From a virus, in IMG/VR virus record IMGVR_UViG_3300010938_000281, positions 1 to 64,000 of that record: 64,000 bases of DNA; one strand, given 5' to 3'. Position 1 is the first letter of the stretch; each line of letters starts with the position of its first letter. Positions 1 to 64,000 of this stretch are shown here, piece by piece. Both the position numbers and the translations under genes were made by a program. The notes under the pieces were generated by a model that saw only the letters and a program-made list of their open reading frames with translations, made no database searches and was not told the origin of the DNA.

Positions 1-1
1 G

Positions 2-898
2 ACTATTGGTATTCCTTCTCCGTGGCCTAGATACAATGAGGCTATTGGTGGCGGTCGTAGACGTGGCGGCGTATATCTTATTGCTGCTAGACCAAAGGCT
101 GGTAAATCAACATTAGCTCTTAATGACGCTATTCATGTTGCTTATAAACTAAATATTCCAACATTATACCTAGATACAGAAATGACCGAAGAGGGTCAGT
201 ATCCTAGACTGTTAGCCAGATTGTCTAAGTTATCAATAAACAATGTTGAGCGCGGCAATCTTACAAATATAGAAATTGACAATCTTGTTAGGGTGGGCAG
301 AGATATTAAAAATATGCCCCTATACTACCGCAAGATAGCTGGTAAGAGCTTTAGTGAAATAGCCTCTATTATTAGAAACTTTGTTATTCAACATGTTGGT
401 ATGGACGGAGGCGTCACGAAAGATTGTCTAGTTATTTATGACTACTTCAAACTTATGGACGCTTCAACTCTTGCCGATATGCAAGAGTATCAGGCTATGG
501 GTTTTCAAATCCAAGAACTAACGAATATGTGTATTAAGTACGACTTTCCATGCTCTGCTTATGTACAGCTAAATAGAGATGGTATCACAAAAGATACTTC
601 TGACGCCATAAGTCAATCGGATAGACTTGTTTGGTTATGTTCGTCTTTATCTATGTTAAAACGTAAATCTTCCGAAGAAATGGGACTTGATGGGTTTGTT
701 AATGGAAATAGTAAGTTGATTGTCTGTGATGAACAGAGATATGGTCCCGGCTTGGAAGGTGGAGATTATATCAATCTTATGATTCAAAGAGATAAGTGTA
801 TTGTTGACGAGGTTTGCTTAAAAAGTAAAATTGCACAACAAAATCAAGGTTTTGATAGTAACGAGGAAGAAGATGACGACGGGGATTCGGAATTTTGA
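2..898 (+). CDS. dnaB: Replicative DnaB-like helicase (5' truncated by window)
   Basis: Frame is open upstream of the listed ORF: TIGIPSPWPRYNEAIGG..YLIAARPKAGKST (Walker A), YLDTEM, VIYDYFKLM, YVQLNR motifs; acidic C-terminal tail. Confidence 0.9.
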   Translation, partial: TIGIPSPWPRYNEAIGGGRRRGGVYLIAARPKAGKSTLALNDAIHVAYKLNIPTLYLDTEMTEEGQYPRLLARLSKLSINNVERGNLTNIEIDNLVRVGRDIKNMPLYYRKIAGKSFSEIASIIRNFVIQHVGMDGGVTKDCLVIYDYFKLMDASTLADMQEYQAMGFQIQELTNMCIKYDFPCSAYVQLNRDGITKDTSDAISQSDRLVWLCSSLSMLKRKSSEEMGLDGFVNGNSKLIVCDEQRYGPGLEGGDYINLMIQRDKCIVDEVCLKSKIAQQNQGFDSNEEEDDDGDSEF

Positions 899-1960
899 GC
901 TTTCAGCTATTAACCAACAGTTAGTAAATAAGCTCTCATATCTATTACCATATTTTGGTATATTGCACACGGACTACAAAAATAGGGTCGCTTTTAGCTG
1001 CCCTATTCACGGTAGTGATAAATATGAGTCCGCCTGTATATTCAAAAACGGTGAAAAAAGGAATGGTAATTTTGTATGTTGGACGCGGCACTGTGAAAAC
1101 GATATTGGTTTTACGGCATATTCGTTCTTTAAGTATCTCTTAAAAAAAAAGATAGTAAACTAGACTATACTAAGTGGCTAGAGGAACAAAAGATTGAGTT
1201 TGTTAGATATAATCCACAAGAGATGGATATAATCTCGTTTAATGATTTTGTTAATAAGTCGTTTGTACAAAGAACCGTCGAACCAACGAATATCCAGAGT
1301 AGGGAATATGTTAGAAGTAAACTAATTATTCCTTCCGATTATTTCATTAAACGTGGATACAAGCCTCAAACTATGAATAAGTTTGATGTTGGCCTATGTG
1401 TCACTAAAGGTAGTTCTGCCTATATGAGAGCTACAGTTCCGGTATATGATACTACTGGACAGTTTATGATTGGATATAGTGCGAGAAGTATAAACGATAA
1501 ATGTCCTATGTGTGAAACCTATCATTACTTTAAGCATCCATGTCCAAGAAATAAGATAGAAGAAGTATATGCTAGAAAATGGAGACATAGCGAGGGTTTT
1601 TCTACTGGAACTACACTATACAACATATGGAATGTTAACAGTCCAAGTGTTATATTGGTTGAGGGGCCGGGGGATGTTTGGAGATTAGATGAGTGTGGAT
1701 GTAACTCAGCATTAAGTATTTTTGGGTGTAATATAACAAACAACCAAATTCAACAACTTGCTGAAAAAAACGTACAAAATGTTACCATCTGTCTTGATAA
1801 TGATAAGGCTGGTATAGATGGCACATATAAAATATATGAGAAACTTAAAATGTACTTCAATGTAGAAGTAATTACAACGAATCAAAAAGATGTTGGCGAT
1901 TCGTCTATTAGCGAAGTTCAAGATTTACTAAAGGGGTCGAGATGGAAATTATTGGAATAG
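873..1960 (+). CDS. dnaG: DNA primase (zinc finger + TOPRIM), interrupted by a -1 frameshift at the A9 run 1142-1150
   Basis: 873-1163 has a CPIH...CWTRHC zinc finger. 1151-1960 is open (DSKLDYTKWL...) and has TOPRIM motifs LVEGPGDV, CLDNDKAG, KDVGD. Confidence 0.85.
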
Positions 1961-2718
1961 CTGGAGCTAAAGGTGCTGGTAAAGATAGTGCTGCAAAACT
2001 AATTACCGGTATGGTAATGCAAAAGGTTGGTATGATTCAAGATTACGATATGACAGAACAGGGTGAACTAATCATCTACTATTCTGATTCTGTTGATGGC
2101 GTATCTAAAAGACAAGAGGGTATTTTTAACTTAGATAATAGGTCAGAAGCCTTTCAAAACTACCTATACGAAATGGTTTGGCCTCATGTTAAGACATATC
2201 ATTTTGCGGACGCTCTAAAGGTAATACTTTCTAGTATGTTCGGTCTTAGTATAGACATGCTTTTTGGAACACAAGAAGATAAAGCAAGCCTATCCACCAT
2301 TAAGTGGGGTCAGTTGGTAGATATTATTCCAAAGAAAAAACTAAAGAAAAATATCAATCTTGAAGAGTTTATGACATACCGTGAAGTTATGCAATACTTT
2401 GCGGACGTTATGAAAAATGTTGACGACCTTTGTTTTGTAAACAATTGCCTTCAACAAATCGAAATGGAACAGGTTCCTATATCCCTGATAGCCGATGTAA
2501 GAACAGAACCAGAGGTGATGGCTCTTAAAGCTAAAGGGGCTAAGATTATCTATTTGACAAAACGTCCAGAAGATAACGATTCTCATCATATTGAAAATGG
2601 TCTTGTTAATACGGATAGAGCTGTATTCGATATTGTTCTTGATAATCAAAACATGTCTATAGGTGAGAAAAATGTTAAACTGGTTAGTGAACTTAAAAAT
2701 ATTGGTTTTTTGCAATGA
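1942..2718 (+). CDS. Deoxynucleoside monophosphate kinase
   Basis: IIGIAGAKGAGKD P-loop; FADALK, REVMQ and IADVR..E motifs of phage dNMP kinases. Confidence 0.8.
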   Translation: MEIIGIAGAKGAGKDSAAKLITGMVMQKVGMIQDYDMTEQGELIIYYSDSVDGVSKRQEGIFNLDNRSEAFQNYLYEMVWPHVKTYHFADALKVILSSMFGLSIDMLFGTQEDKASLSTIKWGQLVDIIPKKKLKKNINLEEFMTYREVMQYFADVMKNVDDLCFVNNCLQQIEMEQVPISLIADVRTEPEVMALKAKGAKIIYLTKRPEDNDSHHIENGLVNTDRAVFDIVLDNQNMSIGEKNVKLVSELKNIGFLQ

Positions 2719-3111
2719 AACCTGTTTCTATAGCAGACCTTTGGGAAGCATTAGAGGATAGTATGAGGATGTGTGCTAAATTGCGCGGAGAGCGTCTATC
2801 TCATAATAACTATCAGTAAAACGAGCGGGACGGTTTGGATTATATGGTTATTTGCACGGTTGGGTTCTTAGCGGCCGACACAATTATCAAGTATATCCAA
2901 GAACAAAAGCAGGAACAAGAGGATGTAGAATGAAAAATTACCATTTCAGATTTGTGCTGACGACGGAATGTTGGAAACTATAGACAATATCAAACCTCTT
3001 AGTAAGGGCTGTATTGGTAATAGGGGAACGCTTACATCTATACCGTACAGTAATCCTGTATGTGATATAGTTGAAGTAACTAAAGAATATATTAAGTTTA
3101 AGAGTATATAG
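2715..3111 (+). pseudogene. Two small degraded ORFs
   Basis: 2715-2933 reads MKPVSIADLW...YQ*NERDGLDY...DVE* with an in-frame TAA. The ORF from ATG 2930 needs one extra A in an A5 run to join LPFQICADDG...KSI*. Confidence 0.35.
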
Positions 3112-3112
3112 T

Positions 3113-4237
3113 ATGGCTATATGTTGTTATGCTAGAAGTTCATCTTTGAAATCTTGGGAATATTGTCAACAACAGTATTTTATTGATTATAATCTTGGTA
3201 TTAAGCAGCCGGGTAACAAGAAGGCTGTTATGGGTACAATCACCCATAAGGTTCTTGAATGGCTTGCTATGGCTAGATTAAATCATAACGATGATAAGAT
3301 TAAATTTTTTGATGATTCGCTACAGGAAGAACTGGAGATTTGTCCGAAACAACTAATGGAAGTTACTACTTTAGAAGATAAAATAGTAAACGAAATTAAC
3401 AAGACTAGGGCTAATAAACAAATCTATAAGACGGGTTCTATACTACCATACGGTTCTCGGCGTATCGGATATTCTGTGGTAAATGATTTGGTTGTTAAAG
3501 CCTTTAATCACTACTCAGCCAAGAGTCCTTATGATTGGACACTTACAGACCTTAAGAATTGTGGTAACTGGACATGGATGGCTCTTGAGTGGGGAGACGG
3601 ATATTATGACCCTCGAAAAAGAAAGATAGTTTCTTCCGAGTGTTCGTTTGATATGCCAGTAGAGTGTGATTGGGGAAGCTATGAATATACACACAACAAC
3701 AAAAAAATTTCTGGAAAATTTGCAATAAAGGGCACAATTGACTTGATTACCGAAGTCGATTGTGATACACTAGAAATAATCGACTGGAAAACCGGTCAGA
3801 GGGTTGATTGGGCGACTGGAGAAGAAAAGACCTATAGTAAACTATGTGAGGATAGTCAGCTTGCATTATATCATTATGCAGCAACGAAACTATTTCCTAA
3901 ATATAAGCATATTATATTCACTATATTCTTCATTCGAGACGGCGGTCCTTTCACTATCGTGTTTGATATAGATAATCACGCGAAAGTGGAAGAAACATTA
4001 AAGAACCATTTTGACGATGTTAGGAATACAAAACTTCCTAAGATGTTATCACCACAACAGAAAGATTTTAGATGTACCAAGCTATGTTCGTATTATAAGA
4101 ATATGTGGCCTGGAACAGACCAAAATATTTGCAGATTTATCCATAATGAAATAAAGCGTATTGGTATTGATAGTGTAATTGATACATATAAGCAAAGTTC
4201 GCACACGTTTGAAAAGTATAACAGTCCAGGAGAATAA
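3113..4237 (+). CDS. PD-(D/E)XK exonuclease, RecB/AddB/Cas4-like
   Basis: SSLKSWEYCQQQY, GTITHKVLE, KGTIDL, IIDWKTG, QLALY; C-terminal CxxxC..C (possible Fe-S staple). Confidence 0.85.
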   Translation: MAICCYARSSSLKSWEYCQQQYFIDYNLGIKQPGNKKAVMGTITHKVLEWLAMARLNHNDDKIKFFDDSLQEELEICPKQLMEVTTLEDKIVNEINKTRANKQIYKTGSILPYGSRRIGYSVVNDLVVKAFNHYSAKSPYDWTLTDLKNCGNWTWMALEWGDGYYDPRKRKIVSSECSFDMPVECDWGSYEYTHNNKKISGKFAIKGTIDLITEVDCDTLEIIDWKTGQRVDWATGEEKTYSKLCEDSQLALYHYAATKLFPKYKHIIFTIFFIRDGGPFTIVFDIDNHAKVEETLKNHFDDVRNTKLPKMLSPQQKDFRCTKLCSYYKNMWPGTDQNICRFIHNEIKRIGIDSVIDTYKQSSHTFEKYNSPGE

Positions 4238-4262
4238 TGTAATATGAGAAACTAGGTAGTAT

Positions 4263-5201
4263 ATGCAAAAAGTATTATTATTATCATGCGTGGTAGGATT
4301 ATGCTTACTTATATCTTCTACAATGGCAGATATGCCCGATGTAGAGTTGCATACTAAGTGTTTATACCCGGTAGTAAAGATTCTTTTATCTGATGGTGGT
4401 GGTGGTTCTGGAGTAATTGTTAGGTCTTTCAAAGTTAAAGAGGGAGAATATACAAATATAGTTATTACCGCCGGACATATACTAACGCAAGATATTGAGG
4501 TACTTGTTCCTAAATATGAGAACTGGTCTGTTCTAAAAGAGTATGTTAAGTATCCGTGTGGTATAGTAACTGCATCTAATAAATACGATTTAGGAATCGT
4601 TGCTTTTTATAGCAAAGAACCAATGTATACGGCTAATATTGATTTTACCGCTAAGTATTACATAGGGTCTAAAATTATAAAGATGGGGTATGGGGTATTG
4701 GACGAAGCTAGGTTGGACAGTGGAGAAATTACGTCTGTAAAATTTGCTAGTAAAGACTTGTTTAAGGATTGTATTCGTATGAATAATCCAACCACGTTGG
4801 GGGATTCGGGTGGGCCGTGCTATCTACAAAGTAGTAATAAACTTATAGCAATAAATCGCGGTATGAGAACTTATAACGGTCAAGGTCTTCCACATCACGC
4901 ATTTGCTACTCCTATTACATTTTTACAAGAGTGGAATAAAGAACAGGGTAACACACTAAACTATACGTTTGATACGAATATACCTGTAAATATAGATATA
5001 AAAGCTGCAAATAATAATTATATGGTTTTATTATTAACCAATCAGATTAACGATATAAACAAGAATATTGAGTCGTTAATTATGAAGCGTAATTTGATAA
5101 TAGAGAAAATGGGACAGATAGTAAATAATGTAGAACCTATAATACCAGAAGTTGACCCCGGCGAACCAACAGATGGTGTTCCGCCACCACCTACAGAATA
5201 A
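4263..5201 (+). CDS. Trypsin-like serine protease with N-terminal signal/TM segment
   Basis: GSGVI, ITAGH (His), YDLG (Asp), GDSGGP (Ser) triad; hydrophobic N-terminus; C-terminal coiled-coil-like and Pro-rich tail. Confidence 0.85.
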   Translation: MQKVLLLSCVVGLCLLISSTMADMPDVELHTKCLYPVVKILLSDGGGGSGVIVRSFKVKEGEYTNIVITAGHILTQDIEVLVPKYENWSVLKEYVKYPCGIVTASNKYDLGIVAFYSKEPMYTANIDFTAKYYIGSKIIKMGYGVLDEARLDSGEITSVKFASKDLFKDCIRMNNPTTLGDSGGPCYLQSSNKLIAINRGMRTYNGQGLPHHAFATPITFLQEWNKEQGNTLNYTFDTNIPVNIDIKAANNNYMVLLLTNQINDINKNIESLIMKRNLIIEKMGQIVNNVEPIIPEVDPGEPTDGVPPPPTE

Positions 5202-5225
5202 TTTGATAATTTATTAGGACAACAA

Positions 5226-6611
5226 ATGATTCCATTGAATAATCATACTCACTACTCACTACTGCAAGGCTATTGTAAACCGGCCAAACTAGCAAAACTT
5301 GCTGGCGAGTTGGAATATAACTCTATAGCTATATCAGATATAGATAGTCTGTCTGGTACTGTTAACTTTATGGACTCTTTAGAAAAGACCGGCATCAAAC
5401 CTATTATTGGTACTAAGTTACCGTATGTTGATGGCGGTTATATTTTTTTGATAGCTAAAAATTTAACGGGGTGGAGAGAGCTAATCTGTCTTAATCAGGT
5501 TATTACATCTGGTGAACTAATTAACGACCCTATGCTTAAAACTGCAAAAAATTGCGTTTGTATAACCGGAGATGTTGGAAGTACCCTGTTTTCATATCTA
5601 GTTAAGCAGAACTCTGTTTTTGCTTCCACAAATCCTACACACTCATTATCCTTCTACCTACGGGATGAGTATAATAGAGTAATCTACGAACATTTATCAA
5701 AACTAAAGACAATCTTCAAAGATGACCTATATGTAGGAATACAAAGATGTAACCAAGTCTCTATACCTATTGATAAAATAGCTGCCGATATATTTGAATA
5801 CAACGCTAGTTGTGTAGGTATTAAAACCGTAGCCCTAAATAATACATTTGTCCATAAAGAGTCTGAAATGGAAGAGTTGCAGATTCTACTTTGCTCTAAG
5901 GAAAAAAGTAAATTCGCATCAGTTAAGGATAGAATTCAAACGGACGAGAAAGCTAATTTATACCGCTTCTTTAACGATAAGAATTTCGCCCTTTATTCAA
6001 AAGATTATTATAAACAAATCTATTCTCCAGAACAAATTGCTGTAACACAAGAAATCTCGGATAAGATAGAGAACTTTACTCTACTAGCCAATCCTAAAGC
6101 TCCAAATTTTGTATGTCCAGATGGTATGTCTCAAAAAGACTATTTGTTACACTTGTGCAGGGCCGGTTGGCAAAGAATTCTTCCTCGTATTGACCAAAAT
6201 AGAACACAAGAGTATGTTGATAGAATCAAGCACGAGCTTGATGTTATTAACCGTGCTGCTATTGAGGGTTATTTTTTGGTTGTACAAGATTATGTTAATT
6301 GGGCTAAAAATGAAGGTATGTTAGTTGGCTGTGGTAGAGGATGTTTTACGCCAGATTCTAGGGTTAAAATGTCTGATGGGCTATTTTGCCCTATATCATT
6401 AGTTAATATTGGTGATAGAATTATAGATGCTTATGGTTTTATACAGACAGTGTATGATATTTTGGAATATGATATAAGCGAAGAAATTGTAGAGTTAGAA
6501 TTTGAAAATGGTAAAATAATTAGATGCACAAAAGACCATATGTTTTTAACAGACCGTGGATGGGTGGAAGCTATAAATCTAACAGAAGATGATAATATTA
6601 AGGATGTTTGA
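5226..6611 (+). CDS. dnaE: DNA polymerase III alpha piece 1 (PHP domain to VGCGRG) fused to split intein N-half
   Basis: HTHYSL, GIKPIIG, LIAKNLTGWREL, YVDRIKHELDVI, GYFLVVQDYV, VGCGRG; then intein block A CFTPDSRV (6342) and block B CTKDHMF. Confidence 0.92.
   Translation: MIPLNNHTHYSLLQGYCKPAKLAKLAGELEYNSIAISDIDSLSGTVNFMDSLEKTGIKPIIGTKLPYVDGGYIFLIAKNLTGWRELICLNQVITSGELINDPMLKTAKNCVCITGDVGSTLFSYLVKQNSVFASTNPTHSLSFYLRDEYNRVIYEHLSKLKTIFKDDLYVGIQRCNQVSIPIDKIAADIFEYNASCVGIKTVALNNTFVHKESEMEELQILLCSKEKSKFASVKDRIQTDEKANLYRFFNDKNFALYSKDYYKQIYSPEQIAVTQEISDKIENFTLLANPKAPNFVCPDGMSQKDYLLHLCRAGWQRILPRIDQNRTQEYVDRIKHELDVINRAAIEGYFLVVQDYVNWAKNEGMLVGCGRGCFTPDSRVKMSDGLFCPISLVNIGDRIIDAYGFIQTVYDILEYDISEEIVELEFENGKIIRCTKDHMFLTDRGWVEAINLTEDDNIKDV
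6342..6608 (+). mobile_element. Split intein 1, N-part (89 aa)
   Basis: Begins with Cys immediately after DnaE GRG; TxDH block B; ORF stops after block B; acidic. Confidence 0.9.
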
Positions 6612-6669
6612 TAAAAATACATCCTCGCCAGCATCTTTTCTGTATATAATACTACAGAGGAGATAAAAT

Positions 6670-7533
6670 ATGAATACGATTACCTTGAAAAATTTTCAAG
6701 AAATAGATTATAACACTAAAGGGATATCTAATCATAAACTTATAGACTGTATATGTATAAGGTGTAATTCGTCTTTTATATATACATCAGTTAAAAATTT
6801 TATGAAGAACAGAATAACTAATATTGAAAATAAAGTATTGTGGAATACGTGTCATAAGTGCTGGCTTAAAATAAATACTTCAGAATCTAAAGTGTGGATT
6901 GAGAAAAATAGAAAAGCTCAACTTATAGCGCAAAATAAACCAGAACAAAAAATAAAAAACTCTAAAAGGGTGTCGGAGTCTTGGACATATGAAAGGAAAA
7001 TTAAAAATTCCAAATTACTAAAAGATAGGTGGAAAAATGATAAAGATTTTGCTGAAAAAGCATTAAAAAATTTATCTTGGACAAACAAATTAGACGTTAG
7101 TAGATTTAATACTTTATTAAAATCATCTATTGGTATTGGTGGACTTAAGGGTATATATAACAATATTAGATACGATAGTTCTTTAGAATTATCTTTCATA
7201 TTATGGTGTTTTGATAATAGTATAGATGTTCGTAGATACGACCTAGACCCTATTAGATATTTAGATGAAAATAATATAAGTAGATTGTATATACCAGATT
7301 TTATTATTACTAATAATATTATTGTAGAAATTAAGGGTTTTGGAATATATTATCAGAAAAACTTTGATAGAAATATTAAAAAATTCCAAGCCTTAAAGAG
7401 TTGGTGTAAATCTAATAATTTTAATAATAGACTGTTATTAGGCGATGATTTAATTTTGAAGAAAAACTATAAAAGAGCCAGAAAGCTACACCATGAAAAT
7501 AAAAAAGAAAACGCTTATAAAATACAGTGGTAA
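6670..7533 (+). CDS. Free-standing homing endonuclease, PD-(D/E)XK TnsA-N-like, between intein halves
   Basis: YDSSLELSF, YIPDF, IVEIKG; N-terminal CxxC/CxxC and NUMOD-like basic repeats; very AT-rich; own SD GAGGAG. Confidence 0.75.
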   Translation: MNTITLKNFQEIDYNTKGISNHKLIDCICIRCNSSFIYTSVKNFMKNRITNIENKVLWNTCHKCWLKINTSESKVWIEKNRKAQLIAQNKPEQKIKNSKRVSESWTYERKIKNSKLLKDRWKNDKDFAEKALKNLSWTNKLDVSRFNTLLKSSIGIGGLKGIYNNIRYDSSLELSFILWCFDNSIDVRRYDLDPIRYLDENNISRLYIPDFIITNNIIVEIKGFGIYYQKNFDRNIKKFQALKSWCKSNNFNNRLLLGDDLILKKNYKRARKLHHENKKENAYKIQW

Positions 7534-7597
7534 AGTCCACGACCTGTCTGTTGAAAATACACATTCTTATAATATTGAGGGTTTAGGTGTACATAAT
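7493..7597 (+). mobile_element. Split intein 1, C-part
   Basis: Basic N-terminus, block F VHDLSV, block G HN followed by +1 Ser. Confidence 0.9.
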
Positions 7598-8356
7598 TCC
7601 GCCGCCGGATGTTTAACTTCATATCTTCTTAATATTACAAGTATTGACCCAATCGTATACGGTTTAATGTTTGAAAGATTCTATAATGAGGGTAGAAACT
7701 CTCCAGGTAAAACCTCTTTCCCTGATATTGATGTAGACTTTCCGGTATTTGGAAGAGAAAGGGTTATTGAGTATATTAGACAGAAGTACGGTAGAAACCA
7801 AGTATCTCAGATATTTACACTGCAAGAAATTCAGGGTAGGAGCGCCATTCGAGAGGTTCTTAGAGTATACGCCGCTTGCCCACAAGAGTTTATTAACGAA
7901 ATCAGTAAAAAGTTGCCACAAAAAGCATCTATTGCTGATAAACTGGAGGAAGCTAAAGAAACCTCAATCATTCGTTGGACATTAGAAAACGAACCAGATA
8001 TTCTTAAAGATTGGTGTGAAATCAAAGATGACGAGCTTGTTGGAGAGTATGCTTTCTATTTTGATAAAGCTATCCAAATCGAAGGAACCTTCAAAGGTTA
8101 TGGTAAGCACGCATCCGCAGTAGTTATTGCAAATGAACCTATTGCCGGTATATGTCCTATGGTTAAAGATAAGAGTTCAGACGAGTTCATTGCCGCTATT
8201 GAATATGAAGAACTAGAAAAAATGGGACTTATGAAAGTAGATATTCTCGGTTGTATTTCGCTAGATAAGTTGGCCGCTGTAAACGACTTACTTCAATTCG
8301 GAGAAATTAGAGGTATTGTATCTCAAGAAAACGGTGAAAACACCTCTGAGGAATAG
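7493..8356 (+). CDS. dnaE: Split intein C-half (35 aa) fused to DnaE piece 2 (catalytic palm)
   Basis: MKIKKK...VHDLSV..HSY...VHN|SAAG; FERF, FPDIDVDF, GKHASAVVI, GLMKVDILG; no intein at the C-terminus. Confidence 0.92.
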   Translation: MKIKKKTLIKYSGKVHDLSVENTHSYNIEGLGVHNSAAGCLTSYLLNITSIDPIVYGLMFERFYNEGRNSPGKTSFPDIDVDFPVFGRERVIEYIRQKYGRNQVSQIFTLQEIQGRSAIREVLRVYAACPQEFINEISKKLPQKASIADKLEEAKETSIIRWTLENEPDILKDWCEIKDDELVGEYAFYFDKAIQIEGTFKGYGKHASAVVIANEPIAGICPMVKDKSSDEFIAAIEYEELEKMGLMKVDILGCISLDKLAAVNDLLQFGEIRGIVSQENGENTSEE

Positions 8357-8443
8357 TTTGAAAAATTAGCTATAAAATCACCGTACCCGACAGGAAACTT
8401 GTGTTCTAATAATAGAAGTATTATTTTACACATGGAGACTGTT

Positions 8444-8981
8444 ATGAAAAAAAATACAAATAACAAAAGATGCGATTTACGACCTTTACATAGATAAAGG
8501 GTTAACGGCAGAACAAATAAGTAAACAGATGAACGTATCTAAAAGCACAATCTATAATAGAATATTTAAGTACGGGATAAAAAGAGACTTCGTTTCAAAG
8601 TATATTGGTAAAAAATTTGGAATGATTACAGTTATTAAACCGTTAAGCACCAAAACCAAATGGAACCACAGAGAGTTTGAATGCTTGTGCGATTGTGGTA
8701 TTATCAATGTTGAGAATATGTAAAGAAAATAAATTTAGCTGCGGTTGCGTACAAAAACGAAAGTTGATATAAATGTGAAAGTTTCAAAGTCACAAAGTAA
8801 ACAAAAATTAAGAACAGCGTCGTTAGATAGAATTGATAGTACAAAAAACTATACTATTGATAATATACAATGGGTTCACAAAGACGTTAATAAGATGAAA
8901 ATGGATTTTTCTCAAGAATATTTTATAGAAATGTGTAGATTGGTAACACTAACTTGTAAGGATAAACAAAATGTCACATAA
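8444..8981 (+). pseudogene. Degraded HNH homing endonuclease
   Basis: Frameshift in an A8 run after ATG 8444; IGKKFGMITV..ECLCDCG fragment; separate frame with ASLDRIDS.KNY..DNIQWVHKDVNKMK. Confidence 0.75.
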
Positions 8982-9246
8982 GTCGGATTTGCACAAGGCT
9001 TTAGATACTATGACAAGACTTGGTATTGATGTGGAGTACGGTCCACTAACACTATGTAATCTTGGACATTTCTCTATTACAAGAAATATCCTTGAGCGTA
9101 AGTTTCAAGTAGACTGCGATTCTGCCGAGATTAGATTTACTCAAATGTATAATAACTACTATACAGCTATTGATAAATTTATATCTCTATACGCCGCTCT
9201 AAAGAGTAAAGAGATGCAACTAGAATTAAAGGAGAAGAAAAATTAA
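8971..9246 (+). CDS. Hypothetical protein
   Basis: 91-aa ORF overlapping both neighbours. Confidence 0.6.
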   Translation: MSHKSDLHKALDTMTRLGIDVEYGPLTLCNLGHFSITRNILERKFQVDCDSAEIRFTQMYNNYYTAIDKFISLYAALKSKEMQLELKEKKN

Positions 9247-9802
9247 GGTTGGTACAAAAAGTCTTCTTTTTGGAGCGCATCAGTTTGTTATCCATCCTTT
9301 AATTGTATCTTACTGCTATATTAAACTGTATGGTTGGACTTGGGATTGGCGTATATGGCTTTGCTTTTTTATCCATGATTTGGGATATTTAGGTTGCGAC
9401 AATATGGACGGTGATGATGGATTTGAAAAGAGGGGTGGAAAGTGGCATCCGCTAAAATCTTATATGTGGTTAATGGATTGGGGAATGAAGAAAACCGCCT
9501 GGTTCTGTGTCTATCATTCAAGAACTATAGCTAATGAAATGAGCTTTATGGATGGTGCTAATCTATCAAGGTTGGCCGTAGCAGATAAGTTGGCTGTAGT
9601 ATACACACCATTATGGATGTATTGTAAGCAAGAACTTCATGAGTATATGATTATGGAAGGATATAATTTATCATTTACGTTGTGTAAATCTAGTCTGCTA
9701 TATTATAATTTATGTACAAGTTGGAAAACAATGGTTGATGTTAAGTGCTTGAAATTTGTACAAGAGTGGAAGGATAAAGCATATGATATCGGACAATATT
9801 GA
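9242..9802 (+). CDS. Hypothetical HD-like phage protein, probable ATT start
   Basis: Frame open from ATT 9242 (IKVGTKSLLFGAHQF...IHDLGY..NMDG...YHSR...ADKL); SD AAGGAG at 9229-9234; in-frame TAA at 9227. Confidence 0.65.
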   Translation: MKVGTKSLLFGAHQFVIHPLIVSYCYIKLYGWTWDWRIWLCFFIHDLGYLGCDNMDGDDGFEKRGGKWHPLKSYMWLMDWGMKKTAWFCVYHSRTIANEMSFMDGANLSRLAVADKLAVVYTPLWMYCKQELHEYMIMEGYNLSFTLCKSSLLYYNLCTSWKTMVDVKCLKFVQEWKDKAYDIGQY

Positions 9803-9994
9803 TAAATTAGAGGACGTGTGGAAAAGCGCATTATATCCATCAACAGAACAGGATAAGATAAATGCTGAAAAGTTATGGGGGAACTTGATGCTGATGGTAT
9901 GTATCTATTAGAAAGTATCCGTACAGGACTAAAGCCCGTATAAATGTTAGTGTGGAAAATGGGATAGTTACAGATATTTTGTAGGATAAAAACT

Positions 9995-10576
9995 ATGATA
10001 TACAACAATATTAAACAGGGTATTATAGATTGTAAAAATTGTCCATTATCCGAACAACTAGATTATGGTTGTATGCCTGTATGGGGTGCTGGTAGTAAGC
10101 TGGCGGATATTTTAATTCTTAACCTAAGAGCCTCACAAGAGGCTCATTTAATTGAGAAGCCTATCGAAACAAAATATTCACTACTACTACACAAGATACT
10201 CGAAAAGTCCGGCCTGGAAGATAAAAATGTATTTGTAACAAATCTATTGAAATGTAAATGCGATACTACTCCAGCCAAACCTTTTAAGGCCAATCTGGAA
10301 ACTTGTAAAAGGTCATGGTTGTATAAAGAAATAGAGTGTATTCCTAGTATTAAAAGTATCTTGGTTATGGGTAAGAATACATTACAAAGATTTCTTGATA
10401 ATAAAATGGATATAGATGAAGTTAACGAAATTACATATAGTGTGAACGGTCTGCGTGTTTTTGCTACATATTCGCTCGAAGAAATATTTCGCAAAGGTTC
10501 TGTTTATATGGACCACTCAGTTAAAATTCTTAAGAATATAAGGGATATAAATGCTAAAATCGAAACTTCAAGGTGA
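9995..10576 (+). CDS. Uracil-DNA glycosylase family 4-like protein with degenerate active-site motifs
   Basis: CKNCPL, VWGAG..ADILIL, FVTNLLKC, C..WLYKEI, ILVMGK. Confidence 0.7.
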   Translation: MIYNNIKQGIIDCKNCPLSEQLDYGCMPVWGAGSKLADILILNLRASQEAHLIEKPIETKYSLLLHKILEKSGLEDKNVFVTNLLKCKCDTTPAKPFKANLETCKRSWLYKEIECIPSIKSILVMGKNTLQRFLDNKMDIDEVNEITYSVNGLRVFATYSLEEIFRKGSVYMDHSVKILKNIRDINAKIETSR

Positions 10577-11027
10577 TGAGGTAGAAGACACTCTTGTATC
10601 GGTATTAAGTAAATTTGGACAAACACAAAAAAATACAGAATATGGACTTAGATATGAGTATGATGTTGAGTGTAATATTTCTGATGGAAAAGTAAACTAT
10701 AAACTAACATTTGAGTGTAAGAACGACGTTATGGCAAAAAAAACAGGCAACGTCGCAATAGAATATCACAATTCTAAGAAAAATGAACCTTCTGGAGTTT
10801 CGAGAACCTCTGCTGTATTTTGGGCGCATAAAATCGGGGGAATTATCTGGATTGTGTCTGTTAAAGCGTTGAAGGATTTTATTGATGTCACAAAGCCGGT
10901 TAAGGTTATAGAGAGCGGCGGCGATGATAATGCTAACTTACTAATTTACCGTATTGATGATTTTACAACAATCTGTAAACCTTTAGAGGAGTTTCAACAT
11001 GCGAACGATTTTATTGATATGCTTTAG
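10551..11027 (+). CDS. Putative PD-(D/E)XK nuclease-fold protein
   Basis: G..VE, YDV, FECKND, TGNVAIE pattern. Confidence 0.55.
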   Translation: MLKSKLQGDEVEDTLVSVLSKFGQTQKNTEYGLRYEYDVECNISDGKVNYKLTFECKNDVMAKKTGNVAIEYHNSKKNEPSGVSRTSAVFWAHKIGGIIWIVSVKALKDFIDVTKPVKVIESGGDDNANLLIYRIDDFTTICKPLEEFQHANDFIDML

Positions 11028-11316
11028 TCTTATTACTACTATTGGATTTGCCGGTGGCCCACATACTGGGCCGGGGGGCACTTCTCTTCATCGTAATATA
11101 GGAATTGCTCCGTATGGTACGGGGTATGTAACACAGAACGTATTTGGAGGTCGGGATTACTACGACTTACACTCTCGTCGTTTAGGATATAGTAAACCAT
11201 ATGGTAGCGGTTATAAATACTACAATAGAAACGGGGCTTATATTATGAGGTCTAACGGTGGTAGAGTATACGTTAATCCAAACGCTCCACAATACATGCC
11301 GTTTCTAGGAGAATAA
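10999..11316 (+). CDS. Small exported Gly/Tyr-rich protein
   Basis: Signal peptide-like MRTILLICFSLITTIGFA, then G/Y-rich beta-hairpin-like repeats. Confidence 0.55.
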   Translation: MRTILLICFSLITTIGFAGGPHTGPGGTSLHRNIGIAPYGTGYVTQNVFGGRDYYDLHSRRLGYSKPYGSGYKYYNRNGAYIMRSNGGRVYVNPNAPQYMPFLGE

Positions 11317-11322
11317 TATCGT

Positions 11323-12027
11323 ATGAATTTGAACAATATAATTGTCTACGATTTTGAAACGGGAAGTAAAAATCCAAATCTAACACAGGTTACTCAGTTA
11401 AGCGCGGTGGTGCTAGACCCGCGCACGTTTACAATGATTGAAGGGGCGGTATTTAATACAGAAGTAAAGCCAATTTTTGATGATGAAAAAGCTCTAGCCG
11501 CCGGATTGGAACCGGTTCAACAAGAAGCTCTTGATATAACAAGAAAAACAAGAGAAAGGTTGGAAAAAGCTCCAACAATTGATGTGGTGTGGCCCGATTT
11601 TATTGCGTTTACTGAACGTTATAAAAGTGGCCGTCGAACAAGTAACTGGGATAATGTAATAGCTGCCGGTTTTAATATCGTTAATTTCGATTCTATAATT
11701 ATCAATAGGCTATGTAAACAATATGGACCTTATGATGATAAGTATTCATCTCAGAAAATATTTCATCCAGTTTATTGTATAGATATCATGCACGATATTT
11801 GGCGATGGACCGATAATGAAAAAATTAACAGCGCCAACTCAAAAAGCCTAGACTCTGTGCGCGAGTGGTTAGGAATGCCTAAAGACGGCGCTCACGATGG
11901 TCTTAATGACGTTCTCGACTGTGCAGAATTGCTTAAGAGGTTTATGGAGAAATATAGATTCTTCTATAAGAAAACCAAGTTTGAAGGCGCTATGGCCGGA
12001 TGGAAACGTCCAGAGGTGAAGGTATAA
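11323..12027 (+). CDS. DEDDh 3'-5' exonuclease (DnaQ/epsilon-like)
   Basis: ExoI VYDFETG, ExoII AGFNIVNFD, ExoIII AHDGLND. Confidence 0.88.
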   Translation: MNLNNIIVYDFETGSKNPNLTQVTQLSAVVLDPRTFTMIEGAVFNTEVKPIFDDEKALAAGLEPVQQEALDITRKTRERLEKAPTIDVVWPDFIAFTERYKSGRRTSNWDNVIAAGFNIVNFDSIIINRLCKQYGPYDDKYSSQKIFHPVYCIDIMHDIWRWTDNEKINSANSKSLDSVREWLGMPKDGAHDGLNDVLDCAELLKRFMEKYRFFYKKTKFEGAMAGWKRPEVKV

Positions 12028-12068
12028 GTAAGATTTTTGTAGAAAAATTTCTAATACGAGGGGTTGAT

Positions 12069-12974
12069 ATGGATTATTCCTTTGAATGCGGTTGTAAGTT
12101 TCCAATAGTGGGCGAAGGAATAAAAGGTATAGATGGTTTACCGCCTATTAAGATTGACTACGAGAATCTTAATCTAAGATGTCCGCACACATGGGAGCTT
12201 TTTGCAAAAGGATATACTAAGGGTATATTTCAACTAGAAACTAATCTAGGACAGGGGTGGTCTAAAAAACTACAGCCGGTTACTATTGAGGAAGTTTCGG
12301 CGCTTACAGCTATATTGAGACCTGGGATGTTGAAGTCAATGTTAGACGGAAAGTCTATGACCCAACATTTCGTAGATAGAAGAAATCTACAGGAAGATTT
12401 TACCTACTTCCACCCTCTTGCCGAACCAATTCTTTCGGAAACTCACGGTACAATGACGTATCAAGAGCAAATTCTTTCTATTGCTAAAATATTTGCCGGT
12501 TTCAGTCTACAGCAGGCCGATACTCTTCGTAAAGCTATGGGTAAGAAAAAAGCGGACGTAATGGCTAAGTGTCGTGAAGAGTTCGTAACCGGATGTAAAA
12601 ATATGGCTATCATTACAGATGATGATGCTATAGCTTTATTTGATATTATTGAAAAGTCAAATAGGTATTCGTTTAATAAGTGTATATCTCCCAATACAGT
12701 AGTATCAACTAAAGATAGAGAATTTATAACAATAGATGATTTAGCTATAGGCTCACAGATTCTTTGTCCGTCAGATATTGGTTGTACTGATACATACTAT
12801 GAAGTTATAAATAAATACGAAAATGGTAATAAAGAACTATACGAGATAGAGGTAGAAAGCGGGAATAAAATAGAATGTACCTTAGACCACGAGTTTTTGT
12901 GTGAAGACCTAGTTAAAAGACCTTTAATAGATATTTTGTCAGAAAATAGAAAAATAATGGTAGAAGATGATTGA
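12069..12974 (+). CDS. dnaE: DnaE piece 3 (fingers) fused to split intein 2 N-half
   Basis: GIFQLET, ALTAILRPG, ILSETHG..YQEQ, ADTLRKAMGKKK, YSFNK; then CISPNT (12681) and CTLDHEF; ATG 12069 with GAGGG SD. Confidence 0.92.
   Translation: MDYSFECGCKFPIVGEGIKGIDGLPPIKIDYENLNLRCPHTWELFAKGYTKGIFQLETNLGQGWSKKLQPVTIEEVSALTAILRPGMLKSMLDGKSMTQHFVDRRNLQEDFTYFHPLAEPILSETHGTMTYQEQILSIAKIFAGFSLQQADTLRKAMGKKKADVMAKCREEFVTGCKNMAIITDDDAIALFDIIEKSNRYSFNKCISPNTVVSTKDREFITIDDLAIGSQILCPSDIGCTDTYYEVINKYENGNKELYEIEVESGNKIECTLDHEFLCEDLVKRPLIDILSENRKIMVEDD
12681..12971 (+). mobile_element. Split intein 2, N-part (97 aa)
   Basis: Cys1 after FNK; block B CTLDH; acidic. Confidence 0.88.
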
Positions 12975-13182
12975 AGTTGACGGAGATTATTAGCATTCTA
13001 ATCCTAAAATATATCCAAACGGTCCAGTAACAACAATCCAAAAAAGAAACGGTTGTATTCAAAACAAGAAGGATAAATATTGTTTAGATAACAATCATAA
13101 GATTATTAGATTTTGGGAATCAGATATAATTAATAATATTGAGTATATAAAAGGGGTAATATTATGCACGCTGAAAGAATAG
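12967..13182 (+). pseudogene. Remnant of Vsr-like (EDxHD-type) homing endonuclease between intein halves
   Basis: Translates MIEVDGDY*HSNPK...KIIRFWESDI..*; TAG at 12991 falls where Trp of EVDGDYWH is expected; N-terminal part missing. Confidence 0.8.
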
Positions 13183-13277
13183 TATCTATTAAGTCTATAG
13201 GAGTACGTAGATGTGTAGATATAGAGGTAAATAGTAAACGTCATATTTTTTATGGTAATGGATTAGCAACCTCAAAC
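13164..13277 (+). mobile_element. Split intein 2, C-part
   Basis: Block F CVDIEV; ends S-N (no penultimate His); +1 Ser. Confidence 0.88.
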
Positions 13278-14279
13278 TCACACGCTATTAGCTATGGTCA
13301 AACTGCATATATGTGCGCTATCCCTAAACGCCATTTCCCTTTACACTTCTTTACTGCATGGTTGTCATATGCTGGTGGTAAAATGAAACCTAGAGAAGAA
13401 ATTGCGGAACTAATACAAGAGACAAAGAATTTTAATGTTTCTGTGGAAAATCCAAACATTTCCTATAAAAATCAAAATTTTGTTCTCGATAATGGTAAAA
13501 TAAGATACGGACTAGGCTCTATTAAATCTTGCGGCGCTGCGGAAGTGTCTAAACTTTTAATACTCCTACAAGATACCGAGAAAAGACTTGGTAAGAGCGT
13601 TAAAGATTTTACGTGGCATGAATTACTTACTAAGGTTTTACCATACTCAAGGAAAGATGTTGTTAATAACTTAATACACGCTGGTGCTATAAGCCAACAC
13701 GGCCTTACTAGAAACTATATGTTGTTTCAATATAATAAAATATGCGAGCTTAACGATGCGGAAATAGAGTGGATTAACAAAAACTCTAACTGTAATTCGC
13801 TATATGATGATATAGAGAATATGATACTTAATAAGAAAACAGTAGCTAAAAGAAAAGAAAAACTGAAAAATCTGCTTACTTCATTAGCAAATCCACCCCT
13901 TAATTTAGATGATTCTATTGATGTTATAGCGAAAAGAGAAGAAGACGTTTTGGGTATATCCTTATCTTGTTCGCGACTTGATGCTAAAAATACCGGATTT
14001 GTTAATTGTACTTGTTTAGAGTTTAACAGGGGAGAAAAAATCAATAAAGTTATTATTGCCGTCCAACTTTCTCGTGTCACGGAATGGTCTCCTAAAGGTT
14101 CTGATAAGAAACTTTGTTTTTTAACGGGATACGATAAAACCGGCAAGATAGATATAATGGTCCCACACCAAGAATATGAGAAGTTTTCATTCTTATTGTT
14201 TAACGGAAACACCGTTGCAATTCATGGTAGTATAAACGCTAAATCTAATCTAACAGCAAAGGTGATAACACAACTATGA
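13164..14279 (+). CDS. dnaE: Split intein 2 C-half (38 aa) fused to DnaE piece 4 (HhH and OB-fold region)
   Basis: MHAERIVSIKSIG..CVDIEV...FYGNGLATSN|SHAISY; PNIS, IRYGLGSIK, LIHAGA, EEDVLGISLS, C-terminal OB fold. Confidence 0.92.
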   Translation: MHAERIVSIKSIGVRRCVDIEVNSKRHIFYGNGLATSNSHAISYGQTAYMCAIPKRHFPLHFFTAWLSYAGGKMKPREEIAELIQETKNFNVSVENPNISYKNQNFVLDNGKIRYGLGSIKSCGAAEVSKLLILLQDTEKRLGKSVKDFTWHELLTKVLPYSRKDVVNNLIHAGAISQHGLTRNYMLFQYNKICELNDAEIEWINKNSNCNSLYDDIENMILNKKTVAKRKEKLKNLLTSLANPPLNLDDSIDVIAKREEDVLGISLSCSRLDAKNTGFVNCTCLEFNRGEKINKVIIAVQLSRVTEWSPKGSDKKLCFLTGYDKTGKIDIMVPHQEYEKFSFLLFNGNTVAIHGSINAKSNLTAKVITQL

Positions 14280-14773
14280 TAGACGTTAGACAACTTCATA
14301 TAGATAATGGATATTTTGTTAAGCTAACAAATAATAAAGAGAGAAATATTTGTGTTGCCAAAATACCAGCTAATATATTCGTTGACCTACCAGAAACAAC
14401 AACAATCTACGAAATGGAAGATGAGAGGGTTTCTGTTTATAGGAACAAACGAAAGTTTCTATCTAAAAGATGTCCTAACTATGCAATAAGGGTTATGGTT
14501 TGGAGCCATCTACTAAGAATGCTTGAAGATAGGAATATGTATTCTATACCTGTTGTAGCGGAAGATAATGGTACTATATTAAAAGATTGTACTAATCTTG
14601 ATACAATTTTACCAATTACCTCTCTATTAGAAGAACCTGAGATTCACAACAATGTGGAACTCGAAATAAAGTTACTCGATGCTATAGCTAAATGTAGTAA
14701 GAGCGGAGTCGAACCGCCAAAAGAGGTTTTGGAGGGTTTTGTTGCTAGTGTAAATATGTTTAAGGGAGATTGA
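14276..14773 (+). CDS. Hypothetical protein
   Basis: 165-aa ORF, ATGA-coupled to dnaE piece 4. Confidence 0.6.
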   Translation: MIDVRQLHIDNGYFVKLTNNKERNICVAKIPANIFVDLPETTTIYEMEDERVSVYRNKRKFLSKRCPNYAIRVMVWSHLLRMLEDRNMYSIPVVAEDNGTILKDCTNLDTILPITSLLEEPEIHNNVELEIKLLDAIAKCSKSGVEPPKEVLEGFVASVNMFKGD

Positions 14774-14775
14774 TT

Positions 14776-15147
14776 ATGGCTGAACTAAATGCTCACGGCG
14801 CAATTATTATTTGTACAGAACTAGAATTAAAACCTGTACTTAGTACGTTCGTGCTAAACTTTTCTGGTAAGACTATTGAGCGTGTAAAGAATCAAACTAC
14901 CGGCGAATACGAATCGGTTCCACATTATTTCTCTTGGGAAATTTGGGATTCTGCCGCTAAGTTTCTTTCAGAGAACGCAAAACGGGGAGATAAAATCATA
15001 ATTCATAGCGCTACTCCTAGAGAGCATAAGTGGGTTAAGGACGGTAAGAATTTTTCAAAGGTTGTATTTAGAATAAATAAATTTGAGCTTTGCGGACTAC
15101 CACCACAGTTTTCTAGCGATACTAACGAGCCGGCGGTACAAAGCTAG
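14776..15147 (+). CDS. ssb: Single-stranded DNA-binding protein (OB fold)
   Basis: ELELK, HYFSWEIWDSAA, KRGD.I, REHKW..DGK..SK..FR pattern of bacterial-type SSB; position in replication module. Confidence 0.7.
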   Translation: MAELNAHGAIIICTELELKPVLSTFVLNFSGKTIERVKNQTTGEYESVPHYFSWEIWDSAAKFLSENAKRGDKIIIHSATPREHKWVKDGKNFSKVVFRINKFELCGLPPQFSSDTNEPAVQS

Positions 15148-15162
15148 TAGGATGTTACTAAT

Positions 15163-16761
15163 ATGACGAAGGTTTTAGTTTGTTCCGAATTTAGCCAAAT
15201 AGGTAGCGGTTATGGTACGTATACTAAAGAATTACTTGCCGGGTTTTTGAAACACGGAATTGAGTTTGCTGAAATGGCTTCGTATTGTAGGCCGGACGAT
15301 AACCGTATACAAAACTGTAGATGGCGTGTATATCCTGTAATGCCTCACACACAAGACGTTGATGGTTGGGATGTCTATAATTCTCACCCAGCAAACGCTT
15401 TTGGTAAACATATTTTTGAAGACGTATTACTTGATTATAAGCCAACACACGTTATAGATGTTAGGGATGTTTGGAATTTAACGCACGAACTAATATCCCC
15501 TCTTAGAGACTTTTATTCATATTGCATTATGCCAGCGGTAGATTCAGACCCACAAAGTAAAAACTGGCTCGATATGTATAGTAAAGCTGACGCTGTAGTT
15601 ACATACTGCGATTGGGCAACAAACCTACTTCATAGATATGGTCTTAAAAATGTTGTAGGTGCAGCATCGCCAGTACCGGCGGAAGAATTCAAACCTTTAC
15701 CAGATAGAGACAAATTAAAAGCTAGTCTAGGTCTTGGTGACGTTAAAATCGTCGGTACTGTTATGAGAAATCAGCCTAGAAAACTATTTCCTCATCTATT
15801 CAAAATGTTTCGCAAATATATCGAAACTAGCGGTCGTGACGATGTATATCTATACTGCCATACATCGTATCCCGACGTGTGGGAAATGGACGAGCTTCTT
15901 ATAGAACATAATATTGGACATAAGGTTATATTTACATATTACTGTCCTGCATGTAATTATATTGAAACGTCCTTCTATAAAGGTCCGTTTGCCGCATGTT
16001 CTCATTGTAATCAAAGAAATAGTCTAAAGTTACCAACCACATATCAACCAATATCTCAGTATTCACTTAATCAAATATACAACCTATTTGACCTATATAT
16101 ACAATATGCGGCTTTAGAGGGTTATGGTATTCCACTTGCCGAAGCTGCCGCCGCTAGTATTCCAAGTATGTGTGTGGACTATTCAGCTATGGAAACCTTT
16201 ATTAAGGAATCTAATACTGTACCTATTAAGGTAAAAAATTATCACATTGAGCCGGAAACCGGTAGAAGATTTGCTTTACCAGACGAAGAGGATGCTGTCG
16301 CTAAAATAACAGAATTATTATCTCTACCAAAGTCCGAACTAGAGCAACTTGGTAAAATGTCAAGATTTATGTACGGCGTGCGTAACACCGATGATATAGT
16401 AGAAACTTGGATTAAAGCTATAAATGGAACAAAACCAAGACTAAATTGGGACTCTCCAAAAAGACAATATAGAAACCCACAAGACTATCCAAAAAATTTA
16501 ACACATGAATTATTCGCTAAATGGATAATAGTAGATGTTCTACAAGACCCTTCTTATATAGGTTCTTATATGGAAGCGAGAATGGTAAGAGACCTAGAGA
16601 ACGGATTTGCTCTTGTTGGACATGATAATAAATATTTCTATGAGGCTCTTAATATACCATCACAAAGATTTCAGCCTTTTAGTCAAGAGATAGCTTTTAA
16701 TCATTTTAGAAACCTGTTACAAGAAAAATTAGTTTGGGAAGATAAAAGGATAGGTGTATGA
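15163..16761 (+). CDS. Glycosyltransferase, GT-B/GT4
   Basis: SGYG, VMRNQPRK, EGYGIPLAEA (EX7E); CxxC zinc-ribbon insert. Confidence 0.85.
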   Translation: MTKVLVCSEFSQIGSGYGTYTKELLAGFLKHGIEFAEMASYCRPDDNRIQNCRWRVYPVMPHTQDVDGWDVYNSHPANAFGKHIFEDVLLDYKPTHVIDVRDVWNLTHELISPLRDFYSYCIMPAVDSDPQSKNWLDMYSKADAVVTYCDWATNLLHRYGLKNVVGAASPVPAEEFKPLPDRDKLKASLGLGDVKIVGTVMRNQPRKLFPHLFKMFRKYIETSGRDDVYLYCHTSYPDVWEMDELLIEHNIGHKVIFTYYCPACNYIETSFYKGPFAACSHCNQRNSLKLPTTYQPISQYSLNQIYNLFDLYIQYAALEGYGIPLAEAAAASIPSMCVDYSAMETFIKESNTVPIKVKNYHIEPETGRRFALPDEEDAVAKITELLSLPKSELEQLGKMSRFMYGVRNTDDIVETWIKAINGTKPRLNWDSPKRQYRNPQDYPKNLTHELFAKWIIVDVLQDPSYIGSYMEARMVRDLENGFALVGHDNKYFYEALNIPSQRFQPFSQEIAFNHFRNLLQEKLVWEDKRIGV

Positions 16762-17867
16762 AGGTTTTATACATTGGGCATTTTACCAACGGAACTTCTG
16801 GTTGGAGACAGGCCGCGCTGGACTATCTATTAGCTATGGATAGTGTTGGTATAGATGTCGTTCCTCGTTCTGTTAGACTGAACGATAGCAAACCAGAGAT
16901 GCCGGAAAGATACAAAGAGCTTGAATCCAAGTCTATAAAGGGTTGCGATGTAGTTATCCAGCACGTTCTTCCTCATCATCTAAAATACGACGGTCGTTTT
17001 AACAAAAACATTGCCTTATGCGTTTATGAATCCGCTGGACAATTCTTGAGCAATTGGGACTCTAAGATTAACATGATGGACGAGCTATGGGTTCCATCAG
17101 AATTTACAAGAAACGTATTTGATTCTAGTGGTATTACTAGACCTATTAAGATAGTTCCACACACTTTTAATTTGAATAAATATAAGCAAAAGTATGATAA
17201 GATTGATAATAGTGATATTAGCGGTAACTATATATTCTATACTATAGCGGACCTTAATATACGCAAAAATCTAAGAGCTATTGTTGAGGCTTTTCACCTA
17301 GAATTTACACCAAACGAACCGGTAAAACTAATTATCAAAAGTCAAAAATTCGGCAAGTCGGCACAAGAGACATTCGAGCTTATAAAGAGCGAGTGTGATA
17401 AGATTAAGGACGGTATGAAGCTCTATAGAAACAGAGACGTTTATCATCGCGAGCTTATTATTACAACACAACTATCTGAATTAGAATTGATGCAACTACA
17501 CGCTACTGGAAATTGTTATGTTAATAGCTCTCACGGCGAAGCGTGGTGTATCCCATTATTTGAAGCTATGGCTATGGGAAAACAGCTTATATTTCCTGAG
17601 CATATGTACGACTATCTCGATGACTATTATCCAAGTCAAGGTATGTATCCAATAACATCTAGCGAAAATATTTGTTTTGGATGTACAGACACTTTTTGGG
17701 AAATAGGGTCGTCACGAGAATCATGGAACGAATACTCGATAAATAATATTGCCGAACAGATGAGACGTGCCTATAACGAGAGAAATTTACAAAACGATAA
17801 TTCTTATATTGCCGAGAATTACAATTATGAAACAGTCGGAAATCATATAAGGAGCATGTTATGGTAA
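16758..17867 (+). CDS. Glycosyltransferase, GT-B/GT4
   Basis: ELWVPS, RKNL, SHGEAWCIPLFEAMAMGK. Confidence 0.85.
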   Translation: MKVLYIGHFTNGTSGWRQAALDYLLAMDSVGIDVVPRSVRLNDSKPEMPERYKELESKSIKGCDVVIQHVLPHHLKYDGRFNKNIALCVYESAGQFLSNWDSKINMMDELWVPSEFTRNVFDSSGITRPIKIVPHTFNLNKYKQKYDKIDNSDISGNYIFYTIADLNIRKNLRAIVEAFHLEFTPNEPVKLIIKSQKFGKSAQETFELIKSECDKIKDGMKLYRNRDVYHRELIITTQLSELELMQLHATGNCYVNSSHGEAWCIPLFEAMAMGKQLIFPEHMYDYLDDYYPSQGMYPITSSENICFGCTDTFWEIGSSRESWNEYSINNIAEQMRRAYNERNLQNDNSYIAENYNYETVGNHIRSMLW

Positions 17868-18865
17868 GCTCGGTAGGCTCCATTCTTCGTAAAGCCAATC
17901 TAAAGTCAGACGAAAAACTTAATATACTTACATTCGTAACACATGAAAGATATGAACCAAACCTATGTTTGACAAGACATAATTTTTTCTCCTTGTTTGG
18001 TGACGGTACTAGAAGTTGGAATCCTAAAGTAGCGCCTATACCGGATAATTATTATCCATATCAGGTACAACAATGGGATAATTCCATGCTTACTAATTTG
18101 CCTATGGATATCGAGATTGATTGTATTATAGCTCAAAATAGATTCGCTCATATTAAAATAGCTAAAATGATACAACAGTATTTAGATGTTCCTATTATTA
18201 GTATCGAACATACAGACACGATGCCTGATTGGCCCGAATACTATATAAAGGAACTGGCCGGTTTAGGTGGAGATATCAACGTATTTATATCAGAGTATAA
18301 TAAAGAGCGTTGGATGAATAAAGATGGTGTTGTTATAGAACATATGATAAACGCCGATACGTTCTGTCCCGGTAAAGATGTAAGACAGAAATATGTACTG
18401 TCTATGTGCAACGATTGGATTAACAGAGATATGCCTTGCGGTTTTTCTATTTGGCAGCAAACTATACAGGGTTTCCCGTATAAGGTTGTTGGTGAAACAC
18501 CTGGATTATCTAAAGGTACTAATTCACTAGAAGAATGTATTAAAGAACTGCAAACAGCGGCTATATTCCTTAATACCTCACAGTTTTCACCCATACCAAT
18601 GTCTGTGTTGGAAGCTATGTCTTGTGGTTGTGCTATAGTTAGCTCTGCCACATGTATGATTCCAGAAATTATTGAACATGGTGTTAATGGATTCATCTCT
18701 AATGATATTAGTAAACTACGTCAATATATAGACGAACTTTTAATAGACGATAATCTTAGAGTTAAGATGGGTGAAGCGGCTAGACAAACAATAATTGATA
18801 GATTTAATAAAGAGAGGTTTTTGAATGGATGGAATTCAGTCTTTGATAGAATTAGAAATAGTTAA
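17861..18865 (+). CDS. Glycosyltransferase, GT-B/GT4
   Basis: FLNTS...PMSVLEAMSCGCAIV, EIIEHGVNGF, MGEAARQ. Confidence 0.88.
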   Translation: MVSSVGSILRKANLKSDEKLNILTFVTHERYEPNLCLTRHNFFSLFGDGTRSWNPKVAPIPDNYYPYQVQQWDNSMLTNLPMDIEIDCIIAQNRFAHIKIAKMIQQYLDVPIISIEHTDTMPDWPEYYIKELAGLGGDINVFISEYNKERWMNKDGVVIEHMINADTFCPGKDVRQKYVLSMCNDWINRDMPCGFSIWQQTIQGFPYKVVGETPGLSKGTNSLEECIKELQTAAIFLNTSQFSPIPMSVLEAMSCGCAIVSSATCMIPEIIEHGVNGFISNDISKLRQYIDELLIDDNLRVKMGEAARQTIIDRFNKERFLNGWNSVFDRIRNS

Positions 18866-18872
18866 TAGGGTT

Positions 18873-19667
18873 ATGGATAGATTTGATGCGTTTGGTTTCA
18901 AAGAACATATGTATCCTAACGCTATTGGTATGTGGAAAGAAGAACAATCTTCTTTAGTATACGCTTGTACTCTAGCTGACCCGAACAAAGATTGGATTGA
19001 AATTGGTTCTTTTATGGGTGGCTCTGCCGTACTAATGTGTTTAGCAAAGCGAGCTATTGGCGGGATAGGGAAGGTAATTTCTGTAGATATTGATTTTTCT
19101 GCTTTTCAAGGAGCTTTTAATAGAAATGTTTATCGTGTAGGTAAGTTTCAAGATATACACTCTAAACTAGAGATGAGTAGTTTTGAATTAGCTGATACTA
19201 TTAAAAATCTAAACGGTACTAAATACGAACCGAAATATTCCCTAGCTTTTATAGATGGATGGCATAGTTTTAAGGGTGTGCTTACGGATTTTAATACTAT
19301 AGATGAATATATGGGACCGGGAGGTATAGTGTTGTTTCATGATACATACCCTCAACCATATCCAGAAGGTAAACTATTAGAATTTACGATAAATATGTAC
19401 AAGCACTACGACGAGTGGTGGTCTGAAGAACTTCCAGGAAATAATAAATTTACCTCTCAACAAGAATACTATCAAGCAGAAAAAAAACAAAACTTTAGAA
19501 TAGACGAGGCTATAGCTTTTATTCTTGAAAAAAGACCTTATGAGCTTATAAGTTTACCAACAATTCATGGTCAGACGCATTTTGATAGAGTTAAAGAGTA
19601 TATCCACGGAACCACAAGTCCGTATCCCGGCATAGTTGCTATTCGTAAATTAGAGGAGTATAAATGA
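18873..19667 (+). CDS. Class I SAM-dependent methyltransferase (Methyltransf_24-like)
   Basis: IEIGSFMGGS, ISVD, FIDGWH, PGGIVLFHD. Confidence 0.85.
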   Translation: MDRFDAFGFKEHMYPNAIGMWKEEQSSLVYACTLADPNKDWIEIGSFMGGSAVLMCLAKRAIGGIGKVISVDIDFSAFQGAFNRNVYRVGKFQDIHSKLEMSSFELADTIKNLNGTKYEPKYSLAFIDGWHSFKGVLTDFNTIDEYMGPGGIVLFHDTYPQPYPEGKLLEFTINMYKHYDEWWSEELPGNNKFTSQQEYYQAEKKQNFRIDEAIAFILEKRPYELISLPTIHGQTHFDRVKEYIHGTTSPYPGIVAIRKLEEYK

Positions 19668-20083
19668 AGATTACATTGGGAAAATCTCATAGGAAAGACA
19701 CGATAAACTTTGGTCTTAATTATAAGTCTGCTTTTGAAGAAATTGACGATGGTGAATGTACAGAAATCCACGCCCCAGAAATTCTTGACTATATACCAGA
19801 ACACGAATTTAGATTATTTATAGATACCCTGGTTAACAAGATGCGTCACGGCTGTGAGCTTACCATTGGCGGTAGTGACCTATACGAATCTATGAAACAA
19901 TTGTTTCGTGGAGACCTTAATGTTTATACTATGAATAATGTATTATACGGAAATAAAGAGGTTTCTAAAAGAGGCCAATATTCTATGAATTCTGTTTCGG
20001 ATATTCTTTTACAACGCGGACTTAAAATTCTTGAAAAGAATATGGATAGAAATCAGATGTATATTAAGGCGGTTAGAGAATGA
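19664..20083 (+). CDS. Hypothetical protein, degenerate methyltransferase-like
   Basis: EIHA.EILDYI...KMRHGCEL resembles the C-terminal part of small Methyltransf_11-like proteins. Confidence 0.4.
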   Translation: MKITLGKSHRKDTINFGLNYKSAFEEIDDGECTEIHAPEILDYIPEHEFRLFIDTLVNKMRHGCELTIGGSDLYESMKQLFRGDLNVYTMNNVLYGNKEVSKRGQYSMNSVSDILLQRGLKILEKNMDRNQMYIKAVRE

Positions 20084-20790
20084 AAACAGCTTGCGAATAT
20101 TGCATTTTTGCAACACGTATGAAGAATAAAAAACAGCGCGGGTGCAAACTAAATCGTCTTGATATATTTAAGCAACAGGAACGAGCAGAGATACAAGAGA
20201 ACGGATACTATCTTATAGACGGCTTGTGCAATACATGTAGGAATGTATATTGGAAAGAATATATACTAAATCCAAACCCCGACAAGCTAATAAACGTCGT
20301 TCTTAAAGAGGTGGAAATAAAGTATGATGTACTTATTAGTATAGATGATAGTACAATTGAGGAGGTTAAAGATTCGATTCTTTACGCTAGAACATTAGCT
20401 ATACCACCAAATAATATTGTTATGACCGGCGGTCTAAGCGAACATAATATGAAGATAGTGACAACATTTATAGATACACCTTCATGTCTTGAAAACTCTG
20501 ATGATAAATTCGCTCAGTCGCACAAATATATTAACGAGACGAATGCAACCTATCTACTATTTATAGTGCCGGGTATAGAGTTTCAAATAGATGCAGAATT
20601 ACTAGAAGTAAATCGTAAACTTAATATACTACTTAATCCTATTCATTATATAAACGGAGAAAACTATTTCTTAGTTTCTCGTTTTCTGTATCTATCTAAT
20701 ATCTACGAACCAAATCCTATACAATCAATTATAGAAAAGTACGAAGAAAATGGGAAACCCAAAAGTCAATGTGTTGATAGCCAACTATAA
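20080..20790 (+). CDS. Hypothetical protein with N-terminal Cys cluster (glycosylation cluster)
   Basis: CEYC..C..CNTC; overlaps both neighbours. Confidence 0.5.
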   Translation: MKTACEYCIFATRMKNKKQRGCKLNRLDIFKQQERAEIQENGYYLIDGLCNTCRNVYWKEYILNPNPDKLINVVLKEVEIKYDVLISIDDSTIEEVKDSILYARTLAIPPNNIVMTGGLSEHNMKIVTTFIDTPSCLENSDDKFAQSHKYINETNATYLLFIVPGIEFQIDAELLEVNRKLNILLNPIHYINGENYFLVSRFLYLSNIYEPNPIQSIIEKYEENGKPKSQCVDSQL

Positions 20791-21538
20791 TTATGGCGAG
20801 TGGATTATGGACGCTGTTAATAGCGCTATCGACCAAACATATCCAGATATTGCTATCACTATAATAGACGACCTATCCAACGACGATTCTTGGATGAAAA
20901 TTTATAAGAATCTATTTCAGAATAGACCACATAATAAAATTTTACCCTCCGACTTTGATATTAGAACTTGTTCTATAGCCAAAAACGGTCGAGATATACC
21001 GGTAATGGCTATCAGGCTAAATAAACATGGCGGTCCAAGTATAGCGAGAAATATTGGTATTTCTTATACTTTAGACAGCTCCGATTTCTATATGATATTA
21101 GATGCGGACGATATTATGCAACCTAATAAGGTATATAGGTGTCTTGAAGAAGCTATGAAACTTCCGGGTATTATAGGTATCGTGTACGGAGACTATACAA
21201 CGCTTAATGTAGATAATGGTATAGAACGTATTGAATATAAACCCGATTTTGATATTGAAAGGCTTTATAACGAGTGTATTATTCATAGCGGTTCTCTTAT
21301 TTCAAAAGAAGCCCTATTGTTTGCTAGGGACCAATACGGATTTTACGACCAAAGATTAAGGGTTGCGGAAGATTACGATTTGTGGTTTAGGATTACGAAA
21401 AAGTATACCGCCGTACATATTCCAGAATCGCTTACAACGGTTAGAGTAACTCCTAAAAATTCCACCAATCAGGTTGATATAGACACAAGAAACGCATGTC
21501 ACGCTTTAATGTATAGTAAACTTCAAGGTCAACAATGA
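20750..21538 (+). CDS. Glycosyltransferase family 2
   Basis: VLIANYN, IDDLSND, ARNIG, ILDADD (DxD), EDYDLW. Confidence 0.9.
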   Translation: MGNPKVNVLIANYNYGEWIMDAVNSAIDQTYPDIAITIIDDLSNDDSWMKIYKNLFQNRPHNKILPSDFDIRTCSIAKNGRDIPVMAIRLNKHGGPSIARNIGISYTLDSSDFYMILDADDIMQPNKVYRCLEEAMKLPGIIGIVYGDYTTLNVDNGIERIEYKPDFDIERLYNECIIHSGSLISKEALLFARDQYGFYDQRLRVAEDYDLWFRITKKYTAVHIPESLTTVRVTPKNSTNQVDIDTRNACHALMYSKLQGQQ

Positions 21539-22218
21539 CACGATTTATAACAACGACCAAAGTTCCACCATCTGACTCGGCAAGATATACTGTTGTATTG
21601 CTTTCATCTCTACCAATAGGAAAGAGTATGTACGGAACGCCGGTATCTCTATATCCTATAAATAGTAAAGAGACCGTACTAGATATACAGTACCAAGCTA
21701 TAAAAACCGTATTTCCTAAATCAGATATCTATATTATCACAGGATTTAATACTTTACAGGTTGTAAATAGAAGACCTTTAGGTTTGCGTGTTCTTGAGAA
21801 TCAAAACTATGAACATGGTGGAGAAGTGGAAGAATTAAGATTAGGTTTGAATATTATCAACACACCATCAATTATTACAATATCTGGTAATATGATATTT
21901 AATGACGAAGCTCTAAATCAGATTAGAACAAAACACTCCTCGATTTTGGTTGATAGTACAATAGAGAATGATAATATTGTTGGAACTATAACGGACAATG
22001 CTAAACTGGAGAATATCTCTTTTGGTATACCTAATAAGTGGTGCGGTATATCACATTTTACAGGAAAAGAACTAGAATCTCTTAAGAGTCTAGCTAATAT
22101 AAAATCAAAGGCAAACCTTTGCATGTTTGAACTAATAAATACTCTTGTGCATAATAGAAACGGTATTATATATACAATAAATCACATTGCTGGATATATA
22201 AAAAGGATAGAGAAGTGA
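21535..22218 (+). CDS. Nucleotidyltransferase-like (NTP_transferase/LicC-like) protein, divergent
   Basis: TVVLLS..GKSM..P.SL..I...LD.Q, IITGF, N..YE, GNMIF. Confidence 0.55.
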   Translation: MTRFITTTKVPPSDSARYTVVLLSSLPIGKSMYGTPVSLYPINSKETVLDIQYQAIKTVFPKSDIYIITGFNTLQVVNRRPLGLRVLENQNYEHGGEVEELRLGLNIINTPSIITISGNMIFNDEALNQIRTKHSSILVDSTIENDNIVGTITDNAKLENISFGIPNKWCGISHFTGKELESLKSLANIKSKANLCMFELINTLVHNRNGIIYTINHIAGYIKRIEK

Positions 22219-22826
22219 TAATAATAGAAGATATGTCGCCAGACACAACACATAAGTATTTTGCCTATAGGTCTTTGTTTAGAGCTATCAATAAAAATGG
22301 GGTTCCGATATTCTTATGGAATTCTTCTCAAAAGAACATATTTGACGTATATGATGAGCTTAAGCCAGACAAGGTACTGTTCTACAACGACCATACACGA
22401 GCGGCAAATAAACTAGCCGTACCATATATAGATTATCAGAAGTGGTACAAACACAATCCGCTTGTTTCCGACCCCCTAATATATAAACGCCTAGAGCCGG
22501 TAGAAGACGCTAAATTTGATACTATTTGTATTGCCCCATATCCAGAATTTGATAACTTTACCGACGAGTTCTTAAAAGCTATGGATAGGCGTACAAGATA
22601 TTTTAGATATTTTGGATATAAAGCTTTTGGCGGTCACAAAGATTGTGGTCCTATTCCAGAAAATCTACATTCGTTATTACTATCTTCTGCAAAGCGTATT
22701 ATATGTTTAAGCAAGCAGTTTGCGATAAACGCTCGCCTATGTAATAAAAATATTGTGGGATATGATGTTACAGATAAAGAGACTGAATTATACTCATCGT
22801 TAAACTTAGTTAAGGAACTAATATGA
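22215..22826 (+). CDS. Hypothetical protein, possible degenerate GT-B fragment
   Basis: Translationally coupled within the cluster; FD...KPD motif. Confidence 0.45.
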   Translation: MIIIEDMSPDTTHKYFAYRSLFRAINKNGVPIFLWNSSQKNIFDVYDELKPDKVLFYNDHTRAANKLAVPYIDYQKWYKHNPLVSDPLIYKRLEPVEDAKFDTICIAPYPEFDNFTDEFLKAMDRRTRYFRYFGYKAFGGHKDCGPIPENLHSLLLSSAKRIICLSKQFAINARLCNKNIVGYDVTDKETELYSSLNLVKELI

Positions 22827-23560
22827 TTCAACTAAAAGACCTTTCTGGTGGTTTAGGAAATCAAATGTTCAAACTGGCCGCCGCTATGGGTCTTGCTAAA
22901 AAATATGATGATATAGTTTATTTTCCAGAATGGCACTATTCTCGATATTTTGCTGGGAATTTTAGTAACGAAGTTATGCCGGGCACGGTAGAATATTGTT
23001 ATACAGAGAAAGGGTTTGATTATCACGAGATTCCATATAAGAAAAATATGGTAATTGACGGATATTATCAAAGCGAGAGATATTTTGAGAATTGTAAAAA
23101 GTATATTAAATCTCAATTCAAACTTAATGAAGTGTTTACATCGCAAGAGATAGAACCTAAATCTTGTTTTATTCATGTTAGACGTGGCGACTATAAGAGT
23201 CTTACTCAATTTCATCCATTGCAGACATGGGATAACTACTATAAACAAGCAGTACAAAGAATGGATACATATTATCCTTCTAAATACTACATATTCTCTG
23301 ACGAGATTGAATTAGTTAAAAAAGAATTTCCTGAGAATAAATACTTTGAATATATTAACGGGGGAGATGAAATTACAGATATGTGGCTTATGACTAAGTG
23401 TAAATACCAAATTATAGGTAACTCTTCATTCTCATGGTGGGCGGCTTATCTGTCAGAATATAAGGATACCGAGACAATAGCTCCAGCAAACTGGTTCGGT
23501 CCAGCATATTACTACCATAACACAAAAGATTTACTTCCCAAAAATTGGAAAACGGTATGA
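22823..23560 (+). CDS. Alpha-1,2-fucosyltransferase-like, GT11
   Basis: GGLGNQMF, GYYQSE.YF, IHVRRGDY, IFSDE, NSSFSWWAAYL. Confidence 0.92.
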   Translation: MIQLKDLSGGLGNQMFKLAAAMGLAKKYDDIVYFPEWHYSRYFAGNFSNEVMPGTVEYCYTEKGFDYHEIPYKKNMVIDGYYQSERYFENCKKYIKSQFKLNEVFTSQEIEPKSCFIHVRRGDYKSLTQFHPLQTWDNYYKQAVQRMDTYYPSKYYIFSDEIELVKKEFPENKYFEYINGGDEITDMWLMTKCKYQIIGNSSFSWWAAYLSEYKDTETIAPANWFGPAYYYHNTKDLLPKNWKTV

Positions 23561-24387
23561 AAACATTCGGTCTAGTTGATACTGCTTTCGCTCACTGTGA
23601 CTATTCTGCTCCCGGAATTAAATCTGGGAAGATAAAATGGGATAGGACGTTATACACGGGTACGGTATTCCATACGCACGAACAGATGTTATCTGGACCT
23701 TCTGAATTTAATAGTGGTGTAGATTATGGGTGGTTGTTAGAAAGCCAGGCTATTATCCCACGCGTTTACAATAAACTTGAAAATAGTCCAGAGTTGGTGA
23801 AAAAATTCGCTCGTATATTCACTCATTCGTCAGTATTGCTTCAGAAGTATAAAAATACTTATTGGATTCCGGGCGGTTCTATCTGGGTTGGTGGAGAGTA
23901 CGGCGGCGGCGAAATCAAGATTTATGAAAAAACAAAGTTGTGTTCAATGGTATCATCCGACAAGAGGATGTGTAAGCTACACAAGCTTAGAATAGCTGTG
24001 GCTGAATTCTTATCTACTCAGAACACTGGAATAGATTTTTATGGGAGTTTGTTTGGAAAATGGGTTCCTATAATTGAAACACTTAAAGATTACCGATTCT
24101 CAATCTGTATCGAAAATTTCGTTGACGACCTTTACTTTACAGAAAAGCTGCTTAACTGTTTCGCTACCGGAACCATACCAATTTATTTAGGAGCTAAAAA
24201 TATAGGGCGTTTGTTTAATACAAAGGGTATGATTTGTTTTGAGCGTCCTGGAGAGCTACTTGATATTCTTGTAGAAGATATGAATAACAGATTCTACGAA
24301 AACGCGAAAGATGCTATAGCTGAGAACTTCGAGCTATGTAAGCGGTTTAGACTGTGTGAAGATTACATATATGAGACATATCTATAG
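23557..24387 (+). CDS. Fucosyltransferase-like, GT10
   Basis: YRFSICIEN...YFTEKL.NCF..GTIPIYLG. Confidence 0.85.
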   Translation: MKTFGLVDTAFAHCDYSAPGIKSGKIKWDRTLYTGTVFHTHEQMLSGPSEFNSGVDYGWLLESQAIIPRVYNKLENSPELVKKFARIFTHSSVLLQKYKNTYWIPGGSIWVGGEYGGGEIKIYEKTKLCSMVSSDKRMCKLHKLRIAVAEFLSTQNTGIDFYGSLFGKWVPIIETLKDYRFSICIENFVDDLYFTEKLLNCFATGTIPIYLGAKNIGRLFNTKGMICFERPGELLDILVEDMNNRFYENAKDAIAENFELCKRFRLCEDYIYETYL

Positions 24388-24396
24388 GGGATTTAT

Positions 24397-25332
24397 ATGA
24401 GGGTTTTAATTACTGGCGCTAACGGAATGCTGGGGCGCGCTCTACAAAGAGCTTTCCTAAAAGAACCAAAGTTTGAGGTTATTCAGTTTGGAAGATGTCA
24501 CGCTGACCTTAGTACGTTTGACGGTATGGTTAAATTTAACGAGTTTATTAAGCGTTGCGACCCGTGGTGGGTTATACACACAGCTTCTATAGTTGGAGGT
24601 ATAGAAATGAACAACCAATATCCATATACCTTTAATATGAAGAACACCCTTATTAACGCTGGTGTTGTAGATAGTTGTGTACGCAACAATATACCAAGAT
24701 TTTTAGGCATTTTAAGTGTTTGTTGTTACGGCGACGGATTCTCACAAGAAGATTTTCCTCTTACGGAAGATAGGCTCTTTGAGCGAGAACCACACAAAAC
24801 AAATGCCGGATATGCTTATTCTAAGAGAAACCTAGCCCTACATATCTTAACGGCTAATCAAGAATTACAAAAGAGATACAACTATATTATATCTTCTAAT
24901 CTATATGGAGAACAAGACTTCCGTGGTTATAGGGCACACTTCTGTTCTGTAATGATAGATAAAGTTATAAACGCTGTTAAGAATAATGAAACCAGGGTAC
25001 ATTTTGCTGGTGATGGTAGGGTTAAGAGACAGTATGTATATGTCGATGACTTGGCTAGTTGTATAGTTAAACACGTTAAGCTAGACGTTGACGAAAACTA
25101 CAACTTTGCATCCGAGGAAGAACTATCGGCAGAAGATATGATGAAAATCTTACTCGATAGTAAAAAAATTAAACTACAGTACGATTTTAAGAATACTATG
25201 GTCGCCGGTCAATTCGTTAGGACTGTAGCCGTCGATAAGGTTAAAAAACTCTTTCCAGATTTGGAATTTACTCCGTTCTCGGAAGGCGTGGTAAGGGTAT
25301 ATGATAAGTGGTTTGCCGAGGAACAAATATGA
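24397..25332 (+). CDS. fcl: GDP-L-fucose synthase (epimerase/reductase)
   Basis: ITGANGMLG, VGGI..N, SVCCY, EPH.TN.GYAYSKR (YxxxK), NLYG, GDG..KRQYVYVDDLA. Confidence 0.85.
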   Translation: MRVLITGANGMLGRALQRAFLKEPKFEVIQFGRCHADLSTFDGMVKFNEFIKRCDPWWVIHTASIVGGIEMNNQYPYTFNMKNTLINAGVVDSCVRNNIPRFLGILSVCCYGDGFSQEDFPLTEDRLFEREPHKTNAGYAYSKRNLALHILTANQELQKRYNYIISSNLYGEQDFRGYRAHFCSVMIDKVINAVKNNETRVHFAGDGRVKRQYVYVDDLASCIVKHVKLDVDENYNFASEEELSAEDMMKILLDSKKIKLQYDFKNTMVAGQFVRTVAVDKVKKLFPDLEFTPFSEGVVRVYDKWFAEEQI

Positions 25333-25808
25333 AACTAGGTATATTTTTACCGTCGTTAGGATACAATCAAAACGCAATTCAGGCTATAAGTAGTGTGAAT
25401 ACTTTGATAGGTATTGATAATACTATATACCCGACACTTTTCTATAAACGTATTGACGCTTTTAGGCTTAGACCTAAAACTATCGCTACAACATTTGATA
25501 AAATATATCAGTATGATGGTCACTTGATTACTACTAACCTAGATACAACATATATAGCTTTACAGTGTAATAGATTAAAGTCAATTAACTTTTATGTATC
25601 AGAACTAGAGTGGACTCGTAGAATAGGGAACTATCTATCAAATAGTTCAATCTATAGAAATAAAAATGTAAACTTAATCTGTCCAAGTGCAGAATATGCC
25701 GTAGCATTAGATAATTACTGCGGTGTTAAGGTTCAAGATATTATCACAGGATTTAACATCTATGAAATCGTTACTAGAATTCGCGCCAGAAATACGCAAA
25801 ATGTATGA
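25329..25808 (+). CDS. Hypothetical protein (last gene of the glycosylation cluster)
   Basis: ATGA overlap with fcl; FYVSELEW motif. Confidence 0.55.
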   Translation: MKLGIFLPSLGYNQNAIQAISSVNTLIGIDNTIYPTLFYKRIDAFRLRPKTIATTFDKIYQYDGHLITTNLDTTYIALQCNRLKSINFYVSELEWTRRIGNYLSNSSIYRNKNVNLICPSAEYAVALDNYCGVKVQDIITGFNIYEIVTRIRARNTQNV

Positions 25809-26529
25809 GGATGAAAAAAAGAGTATAAGAGCTATTGCAAAAACATTTGGAACATATCCTGTCGCAATATATCGTACTCTGGTTGGTCTCGGTGTTAAAA
25901 TTAGAGATAAGTCCGACGCAGCTAAGGAAGCTCTATCTAGCGGGCGAGCAGTGCATCCGACACAGGGTAAGAAATTATCTACAGCTACAAAAAATAAGAT
26001 TGGTAACAGTGTTGCTAATGCGTGGGATAATATGTCGGAAGTAAAAAAAGAAGCTATCTCTGATAAACATAAAGAAATTTGGAAGGATAAAACCGACGAG
26101 GAAAAACAAGAACTATCCAAGAAATCTCATAAAGCTATTGCCGAGTCTGCCCGTATAGGCTCTAAGATGGAAAGATATCTTGTTGACGCTGTAAATGGCG
26201 CTGGATACCAGTGTTTTCCGCATGTAAAAATTTTGCAAAATCTCAATTTGGAAGTAGATTTATGTTTACCAAATCTCAAAATTGCTGTAGAATTAGACGG
26301 CCCTAGCCATTTCTCTCCAATTTGGGGAGACGATATATTTGCTAAAACCAAAGAGGCTGATAGAGAAAAAAATGGTCTTTTGGCCCTTAACGGATATAAG
26401 GTTATTAGAATAGTTTATACTAAAGGACACGTATCTAATGTACTTAAAGAAAAGACCTTGAAGTTGTTGATTGAGAAAATCGAAGAAGCTAAAGAGTCTT
26501 CTGAGAATCTATTTATCGTTCATGTATAA
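25762..26529 (+). CDS. Vsr/DUF559-like endonuclease with HTH and NUMOD-like repeats
   Basis: SKME, VDL, IAVELDGPSHF, D.EKN..L...GYKVIRI. Confidence 0.8.
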   Translation: MKSLLEFAPEIRKMYEDEKKSIRAIAKTFGTYPVAIYRTLVGLGVKIRDKSDAAKEALSSGRAVHPTQGKKLSTATKNKIGNSVANAWDNMSEVKKEAISDKHKEIWKDKTDEEKQELSKKSHKAIAESARIGSKMERYLVDAVNGAGYQCFPHVKILQNLNLEVDLCLPNLKIAVELDGPSHFSPIWGDDIFAKTKEADREKNGLLALNGYKVIRIVYTKGHVSNVLKEKTLKLLIEKIEEAKESSENLFIVHV

Positions 26530-26538
26530 AGGAGCGTT

Positions 26539-27456
26539 ATGCGACCAGATTTTACGAAAATGACAGTTGATGAGCTTAGAGAACTGTACGCAGAACTTGC
26601 TAATAAAACACCTGAAGAGGTTAGTCTTATTAAGGGTAAGAGTGCGGTGGTTGAATTACTAATGCCTTTTTATACACAGGACGTTAAACAGCCGTCTGTG
26701 AAAGTAGAAAGTGTATTTGACCAAGCGGAAATGGAGACTATTGAATCTGTACATCAAGAAGCTGCCGAGATAAAGCCTAAGCGTGGTTCTCAAGAGTGGC
26801 AAGATTACGTTCTTGGACTACTTACTTCTGATGAAGCCGTATATAAGGACGGTAAAATATATCCAAAAGCTGCTGGATTGAGAAGACTTGTAGAATTACT
26901 TCTTGGACCAATTATTAAGAGCGGTCCTGTAGTTACTATTCCTATTGAATTAGGTAAAACTAATGTAGCTACCATAGTATACGAAATTCATATACACTGG
27001 CTTGAAACTAATAGTACCCGCGTCTTTTCAGAAATTGCCGACGCTGGTAATATAAATACTCCGGAAGAATACGCTAGACACGCCTCGGCTACAGCCTGTT
27101 CTCGTGCCGCCGGTAGAGCATTTAGAAACGCGCTTCTTCTATCTGTTAATACCGCCGAAGAAGTAAATTCTCCGGTTACAAATGGCCCTACAGACGATAT
27201 AAGAATCCTAGAAGACCATTCTATGATTACAGCTACGCAGGTTATGGGAATCAATATGACGTGTAGTAGAATAGGTGTCGATATTCAACAATTACTACTA
27301 CATAATGGATATGAAGGTAAGTGCCTTGATGAACTTACTAAGAGTGACGGTCATAAACTAATGGCCGAATTGAACAAATATTCTTCTTCGGGAAAAGACT
27401 CGTTGTCAATTCCAGATACGATTAAGATTGTAAATGTTGAGAAAGGAGAGAAATAA
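26539..27456 (+). CDS. Putative ssDNA annealing protein (Rad52/Sak-like)
   Basis: GLRRL..., ADAG..N, ATACSRAAGRAFRNAL helix pattern, ITATQ C-terminal domain; weak recognition. Confidence 0.45.
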   Translation: MRPDFTKMTVDELRELYAELANKTPEEVSLIKGKSAVVELLMPFYTQDVKQPSVKVESVFDQAEMETIESVHQEAAEIKPKRGSQEWQDYVLGLLTSDEAVYKDGKIYPKAAGLRRLVELLLGPIIKSGPVVTIPIELGKTNVATIVYEIHIHWLETNSTRVFSEIADAGNINTPEEYARHASATACSRAAGRAFRNALLLSVNTAEEVNSPVTNGPTDDIRILEDHSMITATQVMGINMTCSRIGVDIQQLLLHNGYEGKCLDELTKSDGHKLMAELNKYSSSGKDSLSIPDTIKIVNVEKGEK

Positions 27457-27866
27457 TGGAGGTTAAATACAAGTCGGCTAATGGTCAGTTTGAAGTAAAC
27501 TTTGACTGCAAAGACCAACAAACATTGTTTGAGGAGCTATCGGCTTTTCAAGAGGTATTTGAAACACCTGAAACCGTTAAGATTGCTGGTAAGGATGTGC
27601 CGCTGAAGCATATTTCGTTTAGCGTCCGTACTGTTGATGGTAATTCTTTTTACGAAAAGAGATATGTTGGTCCGGACAAAGACCTTTGGGGTTATAAGTT
27701 TGCCTACGGTTCTAGTCAGAATAAAAAGGGACACCTGTTTCCAAAGTTTACTGTTAAAGAGGAAAATAGGGCGGATTACGAGTCTGGTGGTGGCGGATGG
27801 TTTAGATATAAGGGTAAGCAACAGGAAGCGCCCGCAACCAGCGGTTCTGAAAAGCCAGCATTCTAA
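27456..27866 (+). CDS. Hypothetical conserved phage protein
   Basis: 136 aa, SD GGAGAG; C-terminal PAF like an SSB tail. Confidence 0.6.
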   Translation: MEVKYKSANGQFEVNFDCKDQQTLFEELSAFQEVFETPETVKIAGKDVPLKHISFSVRTVDGNSFYEKRYVGPDKDLWGYKFAYGSSQNKKGHLFPKFTVKEENRADYESGGGGWFRYKGKQQEAPATSGSEKPAF

Positions 27867-28090
27867 TGATTTTTTACATATCACAAGACGATGCCGTATG
27901 TGATATAGTAGAAGCCAAACCGGACGTTATAGTTGCCGAAGATATAAAATGTCAGTATATTATCAATAAAGAATACAAGATAATATCTGCTTATAATGGT
28001 AACTATCGTCCGGTTCAGTCTTTTGGTGAAAGATACGCTAAAAGGATAAATACTAATGACACTATATCTTGGCAATCAGGTTTCTATTGA
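27866..28090 (+). CDS. Hypothetical protein
   Basis: 74-aa ORF coupled by TAATG. Confidence 0.45.
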   Translation: MIFYISQDDAVCDIVEAKPDVIVAEDIKCQYIINKEYKIISAYNGNYRPVQSFGERYAKRINTNDTISWQSGFY

Positions 28091-28229
28091 AGAAGCTATA
28101 GCTTTCAACGATAGTGTTAGAATCTTTCGTTCTAGTTATAAATGTACCGGTTGTATTTCTACGGTGTGTTGTGAGAGATGTGGATATGCTAATATTGACA
28201 GTATATGTTTATGTATTGGTATATCTTAG
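28056..28229 (+). CDS. Small Cys-rich hypothetical protein
   Basis: 57 aa MTLYLGNQ...CTGC....CCERC; AGGA SD. Confidence 0.4.
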   Translation: MTLYLGNQVSIEEAIAFNDSVRIFRSSYKCTGCISTVCCERCGYANIDSICLCIGIS

Positions 28230-28276
28230 GGCTTTATATGTTTGAATTGTAAAGAAAATGTATTAAGGAATCCATT

Positions 28277-28441
28277 ATGCAAGAAGAGTTTCGACTTCAA
28301 GAAATCGAACGAAGACTCGATGAATTATCTCTTAGACTATCAAATCTAGGGTCTGCAATCGAGGAAATGATTGAGGAGATTCAGCATCTTTGGAATTCGT
28401 TATACGAAGACGAAGACGAAGATGAGGAAGAGGATGATTAA
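28277..28441 (+). CDS. Small highly acidic protein
   Basis: 54 aa MQEEFRLQ...YEDEDEDEEEDD; SD AAGGA; followed by a terminator. Confidence 0.65.
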   Translation: MQEEFRLQEIERRLDELSLRLSNLGSAIEEMIEEIQHLWNSLYEDEDEDEEEDD

Positions 28442-28445
28442 AAAG

Positions 28446-28476
28446 AAAGCCTGGTGAAAGCTGGGCTTTTTTATTT
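28446..28476 (+). terminator. Intrinsic terminator
   Basis: AAAGCCTGGT-GAAA-GCTGGGCTTT followed by TTTATTT. Confidence 0.8.
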
Positions 28477-28489
28477 GAAGGAGTTAAAT

Positions 28490-28705
28490 ATAGAAGATTC
28501 TGAATATCAATTTTCTTAGGAAGACGAGATTGTCTTTAATCATACGCGTGGTTTCATCACGAAAATCGAGGACGACCTCTTTAGGCTGATAGCTTATTTC
28601 GAGAGCGAAAATGAGAAGAAGTACGGCCATAAATATCATATTCCGGCTCCAACAGAACTAAATGAAACTTTGGGAGTAAGACATGAAACAAAGATGGTTA
28701 GATGA
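28490..28705 (+). pseudogene. Degraded small ORF
   Basis: Strong SD AAGGAG, ATA where ATG is expected, in-frame TAG at 28517, then 61 open codons. Confidence 0.4.
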
Positions 28706-29531
28706 TGAAATTAAGTATATAAAAGATAACTATGAGAATATGACGTGTGCAGAGATGGCTACTAATATTGGTAGAACTACAAAATCTATACAACATATGT
28801 TTAATAAGCTCGGCCTTAAGAGACGTTCCGCTCAGGTTGGAGATATTATAAAGGGGTGGGAGATAAAAGAGATATATATCAAGGATTTAGGTTCTCAGAA
28901 TGTGCGAATGGCTAGAGTTGTGTCTACTTTTGGAGATGGTAAAGAGGCTCATTATAGATTAACCAAACTAACACTTGGTCAAGTTGGATATCCCGATGGT
29001 AGAAGACCAGACCTTACAGAAAAAAATACCACACATGGAGAATCAGAAACTAGGTTATATAGGATATGGTCCGGTATGAAGAATAGGTGTTCTAATATAA
29101 AAACCAAGGCATATCCTGATTATGGCGGTAGAGGAATAAATATATATGATAAATGGTTAGATTTTATCGTATTTAGAGATTGGGCAAATAGTAACGGATA
29201 TAATAATAGTTTAACAATTGATAGAATAGACGTAGATGATAATTACGAACCTGATAATTGTCGCTGGGTAACTAGGTCCGAACAGGTGGATAATAAAAGA
29301 AACTCTTCAAGTATAGAGCTTACAGCATTTGGTGAAACAAAATCGGTTTATAAGTGGTCAAGAGATACAAGGTGTTCTGTTAAACCTTGCGTTCTTATTT
29401 ACAGATACAATACCGGTTGGAAACACGAAGATGCTATAGTCAAACCTCCACAACGAAAAACAAAAGAGCCACTACTAGAGTGGCTCCAAAGAAAATATTC
29501 TAATATATACCAAGAATGGTTATTAGAATAG
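28683..29531 (+). CDS. HNH homing endonuclease
   Basis: THG..ETRLYRIWSGMKNRC, YPDYGGRGI, TIDRIDVDDNYEPDNCRW. Confidence 0.88.
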   Translation: MKQRWLDDEIKYIKDNYENMTCAEMATNIGRTTKSIQHMFNKLGLKRRSAQVGDIIKGWEIKEIYIKDLGSQNVRMARVVSTFGDGKEAHYRLTKLTLGQVGYPDGRRPDLTEKNTTHGESETRLYRIWSGMKNRCSNIKTKAYPDYGGRGINIYDKWLDFIVFRDWANSNGYNNSLTIDRIDVDDNYEPDNCRWVTRSEQVDNKRNSSSIELTAFGETKSVYKWSRDTRCSVKPCVLIYRYNTGWKHEDAIVKPPQRKTKEPLLEWLQRKYSNIYQEWLLE

Positions 29532-29539
29532 ATGTTACA

Positions 29540-30154
29540 CTAGAGGTATTCGAGTGAAATCCATAAACCGTTCAAAGTTTTACTTCCGATGCTGTCTGGA
29601 CTTTGACTAATAGCCATATACCAGTCGTGTTGCATAGCGGATACGGTGCTATTAGAACCGTTACCGGCAAAAAATCCACTAGGTCCAGGGCTTGGACATA
29701 GGCTTGCAACAACAGAGCTACCAGCAGGAGTAATCCACGAAGTATCTCCGGAGCCGTTGTTATTTTGTATAGTATCAATATGGATTAACTGAGCAAACTT
29801 AGTTGTAACACCCGAAGCTGGATTGTTAATATTGCTTCTATCGTAGATATAAGCTTTAACATTCTGAGTCTTAACAGCGGAACCGTGTGTGAATCTAACA
29901 TTAAGTGTAGCATACATATTAGGAATTTGTGTAAGCCAGACACCAGACGTAGCAGAGTTAATAATACCACTGTTTACATTTTGATATTTAAGATTGTTAA
30001 CTTGCGCACCCTGAGCCGTACCATTACCATTAGTAATAAATGTGGTATCTTGGTATTCGCCTACATTAACAGAAACACCAAAACCATTCCCATAAAAGCC
30101 CAAGCCTGAGCCGTTTAGGTTGATTGTATTGGCATAAAAGTCGATTTGAGCCAT
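29540..30154 (-). CDS. Putative virion structural protein (S/G/N/T-rich, beta)
   Basis: Strong SD AGGAGAG, upstream late-motif copy, composition. Confidence 0.55.
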   Translation of the reverse strand: MAQIDFYANTINLNGSGLGFYGNGFGVSVNVGEYQDTTFITNGNGTAQGAQVNNLKYQNVNSGIINSATSGVWLTQIPNMYATLNVRFTHGSAVKTQNVKAYIYDRSNINNPASGVTTKFAQLIHIDTIQNNNGSGDTSWITPAGSSVVASLCPSPGPSGFFAGNGSNSTVSAMQHDWYMAISQSPDSIGSKTLNGLWISLEYL

Positions 30155-30186
30155 TCTATATTCTCTCCTTGTAGAAACCTCTACTG

Positions 30187-30196
30187 TATATTACAC
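30187..30196 (-). promoter_or_regulatory. Putative late promoter motif GTGTAATATA
   Basis: Intergenic; matches motif upstream of other late genes. Confidence 0.55.
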
Positions 30197-30219
30197 TTAA
30201 ACTAAGTACATTTAGATAT

Positions 30220-30645
30220 TTACCAACGTGGCGGATTATCTGGACAATTACTAGAGCGCCATCTAGCTTTAACCTCTAAATAGCATCCACATTTCGAACA
30301 TCTTTGTTCTGAAGCTATAAATAAAGGACATGATTTACAAATATCCATACGTCTATTATACTCTGTATCATCTACAGTAGCCATACCATCAACCACATGA
30401 TTTACAGTTGCACCAGCCGCGTTTCTTATTTGTCTAAATGTTGACGGATATTGCGGCGGCGGTGGTGTTTCAAGCATAGGCTTATGCGATATATTATCAT
30501 CCAATATTTCGGGAGGATGACCGGATATAATATCAAGATATTCGCATAGAACATCACTATTTTTACAATCGTTAAATTCTTTATCTGTTTTAATCATCTT
30601 ATGTCTAGCACAATAGCCAGCCATAGAACAAGAACAACTGGTCAT
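30220..30645 (-). CDS. Cys-rich protein (DUF6171-like C-terminus)
   Basis: RMDICKSCP...CSKCGC.L..KA......CP. Confidence 0.65.
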   Translation of the reverse strand: MTSCSCSMAGYCARHKMIKTDKEFNDCKNSDVLCEYLDIISGHPPEILDDNISHKPMLETPPPPQYPSTFRQIRNAAGATVNHVVDGMATVDDTEYNRRMDICKSCPLFIASEQRCSKCGCYLEVKARWRSSNCPDNPPRW

Positions 30646-32339
30646 AATCTAATACCTTTTTGTTGAAAGATAGCCTCGCGATTAGCTTTAGTAGGTTCTT
30701 TCATATAAATATCATCAGTCACTTTTTTACTGGACTCTATAGTTACAACCATATTAAGTAAACCTGTAGGATAGTCAGATAGTAATATATCGGTCAGATT
30801 TTGTGAAATACCAAAAGTGTCATAGACATATCGGTCATATCTACTGTTCATATTTTCATCCCACATATTGTAGTCATAAAAATCCTTACGAGCACCAAAC
30901 CAATCATTACCTTGCACCCCTCTGTGTATGATACCGAGATTAGAATACCTCAGTCTACTTTCAGCTTGTCCCTGTCCTAAAACCCAATTACCACCAATAG
31001 GACCGGGAATTACACTCCTGAATAAAGGATTGCTATTAGCCGACCCGCAACCCAACATATACTGTCCTGTAAGAAAATAATATGGTGCATAATATCTATA
31101 ACCAATATTAGTTCTTAAATTTAATGAATCTAATGATGAATTGTAGCCGTTTGGATTAACCGCGTACATTTTATCAAAATCGCTAGTATCTCTTATGAGA
31201 TATCCGCCAGAACTTGGTCCTAATGAAGTACCGTATCTGGTGCTGATACTTAACAATCCGCCATAACCAGCACAACAGTGAAGTGGTCCAACAATACCAC
31301 CAGTTGATTTATCTGGAGGAATAGTATGTAAAGAACCTATTACATTTGTGGAATATGGGCGTACACCATTCACATAGTTTATATCATTTTTATAGTTAGC
31401 ACCCAATACAATATTATTGTACTTAAAATCGTGGTCTAGTAAACAATCATTACAATAACAATTATAAAGTAGTTTAGATTGACGATAATAATCTACCGGA
31501 TAAGGATAATCAAATATAATTCCATCACCTGGAGCGTTCCATACATCTATTAAACCATAAAACGCAAAACGATTATTTGCTAAAAATTGGAAATTTGATA
31601 TATTGGTTTTAATATATACTGTACCGTTTATATTGAACAGTGGACCAAGTCTTGATTGATAATCAATATCTAACGCGTCCGATTTGTATAACCCACCACC
31701 ATAATATTTGAACAAAACTTGGTTCTCGTATAATGCTGAATAAGTAGCAAAGCCAGTACCGCTGGTCACAGATGTATTTGGTAATTGGATGTATAGTAAT
31801 GGTGGAGTGAAAGCATATCCCAATCCGCCTAAATCAAAGTATTTTCCGCAAGAATCATTATAAAATGAAAATGTTACAACACTACTTAAACCAGTAATCA
31901 ATGATTGCGAACTAAGAATACTTACCTCGCCGTACTTAACACCACACGCATCCAAATCTGCGGCAATTTCAAAATTGCACCACTTACTGAAACTGGCCCC
32001 ATTAAATGTGTTAATAACTATGTCTTGATTGGACGACGCTTTAATAAAAGTTTCATCGCTAACATGTGTAACTGTATTACCACTAAAATCTGTTTGAACA
32101 TACATAATAGTAGTCATTAACGGCATTCTACCACTACGAACATACAAATTATGATTTTTCGGATGCTCAAAAATATAGTTTGGTAAAATATTATTTTCAG
32201 CAATAAGGTATTGACCGTTAGACGTATTAAACCATCCACCAACATTATCGTACATAGCCGGATTACATATTGGTTGTTCTACTAGAATATCAAAGTCACC
32301 ATTAAAAAGAAGACCGCTCCCACATCCACATCCAAGCAT
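30642..32339 (-). CDS. Putative tail fibre/tip protein
   Basis: 565 aa, G/Y/N-rich, downstream of tail-tip genes. Confidence 0.45.
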   Translation of the reverse strand: MLGCGCGSGLLFNGDFDILVEQPICNPAMYDNVGGWFNTSNGQYLIAENNILPNYIFEHPKNHNLYVRSGRMPLMTTIMYVQTDFSGNTVTHVSDETFIKASSNQDIVINTFNGASFSKWCNFEIAADLDACGVKYGEVSILSSQSLITGLSSVVTFSFYNDSCGKYFDLGGLGYAFTPPLLYIQLPNTSVTSGTGFATYSALYENQVLFKYYGGGLYKSDALDIDYQSRLGPLFNINGTVYIKTNISNFQFLANNRFAFYGLIDVWNAPGDGIIFDYPYPVDYYRQSKLLYNCYCNDCLLDHDFKYNNIVLGANYKNDINYVNGVRPYSTNVIGSLHTIPPDKSTGGIVGPLHCCAGYGGLLSISTRYGTSLGPSSGGYLIRDTSDFDKMYAVNPNGYNSSLDSLNLRTNIGYRYYAPYYFLTGQYMLGCGSANSNPLFRSVIPGPIGGNWVLGQGQAESRLRYSNLGIIHRGVQGNDWFGARKDFYDYNMWDENMNSRYDRYVYDTFGISQNLTDILLSDYPTGLLNMVVTIESSKKVTDDIYMKEPTKANREAIFQQKGIRL

Positions 32340-32340
32340 C

Positions 32341-33162
32341 TTAACATCCTATGTAAATTGGAACATACATCTTATCGTAACCCATATTCAATATTTTACT
32401 CTTTAATTTATCGTTTGTAACCTTAGCACATATACAAAGTCTACCATACCCATGACTATTCAAAGAAAGATTGGGGTCCAAATTCGTAATATCTAAAATA
32501 CTATTATCTTCAAGTAAATACATTATACCATACCCGGCCCAAATTCCGCTACTTGTATAAAAAGCAGAATCTATACTCTGCAACGTGCCTATTTTAAGTT
32601 CTACATCGCCACCGGCACTCCAATGGTCTGTATCCCAGCTCATTTCTAACGGGCCAGCAACAGGAAATCCACTTGGATTAGTACCGACAAAATATACATC
32701 CTTATTTAGTCCTACAGACCTCATACTATCTCTAATAGGAGCTGGATATCCAGCAGCGCCACTTGTACTATAAATGTTGCCAGGAAACATAGCGTCGTTT
32801 GCTACAATATCGTAGGTTGTAACAGATATACCACTAGAAGGCATAGGATGTCCAGATATAGCACTATAATTACCACTAGCAAATACGACCATAGGATTAC
32901 CGTTTGAATCGTATCTATATATCTGACCATATGTAGCATATGGAACAAAAATACTATTTAGTGATACACACGCCTTATCCATGTAGTTATCACAGCTTAC
33001 AATATAGTTTGTAACCTGCTCTGGAGAAAGCATAGCTACATTATAACTAATTACAATACCATTCTCATCGTATACAGCTTCAGCACCAACAAAAGAGTGC
33101 GTTGCTTCTGTCTTAGGAGAAAAATTTGTAAGGTTATACCCCCTTGGTCGCTCGGTTCTCAT
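32341..33162 (-). CDS. Putative tail tip protein
   Basis: VAGPLEMSWD motif; coupled to the upstream tail gene; ends IGC. Confidence 0.45.
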   Translation of the reverse strand: MRTERPRGYNLTNFSPKTEATHSFVGAEAVYDENGIVISYNVAMLSPEQVTNYIVSCDNYMDKACVSLNSIFVPYATYGQIYRYDSNGNPMVVFASGNYSAISGHPMPSSGISVTTYDIVANDAMFPGNIYSTSGAAGYPAPIRDSMRSVGLNKDVYFVGTNPSGFPVAGPLEMSWDTDHWSAGGDVELKIGTLQSIDSAFYTSSGIWAGYGIMYLLEDNSILDITNLDPNLSLNSHGYGRLCICAKVTNDKLKSKILNMGYDKMYVPIYIGC

Positions 33163-35582
33163 TATTTAAGAATCTTTCTTGAGATTTCCTTCATTCTTCT
33201 TACAAACTCGTATTGAGCTTTCTTGATTTTGAAGAACTTGTCCGCGTAGAATTTTGCTAGTTTTCCGAACTTTGGACTCCAAGACCTTAACGAATATCTT
33301 GTAGTTACACCTTGTACAGCTACACTTACACTAATATCCGTAACGTATGGTCCAGATGATAGTAGCTGGTCTCCTAATTGTAACGATGGAATGTCTGGAA
33401 ACTCTACAGCGCCATATTCTAATCTTTGCATTCTAATACCCATCTCAGAAACTTTAGCTTGTCCCGCAAGATTCATCAATTGATAAGAACCATAATTCCA
33501 AGGAACTAAACCTTCGTCGTGTTCAACCTCTGTTTTTCCAATAGAGGTAGCAATATACCACGGCCCATAAAGCTCTGTCTGTAGCTCTAACGGAATGGCG
33601 GCAACGTCTGGTGTAATCGCAGCGGGAACATGGGCAGAAATAGTTGAAGTAAAATTATATACGGAACTGGTTAGTTTTTTCCATTCATCTTGTGCTTGTG
33701 TAAAGTCTATCACACCGGCTTCAATAGCACTATACAACAGCCACCATATAGGTCCAGCATTCCATAAATTGTCTCTCTTAAGGGATACCGGCGCTGGTAA
33801 CGTAATAACAGCACGGGGAGATAAAAACGTTCTATTATTTAAGAATACTAGGTCTGGTTCTACTTCGCAGCGAATAAATACAGACGTGCCATTTGCTGCA
33901 AAAAATATATCATCTGGCGAAATAGCACTAAAGTCATAAAGATAAGCATTATCAAATCTTACAAATCCAGCTATCCTATTATCATCCGTTAGCATTGGTA
34001 ATAGGTCTATTGGTAATAAATTATGCGCTTGAGCGTCTGAAATTTCACCGTCGCTTAAAAATGCTCCATCGGTAGGAATATGACTATATGAATAACTAAT
34101 AGTGTCGGGGTCAACCTTTACGGCAACCTCTGGAATCCTAACCATATATTTTCTACCATAATAATCCTTAGCATAATCAGTAAGCATCCTATGAAGTTCC
34201 TCTATAGGTCTCTTGTCTCCATGATTGCTAAATATAGACATTATTCCATTACCAATGCCGGGATTGCTAAACTTAGCAATTCCACCACCAAACAATATAC
34301 TCATTAAGTCTGGATTTATACCAGAGCCTATACCTATAAGGTACGATTTTAAGAAGTGTGGATTAGGTTTTCCGTTGTGTCTATATGTAACATTTCCAGG
34401 TATTGGCGGTCTATCCCAATAGAATAGATAAGGCCCAAAAGGAACAGCTTTAGATTGTGGGTCTTTTACAAAGAATGTTGCCGTTTGACCACCGTTGGCT
34501 TCTATGATATATTCATTAGACCAATTCATCCATAAGAAAGATACCCAATGTGCATATCCGCTCATTGCAGCCATTAACTCGCCAACACTTGTAGGATACC
34601 AAGGTCCAACATTCGGAAGATTAACATTTCTTGAATCTAGTACAAATTCGTGATAATACCCGGTAAGGTCTGCTATTATTATTCTACCATCAATAGTCTT
34701 ACCCCAATAAGGCCAAATAGTATTATCATAACCGGTAGTTATATCGTCGTCTTCTCCCCCGCTTAGGGCTTGATAGTATAGAATAGTTTTTTTACCACCA
34801 AACACCATCTTGGCACATATATCGTTAACCATTTCAAAACCGGCCTCTTTAGTAACAGCGCCGGGAGTAGTTTGTACGAACTGGTCGATAACACCTATAT
34901 TTGGAATATTTCTACGAGAAACTGTATACAGCTTAATTATATTGTGTCCGTTCACTAGCTCTAATCTAAAGAACATTTCACAACCACCAGCCTCACAGAT
35001 ATCTCTAAGAACATCCATCAAGGTCATAGTAGCTCCACCAACCCTATAATCTAGCGGTAGTAGAGGTAGATTGGTTAGGTCGATACCGAACACGGTACTT
35101 TTATACCCTATATTACCAGTATAGATATTCGGGGTAATTGTATTACCCAGAATCATAATAGCTTGAACTAATAAGAAATAAGGTATACCATCTTGATTCT
35201 TACCAGACCCACCAAACCCGAACGTGTTCTCTAAGAACCCAAAAACATTGATTACATTTGGTACGTTTGCAGGACCATAGTAGTCGTCTAGTATAATACT
35301 TACACCTTCAAGCAATTGTCGTGGGTCAACTATTGTAACCTCAAATATTGGGTTGCCAGAAGGCGAGTAGTTTTGTGTCCACTTTTCCAACAGCCCATTA
35401 AATTTCCAACCACCAAAATTAAAGTATACAGGCAATCCTACCTCTGGTGGACTGAAATTATCATTATCATCTTCGGCGAGAGTTACGTTAACACGACTAA
35501 CATCGTCGTTCCATCCCATAGAACAATTATAGCTAGCGACTGTTGCGCCTAAAAACCTCGCCGGTGTAAAATTTGCTGTCAT
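33162..35582 (-). CDS. Putative tail hub/central tail tip protein
   Basis: 806 aa after distal tail genes; hub-like N-terminus (FLGATV...LAED, VTIVDPR) and C-terminal VTDISVSV..GVTTRYS. Confidence 0.55.
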   Translation of the reverse strand: MTANFTPARFLGATVASYNCSMGWNDDVSRVNVTLAEDDNDNFSPPEVGLPVYFNFGGWKFNGLLEKWTQNYSPSGNPIFEVTIVDPRQLLEGVSIILDDYYGPANVPNVINVFGFLENTFGFGGSGKNQDGIPYFLLVQAIMILGNTITPNIYTGNIGYKSTVFGIDLTNLPLLPLDYRVGGATMTLMDVLRDICEAGGCEMFFRLELVNGHNIIKLYTVSRRNIPNIGVIDQFVQTTPGAVTKEAGFEMVNDICAKMVFGGKKTILYYQALSGGEDDDITTGYDNTIWPYWGKTIDGRIIIADLTGYYHEFVLDSRNVNLPNVGPWYPTSVGELMAAMSGYAHWVSFLWMNWSNEYIIEANGGQTATFFVKDPQSKAVPFGPYLFYWDRPPIPGNVTYRHNGKPNPHFLKSYLIGIGSGINPDLMSILFGGGIAKFSNPGIGNGIMSIFSNHGDKRPIEELHRMLTDYAKDYYGRKYMVRIPEVAVKVDPDTISYSYSHIPTDGAFLSDGEISDAQAHNLLPIDLLPMLTDDNRIAGFVRFDNAYLYDFSAISPDDIFFAANGTSVFIRCEVEPDLVFLNNRTFLSPRAVITLPAPVSLKRDNLWNAGPIWWLLYSAIEAGVIDFTQAQDEWKKLTSSVYNFTSTISAHVPAAITPDVAAIPLELQTELYGPWYIATSIGKTEVEHDEGLVPWNYGSYQLMNLAGQAKVSEMGIRMQRLEYGAVEFPDIPSLQLGDQLLSSGPYVTDISVSVAVQGVTTRYSLRSWSPKFGKLAKFYADKFFKIKKAQYEFVRRMKEISRKILK

Positions 35583-35590
35583 TTATTATC

Positions 35591-37051
35591 CTAGTTTTCG
35601 TATACCCACGTTTTTGTCATTGAGTATCGTCCTGTTCGTGGTTCCCACCTCTCATTATTATCATCAAGAAAAGACTTAGAAGCTCCATTATTTATTGGAT
35701 TTGCCGCAGTTACAATGGAATTAATGGCGGCAGATGTTACACTGTTTATACTTGGTTTGCCGTTGTTTAGTATATGTTGTATAGTTCCAGTAGGTATAGG
35801 AAATACAACCTCTATATCTAAAGTCCTCCTTCTTTCTCTACTTGTACCAACATTCTGTAGGATTGGACCTTTAGTTCTTCCAAGAATAGGAATGATAGCC
35901 ACAACATTTGTTCCTAAACTATCATTAATAGAGATTGTTTCTGAAAGAGATGTCGGAATTATGTTGGATGGGCGGTTATCGAACTCGTATGAATAATTTA
36001 TAATACCAGTTATAGGATTTTTACCTACGGTTGTAGATAGAGGTATTACGTTCAAATTGATACCGGCGTAACTCTGTGCGCGAACTAGAGATTGTCCAGA
36101 CGCCATTACATATCCAACACTCGCGTTATCATATTTTTGTGTTGTTATAGACATAGTATTCTGATTACGAACCTCTAAGCCCGTAATAGTTCCTTCGATA
36201 CCAACATTGGTTAAACCTGTATCTGAAGATTTCCTAATATTGATATCAAAAGTTTCAAGATAGTTACCGCTTGCTAAAACCCAGTTTTCTGTAACAGAAT
36301 AAGTCCCGCCAAGTTCTTCAACATTTTCCGAACGTATAAGGTTCAAACCTTTATAGTAACTAGGTAGATTGTTAACACCTGAGTAGAAAAAATTAGTATC
36401 TAGGCCGAGTCTTGGAGTAACCCACGCTTTAGCTTGTTGCCACGCTGGTTTTGATAGAGCGCCCGCATTATTAAAAAACCTTTTACCTTTAGCTGATACC
36501 GTATGTGTTAATCTATATGTTCTGGGAAGCCCTAGACCCTCCGGTGTACCCTCGTCGGTTTCTATCTGCCAAGATTCACTACCCGATTCAATGTAGGCTT
36601 CAAATGTATCTTCGGCGTGTGTTAGGCCGTTTATATAAAGCAGGTCGCTCTCAGCAGTAATAGTGTATTCAACATGGTTCCACCAGATATCTTTAGTAAA
36701 GTTAATCTCTTTGATTCTAGGATTACACTTTATAGGGGCGGTGGCATTTTCACTTTGCCATTCTAACTGTTGGCCGTCTGTAGCAAATAAACTTCTAATT
36801 GCTTCTTCTTTACGCATAATAGATTGAAGTCTAGCGTTTTCGGCTATTGTTTCATCGGGTGGAAACCCACCAAGGGTCCAGAATACGCCGGAGCTATTAG
36901 GCGAACCCATATACGCGAGTGATTTACCAGTAATTGAAATATTCCAAATACTGTTAAGTTTAGTACCATCATCTGATGTTTGATATATTTTAGTAAACTC
37001 TACCAGCGGAGCCGGGATTAGACGTTTACCCCCATACATAACCCTACTCAT
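35591..37051 (-). CDS. Putative distal tail/baseplate protein
   Basis: 486 aa, beta-rich, PAPLV motif, synteny after tape measure. Confidence 0.5.
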   Translation of the reverse strand: MSRVMYGGKRLIPAPLVEFTKIYQTSDDGTKLNSIWNISITGKSLAYMGSPNSSGVFWTLGGFPPDETIAENARLQSIMRKEEAIRSLFATDGQQLEWQSENATAPIKCNPRIKEINFTKDIWWNHVEYTITAESDLLYINGLTHAEDTFEAYIESGSESWQIETDEGTPEGLGLPRTYRLTHTVSAKGKRFFNNAGALSKPAWQQAKAWVTPRLGLDTNFFYSGVNNLPSYYKGLNLIRSENVEELGGTYSVTENWVLASGNYLETFDINIRKSSDTGLTNVGIEGTITGLEVRNQNTMSITTQKYDNASVGYVMASGQSLVRAQSYAGINLNVIPLSTTVGKNPITGIINYSYEFDNRPSNIIPTSLSETISINDSLGTNVVAIIPILGRTKGPILQNVGTSRERRRTLDIEVVFPIPTGTIQHILNNGKPSINSVTSAAINSIVTAANPINNGASKSFLDDNNERWEPRTGRYSMTKTWVYEN

Positions 37052-37151
37052 AATTAGTATCCATATATTCGTTATATTGTTCTATAGTATTATATTTGAA
37101 TCCATCTTTTTCCAGTATCATATATAACTAAAATACCGTTAAATTCCATAA

Positions 37152-40100
37152 TTAGAAACCGTGTTGATATAGACTCATAACACCGCTAAAATCTCCCAGC
37201 GTTGTTGCTACAGATAGATTTAGAGAGTTAGTAACAAAAGTACCACCAAATACATACATAGTGGTTCCACTTGTATTTCCATCTGGAACCTTTAATGTTA
37301 GAGGTATTTCTTTTTGCGCTCCTTCACCCCTACCAGAGCCAATATAAAGTGTAGTACCACTACGATATACACTAGCACCATCAGTAAGACCGTCACCTTG
37401 AACAAACAAACTTTGAGGAGAGAAAATTGAACTTGCGTCGTTATACAAGAAGATTGGTAGAGAATTAAATAACTCTCCATCCCCCTTCAAAAACAATGTG
37501 ATTACTCCGCTTATATCGCCTTCGTCTTTTACTTTTGTAAATAGTGTAGTTGGTTTAGATATACCCTTACTGAATGTATATAGAGATATAGCATCTGTAA
37601 TTTCTGTACTACCAGGAGTATGACCCTTACTATATAATGTCTTACCACTACCAACTATAGGTGGAGGGTTAGACTTTGTGAATAATGGTATTCCACCACT
37701 ATACGGTAGAGGACCACATATGTATAATGTTCTATGGTTGCTATGTCCGCTCGGTCCAGGTATAAATAATGTTATAGCATTATTTTTTTGATTTGGACCG
37801 TTAAATGTGAACAGTGTAATATTACCGGACTGCTTAAGGCCGTTGTAGCAAAACAGGTCAATACCACTTTGGCGATAATTATTATTTAGATATAAGTCAA
37901 TACCGCTAGAGTATGTTCCCATACCACTTACATAAAGAATTGTACCTGTAGCTGTACTGGTTGGAGGCGTAGACCAGTAGTCGTTTATTACAGAAGCAAC
38001 GTGAATATCCAGCCTATCAAAGTGACCACTCGCGTTATAAGCAACGCCTTCATCTATAGGAGATAGATATTCTAAATCTATTTCCGCTCCGTTCCAACTT
38101 GGATGATATACAGTTGTCTTATCATAATATTTAATAGTTGGAGTATAGCTAGAATACGCGCCTGAAGCAGGTCTTGTATAATTATCCTGGTATTTATCAT
38201 AATAGAACAAGGCTGTTTTTAACGGAACTATATACTCGTTCAAGCCAGAACGAATACTAAACGTAGCACAAGCTATTTTAGCTCTTACATTTACAAGAGT
38301 CTTATATAGTAAGACAGCGCCGGATTCTGGATTATAAGCCGCGTAAGGACCGCCGAATACAGATTTAGATAGGTTCTGTGTTATTCTAATTATTGCATTA
38401 TTGTCTAATAACCCACCAGAATGGTTTGTATATCCATCTATCCACCCCGAAAAATATAATGTTCCATCTTCATAGAAGTTGGCCCTGTTACCACTTAAGA
38501 AACAATTGAGAGAGATGTTTCTGTATAAACCATTTCCATTACTTCCACTGGTTGTTGTTAAATATGTCTGACCATACTTAAATACATTCAAACGAGAAGA
38601 TGGAGGGTCGTAAAAATCAATAGGATTGCGCGTGTTCATCTCTACAAATTCTGTAGATGGATAATATACAGAAGAGTAGTAGTTATAATACGTTGCCATA
38701 TCCGGCCAACTATAGCCACCGTCGGAAAAATGTCTATACCTATCAGATTCATATCTAATAAAGTTAGTACCGCTAGTAATAGGTTGTATGTATAGATTGT
38801 TATCTAACTTTCTAAACAGTTCTTTTCTATCTAGTTTAGCTATGTCGGTCGAAGATAGACCGCTATTTATAACCCCTAATTCATAAAATCCTTTAGTTTG
38901 CCCTTCTCCCTCCTGTGTACGAAGACTTGATAGTGAATGACTAGCGTTAACGTTAAGAATAGAAGAGGGAAGAACGTATGAAGGGTCTCCGTTTCCTGGA
39001 TTAACAATAGTCTGGAAAAAATATCTACTTGCTAAAGGACCGGTTTCTCCAAGTTTAACAATAGAACCGTCATGTTTCATGTAACGTAGTGCCATACCAC
39101 CACTATCGTATGTTACAAGAACCCCTCTATATTGATTAGCAGTAGGAAAGCCTCTAACATATTTGTGTATCCAAGAATCTCCGTTTACTATAGCCAATCT
39201 AGCGTATAACCCACCGTCTTGACCTGGGCCACAAGAAAAATCATTACAAGAAACAAAAGGAGCATCTATACGCGGATTTCCGGTACTCTCCGGCATTCTA
39301 TCGCAACCAATCCAAATACTAAAATCGCCAGAAGGTAATCCGTTCCATATACTTCCATATGTATGCTGATTATCAAGAATAAACATAGAATCGGCAACGG
39401 TTACACCAGCGTCTTGTCCGATATTAGGATTTGGTGGAGCAGAAGCTATACCTTCCTGAAATCTAGCAGATTTAGAAATAATAGTTGCGTCGGGAGAATT
39501 ATCTACCATGTTAAGAGTATGAGACGAGGTTCTTGATGGTATAGTATAACTTACATAATAGTTAAAGTTAATACTACCGGTAGAAGATGTAAATTGATTA
39601 AAATCAAAAAACCAATCTCTAAATATATCATGGCGATATACACCACCAGAATTCAAACACATTACAGGGCTTGATTTAGTGCAAGCAAATTGCTCTTGTA
39701 CTCCTTGTGTATTTGGTAGATATACTGAATTATTAGAAAGTCCATCACCAATAAGTCTTACATGTGAAGTATTATTAATATCTTGTCCAATTAGAGGGTA
39801 TGACCCCCTATAATCATAATTTAACAATAAGGTATCTGTTTGTAACCTAATACTTGGTCCACCAATCATATGTAATGGTAGACCTTTAGGGCACAAATAT
39901 TCTCCGCTTACTACAACTTCGGCGGCTGAAATGTTAAGAGTTGTTCTTTTATTAATAAATCCATTAACGTTATATGTACCATCTTGCCAAATTCCAAACG
40001 TAAGATACGCTTTTTCATATTTATCTGTAGAATTGATTCCTATATTATTTTTAATCATAGGAACATTATATGTTTGAAATCCTCCACTTACTATCGTAAA

Positions 40101-40661
40101 CAAAGAAGAGGCAATTATAGAGCAGTTATTGTTGCCAGAATAAAATGTACTCCTGTCGTTAGCTAAGATATGATACGAATATCCGCTTGTATGTAATATA
40201 GCGAATATATTAAATAGACCAGAATCGGTTGTTGATTGGTATACATTAGAAGGTGTATAATATCCCCTAAAATTCAAATTTATAGATGATGGAATTACAT
40301 TAAGATTTGGTACAGCGAAAGTAACATAGTTTATAGGTTGATGATTGCTTAAAGCTGTAGGATTTACTATAAAGTATCCAGAAATAAAAATATACTCATT
40401 ATCGTTAGCTGTAGCTACACCATCATCTATGTAGCTATAAAAGCCACTGGGACTATCTGTACTCTTTAACCATTGCTTATCATATCCATTACTTGAACCA
40501 ATATTTCTTAGTGTATTATAATGTGTTGTGTTATTATAATTATTATTAGAAAATGGTAATATTGGACTATCAGACTGTTCTTGCGAAAAGTCTTCTTCGT
40601 CGCCATATGGTTGTGTAGAGAGGCATATATCGCCATTTGGATATAAATATTGTACAGGCAT
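37152..40661 (-). CDS. Large tail-associated protein (fibre/adhesin-like) with C-terminal xSGIxLF/Y repeats
   Basis: 1169 aa, S/G/N/Y-rich; about 15 short (S)G-x-x-L-(F/Y) repeats in the last ~260 aa. Confidence 0.55.
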   Translation of the reverse strand: MPVQYLYPNGDICLSTQPYGDEEDFSQEQSDSPILPFSNNNYNNTTHYNTLRNIGSSNGYDKQWLKSTDSPSGFYSYIDDGVATANDNEYIFISGYFIVNPTALSNHQPINYVTFAVPNLNVIPSSINLNFRGYYTPSNVYQSTTDSGLFNIFAILHTSGYSYHILANDRSTFYSGNNNCSIIASSLFTIVSGGFQTYNVPMIKNNIGINSTDKYEKAYLTFGIWQDGTYNVNGFINKRTTLNISAAEVVVSGEYLCPKGLPLHMIGGPSIRLQTDTLLLNYDYRGSYPLIGQDINNTSHVRLIGDGLSNNSVYLPNTQGVQEQFACTKSSPVMCLNSGGVYRHDIFRDWFFDFNQFTSSTGSINFNYYVSYTIPSRTSSHTLNMVDNSPDATIISKSARFQEGIASAPPNPNIGQDAGVTVADSMFILDNQHTYGSIWNGLPSGDFSIWIGCDRMPESTGNPRIDAPFVSCNDFSCGPGQDGGLYARLAIVNGDSWIHKYVRGFPTANQYRGVLVTYDSGGMALRYMKHDGSIVKLGETGPLASRYFFQTIVNPGNGDPSYVLPSSILNVNASHSLSSLRTQEGEGQTKGFYELGVINSGLSSTDIAKLDRKELFRKLDNNLYIQPITSGTNFIRYESDRYRHFSDGGYSWPDMATYYNYYSSVYYPSTEFVEMNTRNPIDFYDPPSSRLNVFKYGQTYLTTTSGSNGNGLYRNISLNCFLSGNRANFYEDGTLYFSGWIDGYTNHSGGLLDNNAIIRITQNLSKSVFGGPYAAYNPESGAVLLYKTLVNVRAKIACATFSIRSGLNEYIVPLKTALFYYDKYQDNYTRPASGAYSSYTPTIKYYDKTTVYHPSWNGAEIDLEYLSPIDEGVAYNASGHFDRLDIHVASVINDYWSTPPTSTATGTILYVSGMGTYSSGIDLYLNNNYRQSGIDLFCYNGLKQSGNITLFTFNGPNQKNNAITLFIPGPSGHSNHRTLYICGPLPYSGGIPLFTKSNPPPIVGSGKTLYSKGHTPGSTEITDAISLYTFSKGISKPTTLFTKVKDEGDISGVITLFLKGDGELFNSLPIFLYNDASSIFSPQSLFVQGDGLTDGASVYRSGTTLYIGSGRGEGAQKEIPLTLKVPDGNTSGTTMYVFGGTFVTNSLNLSVATTLGDFSGVMSLYQHGF

Positions 40662-43600
40662 TACATTCCTGGTTTCTTAAGTTGTAAGTCATTATCCTTA
40701 ATAAAGTTTGTAAACGCTTTATCAACGGCACTAACCACATATTCTTGCATCTGCGGAACCATTCTCGCTAGAACTTCCGCCCCATTCATTATTACTTCAA
40801 CTTTATGGTTTGCGGTCAACGTAATCTCGCTTGGTAGATTTATTTTTGAAAGACTCTGAGCGGCCTTATTTAGAGATGCCTCAAAACCCTGAATAACAGA
40901 ACTAAAAGCCCGTATTCCATTACCAGCATTTGTACGACCGCTAGAATTAGATAGATTTTCTAGTAGAGAAATAATCTCTCTCCACGGTTCTTTAGGAATA
41001 ATACCTTCACCTTGATGAACTATAGCAGCGCCGGTATTAGGTACTAAACTACTACCAACATCAAATTTCTTTAATCTATTCTTAGAACCAGCAAAAAACT
41101 CATCTCTTTGCTTCTCTATATCGCGATGTTTATCTATTATTTCATTGTATTGTCCACGTAAACTCCCACTTAATTTATCGTATCCTACAACCCTTAGTTG
41201 CGATTGCGATAGACCCTCCTTACGGGAATAATCAAATGGTTTTAGTGGAACGTGTGGACTAATATTAAGAGGTTTTGCCGCCTTAGCAAGATATCCGCTC
41301 TTTCCGTTCCCGAACGTAGAAATCCTATTTGCGTTTGTACGCGCTGTAAGATAGTTTGTAAGCGACTTTTCTTTTCTTCTCATATCTCTATCGTCTAGGT
41401 CAGACTTCAATCTAGCAATTCTATCATCCAAATCCTCATTTGTGTCATATGCGTATGTTCTACGTTCCATCATAGATGGTGCTGAACCCGGAGCTTTTCC
41501 GGTTGATATAGGAAGGCTACGCTCACGAGCTAGTGGGTCTGGACGACCGTTAAGTCTAGCTAGAGTCCTATAGCTAGATAGTTTTCTACGGTTTCTTTCG
41601 ATTTGTAGATTAACTCCGGTTTCTGGATTAACAGCGGCGTCTTTTGGGGCCTTTGCATTATTTACTCTATCAACGGCATCTTGACGACGTTGTTTATTAA
41701 TAACACCAGCTTCTTTAACAGCATTTATTCTAGCTCTACGGTCAGCAGCGGCTTCTTCTTTAGAAACTTTCTTACCGTTGATTTGTCCAATACCTATACC
41801 CAAACGCTCCAATACCTCTTTAGACCTGCCAGTTATATTATTCTTACGTCTAATACCTAAATTATCACGTTCTTCGTCAGTAAGGTTAATACCACCACGA
41901 GGAACATCCTCGTCTGGAATAAATGGATTTATAGCTTTTCTGCGAGCTAATATAGCTTTATTTCTACTTCTAATACTTTCCTGAATCTCTCTAGCTCTCT
42001 TACTAGAAATTTTATAACCAGGACGTATTTCTATTCTATCAAACTCACCATCAAATTTTGGACCAAGTCCTTCAGATGGTGTTAAAGCGTCTTTCTTAAT
42101 TTGTTCTATAGTTTTTACTTTACCAAGCTCTCCTTCCGCCGGATAGCTTCTTTTTCTTACTTTACCACCGGTAGCGTACTTATTCATCTTATATAGTTGG
42201 TCATAACCAATCTTCTTCGCGGCATCCTTCTTAATAACGAATTCGCCCGGTGTAAGCATAGCGGGAACTGTATCTCCACTTCCTTGTCCCGGAACACATC
42301 CACCACCAGCACGATTGATAGGCTGAGATTCTCTAATAGTCTTGTTTAGAGTATTTATACCTTCGGTTAGTTGGTTATACGGCGTAAGAAGTTCGGAATT
42401 ACTTTTTGCTAATAGGGCCATTTTTTCCGATAATTCTGTAGTCGATGTAATATTAGATTTCTTGATTATATCAATCTGGGCTTGTATTGTTTTTCCACGA
42501 GAGCGCAACTCTTCTGGATTTAGATTTATATCTGCATTTGGAGTTTCAAAACGAGCTTTGTCTAATGCTTTTTTTGTAGCGGTTACATTTGCGCGTACAG
42601 CCGAAGGAGAGATTCCTAATCCTAAAACATTATCTATTTTATTTGTATCTACAGCTTCAAAAACACCACCAAGACCCTGAACGCTCTTCGATGTTGTTTT
42701 TATTCTAGCAATATTTAATCTTATTTGTTTGTCAATACTATCAAGTTCCTCAGGTGTCTTAGCTACTTCGCGTTGGACTGATAATGTTTTATTTCTTTCC
42801 AACCTGTTAGATATTTCCGTAAAAGCAGGACTAAATGTACGGTTTGTTTCTACATCTTTAGCATGTTGAGCAAAGAAGTCTGCGGCTCTTTGTTTTTTAA
42901 CTAAAAGTTCCGGTATGGCAAGACCTTCGTTGCCACGAGATAACTGTTTTATAGTATTCTGTACCTCTTGTAAGGCTTGAGCCTTTGCGTCGTTAGCCCC
43001 TAACTCCTTATCTATCTTAAAACGCTCTTCCTCTAAGAAAATACGCTTTAGTTCGGCAATAAATAACTGATTTGCTCTTAAGATTCCATCTTCGATATTC
43101 TTAGCACCATCAACAAACGAGTTACCTATCACTTCACTAATTTTATTTTGGTCTTCAGTAAACTTCTGCATTTGTTCAATAAGAGCCTCTTGCCTCTTTG
43201 TTAAACCACCATCTACGAACGCTTGAATATTCTTTTCAATAGCTTCCGGTCCGCCCTTACCACCGTTGAAGAACTTATCTCCAAGAGTAAGTTGGTTACG
43301 CACAATCTCCTCTAGGTGCTTTTTAGCACTTCTATCACCAAGTTGAGTTTCACCAGCATTACGAAGAAATTCTTCTACGTTACGACGTTCATCCGCTGGA
43401 ACCACGTTAATATTGTGACCGGCAGCTATTGCTCTCTGTGTATGTAGAATTGTCTGAGAAAGATTTTGTTGTTCTTCAACTCCTCCAAATACGGCAGTAC
43501 CAACAAGACCGCCACGAAACCGACGCTTCTTTTCTTCTTGTTCTAACTCTTTGAACCCGTGAGATAGCGCGGTTGTGTCCTTTGCTAAAATATCCAACGC

Positions 43601-46600
43601 TCTATTAACTCTACTCAAAGCACTTACTTCTTTATTTATTTGTCCAATTATAGCAAAGGACTGCTCTTTAGGGGATGTATCAAGCTGACCTTGTAACTTT
43701 GTAATAGTTGATTCTATTGTAGATTTTTGTGATAATAGACCATCTACATTAGCCGGACGACCAGCAACTAAATTAACTCTAGCGTTTAGACCGGCAATTC
43801 CAGCCTCAAATGATGTTGGTTTATTTCTAAAATTGTTTACTTGCTCTGAAAAATCCTGCTGTCTGTGCAGAATCTCCAAATCCATATCAACCTTCTTGTT
43901 TTGTAGGTCAATTATCTTATTAAAAGCATCGCTAAAAGCTTTTTCTTTTTCGTTTAGGTGTGTAGCTGCATCGTTAAATATCTTAATAATATGACTCAGC
44001 TTTGGACGTACTTGGTCGGCAAACTCTAATGGATAATCAGCGGCATGTCTTAACCTTTCCTCTTCAACATTCGGACCTAATTTTTCTCTAATTACAGTAA
44101 GTAAAGAGTCTAACGCTCTTTTGTCTGTTACTTCAAATCTTTTAGCTATTTTCTCTATAGCGTCTTGAGGGTCACCTCTATCAGCACCCTGCTTAATAGC
44201 CTCTTTAGCAAACTCGTTAATAATGTTAGGTAACTTATTTACTATTGAAACGGTTCCGGTTAGCTCGTTAAGTATATCTTCATCTTGGGTAATACCGCGA
44301 GCGTTTCTGATTAAATCAGAATCATCACCGCGAACCTGTCCAGAGGCGGCTTTCTCAAATATCTGAGAGCTTTTAGTATTAACGGAAACACCAGTACCAC
44401 CAGTAAGCAGAGCAAATTTATTATTTATATTTGTTGTGAATTTTTCTATACCTTCTGATGCAGCCTGAAACGCTGATGCTAGAGCAACTAATCTATCAAT
44501 ATTCTTAAATTCTAATTCTCTTAGTCTATTACCAAAAGCTATACTATTATTTTCTTTCTTTTGAGCCTCTATAGTCTTGGTTATACTTTCTTCTAGTAAC
44601 TTAATTGGTATACCGGCCATAATAGCAAAGTTAAGCAGGGCGCCTTTAGTCTTATTATTAAAATCTTCAAGAGTGGCGCTTTCTTTAGCTATATTATCAA
44701 AGAACTGCTCTATGACCTGCTCAGAGCTTTTAATCTGCGCCTTGACATCTTTCCTATCATCTGGTTGTCCGGATAGAAAAGTTGTAACGGATTCTTCAAG
44801 AGTCTGTATTACGTCTTGACTGACCTCTTTTGTAGATAATTTTCCTTTACTAAAAAGCTCTAGTCCGTTTCCGAATTTTTCTAGTTGTTGATGTATCTTA
44901 ACAGATTCTAGTTGTTTTTTTGCCGAAGAAAGAGATGTGGTATATCCTATTACAGCTCCGGTTAAACCACCTAAAGCTGTACCAACACCAGGAATAATAC
45001 TACCAATAAGCGCTCCTGTAGCAGCACCAGAAAGCGCTCCGCCAGCAGCGGAAAGATGTGTAACATCTTCCCCTTTAGCAATTCTATCACTCGCATGAGA
45101 TGATAGAAATTCTCCACCAACACCAAGACCGGCAGAAGCGAAAGCTCCAGCTTTTGAGGCAAATCCTAATAGGTTTTTAGCTCCGCGTAGCCGTGCAGCC
45201 TTATTAATCCTACTCTCTCTAAGACTATCTTTAGCCTGTATTAAAGCTGCGGCGGCTGGTGGTAAACCTGTAACGTCAGTAGGTACGAACTTTCCTCTAG
45301 TTCCAAAATCTGGTCTAATTATCTTACTACCAAGAGAACTCGACGCTAGTTTAGAAACCAACACGTTATTTATTTTACTGCCAACATTACTACTATTAAA
45401 TGATTGTAGTAAACTACTAAATGTAGTAAACCTAATCGTCAATTGTCCAAGAGTGGATGTAAATTTACTAATAGACGAATCAGCGCCGGCTAGGTTGTTA
45501 CTAAATGTCTGTAGAAATGCGAATCCTGCAAAGTTAGCAAGGGGATTAGATGCGATATCAAGACCCTTACTTACAACACCACCTTTTGCATACTTATTTA
45601 TCTTATTAAGATTACCATAACCAATTTTCTTTGCGGCATCCTTTGTTACAACAAACTCGCCCGGAGTTAATAGTGATGGTACAGTATCTCCATGACCGAA
45701 ACCGCCTACAGCGCCACCGGTTGCAAATTTCTTGATATTTGGTAAGAATCCTAAATTACCAGTCTTATCTCCATAACGAAGACCTTTATTAAACAACGAC
45801 AACTTAGCCTCGTCAATAGAACCAGCTTTAGCATCAGCCGGATATAGAATTTCGTTACCAAACAACCTAGATAGATTTTCCTTAGTTTTACCACCGCCAT
45901 AAAAGTCAAAAATTTCGTCGTTTTTACCCTTAATAAAATCAGAAGAGGCGCGTCTTATGATAGCTTCAAAAAACTGACCTTTAATAGAGGCAATGGCAGA
46001 AGTAGAAATAAGTTGGTCTAGGGGTGGCGGTTCTTTTGGGTCTATATGAGTATCTTGGCCAAGTGTATCTAAGATAACTTCGTCAATACCAGTCTTAAAT
46101 TTTTGTTCAATACGCTTATCAAATATAGAAGAAGCTTGCTCATTAAAACCAACGATAGGAACCTTATAGCGTAGTTTATCTTTTGGGCCTATCCCGTGGT
46201 CTTTGAATATTCTAAGTACGGACATTTCGTTTCCGCCCTTACGGGCAATAACCCCGGCCTCGTTTGTAGATTCTACCTCTGTTTTGTTAGAAACCTTAGG
46301 TACAATAAGCGTAAATGGAATTTCGCCAACATTATAGATACCGTCAGCACGAGCTTGTTGAGCTTCTTTCTTTCTTGTAGCAATAGCAGCCCTTGCAGCC
46401 TTACGCATTTGGCTGTTTTGTTCACGTATACTTAGACCCTTGAAACCTTCAGCGTTAGCAGGTAAGTTTCCTTGTACTGGATGAATAGCATCTTCTGGTT
46501 TTACAGGTCCGGTAGGATTAGCGTATTTAGCAACCTTACTCAACCCGGCAGGACCAAGATTCTTAACAGCCTTTTTGTTAAGTACGAACTCGCCCGGAGT

Positions 46601-48019
46601 CAACATAGCTGGTACTGTATCACCACTACCATGACCGGGAACCATACCACCACGAGAGAATCCAAAAATCTTACGATTGAAACCCTTACCAAATTTAGCT
46701 ACGTTGCTACCTAGAGCAAGCGCTCCAAAACCAGATAGTAATGGAAGAACAGGTTCAAGATTTTTTGTAAGCTGAATTAAAGCACTAGATAGAGCTAAAG
46801 CTCCTTCTATAAGTCCACGAAAAGCCGTGTTGTTTGTGATAGTACGAATCAGGTCAGCAAACTCTTCCTTAACCTTTTGAATCTTAATAGCTAAAGCATC
46901 TTGTGCTATAACAGCATCTTCTGTTAAAGAATTACCCCCACGTAGAGCGATATTCAAAGCCTTCTCAGAAACGGCGAACTGTTGAATTAAAGGTACTACT
47001 TTTGATACTTGACGGAAACCACCAAGTTCTTCAACAACTTGACTGAATCTAGGACTTGTACTATCCAGGTCTTTAAGAGCCTCGCTAATTCTCTTAATAG
47101 CCTCATAAGGCCCAACGAAGTTACCCTCTACTGTGCGTAGGTCAACCCCTAAACCTTTGAAGAAGTCTTGAGTCTTAAGTCTCTGAAGTCTTGTGAAAAT
47201 TGTGCGGAAACCCGTAGCGATAGATTCTGCGGATTCACGAGTTGTCTGTCTAACAGATGTAAACAGAGCGATGAATTCATTTAGATTACCACCAGCAGCC
47301 TCAAAAGCACCACCGGCACGACGAACAGCAACAGAAATATCGTCAGATTCAACAGCGAAAGCGGCTGCAACCCTGTTGACCGAACTTAGAGCGCCCTCTA
47401 AATCACCGGCCTGAACCTTAAACTGTTGCATAATAGCAATTGTAGCTTCGGTAGTATTTTTAATATCACCGAACGTAGCAGAAACACCCGTCTTAGCTAG
47501 GGTGCGCAGGGCTTTCTCAACGTCCTTTGTTGCAAGACCGGCCTGTGATAATGTAACCGACGCCTTCAAGATTTCACTAGAAGATACACCAAACTCAGTA
47601 GACAGCTTTGTTATTTCTCTCGATAGAGACCCTAACGATTTTAGAGATTGTCCGGTAACCTGAGCAACGCGAACAAGTTCGCGGTCAAACTTAATAGCCT
47701 CATCAATACCAGAAGAAATAGCCTGAGACAGCTTAATAAATCCGCCGGTAGCAAAAGTAAAAGCACCATAACGACGAATAGCTAAAGCGGCTTGTTCACC
47801 GAAACGCTCAATATCGCTTGATGCGGTCTTTGCAGCCTTAGAAGAATTCTTAAGATTTGTATTCAGCCCATTAAGCTGTTTCTGGACTTGAGACGTATTG
47901 ATAGTAATATTAACCTTAACACCCGTTAATCCACGGTTGATTTGGTCAACAATTGCTTTCACTTGTCCACTACCAGGACCAACTAATTTGAGTTGGGCAG
48001 TCAAAACAAAACGAGCAAT
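40661..48019 (-). CDS. Tape measure protein (TP901-like core) with internal repeats; probable ATT start
   Basis: AIKFDREL.RVAQVTG, LSQAG, FTSVRQTTRESAESIATGFRTIFTRLQR core; Gly/Ala TM segments; SD AAGGAG 8 nt before ATT GCT CGT TTT GTT TTG. Confidence 0.9.
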   Translation of the reverse strand: MARFVLTAQLKLVGPGSGQVKAIVDQINRGLTGVKVNITINTSQVQKQLNGLNTNLKNSSKAAKTASSDIERFGEQAALAIRRYGAFTFATGGFIKLSQAISSGIDEAIKFDRELVRVAQVTGQSLKSLGSLSREITKLSTEFGVSSSEILKASVTLSQAGLATKDVEKALRTLAKTGVSATFGDIKNTTEATIAIMQQFKVQAGDLEGALSSVNRVAAAFAVESDDISVAVRRAGGAFEAAGGNLNEFIALFTSVRQTTRESAESIATGFRTIFTRLQRLKTQDFFKGLGVDLRTVEGNFVGPYEAIKRISEALKDLDSTSPRFSQVVEELGGFRQVSKVVPLIQQFAVSEKALNIALRGGNSLTEDAVIAQDALAIKIQKVKEEFADLIRTITNNTAFRGLIEGALALSSALIQLTKNLEPVLPLLSGFGALALGSNVAKFGKGFNRKIFGFSRGGMVPGHGSGDTVPAMLTPGEFVLNKKAVKNLGPAGLSKVAKYANPTGPVKPEDAIHPVQGNLPANAEGFKGLSIREQNSQMRKAARAAIATRKKEAQQARADGIYNVGEIPFTLIVPKVSNKTEVESTNEAGVIARKGGNEMSVLRIFKDHGIGPKDKLRYKVPIVGFNEQASSIFDKRIEQKFKTGIDEVILDTLGQDTHIDPKEPPPLDQLISTSAIASIKGQFFEAIIRRASSDFIKGKNDEIFDFYGGGKTKENLSRLFGNEILYPADAKAGSIDEAKLSLFNKGLRYGDKTGNLGFLPNIKKFATGGAVGGFGHGDTVPSLLTPGEFVVTKDAAKKIGYGNLNKINKYAKGGVVSKGLDIASNPLANFAGFAFLQTFSNNLAGADSSISKFTSTLGQLTIRFTTFSSLLQSFNSSNVGSKINNVLVSKLASSSLGSKIIRPDFGTRGKFVPTDVTGLPPAAAALIQAKDSLRESRINKAARLRGAKNLLGFASKAGAFASAGLGVGGEFLSSHASDRIAKGEDVTHLSAAGGALSGAATGALIGSIIPGVGTALGGLTGAVIGYTTSLSSAKKQLESVKIHQQLEKFGNGLELFSKGKLSTKEVSQDVIQTLEESVTTFLSGQPDDRKDVKAQIKSSEQVIEQFFDNIAKESATLEDFNNKTKGALLNFAIMAGIPIKLLEESITKTIEAQKKENNSIAFGNRLRELEFKNIDRLVALASAFQAASEGIEKFTTNINNKFALLTGGTGVSVNTKSSQIFEKAASGQVRGDDSDLIRNARGITQDEDILNELTGTVSIVNKLPNIINEFAKEAIKQGADRGDPQDAIEKIAKRFEVTDKRALDSLLTVIREKLGPNVEEERLRHAADYPLEFADQVRPKLSHIIKIFNDAATHLNEKEKAFSDAFNKIIDLQNKKVDMDLEILHRQQDFSEQVNNFRNKPTSFEAGIAGLNARVNLVAGRPANVDGLLSQKSTIESTITKLQGQLDTSPKEQSFAIIGQINKEVSALSRVNRALDILAKDTTALSHGFKELEQEEKKRRFRGGLVGTAVFGGVEEQQNLSQTILHTQRAIAAGHNINVVPADERRNVEEFLRNAGETQLGDRSAKKHLEEIVRNQLTLGDKFFNGGKGGPEAIEKNIQAFVDGGLTKRQEALIEQMQKFTEDQNKISEVIGNSFVDGAKNIEDGILRANQLFIAELKRIFLEEERFKIDKELGANDAKAQALQEVQNTIKQLSRGNEGLAIPELLVKKQRAADFFAQHAKDVETNRTFSPAFTEISNRLERNKTLSVQREVAKTPEELDSIDKQIRLNIARIKTTSKSVQGLGGVFEAVDTNKIDNVLGLGISPSAVRANVTATKKALDKARFETPNADINLNPEELRSRGKTIQAQIDIIKKSNITSTTELSEKMALLAKSNSELLTPYNQLTEGINTLNKTIRESQPINRAGGGCVPGQGSGDTVPAMLTPGEFVIKKDAAKKIGYDQLYKMNKYATGGKVRKRSYPAEGELGKVKTIEQIKKDALTPSEGLGPKFDGEFDRIEIRPGYKISSKRAREIQESIRSRNKAILARRKAINPFIPDEDVPRGGINLTDEERDNLGIRRKNNITGRSKEVLERLGIGIGQINGKKVSKEEAAADRRARINAVKEAGVINKQRRQDAVDRVNNAKAPKDAAVNPETGVNLQIERNRRKLSSYRTLARLNGRPDPLARERSLPISTGKAPGSAPSMMERRTYAYDTNEDLDDRIARLKSDLDDRDMRRKEKSLTNYLTARTNANRISTFGNGKSGYLAKAAKPLNISPHVPLKPFDYSRKEGLSQSQLRVVGYDKLSGSLRGQYNEIIDKHRDIEKQRDEFFAGSKNRLKKFDVGSSLVPNTGAAIVHQGEGIIPKEPWREIISLLENLSNSSGRTNAGNGIRAFSSVIQGFEASLNKAAQSLSKINLPSEITLTANHKVEVIMNGAEVLARMVPQMQEYVVSAVDKAFTNFIKDNDLQLKKPGM
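42163..42315 (-). repeat. TMP repeat 3 (GGCVPGQGSGDTVPAMLTPGEFV..KIGY..L.KMNKYATGG)
   Basis: Protein-level repeat; ends approximate. Confidence 0.85.
45580..45735 (-). repeat. TMP repeat 2 (ATGGAVGGFGHGDTVPSLLTPGEFV..KIGY..L.KINKYAKGG)
   Basis: Protein-level repeat; ends approximate. Confidence 0.85.
46520..46660 (-). repeat. TMP repeat 1 (GGMVPGHGSGDTVPAMLTPGEFV)
   Basis: Protein-level repeat; ends approximate. Confidence 0.85.
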
Positions 48020-48732
48020 TTTTTGGACTCCTTAAATTGAATGTACTGCTCTTTAGTATTATCACCATAACCATATGTACGATGAAATTCGACATGGCAC
48101 GACTTACAAAGACAAACGCCATTATTTACGTCGAATCTTTTTTCTATATATTTATTCCAAGCGTCTAAATGATGAGCGCAAATTTTACAATTAGTTTTAC
48201 TACATATATTACAGGTATAATTATATTTTTTATATATTTCTTTGGTCCACATTTCAGATTCTAATATACCACGTTTTGTTCTATCAATAGAATCTCCAAG
48301 ATAACTTGGATGGTTTATACCCTTTTGAAACGGATGTAACTGTAATAATCTATTTATAGCTATCTCAACATCTAAACACCCACAAGATTTAGTATTATTA
48401 TTTATTATACGATTTAATGGTACTTTACATGTTTTTCCACAGTCACATTTACATATCCAAACAACAGAACCTCCAATTCGACTATTGGTAAATTCTATAG
48501 CTGTAAGCTTATTAAATTTCTTACCAGATATATCTTTCGGTCTTCCTCCACCATTTAAGCATCCACAGGATTTTGTTAGACCGCAAGCAACACTCTCAAA
48601 ACAAGACGTAAATATATTACCACAAAAACATGTAAAATTATGTTTAGCTTTTTTATTTATATAATTACCAATAAGTTTTAATCCTACCGACCCAATTCTA
48701 TTTTGAGCTTCTATCTGTGTTAATTTCTTCAT
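48001..48732 (-). CDS. HNH homing endonuclease
   Basis: KSCGCL repeats, CKCDCGK, YTCNIC...AHHL....NGVCLCKSCHVEFH. Confidence 0.88.
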   Translation of the reverse strand: MKKLTQIEAQNRIGSVGLKLIGNYINKKAKHNFTCFCGNIFTSCFESVACGLTKSCGCLNGGGRPKDISGKKFNKLTAIEFTNSRIGGSVVWICKCDCGKTCKVPLNRIINNNTKSCGCLDVEIAINRLLQLHPFQKGINHPSYLGDSIDRTKRGILESEMWTKEIYKKYNYTCNICSKTNCKICAHHLDAWNKYIEKRFDVNNGVCLCKSCHVEFHRTYGYGDNTKEQYIQFKESKKLLVLF

Positions 48733-48742
48733 TTACCTACCT

Positions 48743-48797
48743 AAAACAAAAAAGGTAGCCTGCACCAGAAACCTTCGCTTCTAGCATAGACTACCTT
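48743..48797 (-). terminator. Long-stem intrinsic terminator
   Basis: AAGGTAGTCTATGCTAGAAGC-GAAG-GTTTCTGGTGCAGGCTACCTT then TTTTGTTTT; ~21-bp stem with many G-U pairs. Confidence 0.7.
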
Positions 48798-48817
48798 AGT
48801 TATATCCTATCCGTTCT

Positions 48818-49663
48818 TTATACTTCACCCAATTCCTGAGAAGGCTCTACGCTTGATACCGGTGTTTCTTGTACTTCTTGGGTTGCAGGCTTTTCAGCAT
48901 CCTCATCGTCCAAGAAATCTCCAACCTCGGTCTTACGTTCCTCTACGACAGGGTTATTATCTTTATCGACTATATTTCCTTCTTCGTCGATTAAGTTACC
49001 AAGTCTATCAATTAGGTGTCCATCAGCGTTAATTAGACGCAGCTTCTCATCAATATACTTAAACTTAGCCAAGAATTTATTTTCTATATTATCACGAAGC
49101 ATATCTTCGGTTGTGCCATATAGAAGCACTTTTAGAGCGTTCGCGGCTTCATAAGCGTATGGTTCATCCTCAGCTTTACCACGATAGTCGTCTATATCCT
49201 TAAATACACTTTTCCCATCTTCTAGGGTAGCACATCTTGATACAAGAAAATCAAAGTTAGCATTTTCTACTTCGTTTTCAAGAGTATGCTCATCCAATTC
49301 ATTTATAGCCATAAGGGCAATAAATAACAGTGTACGAGTATCTTTAAGCTCCAAAGCAATTCTCTTACCTTCAGATTTCTTAATACCGCCCTTAGTTAGA
49401 ATATCCTCCAAACGTTTAATCTTATCAGTAAGCTCTTTAATTTCAGCTTCTTCTTTATCAGACAGTCTACCCGAATCTCTTAAAATCTGTCTTACCTGTT
49501 GTCTTGTAATAAACGCGGGTTTTCCATATTCGTCCTTACGGAGCAAAATTTGGGAAGCTACAGAATTAGCGTACAACTTAGCTTCCTGATTATCTCTAGC
49601 GTTCGGCTTACGAACGTACAAAACAACCTCTACGCCTTCCTTATCCTTCGATGTTACCTTCAT
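48818..49663 (-). CDS. Putative tail assembly chaperone
   Basis: Between tail tube and TMP; acidic, helical; VRKP start. Confidence 0.45.
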   Translation of the reverse strand: MKVTSKDKEGVEVVLYVRKPNARDNQEAKLYANSVASQILLRKDEYGKPAFITRQQVRQILRDSGRLSDKEEAEIKELTDKIKRLEDILTKGGIKKSEGKRIALELKDTRTLLFIALMAINELDEHTLENEVENANFDFLVSRCATLEDGKSVFKDIDDYRGKAEDEPYAYEAANALKVLLYGTTEDMLRDNIENKFLAKFKYIDEKLRLINADGHLIDRLGNLIDEEGNIVDKDNNPVVEERKTEVGDFLDDEDAEKPATQEVQETPVSSVEPSQELGEV

Positions 49664-49970
49664 TTGTTCCCCTTGGTCTTGCTTTAACTTGCATCTGATA
49701 GCGATAGAGTCTTAGCTTAATATCGAAATGCTCGAACTCTTCTTCCATTTTACGCTTTTGTTTATTACCGGTGTCTAAAATCCTACTCCTTAGTTCCTCG
49801 TATCTATTATACCACCCTTGTTCTTCCTCAGTCTTATTTTTAGACTTATGATTCCATAATTCCCCAAGTATTTCCTCTACAGCACTTAAAGCGCCAATCA
49901 TCGTAGTCTCTACATGCTTTTGGCTTAATAACTTAAGACGATTAGCCACCTCCCTATTCTCTCTGTCCAT
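49641..49970 (-). CDS. Hypothetical protein
   Basis: 109 aa; TTMIGAL, R.RILD.GN motifs. Confidence 0.6.
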   Translation of the reverse strand: MDRENREVANRLKLLSQKHVETTMIGALSAVEEILGELWNHKSKNKTEEEQGWYNRYEELRSRILDTGNKQKRKMEEEFEHFDIKLRLYRYQMQVKARPRGTNEGNIEG

Positions 49971-49972
49971 AA

Positions 49973-51028
49973 CTACCTTCCCATTTCGTTGTTAGTTTGC
50001 ATCATCCTTAACTTCTGTCTTATATCCGGCATATCGGTATCTTTAGCAATACCCAGTCTAGCTACAGTATCCAGTCTGCTCTTAACAATTCCTCTAGCCA
50101 TCTGACTATTAAGATTGTAAATCTCTTTAGCTTCTTCCTTAGTTATTGGTTTGTGTGGGTCTTTACCACTAGCAACAACAAATATTTCCTCGGAATTTCT
50201 AGCAGCACCAAGTCTATTCTCAGCACCGTCTAATTCTTTACCCCTCTTTTTTTCATCTCTCTTAAGTATTAACCATCCATCTAAAGCATCATCACATCTT
50301 ATTATATCGTCGTCTGGACAATCGTCGTATTCTCGTATATTGTCATACATTGTACTCCAACCGACAAGTCTCTTTTGGTCATCGTTTAATGAATCGGCGG
50401 AGATATCAAATAAAGCACCGGTCTTTTTAGAAACAGACCATATATCAGACCACGGATGATTACGAGCGAGATATCTTAAAATTGTATCATCAATATAGTT
50501 ATCATTAAGATACACCATGATTGTTTTAATATCGTACTTATCCCAATCACAACGTTTATCATCTTCAAATGTTGAATTTTCTATAATATACTGTAACTTT
50601 GCAAATATCGCCAAACCCTCAGCCGTAAGATAATTATACTGAGTTTTTTTATTATAAAGGTCGCTAACTTCCTTCTTAGCTCTATTCAAGTAAAGATAGG
50701 TTTGATTAAGTTCATTCTTGTGATAAAAACAATGGTATATTTGCTTTTGGAAGTATTCGATATGTTTTGGAAGAACATCGGTAAGTTGCTTTGTATCTTC
50801 TTCTGTCCACGCCCCGATTTCTAACATTAAATCCAACAATTCATCTTCACAAATAACCTCGTTTTCTATCGCTTTTTTATATGTATCAACATATACTATC
50901 TGAGATTCGTATAAGCATTTTTTTGTAGGAGAGCGTATCTCTAAGTTATTGTATTTTAGGTATCCGTTTATAATCCTATAAACAAAAAGCTCCCTAGTAT
51001 AACTAGGAATAGAAAATTCTTTATACAT
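49973..51028 (-). CDS. Hypothetical protein (possible second tail assembly chaperone)
   Basis: 351 aa; YDN..E..DCPDD.II..DD.LDGW motif; tail operon. Confidence 0.5.
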   Translation of the reverse strand: MYKEFSIPSYTRELFVYRIINGYLKYNNLEIRSPTKKCLYESQIVYVDTYKKAIENEVICEDELLDLMLEIGAWTEEDTKQLTDVLPKHIEYFQKQIYHCFYHKNELNQTYLYLNRAKKEVSDLYNKKTQYNYLTAEGLAIFAKLQYIIENSTFEDDKRCDWDKYDIKTIMVYLNDNYIDDTILRYLARNHPWSDIWSVSKKTGALFDISADSLNDDQKRLVGWSTMYDNIREYDDCPDDDIIRCDDALDGWLILKRDEKKRGKELDGAENRLGAARNSEEIFVVASGKDPHKPITKEEAKEIYNLNSQMARGIVKSRLDTVARLGIAKDTDMPDIRQKLRMMQTNNEMGR

Positions 51029-51057
51029 ATTAATATTTTTTATCTTATATTTTGTAT

Positions 51058-51556
51058 CTATAGATAAAATTTATTGTACTTGCGAGATAAACAAAAGCCT
51101 TTATTATAAATAATATCTATAAAACAATCTAAATCACACTTTCTTCTAACACACCAATAACAAAAATCGAAACCACCTACATTGTATTTTTTAGAGTTTA
51201 CTATTCTACCAAAACCGAAAAATTATTAATCTGTGTGACTATTTTCCAGCTTTTTTAACATATACTACACTCAAAATCATTCCTATTTTTCCTAGTATAT
51301 ACGCATCCGTCACCATCAAAATATCCACGTATAAAGTCCGGCTTCCAAATATCCGGCACAAACCCCATTGTTTCATGCCTGGTTTTGCGCGGAATAACTC
51401 CAAAAGAAACTAATCTATCTATCATATATTTAGAAGAATATGACACCCTAATCATATTTTTATCATGATATCCAATATGAGCATCGTTACATAGAAAACT
51501 ATACAGTATTGTATAGATTGTTCCGTCTTCTTTAATCTATCCGCTATACCCTTATA
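51058..51556 (-). pseudogene. Degraded LAGLIDADG homing endonuclease
   Basis: DFIRGYFDGDGCV in a 66-aa fragment; C-terminal LSRKYNK in another frame; boundaries approximate. Confidence 0.75.
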
Positions 51557-51568
51557 ATTCCCTTATAA

Positions 51569-51578
51569 TATACTACAC
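51569..51578 (-). promoter_or_regulatory. Putative late promoter motif GTGTAGTATA
   Basis: Just downstream of the tail-tube terminator. Confidence 0.45.
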
Positions 51579-51590
51579 CTGTGAACGAAA

Positions 51591-51621
51591 ATAATAAAAT
51601 TCCCGGCTGTTATGCCGGGAA
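51591..51621 (-). terminator. Intrinsic terminator after tail tube gene
   Basis: TTCCCGGC-ATAACA-GCCGGGAA then TTTTATTATTTT. Confidence 0.85.
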
Positions 51622-51644
51622 CTAATATTCCTAAAACACAGGCG

Positions 51645-52748
51645 TTAGATACGAATACCTGCCGTTGGGTCTTGTGGATGAGTTACACTAAAGTCGTTAT
51701 TTGTAACGAATGTATATGTAACTGTCATATTACCACCACCAGTATCACCACCGCCGATAGAGATATTAGATAGACGGTTCTTAGTACCAAGGTCTATGAA
51801 CATACCATCTTGAGTAGCAATCTTAATAGTAGCTTGACGTGTGTTGTGGAAGTTACTATAAACACCGGCTTCGGTTGCGGATACATAATCACCAGACTTA
51901 GCGATAATTTCAATATCTGTACTTACCTGTACAGGTACAGTCATATATCTGTAGTAAGGAGCGTAGTGACCAAGCTCGAAGATGGCTTCACGCCCAAGGT
52001 CAACACTTGTGCTAATATTCTGAATAGAACATACACGATTTGAACCACCAGGAATAAGCTCGTTCAAACCGGAAGCGCTAATACCAGCAACGTCGGGTGG
52101 TAGAATTGTCAACTTATTAGACGTTGTAGCGTTAACTTGACCGTTTTCATCACGGGTTGTTGGCATTGTAACGCCGGTAATAGGCTCAAACAACATATTC
52201 TGACGACGTTGAATACCACCAGAATCATATGTTAGAGCTAGAGGCCGGTCTGTATTATCAAAACCGCCAGAGAATGTGGCTAGGTTTGTTGTCTTCCATA
52301 GCTTATAGTTACCTACTAAACCAACATTTTCAGAAAACTTACCGTCGGCAGGAAACTGATAACCAACAGACGATACATACATACCAGAAAAGTCAACTTG
52401 AGCTGTTACAGCACCAGATGCCGAATCGTTAGTATCTGGGAACAAGCTCAATGCAACATTGGTACGTTGGTTAGAGCGTCCAAATAGAGTAGCAGAAGGC
52501 GCGCCGTTAGTAGCTAAATGATAAAGCAAAGGATAACCATCCAACAGCTTTTCCATCTGTACTTCGATGTTTGGAATATTTTCTAGGTTCTCGTAAATAC
52601 GAGACTGTCCTAACTCGAACACAGGGTCCAAATTAAACGCGGTTGTAACACCTACGTTTTGAACACCGTGAGCAGCGGTATAAGTCTGTGAGCCTAACTG
52701 TGCAAAACCGACAGCTTCTACAGCCCACCATATTCTTTGTTGTGGCAT
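51645..52748 (-). CDS. Major tail (tube) protein
   Basis: HGVQNVGVTT.FNLD.VFELGQ..IYEN and LGRE.IFELG...PY.R; own promoter motif, SD and terminator. Confidence 0.7.
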   Translation of the reverse strand: MPQQRIWWAVEAVGFAQLGSQTYTAAHGVQNVGVTTAFNLDPVFELGQSRIYENLENIPNIEVQMEKLLDGYPLLYHLATNGAPSATLFGRSNQRTNVALSLFPDTNDSASGAVTAQVDFSGMYVSSVGYQFPADGKFSENVGLVGNYKLWKTTNLATFSGGFDNTDRPLALTYDSGGIQRRQNMLFEPITGVTMPTTRDENGQVNATTSNKLTILPPDVAGISASGLNELIPGGSNRVCSIQNISTSVDLGREAIFELGHYAPYYRYMTVPVQVSTDIEIIAKSGDYVSATEAGVYSNFHNTRQATIKIATQDGMFIDLGTKNRLSNISIGGGDTGGGNMTVTYTFVTNNDFSVTHPQDPTAGIRI

Positions 52749-52778
52749 TAAATTTCTCCTAAATGAAATCTCTCATTA

Positions 52779-52788
52779 GTTTATACAC
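52779..52788 (-). promoter_or_regulatory. Putative late promoter motif GTGTATAAAC
   Basis: In the 46-nt intergenic gap upstream of the tail tube gene. Confidence 0.6.
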
Positions 52789-52794
52789 TTAAAA

Positions 52795-53742
52795 CTATAC
52801 TACCGCGATAGTTTCGGTCGTAAATTTTACGACACCGTGATATAGCTCTCTAGTAATATTCTTAGCTCCTATAACTACAACGTCATCAAACCTAAGCTGT
52901 GCATGTCTATAGTTCCCATTTATCAAATCGGCATAAGTCTTTGGATTGCTTGACTTTGCACCCCTATAATCTAAAGGAAACGCTCCACTAGCAACCATAA
53001 GGTCCATATCAATTCTATAAATAGTCTTCTCTTTTTGTAAAGATATAAGGCTTAATAGTTTAGATACTGTACTATCATCATAATCAAATATATGAAATAG
53101 CATATCTGTATAGACGTAACTTGCTCCAGTGCCTAAAGATACGGGTTTATATTTAGTATTTTCTGATAATTCTATCTGAACTAAAGGTGTTTGTCTGCGT
53201 AACAGAGTTGACCACTCTCCAGATTGAGCAGAGTCATATCCGGGTTGAAAAGTGTAAGGGTTTGTTTGTAATTCTGGCGGTTCTGGAAACATACTTAACT
53301 TATCAAATGTTACTGTCTTATAAGAATACTCCATCTTTACATTAGATGTTGTTGGTATAGCAGAATCAAATATTACCCGGCCTTTGTTGTAGTCTACATA
53401 GTGTTGATAACTAGAAGTGGTAGGTGTCTTAAATGAACCATTAACATAAACACCGGAAATACTAATAGGTTGTGTATTTGTAGCTAATCCAGATTCCCAG
53501 ACTAAATTATGTCTAAATGTTTCCCAAACCTGACCATCGGAATAGTTTGGGTCCGACACCATACGCAAAGTAGCGTGGTTGTTACTATTTATATCTGTGT
53601 GACCTAATAGTACGTTACTAAAAGCCCCCTTGTTTATAAATCCCCAATCAAAAAACATTATAACACTTTGTAACGATTCGGAAGATATATCAACGTCATT
53701 AAAAGAGTTAAATCCCTTTAATGATGTATATGGTGTTGTCAT
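52795..53742 (-). CDS. Putative tail terminator/completion protein
   Basis: Synteny; VDY..GRVIF insert; P.VQIE.....LG terminator-like pattern. Confidence 0.5.
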   Translation of the reverse strand: MTTPYTSLKGFNSFNDVDISSESLQSVIMFFDWGFINKGAFSNVLLGHTDINSNNHATLRMVSDPNYSDGQVWETFRHNLVWESGLATNTQPISISGVYVNGSFKTPTTSSYQHYVDYNKGRVIFDSAIPTTSNVKMEYSYKTVTFDKLSMFPEPPELQTNPYTFQPGYDSAQSGEWSTLLRRQTPLVQIELSENTKYKPVSLGTGASYVYTDMLFHIFDYDDSTVSKLLSLISLQKEKTIYRIDMDLMVASGAFPLDYRGAKSSNPKTYADLINGNYRHAQLRFDDVVVIGAKNITRELYHGVVKFTTETIAVV

Positions 53743-54380
53743 AGCGCCTTCCTTATAGCTTTCTCTACTATAATTTCTAAGTCTTGTATATAGGCTTGTA
53801 CCGTTCTAGTAATCCAGTTATTATCTGCAACACCTGAGAATTGTGGTGGTACACGCCAATATTTTGCATTATTAAAAACCATAATACCACCGCCACTACG
53901 AGACGTAGGAAAACTTCCGGGTAGAAAATAATAGTCAGCTATAATTAGCTTATCGCCTTCTAGTAACAACCAGTCTAACCAATGTAATCTTTGTCCTGCG
54001 TTGGTAACTGTAAACCCTTCGTCCATAGATAATATATCGGCAAAGTCCGCCCTAAAGGCAAATATTCTAAATCCACCCTCTATTGTGTTACCACGCAATT
54101 TAAGCTGCGAAAAATTAACCCGTGTACTTTGTGCAAGAGTTGTTATTATAGCTTTAAGTTTAGATTTAGCTTCTCCTGGCCTTATACCAAACTGCGCTTG
54201 CAATATACCGCTTTGAATACTCTTATATTCTGCCGATAGGTCAAAAATATCTCCAATAGTAGTTTTAAGCTCGTTTTCGATACTAATAGCTATAGGAGGA
54301 AGTATCTTGTTACCGACTCTAACTATCTCTTGCATCACCATCTTATTTATTTCGGACAGTGGCGTTATTATTCTAGTCAT
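53739..54380 (-). CDS. Putative neck/tail completion protein
   Basis: Synteny; L.WL.WLL.EG, SRSG, DNNWITR. Confidence 0.5.
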   Translation of the reverse strand: MTRIITPLSEINKMVMQEIVRVGNKILPPIAISIENELKTTIGDIFDLSAEYKSIQSGILQAQFGIRPGEAKSKLKAIITTLAQSTRVNFSQLKLRGNTIEGGFRIFAFRADFADILSMDEGFTVTNAGQRLHWLDWLLLEGDKLIIADYYFLPGSFPTSRSGGGIMVFNNAKYWRVPPQFSGVADNNWITRTVQAYIQDLEIIVEKAIRKAL

Positions 54381-54874
54381 ATTCTATGCCATATAGCAGC
54401 AAATTCTTTGCTCTCTCCGATACCGAAAGGAACGGGTTCGCCGTCCAAAATATAAGTATACTGTTTGTAAGGAACAATATCGGTATTAAATACAACCGAT
54501 ACAGCTCGCATAACTTTAGATATATCCTCTATATTTCCTATACTCATAACATGCCCGTCGGCCACGGTTATAAACGTAGGAAATTTAGCAAAAGACCTCT
54601 TATCAAAATATACGCGCATCTTAATAGATTCTGTTTCCGCAGTATTTAGATATCCAATACCATTACAATACGGACATAATCCGGTAGCAAAAGGTATAGG
54701 GCCGCTGGAGGTATATTGATTCGACGACTTTTTATTAAGGGGGTCGAAGATACAATTCGGGCAGTCGGAACGCTTTTCTGGATAAGTAAGCAAACAGTTC
54801 ACGCCGAAATTAAGATTATTCATATCTCTTACGGTCTGATTGTATAAATCATATACTTCTTGTGGAATAATCAT
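54377..54874 (-). CDS. Putative head closure protein with zinc-finger insert
   Basis: CPNC...CPYC.G.G; synteny after adaptor. Confidence 0.55.
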   Translation of the reverse strand: MIIPQEVYDLYNQTVRDMNNLNFGVNCLLTYPEKRSDCPNCIFDPLNKKSSNQYTSSGPIPFATGLCPYCNGIGYLNTAETESIKMRVYFDKRSFAKFPTFITVADGHVMSIGNIEDISKVMRAVSVVFNTDIVPYKQYTYILDGEPVPFGIGESKEFAAIWHRI

Positions 54875-54882
54875 ATTTTACC

Positions 54883-55137
54883 TTATAATAGGTTAGTACG
54901 AATATCGCGAGGAGTACCGTAAAAGTTACCAGAGTGAGCGGTAAAGTAATATCCTGGGTCGTCAAATCTAATCCAATATGGACTAGGAGTAACATTACCA
55001 TTATAGCCGGATGGCGCACAAAATTTATTTATACCGTCAATTCTATCTTTAATAGTACCAGAACCAACAGGTGTTACGAATGTAACTACGCATGAGTTCT
55101 TAATAGGTCTCCCTGAGTCAGCAATAAAAATGTCCAT
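54883..55137 (-). CDS. Small hypothetical virion protein
   Basis: 84 aa, SD GAGAGG, four SG dipeptides. Confidence 0.55.
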   Translation of the reverse strand: MDIFIADSGRPIKNSCVVTFVTPVGSGTIKDRIDGINKFCAPSGYNGNVTPSPYWIRFDDPGYYFTAHSGNFYGTPRDIRTNLL

Positions 55138-55149
55138 TTATACCTCTCG

Positions 55150-55629
55150 TTATTGAAATCTTGTCATTGGATATAGTCTACTTACAGTATATGGAGTTAG
55201 AATCGCTACGCCAGCATCACCCATCTGATGAAGCATCTTTGTTTTTGCATACTGGTCAGCAATTATTTTAGCAGCCTCTTTAACAAAGTTTGCCCTACTT
55301 GTAGTATCTATAGACGAAGGTCCGTCTTGAACTTTAAGACTACTCATAGCATAATATTTAACTTCACTATCTAATAGTATATTTGCAGCGCGTAAACTTA
55401 ATAATGTAACAAATACATCATCTCTAGTAGCTTGACTTGTTGGGTCTGGACTAATTGTAGCATTTCTAACATCAACAGAATAAGCATAGTCAAAACTTAG
55501 TTCGTTAACCACATAAGCTGCGGCAACAACTAAGATTCTACTAAGTCTTGTATCTGTATATGTTGGGGTGTCGGACATATCTCCGATTAACACCCTAAGT
55601 ATTTCTATTGGTGTAGCTAACCAATTCAT
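55150..55629 (-). CDS. Head-tail adaptor-like protein
   Basis: LRVLIGD....YTD..L; helical; DGPSSID; synteny. Confidence 0.6.
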   Translation of the reverse strand: MNWLATPIEILRVLIGDMSDTPTYTDTRLSRILVVAAAYVVNELSFDYAYSVDVRNATISPDPTSQATRDDVFVTLLSLRAANILLDSEVKYYAMSSLKVQDGPSSIDTTSRANFVKEAAKIIADQYAKTKMLHQMGDAGVAILTPYTVSRLYPMTRFQ

Positions 55630-55633
55630 TATT

Positions 55634-55939
55634 TTATCCTAAATTACCATATACATAGAATTGTTTAACATCTGTATAATACTGTTTTGAATTATTATAA
55701 ACCCAGCCCTGTTGACGCCATAACCCATAGGTATTTAGGTCGCCGCTTACGGTTGTATATTGTAATGTTCCACCAGTACCATTATTAACTAGAGTACCAC
55801 TACAATAGAACGATGTATTGTCCGGTCTATTTAATATCATATATGACATATAGCCCGATATATTTATAGCAGTGCCGTTAATATCTTGTAGGGTTGCGGT
55901 TAAAACCGTACCTATATCACCTACATGAATTTCTGACAT
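55634..55939 (-). CDS. BppU_N-like small beta-sandwich virion protein
   Basis: HVGDIG, INISG, RPD, G.LQY....GDL...G.W..Q; ATG 55939 with GGGAG SD. Confidence 0.6.
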   Translation of the reverse strand: MSEIHVGDIGTVLTATLQDINGTAINISGYMSYMILNRPDNTSFYCSGTLVNNGTGGTLQYTTVSGDLNTYGLWRQQGWVYNNSKQYYTDVKQFYVYGNLG

Positions 55940-55969
55940 ATAATCTCCCAAATATTTAACCTCTCACCC

Positions 55970-55979
55970 TATAATACAC
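55970..55979 (-). promoter_or_regulatory. Putative late promoter motif GTGTATTATA
   Basis: Downstream of capsid terminators, upstream of neck genes. Confidence 0.6.
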
Positions 55980-55995
55980 CACAGAAGTATAAATA

Positions 55996-56037
55996 CAAAC
56001 AAAAACCCCGACATATCGCAAAATAACATATCGGGGT
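55996..56037 (-). terminator. Second terminator-like hairpin after capsid gene
   Basis: ACCCCGATATG...TATGTCGGGGT then TTTTGTTTG. Confidence 0.65.
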
Positions 56038-56104
56038 CTGTAGAGAATAGGTATAACGAGAATCTTAATGAGCGTTGACCTAACCTCTTAAATTCCAACC
56101 ACTT

Positions 56105-56136
56105 AAAAAAGAAGCGGGCTGTTAAGCCCGCCTCTA
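56105..56136 (-). terminator. Intrinsic terminator after major capsid gene
   Basis: GAGGCGGGC-TTAACA-GCCCGCTTC then TTTTTT. Confidence 0.88.
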
Positions 56137-56153
56137 GTATTATCCGGCTACTA

Positions 56154-57170
56154 TTAGTAGCTACCAGCTAGAACACGACGACCATCAAGTACGGCAAAAC
56201 CGAACTCTCCGCGACCGTAGTATCCATCTTCACCACGACGGTGTAGGTTCACTGTGTCAGGGAATACACGAATTTCTTCGCGTACCGGCATAATAAAGCT
56301 ATCACGATTCTTCATATCTACACCAACCACAAGCTCAACGTCACTTGCTTCCAAGTTACCACCCAACTTGTTTGTGTAGAAGTTCTGATATTCCTGACCA
56401 TCACCAAATTCACGTAGGGCGTGCATATTAACACCGAATACGCGGGTAATAGCAGGACCATCATCTGCCGACACATAAATTTCTCTACGTGTTACGTCAT
56501 CTACTTGGTCAAGACCCCAACTACGAACGTCTTCAATCGACTCTGGAGATAGGAACATGTCTGTTAGAGCAGACTGACGAATAGACGCTGTGTTACCACC
56601 ACCGTTACGAACCATAACGGTCTTCATAAGAGAAACAAGTCTCTTTGTAAACTGTCCGGCTGTAGCATCTGCATCATAGACGCTGATGTTACGGTCGTAA
56701 GCGGCAGTTAGAATAACGTGCCATCCATCGTCGTTAATCTTTTTAACAAAACCAGCTTCCAAAATCTCAATAGCACGAGCTATTACAGGCCAGTTTGCAT
56801 CACGGGCGAAACGCAAGTTCCATTGAATAGAATTGCTGATTTCGTAAGTAGGAATAGTAACATAGTCACCTTCTACCTTACGCTCACCAATCTTACCAAC
56901 ACCGGGACTTGTGTAAGCTACGAATTCATCTTCACGACCCGGAGACAAAATGTCCAGAGGCCATTCAATCTGTCCAGCGCCTTGAGGAACAGCTTGGAAA
57001 ATGTTGCGAACAACATCGCCAAACAATACACCCTTACGCAAAGGTGTCTCAATAGCTTTGGCAAGCTGATATTGAGCCTTGAAACGTACTTCAGGATTGT
57101 CGTCCGCTGTACCACGAATCAAAGTTAAAAGTTCTTGTGGTGGATTCCACAGATTGTCACGATAATCCAT
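56154..57170 (-). CDS. Major capsid protein (HK97 fold inferred)
   Basis: 338 aa after protease/scaffold and decoration genes; strong SD AAGGAG; terminator; G.YG..E.GFAVLD C-terminus. Confidence 0.8.
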   Translation of the reverse strand: MDYRDNLWNPPQELLTLIRGTADDNPEVRFKAQYQLAKAIETPLRKGVLFGDVVRNIFQAVPQGAGQIEWPLDILSPGREDEFVAYTSPGVGKIGERKVEGDYVTIPTYEISNSIQWNLRFARDANWPVIARAIEILEAGFVKKINDDGWHVILTAAYDRNISVYDADATAGQFTKRLVSLMKTVMVRNGGGNTASIRQSALTDMFLSPESIEDVRSWGLDQVDDVTRREIYVSADDGPAITRVFGVNMHALREFGDGQEYQNFYTNKLGGNLEASDVELVVGVDMKNRDSFIMPVREEIRVFPDTVNLHRRGEDGYYGRGEFGFAVLDGRRVLAGSY

Positions 57171-57191
57171 TTATATGTCTCCTTTATTATA

Positions 57192-57675
57192 TTATAGACG
57201 TGGTGTCGCCATTGGTAAATCGAACATGACCTTGGCGTAGCCATCAGCGTCTTTGCCTGATAGGAATACACCTACGATTGGGGTAGCACTTGCGTTAACA
57301 TCTGTAGGTGTCAAGTAACCCGACAACGACAGATAGGCGGCCTTATTAGCAGCAGGGGTTGTTCCTGGCATAATAAAGTTTGTAACAACTGTACCTTTAG
57401 TCCACAATAGAACCTTAGAACCTTGCTGCACTTCATCTTTGAAGTAATTCAAGTGTGTCTGAGTTAGGTCTTTGTTGACCATATCTTGCATCAAGCAACC
57501 TATTGGTAGCTTACCTGATGGGTTAGCGGCGTATGTAACCAAAGCTTCACCCTGGTCCATAGCCTGACCGCTACCGACAGTTGAGAGACTTACGAATCCG
57601 CCGCGTTTCAGCAGTTTCGTTCATAAAGAAACTCATGTCGTCAGCAACCATATATCTTTCTGGTTTTAGAGCCAT
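57192..57675 (-). CDS. Putative capsid decoration/cement protein, frameshifted near 57606
   Basis: ATG 57675 with AGGAG SD gives MALKPERY...FFMNETAE; removing one A in GAAACGC joins ERGGFVSLSTVGSGQAMDQG...KDADGYAKV. Confidence 0.65.
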
Positions 57676-57699
57676 TCTGGTTAATCTCCTGTGTTTCTA

Positions 57700-59124
57700 T
57701 TACTTACGGTTTTGTTCTAGCTTAGTTGCTTGCGCACTATACTGCATATTTCTACCCAAGAATTCTGTGATAGTTTTCATACTATCTTCTACAACTGAAG
57801 ATGTAGCAGTATTCAAAGGAGCTGGTGTTTCAACAACAGCCTCTTCTAGCTTTGCAGTAGTAGTTGTAGTAGCTCCAGCGCCAGCAGATGCCTTTAGGGC
57901 TTCAGCCTTTGCCTTGTGCATAGCAACAATTTCATCAAACTGAGCGTCATCCAAAGATGCCCACTTAGTAACTTCCGCCTTAGCTGTTTCATCTGTAAAG
58001 CCAGCAACAACCAACTTAGAAGCACGAGAAGCGAATGCAATATCCTTCTTAATAGATGCCAATTCGGCGTTTGCAACAGTTAGTTTGTCTTGCGAAGCCT
58101 TTAGTTCATCAGTTAGAGTTGAGATAGCTTTGTCCTTCTCTTTAAGAGCGCACATAGCCTTATCGTCTTTTTCTTTCTTATCTTTTTCATCGTCGTCTTT
58201 TGCTTTGAAAGCGGCGGTCAGTGCTGTCTTTGCTTCCGCCAATTGCTGATTCAACGAAGCGATTGTGTCTTCATAGTGCTTCTTATTGAAATTAGCAACC
58301 TGCGCCTGCAATTCGGCAACCTGTCTCTTTAGTTCGTCTTCCATTTGCTTGTTACCCTTTATTAGTAAGGAACCTTTACTGTTAAATGATATAGCATTAT
58401 TAAATATAATACTACGCACATTAGCTGGTTTATTTACAATACCTTGGCCTGAGAAGAAGAAATTTTTAATTAGTCTTCCAATCCTGCGACCTTCATACTC
58501 TCCCGTTCCACCAAACGCCTTAAGGTGCTTGGTAAGAAACGCCGTATTTTCATTCCTAGCAACAGTTTTATGACTACCGTCAACGTCGATAATAGCATAA
58601 TCAAAAGCCGGAAAGCGACACTCCATTGACACAAACCACTTACCCTCATTGATTTCAGAGATTAGCTTTTGCATCATCTCTTGTCTCTCCTTGTTCTCCC
58701 ACATAGAATATAGGACAAATTCGGTTACAACATCAAATTTGGGAGGTAACGAACCTAGTGGGGTGTCGTCGGGTATTATATTGCCTTCAGTATCGAACAC
58801 CGAACTAGAGGTACTATGACCAATTATTTCTAGTTCGTTGTGCATGAAATTTATTTGTTTATCTACAGAACTTAAACGCGCATTCCACGTTTCTACTCTA
58901 TCAAATACATCATCGTTTGCATTCCAGCCAACAGATGCTAAAATAGAATACCTGTAGAAAAGGTCTCGTTGGTTTGGATTCGCATTCGCTAGAGTTTTAA
59001 CTAATATATCTGTATTACTATGAGCTAGACCATTCTTAGTGAATAGTTCACAAGCCATAGAAATCTTACTATTAGCTATTTGGTCTTTGAGACCGTCTTG
59101 AATTTCTATTGGATATATTTGCAT
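57700..59124 (-). CDS. Prohead protease/scaffold fusion
   Basis: N.NDD.F, NFMH, IIGH, VSMEC, FSGQGIV.KPAN protease-like domain; Ala/Lys coiled-coil scaffold; likely start MQIYP at 59124. Confidence 0.75.
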   Translation of the reverse strand: MQIYPIEIQDGLKDQIANSKISMACELFTKNGLAHSNTDILVKTLANANPNQRDLFYRYSILASVGWNANDDVFDRVETWNARLSSVDKQINFMHNELEIIGHSTSSSVFDTEGNIIPDDTPLGSLPPKFDVVTEFVLYSMWENKERQEMMQKLISEINEGKWFVSMECRFPAFDYAIIDVDGSHKTVARNENTAFLTKHLKAFGGTGEYEGRRIGRLIKNFFFSGQGIVNKPANVRSIIFNNAISFNSKGSLLIKGNKQMEDELKRQVAELQAQVANFNKKHYEDTIASLNQQLAEAKTALTAAFKAKDDDEKDKKEKDDKAMCALKEKDKAISTLTDELKASQDKLTVANAELASIKKDIAFASRASKLVVAGFTDETAKAEVTKWASLDDAQFDEIVAMHKAKAEALKASAGAGATTTTTAKLEEAVVETPAPLNTATSSVVEDSMKTITEFLGRNMQYSAQATKLEQNRK

Positions 59125-59138
59125 AATGTCGCTCACTT

Positions 59139-59148
59139 CTTTATACAC
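59139..59148 (-). promoter_or_regulatory. Putative late promoter motif GTGTATAAAG
   Basis: 14 nt upstream of the probable protease ATG. Confidence 0.55.
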
Positions 59149-59230
59149 AAAACATGATAGAAAATAGTTATTTCGGAAAATAAATATTGAAGATACGACA
59201 AACATATAATCCATAAGTTCTTACGTAGAA

Positions 59231-61399
59231 CTAGATTATAGTATTTTCTTCATTATCAACACCTATTTCTAAATCATACGCTAGAGCGAATCCGGAAGCT
59301 TGAATTTGTCTCATTTCATCTACCGTTGGCTCTCTCTCGTTTTGTTCTTTGAAAGATGTCAACAAACCTTTGATACAATAAATAACATCCGCGTTCGGCG
59401 TCTTAACAGCGTTAGCTATAGTAAATATCTCTTCTTCTGTAATTTCAACGAAAGGTTGTAGGTTTGAAAATATAGTTAATTTTGTAGCTTCTAAAGTGTT
59501 AAACTCCTCTGTTGTAAGAGAACGAACATTAGGTTTATTAAATTTGTTTTGAAGTAAAATAGGAGTAATCTTCTCAGATATCACCTCTTGAGCCTTACAT
59601 CCCCATAGGAATGTGTTTACAAATCCCTTAGTATGTAGCGGAGCCTTCTTTTGTTTACGCTTTTTAGAATCTTTCTTACCGCTAGGACGACCGTTTTGAC
59701 CAATAGGCTTAAATTTAGATTGTTGAATTTTATCATTGTTATTCTTGTTTGCAATTTCAAGATTCTGTTGATGCTGTTGTTCGTTTGGAGATAGCTCTCC
59801 TTCTTTCTTTGGAGCTAGGTCGATTCCCATTTCTGACGGTGCGACACCGCCACGCTGAAGTAGAATCTTCTTCATATCGTGTTCAAATTGAGGATTATGA
59901 TATGGGCCGGCCTTTGGTGGCATCTTCTTAGCATCTCTCTTTTCATGTTCTCTAGCAATCTTTATCTTCTCGATATTAGAGAACATACCAAAATTTTCTA
60001 ATACAGAATCAAGGCTAATAGCATCTCTATCTAGCAACCCTAATAACAATTGCTTATATACAGAGTCATCGCCAAGATTAACTTGGTCAAAAGAAATAAG
60101 AGCCTTTTTCTTATAGCCCATAGCCTTTTGAACCATAGCAACTTGTTCGTTCCAGAAGCCTGTTAAAACTCTTCTACCATACTCAAGACGTTCAACAAAT
60201 GTTTGCATCTGAATAAAGTTATTAGTCATACCCTTACCAGCACTATCTGATATAAAAGGTACACCTAAACCCTCATATATACTTGATAGTACGGGTTCGT
60301 ATTTTGCCTTACCTAAGAACCTATGAATTTCGCTATTGGTTTCTGTAAACTTAATATCCGGCCCCCAAACAAGGTCGATAGTACCACCACCAACATTATT
60401 AGCTAGAATACTTCTAACTTTGTTAATCATAGCTTTGGTAGGAATAATACTATTTTGTGGTGTGTCTCCAATATGTCCCAACGTCCACAAACGAACGCTT
60501 GAAATAGCACCGTCTAAAGCACTTACGTCGGCCAACTTCATCTTATCTAACATGATAAGGTCGTCCATAATAGGAACAATCATAGAGTCGGCCCAAACCT
60601 TCCAGTCGTCTTTACGATAGAAGAAAATCTTAATATTTTCATCGTCAAGAGGTATTATATTCTGACCTTTTTTAAGAGCAGACAAAATATAGTCGGGGAT
60701 ATATGAAGCCATTTCGTCATCAGAAAATCCCATATACATTTGCCGTACCCGATTAAGGTCTCCTAGAACTGTACTTGATACTCTTAAAGCATACAGTGGT
60801 TTTCCTGTAAATGTTGCTAACTCAGGAGATATAACTTCAAGAGATAGCGGATTGATGTAGGTATAACGTAAAGGAATTCTCCTTTTTTCTACCTTAACAT
60901 CTTGTACTTCTATATTTTTACCCTGAGCCGACATCCATCTCTTTTCTTGTCTAACAGGAATCTTCCCGTAGGCAATATTAACCGGCACATTTCCAACACG
61001 ATATAGATAATTTACAAATCTTTCTGAAACAGTGCAACCATCCACATATTCAAACCATTCTTTGAAAAATCTTTCTTGTGATGGTACTGGATGTACCAAC
61101 TTAATCCCTTTACAAACGAAGTCTGACATAAGGTCGATAACATTGCGAACAATACCAACTTTATCATAAGCTCTCATAGAAAGCTGTATATTTTCATAGT
61201 TAGTGCGCACCGAACTTTCATATCTGCGATAGTAATCGTAGTCAGCTCTGGTATATTCGCTCTTTACAGAAATGTTATTACCGGCATTAACAAAAGTGCG
61301 ACCAATATTATAAGCGTCAGCCTTTGTTTTGTATACATAGTCATAAGCATCCACAACATCTGGTGGAACCTGGAAGGGTGTCTCTACCTTTATAGCCAT
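59231..61399 (-). CDS. Portal protein
   Basis: 722 aa between terminase and protease; IVRNVIDLM.DF, YTYINP, LVWGP.I, GRP motif near the C-terminus. Confidence 0.8.
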   Translation of the reverse strand: MAIKVETPFQVPPDVVDAYDYVYKTKADAYNIGRTFVNAGNNISVKSEYTRADYDYYRRYESSVRTNYENIQLSMRAYDKVGIVRNVIDLMSDFVCKGIKLVHPVPSQERFFKEWFEYVDGCTVSERFVNYLYRVGNVPVNIAYGKIPVRQEKRWMSAQGKNIEVQDVKVEKRRIPLRYTYINPLSLEVISPELATFTGKPLYALRVSSTVLGDLNRVRQMYMGFSDDEMASYIPDYILSALKKGQNIIPLDDENIKIFFYRKDDWKVWADSMIVPIMDDLIMLDKMKLADVSALDGAISSVRLWTLGHIGDTPQNSIIPTKAMINKVRSILANNVGGGTIDLVWGPDIKFTETNSEIHRFLGKAKYEPVLSSIYEGLGVPFISDSAGKGMTNNFIQMQTFVERLEYGRRVLTGFWNEQVAMVQKAMGYKKKALISFDQVNLGDDSVYKQLLLGLLDRDAISLDSVLENFGMFSNIEKIKIAREHEKRDAKKMPPKAGPYHNPQFEHDMKKILLQRGGVAPSEMGIDLAPKKEGELSPNEQQHQQNLEIANKNNNDKIQQSKFKPIGQNGRPSGKKDSKKRKQKKAPLHTKGFVNTFLWGCKAQEVISEKITPILLQNKFNKPNVRSLTTEEFNTLEATKLTIFSNLQPFVEITEEEIFTIANAVKTPNADVIYCIKGLLTSFKEQNEREPTVDEMRQIQASGFALAYDLEIGVDNEENTII

Positions 61400-61442
61400 T
61401 TTTTCTAATCCTATTGTAACACGATTAACTTTTTCCTCTACC

Positions 61443-61452
61443 CATAATACAC
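61443..61452 (-). promoter_or_regulatory. Putative late promoter motif GTGTATTATG
   Basis: Immediately after the terminase stop, upstream of portal. Confidence 0.55.
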
Positions 61453-61453
61453 A

Positions 61454-63475
61454 TTATTTATATAAATCCGCCAATCCCTCTATAAGCCACGAAGCTCCGG
61501 TATACATTTTTCCACCATTTTCACTATCTTTAACAGGATATCTATTATCAGCAAATCCACCATGCTCTGGAACAAGTGTTATATCTTCTCTCATAGCTAA
61601 TGTTCTAGCCGTCATATTAGCCATAAGTAAAGCGGAATATCTATCTTTACGCATTCTACCTTTTTTACCAGTGGTAGTCTTAATTTCTGGCGTATCAAAT
61701 CTTTCGCGACCGCTTATAGATGTAGATGTTACAACAATAGTACATAGTTCATCTTTCAACTCCTCAATTTCCATAATACACTTTTCTTCGTCGTCTGCTT
61801 TATCAAATAAAGATTGACTTATATCTGCCTCTGCTAAAGATATAGCATCGAATAGAGGAAACAACAATTCTTTTTCTTCCATATCTTTACGCATACCATG
61901 ATTAGACTGAGATGTAAATTCTTCTTTTGAGAAATTAACCACATCAATTATATGTAACCCTTCGTGATAATCCGTATCTTGTTGTTTATTAGGAAGTATA
62001 AAAGGCCATAGTTTTATTTCGCCCTGTTTCATAACCTTCTCGTCGTTCATGCCTTCCAATATAGCTCTACCACCACCATCCTTATCAATAGCAATAGCTG
62101 TCATATTAAAATCGCGCATAAGGTCACGAATCTTACGAATACAATATGAGTAATAATTAGTTTCTGTTGTTAGTCTATTATTTTTCTTATATTTATAGTC
62201 AGCTTCGTTTGTTGTCCAACAATATACAACGCGTCTATGGTTTGGACGTATTTCAAGAATAACTATAGCAAAATTATCGGTACTCATAGCCGGGTCAATA
62301 CCCATAATATATTTATAGTCGGGATGTCCGCTTAATATAGGTTTGAACACAGCTTCTTTAGCTGGAATAATTACATTCTTGATTTTGATATCTTGTTCAC
62401 TTTTTACAGTACACTTCTCTATAAGAGAGCGTGGATAGAATCCGTTAGAGTCAGAACTAAATACAGCACAGTATTCCATCTGATAAATACCGCTATGTAC
62501 CGTAGCTTTGGCTCTAGCTATGTTGGAATCGTCCATGAAACCTTCTGGAAGAATATCTACAGGAATACGCATTACAGAAAAATCCCTATAGTCAAATCCT
62601 CTAGGCGGAATTTCATTATTAAATATTTCGTTTAACTTATCTTGATTACCGCGAGACTTTATTATTTTTCTATATCTATCGTGATACTTAGAAAAATGCT
62701 TAAAAGAGTATCCGGCAGTACCAGACAATACAATTTGGTTCCCAGCACTACCTTCTTCTTCTTCTGGTATAATCATACCGATTCTTTCGGCTAGTTTCTT
62801 TCTAGCTATTCTACCCGCGTTTTCTACAGGAGAGGCGCTTACAGCACCGAAACCACCAACTACTGTTTCAAAAACATCAAGGGGGATAGAATCAAACTCG
62901 TCGGAAAGAATATCGTTAGCACGAAGACCGCGAATACGACTACCATCACCAAGAGGAATAGCCCTAATACTACTATCGCCCAATTTTAACTCCCAACCTT
63001 CCGGCGCCTTGTTCATATTACCACAGTTAAGAATCAAGTCCTTCATAATCGGAGATTCTGATAGAATACTTTCTATGTAGTTAAAAATAATCTTAGCCTG
63101 ACGAAAACCGGCAGAACATATTAAAATCTTGCGTTTTGGAATAAATAAAGCTCTGAGTAGAGCATATAGGGCGAGAGAGAACGATTTAGACATACCACGG
63201 CTTCCCACCAACATAGGAAACTTATGTGTCCACAATTCTCTTAATATAACGGCTTGAAATGGGTGTATCTTGATTTTGAATAATACTTTACAAGCCATGT
63301 AGAAATAGTCTGGATTAGACATCAACCAAGTAAAATACAACTCTGGTTGTTCTTCCAATATATCTGGTATCTTCTCAAGCGGATTGTATATCTCTGTTCC
63401 GCGCTTAAACACGATGCCTAGATGGGCATCTTCAATCATTTGCTTAAAATACTGTTCGTCTAATACCGTTTTCAT
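61454..63475 (-). CDS. terL: Terminase large subunit
   Basis: HPFQ, GSRGMSKS (Walker A), RGLRANDILSDEF (Walker B), MEYCAVF, GIDPA..D, KDRYSAL nuclease motifs. Confidence 0.92.
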   Translation of the reverse strand: MKTVLDEQYFKQMIEDAHLGIVFKRGTEIYNPLEKIPDILEEQPELYFTWLMSNPDYFYMACKVLFKIKIHPFQAVILRELWTHKFPMLVGSRGMSKSFSLALYALLRALFIPKRKILICSAGFRQAKIIFNYIESILSESPIMKDLILNCGNMNKAPEGWELKLGDSSIRAIPLGDGSRIRGLRANDILSDEFDSIPLDVFETVVGGFGAVSASPVENAGRIARKKLAERIGMIIPEEEEGSAGNQIVLSGTAGYSFKHFSKYHDRYRKIIKSRGNQDKLNEIFNNEIPPRGFDYRDFSVMRIPVDILPEGFMDDSNIARAKATVHSGIYQMEYCAVFSSDSNGFYPRSLIEKCTVKSEQDIKIKNVIIPAKEAVFKPILSGHPDYKYIMGIDPAMSTDNFAIVILEIRPNHRRVVYCWTTNEADYKYKKNNRLTTETNYYSYCIRKIRDLMRDFNMTAIAIDKDGGGRAILEGMNDEKVMKQGEIKLWPFILPNKQQDTDYHEGLHIIDVVNFSKEEFTSQSNHGMRKDMEEKELLFPLFDAISLAEADISQSLFDKADDEEKCIMEIEELKDELCTIVVTSTSISGRERFDTPEIKTTTGKKGRMRKDRYSALLMANMTARTLAMREDITLVPEHGGFADNRYPVKDSENGGKMYTGASWLIEGLADLYK

Positions 63476-63929
63476 CTATCACCTTATCGAATATTTCTAG
63501 AGCGCATTGAATTGCTCCATTACGGTCGTTAGCGAATATAACATCTACGTCATATTCGTTACGAATTCTGTCTATGGAAGATAAAAGATAGTTGGCGCTT
63601 ATTCTAACCTTGCCTTGTAATCTATACGGTATTCCCGAATCTGTTGGAAATACCGCAACCTGACTTTCGGAAAACTCTAGTATCAGATATCTATATGGAA
63701 AGTTTTTCATTCGTTCCATTTCTTTATAGAACGGAACGTGTTTGGCCCCTATATTTTGAGCCAGTTCTCCGGTTGATTTCTTTCTCTCTATACATACAAC
63801 GTCTTCGTATCCTTCGAGTGTATAGTCTCCGGTGTTCATATTCTGAATAATCTGTTTTGGTCCGTAAAAACCAAACTGCCACGGTATCTTTTCGCTACAA
63901 TCTTGTATAATAGTATAATCTCTAGTCAT
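63444..63929 (-). CDS. ERCC4-domain nuclease
   Basis: IIQD..E..PW, TGDYT, CIERK.S..EL, F..E.ERM. Confidence 0.85.
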   Translation of the reverse strand: MTRDYTIIQDCSEKIPWQFGFYGPKQIIQNMNTGDYTLEGYEDVVCIERKKSTGELAQNIGAKHVPFYKEMERMKNFPYRYLILEFSESQVAVFPTDSGIPYRLQGKVRISANYLLSSIDRIRNEYDVDVIFANDRNGAIQCALEIFDKVIDENGIRRTVF

Positions 63930-64000
63930 TTCTTTTTAGCCCTTACTATAGTAAAAAACATATCGCTATAAAAACGTTCTTTGTTTTTCACAAGTTTGTG
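63926..64000 (-). CDS. C-terminus of a gene truncated by the window end (possibly HNH)
   Basis: HKLVKNKERFYSDMFF...KKK*, ATGA overlap with the ERCC4 gene. Confidence 0.4.
   Translation of the reverse strand, partial: HKLVKNKERFYSDMFFTIVRAKKK

Follow-up and report, generated by a model that had tools for sequence, protein, structure and literature searches.

A phage DnaE encoded in four pieces by two split inteins and an intein-free break, an extreme form of the fractured-gene layout

Fractured genes, in which an essential replication gene is divided at a split intein and a free-standing endonuclease gene lies between the halves, were described by Dassa 2009 (PMC2677866) and include three DnaE loci, one of them with part of a second intein. 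Their endonucleases are GIY-YIG or Vsr-like, hairpins precede the endonuclease start, the endonuclease may later be lost, and intein-free fractures (SbcD-like, gp43) were noted as well. As cited in the same paper, T4-related Aeromonas phages encode a family-B polymerase as two intein-free genes, gp43A and gp43B, whose products are presumed to assemble non-covalently. In cyanobacteria (Ssp, Npu), separate dnaE genes are rejoined by a split intein near the FNKSH motif, with Cys+1 and a one-chain product, and the split dnaE of Trichodesmium carries further inteins within the same gene (Liu & Yang 2003, as cited in PMC2874743). Our literature search found no description of any natural gene carrying two split inteins, nor of a two-gene phage dnaE with an exonuclease gene between its halves; nearest to these is the "minimal" Pol III module of some jumbo phages, which is divided between two proteins (PMC7824862).

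The window analysed here, 64,000 nt of an uncultured phage (IMG/VR record IMGVR_UViG_3300010938_000281), carries a DnaE of the bacterial Pol III alpha type distributed over four plus-strand ORFs: 5226-6611 (461 aa), 7493-8356 (287 aa), 12069-12974 (301 aa, with an alternative longer start at 12000) and 13164-14279 (371 aa), referred to below as pieces 1 to 4 (Table 1). Pfam profiles follow one another over these pieces as PHP and DNA_pol3_alpha, DNA_pol3_alpha, DNA_pol3_finger, and HHH_6 with an OB fold. The DNA_pol3_alpha profile is shared between piece 1 (profile positions 2-66) and piece 2 (66-260), piece 3 covers positions 18-164 of DNA_pol3_finger, and pieces 1 and 3 match Hint/Intein_splicing at their C-terminal tails. 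PHP, a palm with three catalytic Asp (all in extein 2, motifs PDIDVD and KVDILG), fingers, HhH and OB are therefore all present in C-family order, although the enzyme departs from the single polypeptide of DnaE / Pol III alpha and would remain two chains even after both splicing events. An AF2 model of extein 3 (pLDDT 88) matches the Pol III alpha structures 4iqj, 2hpi and 2hnh. Neither PolA nor PolB was found in the 90.5-kb record, and the four-gene DnaE is the only DNA polymerase detected in this phage; the record is about 59% complete, and another polymerase may sit in the remainder.

Table 1 Features of the four-piece dnaE locus (coordinates in the window)
Feature	Coordinates	Strand	Evidence
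DnaE extein 1, 372 aa; PHP and first part of palm; C-terminal end GCGRG	5226..6341	+	Pfam PHP, E 6e-16
IntN1, N-half of split intein 1, 89 aa + stop; GRG|CFTPDS, Cys1, block B CTKDH	6342..6611	+	Hint/Intein_splicing
RNA hairpin with TATAAT-like loop; pairs GAGGAG ribosome-binding site of endonuclease gene	6633..6664	+	
Free-standing PD-(D/E)xK (TnsA-N-like) putative homing endonuclease, 287 aa	6670..7533	+	Pfam Tn7_TnsA-like_N
IntC1, C-half of split intein 1, 35 aa; VHN|SAAG (Ser+1)	7493..7597	+	Intein_splicing positions 100-155
DnaE extein 2, 252 aa; remaining palm and thumb, ~20-aa tail, then stop	7598..8356	+	DNA_pol3_alpha, E 2e-48
Broken HNH homing endonuclease in gap; two ORFs, 64 and 78 aa	8529..8981	+	PHROG HNH/endonuclease, E 1.6e-6 and 2e-13
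Family-4 uracil-DNA glycosylase (UDG) gene in gap	9995..10576	+	Pfam UDG; NCBIfam UDG_fam4, E 7e-12, below cut-off
DEDD 3'-5' exonuclease gene (epsilon-like), adjoining piece 3 upstream	11323..12027	+	Pfam RNase_T
DnaE extein 3, 204 aa; de novo start, first part of fingers; C-terminal end YSFNK	12069..12680	+	DNA_pol3_finger, E 5e-44
IntN2, N-half of split intein 2, 97 aa + stop; FNK|CISPNT, Cys1, block B CTLDH	12681..12974	+	Hint
Putative Vsr-like homing endonuclease remnant, C-terminal 72 codons, frame +1	12964..13179	+	Homology to L092 endonuclease
IntC2, C-half of split intein 2, 38 aa; TSN|SHAISY (Ser+1)	13164..13277	+	Alignment to gp41-1 6qaz
DnaE extein 4, 333 aa; remaining fingers, HhH, OB fold	13278..14279	+	Pfam HHH_6, tRNA_anti-codon

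A first-pass annotation, made from the sequence, had proposed that the four ORFs tile one DnaE in order, and the ORF list and Pfam matches agree, with no gap and no overlap. Joined exteins were aligned with the intact 1134-aa DnaE of a related locus (L005; L numbers denote related loci) and with two intein-free two-gene forms (L003, L004), in all of which GRG|SAAG and FNK|SH(A/S) run uninterrupted. The sequence has the four boundaries that had been proposed (GRG|IntN1, IntC1|SAAG, FNK|IntN2 and IntC2|SHAISY), and removal of the intein halves matches the intein-free relatives exactly, restoring GRG-SAAG and FNK-SHA with neither gap nor duplication at either intein junction. At 624 and 537 aa, the chains predicted after splicing match the natural intein-free halves in L004 (645 and 541 aa). 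The stops are genuine rather than artefacts, as identical stops and starts recur in independent contigs.

The two split-intein pairs have the sizes (89/35 aa and 97/38 aa) and the Ser+1 first ascribed to them. IntN1 matches the PDB inteins Spl DnaX, NrdJ-1 and Ssp DnaE, its site and stop are identical in L036, L044, L050, L057, L092 and L100, and IntC1, kept in six other lineages, ends in HN|S with the block G His-Asn and Ser+1. Identity across lineages is 56-68% for IntN1 versus 28-32% for extein 1, and inteins are conserved at least as well as exteins. An endonuclease gene between IntN and IntC, the mark of a fractured gene, is intact in intein 1. Its product exceeds the Tn7_TnsA-like_N cut-off (E 3e-6; 28.1 bits vs 26.5) and matches a PHROG endonuclease, whereas the endonucleases of Dassa 2009 belong to other families. 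As in the genes described there, a hairpin lies upstream of the endonuclease start (-13.2 kcal/mol, z -3.58; 2 of 200 shuffles equally good), with a similar one at the equivalent place in L092, and the gene overlaps the downstream piece, here by 41 nt (7493-7533). Homologues occupy the same position in L036, L038, L044, L050 and L092, and remnants are found in L071 and L073.

At intein 2 the endonuclease is intact in L092 and survives here as a remnant, with 51% identity over 69 aa (E 1e-20) to residues 229-297 of the 297-aa L092 protein and a TAG at 12991-12993 where that homologue reads Phe (DGDYFH). The L092 protein has no Pfam match and only weak Vsr matches (TIGR00632, E 0.003, far below cut-off; PDB 3r3p, E 0.05). 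Since the endonuclease has decayed to 72 codons, the split of intein 2 is now fixed. IntN2 matches a DnaE intein and gp41-1 in the PDB, about 85 metagenome protein clusters are built like piece 3 (finger followed by IntN), and IntC2 can be aligned over its whole length with the C-terminus of gp41-1 (6qaz). A contiguous homologue of intein 2 (L071) is predicted to adopt the HINT fold (pLDDT 91; TM 0.84-0.89 to gp41-1, Npu DnaE and Ssp DnaB), with gp41-1 as best structural match (TM 0.84-0.88, 34-35% identity). The nearest solved relative, gp41-1 (PDB 6qaz, 6riz), shares Ser+1 and a short IntC with intein 2, but it resides in a helicase gene and ends in HN, whereas intein 2 resides in DnaE and ends in SN. 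Cyanobacterial split DnaE is interrupted before C-F-N-K of the Ssp extein, four residues upstream of the FNK|S site here; it differs further in its Cys+1 and single-chain product from the two split inteins, Ser+1 and predicted two-chain product of the phage enzyme.

The residues expected of active inteins are largely in place. The N-terminal nucleophile is Cys1 in both IntN halves and Cys or Ser in relatives; the block B Thr-x-x-His reads TKDH in IntN1 and TLDH in IntN2, with Thr and His kept in most relatives and Thr replaced by Ser in L102, L103, L109 and L110. Across lineages, both inteins keep C1 or S1, the block F Asp and His, the terminal Asn and Ser+1. Intein 2 has Ser instead of the penultimate His (TSN), a feature that would suit a three- or four-chain enzyme in which splicing has been lost from one or both inteins, leaving them to act only as non-covalent clasps. 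We regard such an arrangement as unlikely: the nucleophiles and the block B, F and G residues are kept in both inteins across lineages, apart from the block B Thr-to-Ser changes, and the penultimate Ser is itself kept in 11 lineages. TSN|SH is found in 10 lineages besides this one, among them the contiguous L071, L093 and L112, which need cis splicing for a working DnaE.

Both pairs are expected to trans-splice, and to do so without cross-splicing. That two mutually orthogonal split inteins would have to share one cell was pointed out at the outset; the need is real but not remarkable, as the two inteins are only about 27% identical and 15 of 16 split inteins tested showed negligible cross-reaction (Pinto et al. 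2020, PMC7090010). Charge polarity is alike in both pairs (IntN -11 and -13; IntC +3 and +3), so electrostatics alone does not enforce pairing.

The intein-free break is no peculiarity of this genome. The suggested survey for an intein-less two-gene dnaE found it in 67 of 101 distinct related IMG/VR loci, the halves being separated by a DEDD exonuclease gene of proofreading type, and the exonuclease gene occupies this position in nearly all relatives; the break is the normal, widespread state in the phage clade. To this form, split intein 1 is added in four of the 101 loci, split intein 2 in five and a contiguous intein 2 in four. The same four pieces recur in L092, a divergent contig where both endonuclease genes are still intact, and the layout is therefore not unique; in line with the earlier remark that no described case of it was known, we found no paper on the combination. 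GenBank phage records gave no DNA match and a best protein identity of 35-41%; among GTDB genomes the phage-type gene occurs on only four MAG contigs, the remaining matches being ordinary cellular DnaE.

These comparisons also bear on whether the fragmented dnaE is a decaying pseudogene, with replication left to the host polymerase or another phage polymerase, as the incompleteness of the record and the three mobile endonuclease genes or remnants at the locus might suggest. This is very improbable, given that none of the four ORFs is interrupted and their catalytic motifs are intact, that no PolA or PolB was found in the 90.5 kb, that L092 keeps the same four open pieces at an extein identity of only 28-54%, and that piece-3-like proteins form so many clusters.

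At the break itself, the end of piece 2 and the start of piece 3 are free of intein motifs, and the start at 12069 (MDYSFECGC, upstream GAGGGG) agrees with those of 55 relatives, which upholds the proposed intein-free stop and de novo start. Compared with the intact DnaE of L005, the tail of piece 2 and the head of the C-half are extra sequence, and the head contains three Cys (Cys7-Gly-Cys9 ... Cys38) that do not vary among 56 sequences. At least five genes and gene remnants lie in the 3.7-kb gap. They include the UDG gene, likewise in the gap of L003, L011, L014 and L015, the exonuclease gene (PHROG "DNA polymerase exonuclease subunit", E 1e-25), and the broken HNH endonuclease, of which L057 has an intact 212-aa homologue in the same gap. 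The arrangement resembles gp43A/gp43B, where the genes for the two parts of a replicative polymerase likewise lack an intein and flank mobile DNA; it differs in the polymerase family, the constant exonuclease gene and the three-Cys head. A group I/II intron was considered and rejected, as an Rfam scan of 4800-14800 found no intron and no other RNA family, and a reading of the head as a duplicated KxDILG strand, suggested by a four-sequence alignment, was dropped because the match is weak and its register is off. A scan for sigma-70 and terminator signals gave nothing above background attributable to the pieces. Although the extra sequence at both ends could hint that RNA splicing, ribosome bypass or an unrecognised ligation bridges the break into a single chain, this is the least credible alternative in view of the Rfam result, the genes in the gap, the lack of intein blocks at both ends, and the separate stops and starts kept in more than 80 loci, some with gaps holding little beyond the exonuclease gene.

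From the observed gene anatomy, homologies, conserved splicing residues and comparative series, we consider it probable that a dnaE already encoded by two genes in this clade was fractured in each half by a mobile split intein. The ancestral form would have been [PHP+palm/thumb], the DEDD exonuclease gene and [fingers+HhH+OB]; each half would then have been invaded by a mobile intein, and in both inteins a free-standing homing endonuclease gene would have divided the HINT domain. Of the four resulting polypeptides, IntN1 would pair with IntC1 and IntN2 with IntC2, and trans-splicing at the Ser+1 junctions would yield a 624-aa N-chain and a 537-aa C-chain. The ribosome-binding site of the intein 1 endonuclease gene is predicted to be sequestered in the hairpin, and the 3' end of this gene overlaps the start of piece 2. 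Non-covalent association of the two chains, probably with the exonuclease encoded between them, is the most likely route to the replicative polymerase; the two-chain assembly proposed in the first-pass annotation is supported at the sequence level by the fit of the spliced lengths to the L004 halves and by the retained splicing residues.

A further, doubtful reading is that the invariant Cys-Gly-Cys...Cys hairpin forms a metal-dependent docking module that replaces the covalent palm-fingers link, and that the two unrelated split inteins now act as fixed and mutually exclusive steps in the assembly of one enzyme. A complex prediction of exteins 2 and 3 with zinc (56-row alignments) scored 0.20 against a mark of 0.32 and is uninformative on binding. 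If the docking reading were true, polymerase assembly in this phage clade would be staged and possibly regulated, not a tolerated scar of selfish DNA.

The four-gene DnaE is a real, recurrent and extreme form of the fractured-gene layout, each component of which was already known (Dassa 2009, PMC2677866). It indicates how much fragmentation by selfish elements an essential enzyme can undergo while the phage survives, and its relatives display the steps of gene breaking together: a contiguous mini-intein, an endonuclease-split intein, a decayed endonuclease, and none. Two natural split inteins with Ser+1 and short C-halves in one cytoplasm are candidates for orthogonal protein ligation. The two-chain Pol III alpha emerges as a very common, little-described form in aquatic phages, whose assembly is open to biochemistry.

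The four dnaE ORFs proposed in the first-pass annotation are present as described, and their Pfam domain order confirms that they tile one DnaE in sequence, with Hint-type matches on the C-terminal portions of both piece 1 and piece 3. When the exteins, the DnaE parts of each piece, were joined in silico and aligned with the intact 1134-aa protein of the related locus L005 and with the intein-free two-gene forms of L003 and L004, both intein junctions were seamless. Around the third junction, ~20 residues on the N side and ~24 on the C side of the split forms have no counterpart in the intact protein. The predicted mature chains (N-chain, exteins 1 and 2; C-chain, exteins 3 and 4) measure 624 and 537 aa, compared with 645 and 541 aa for the natural halves of L004.

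Features of the dnaE locus, its genome setting and related loci (slash, splice junction; coordinates refer to the window unless a locus is named)
Feature	Coordinates	Strand	Content	Boundary
Piece 1	5226-6611	+	PHP, DNA_pol3_alpha positions 2-66 (Pfam)	GRG/C...(89 aa)stop
Piece 2	7493-8356	+	DNA_pol3_alpha positions 66-260 (Pfam)	M...(35 aa)VHN/SAAG
HNH homing endonuclease	8529-8981		two ORFs	
Piece 3	12069-12974	+	finger domain (Pfam)	FNK/C...(97 aa)stop
Cys7, Cys9, Cys38 of piece 3	12087-12095, 12180-12182	+		
Piece 4	13164-14279	+	HHH_6, OB fold (Pfam)	M...(38 aa)TSN/SHA
Replication module		+	DnaB-like helicase, primase, dNMP kinase, PD-(D/E)xK Dna2-like nuclease, trypsin-like peptidase, dnaE pieces, SSB-like gene	
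Glycosyltransferase-like gene run	15163-25808		downstream of replication module	
Structural genes		-	including large terminase and tape-measure ORF	
Likely tape-measure ORF	40661-48004	-	2447 aa; preceded by 243-aa ORF	
L092 Glyco_transf_34-like ORF	4271-4981			
L092 region with finger extein and IntN2	4985-5785			
L039 N-half fracture	4114-7107			
L073 N-half fracture	4617-5978			

Among solved inteins, IntN1 matches Spl DnaX, NrdJ-1 and Ssp DnaE in sequence, IntN2 matches a DnaE intein and gp41-1, and IntC2 aligns over its full length with the gp41-1 C-terminus. A model of a naturally contiguous intein-2 homologue (L071; pLDDT 91) is structurally closest to gp41-1 (TM 0.84-0.88 at 34-35% identity); the inteins of Npu DnaE, Ssp DnaB and NrdJ-1 come next. 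Splicing residues were compared in seven intein 1 lineages and eleven intein 2 lineages. Position 1 is Cys throughout, except for Ser in some intein 2 members; block B retains its His together with a Thr that a few intein 2 members replace by Ser; and Asp and His of block F, the C-terminal Asn and the Ser+1 are kept in every lineage of both inteins. Intein 2 ends in SN, never HN, in all eleven lineages, and the contiguous forms that share this ending must splice in cis to yield a functional DnaE. A reading in which the inteins do not splice and act as clasps is unlikely.

The inteins are conserved at least as much as their exteins (56-68% identity for IntN1 across relatives vs 28-32% for extein 1), a pattern that fits constraint or lateral spread. 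The IntN2 of L092 is nearly identical to that of P0041, a metagenomic protein encoded on a 111-kb contig, and their finger exteins differ, which suggests recent lateral intein transfer between diverged dnaE genes. Between inteins 1 and 2, the N-halves are identical at 27 of 97 aligned positions and the C-halves at 10 of 38; both IntN are acidic (-11, -13) and both IntC mildly basic (+3, +3). Because 15 of 16 tested split inteins, including gp41-1, NrdJ-1 and IMPDH-1, showed negligible cross-reaction (Pinto et al. 2020, PMC7090010), orthogonality of the pair is, by analogy, the expected default.

Scans of IMG/VR with extein 2, an extein 3 alignment and an IntN2 alignment returned 115 loci (101 distinct), onto which the window's eleven parts were mapped; with the intein itself among the seeds, the sample is not random. 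The suggested survey for an intein-less two-gene dnaE found this layout, with a DEDD exonuclease gene between the genes, in 67 of the 101 loci of this non-random sample. In this clade, the two-gene dnaE with an intein-free break is the usual condition. A fused gene occurs in a few, more distant loci (L005, L102, L103, L111 and others). Split intein 1 is added at the same GRG/S site in 4 of the 101 loci, with the same endonuclease in L036, L044 and L050 and none in L057. At FNK/S, five loci have gained split intein 2, with a spacer of ~900 nt, and four a contiguous mini-intein, which L071 and L073 combine with a split intein 1 carrying a 68-aa endonuclease remnant. The window's exact four pieces recur in L092, where both endonuclease genes are intact; since its exteins are only 28-54% identical to those of the window, the layout is neither a one-off nor an assembly error. 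In the large protein collection, ~85 clusters (232-322 aa) are built like piece 3, with a fingers head followed by IntN. That the fragmented dnaE is a decaying pseudogene appears improbable.

In L039, L040-L042 and L046, the N-half is broken once more, again without an intein, just upstream of the catalytic PDIDID, so that DnaE is encoded in three pieces, none with an intein. The two parts in L039 are separated by a LAGLIDADG-type gene, and the second of them starts with a ~95-aa leader. L073 combines the N-half fracture with split intein 1 and contiguous intein 2.

The N-chain stops ~20 residues past the last of the three catalytic Asp, where palm and fingers meet, and the gap that follows contains an HNH remnant, a family-4 UDG, ORFs without assigned function and the exonuclease. 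A Glyco_transf_34-like ORF occupies part of the dnaE gap of L092. No Rfam family is present at the break and thus no recognisable intron; that the break is bridged after all to give one chain is very improbable. Three Cys residues of piece 3 are invariant in 56 aligned two-gene C-halves. In an AF2 model of extein 3 (204 residues, pLDDT 88), ~180-188 residues can be superposed on the Pol III alpha structures of Taq and E. coli; Cys7 and Cys9 lie where a confidently modelled beta-hairpin turns, and Cys38 lies where a helix begins. This Cys-Gly-Cys...Cys motif, at the head of the C-half, is missing from the intact protein of L005 and from some of the split ones (L057, L071, L092), and our guess is that it could serve for docking or as a metal site.

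Between IntN1 and IntC1, a 287-aa ORF scores above the Pfam cut-off for a TnsA-like N-terminal nuclease domain and overlaps piece 2 by 41 nt; its GAGGAG site is paired by a 12-bp hairpin (z -3.6), with a similar hairpin in L092. Such a hairpin and overlap with the downstream piece are features described for fractured genes (Dassa et al. 2009). Read in another frame, the 189-nt spacer of intein 2 is the 3′ end of an endonuclease gene: its final 72 codons, with one TAG among them. This remnant shares 51% identity (E 1e-20) with the C-terminal end of the product of an intact 297-aa gene at the same position in L092, a protein with weak similarity to Vsr and to the intron endonuclease in PDB 3r3p. 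The third mobile gene is a broken HNH homing endonuclease directly 3′ of piece 2; an intact homologue lies in the same gap of L057, and L005 has two copies elsewhere.

The dnaE pieces are part of a replication module in a linear 90.5-kb IMG/VR virus record, whose first 64 kb make up the window, and are the sole place with intein signatures. No family A or family B polymerase was found in the record, whose completeness is estimated at 59%.

Precedent exists for each element of the four-piece dnaE. Fractured genes have been described at three DnaE loci, one of which also holds a partial second intein, and intein-free fractures are on record as well (PMC2677866); split dnaE in cyanobacteria, with several inteins in Trichodesmium, is cited in PMC2874743; and jumbo phages divide a minimal Pol III module over two proteins (PMC7824862). 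The searched literature, itself incomplete, yielded no description of a single gene that combines two split inteins with an intein-free break, or of a two-gene dnaE with an embedded exonuclease gene. The best reading, which we consider probable, is that the locus gives four separate translation products, that two independent trans-splicing reactions would join pieces 1 and 2 and pieces 3 and 4, and that the resulting N-chain and C-chain would form a non-covalent polymerase, probably including the exonuclease.
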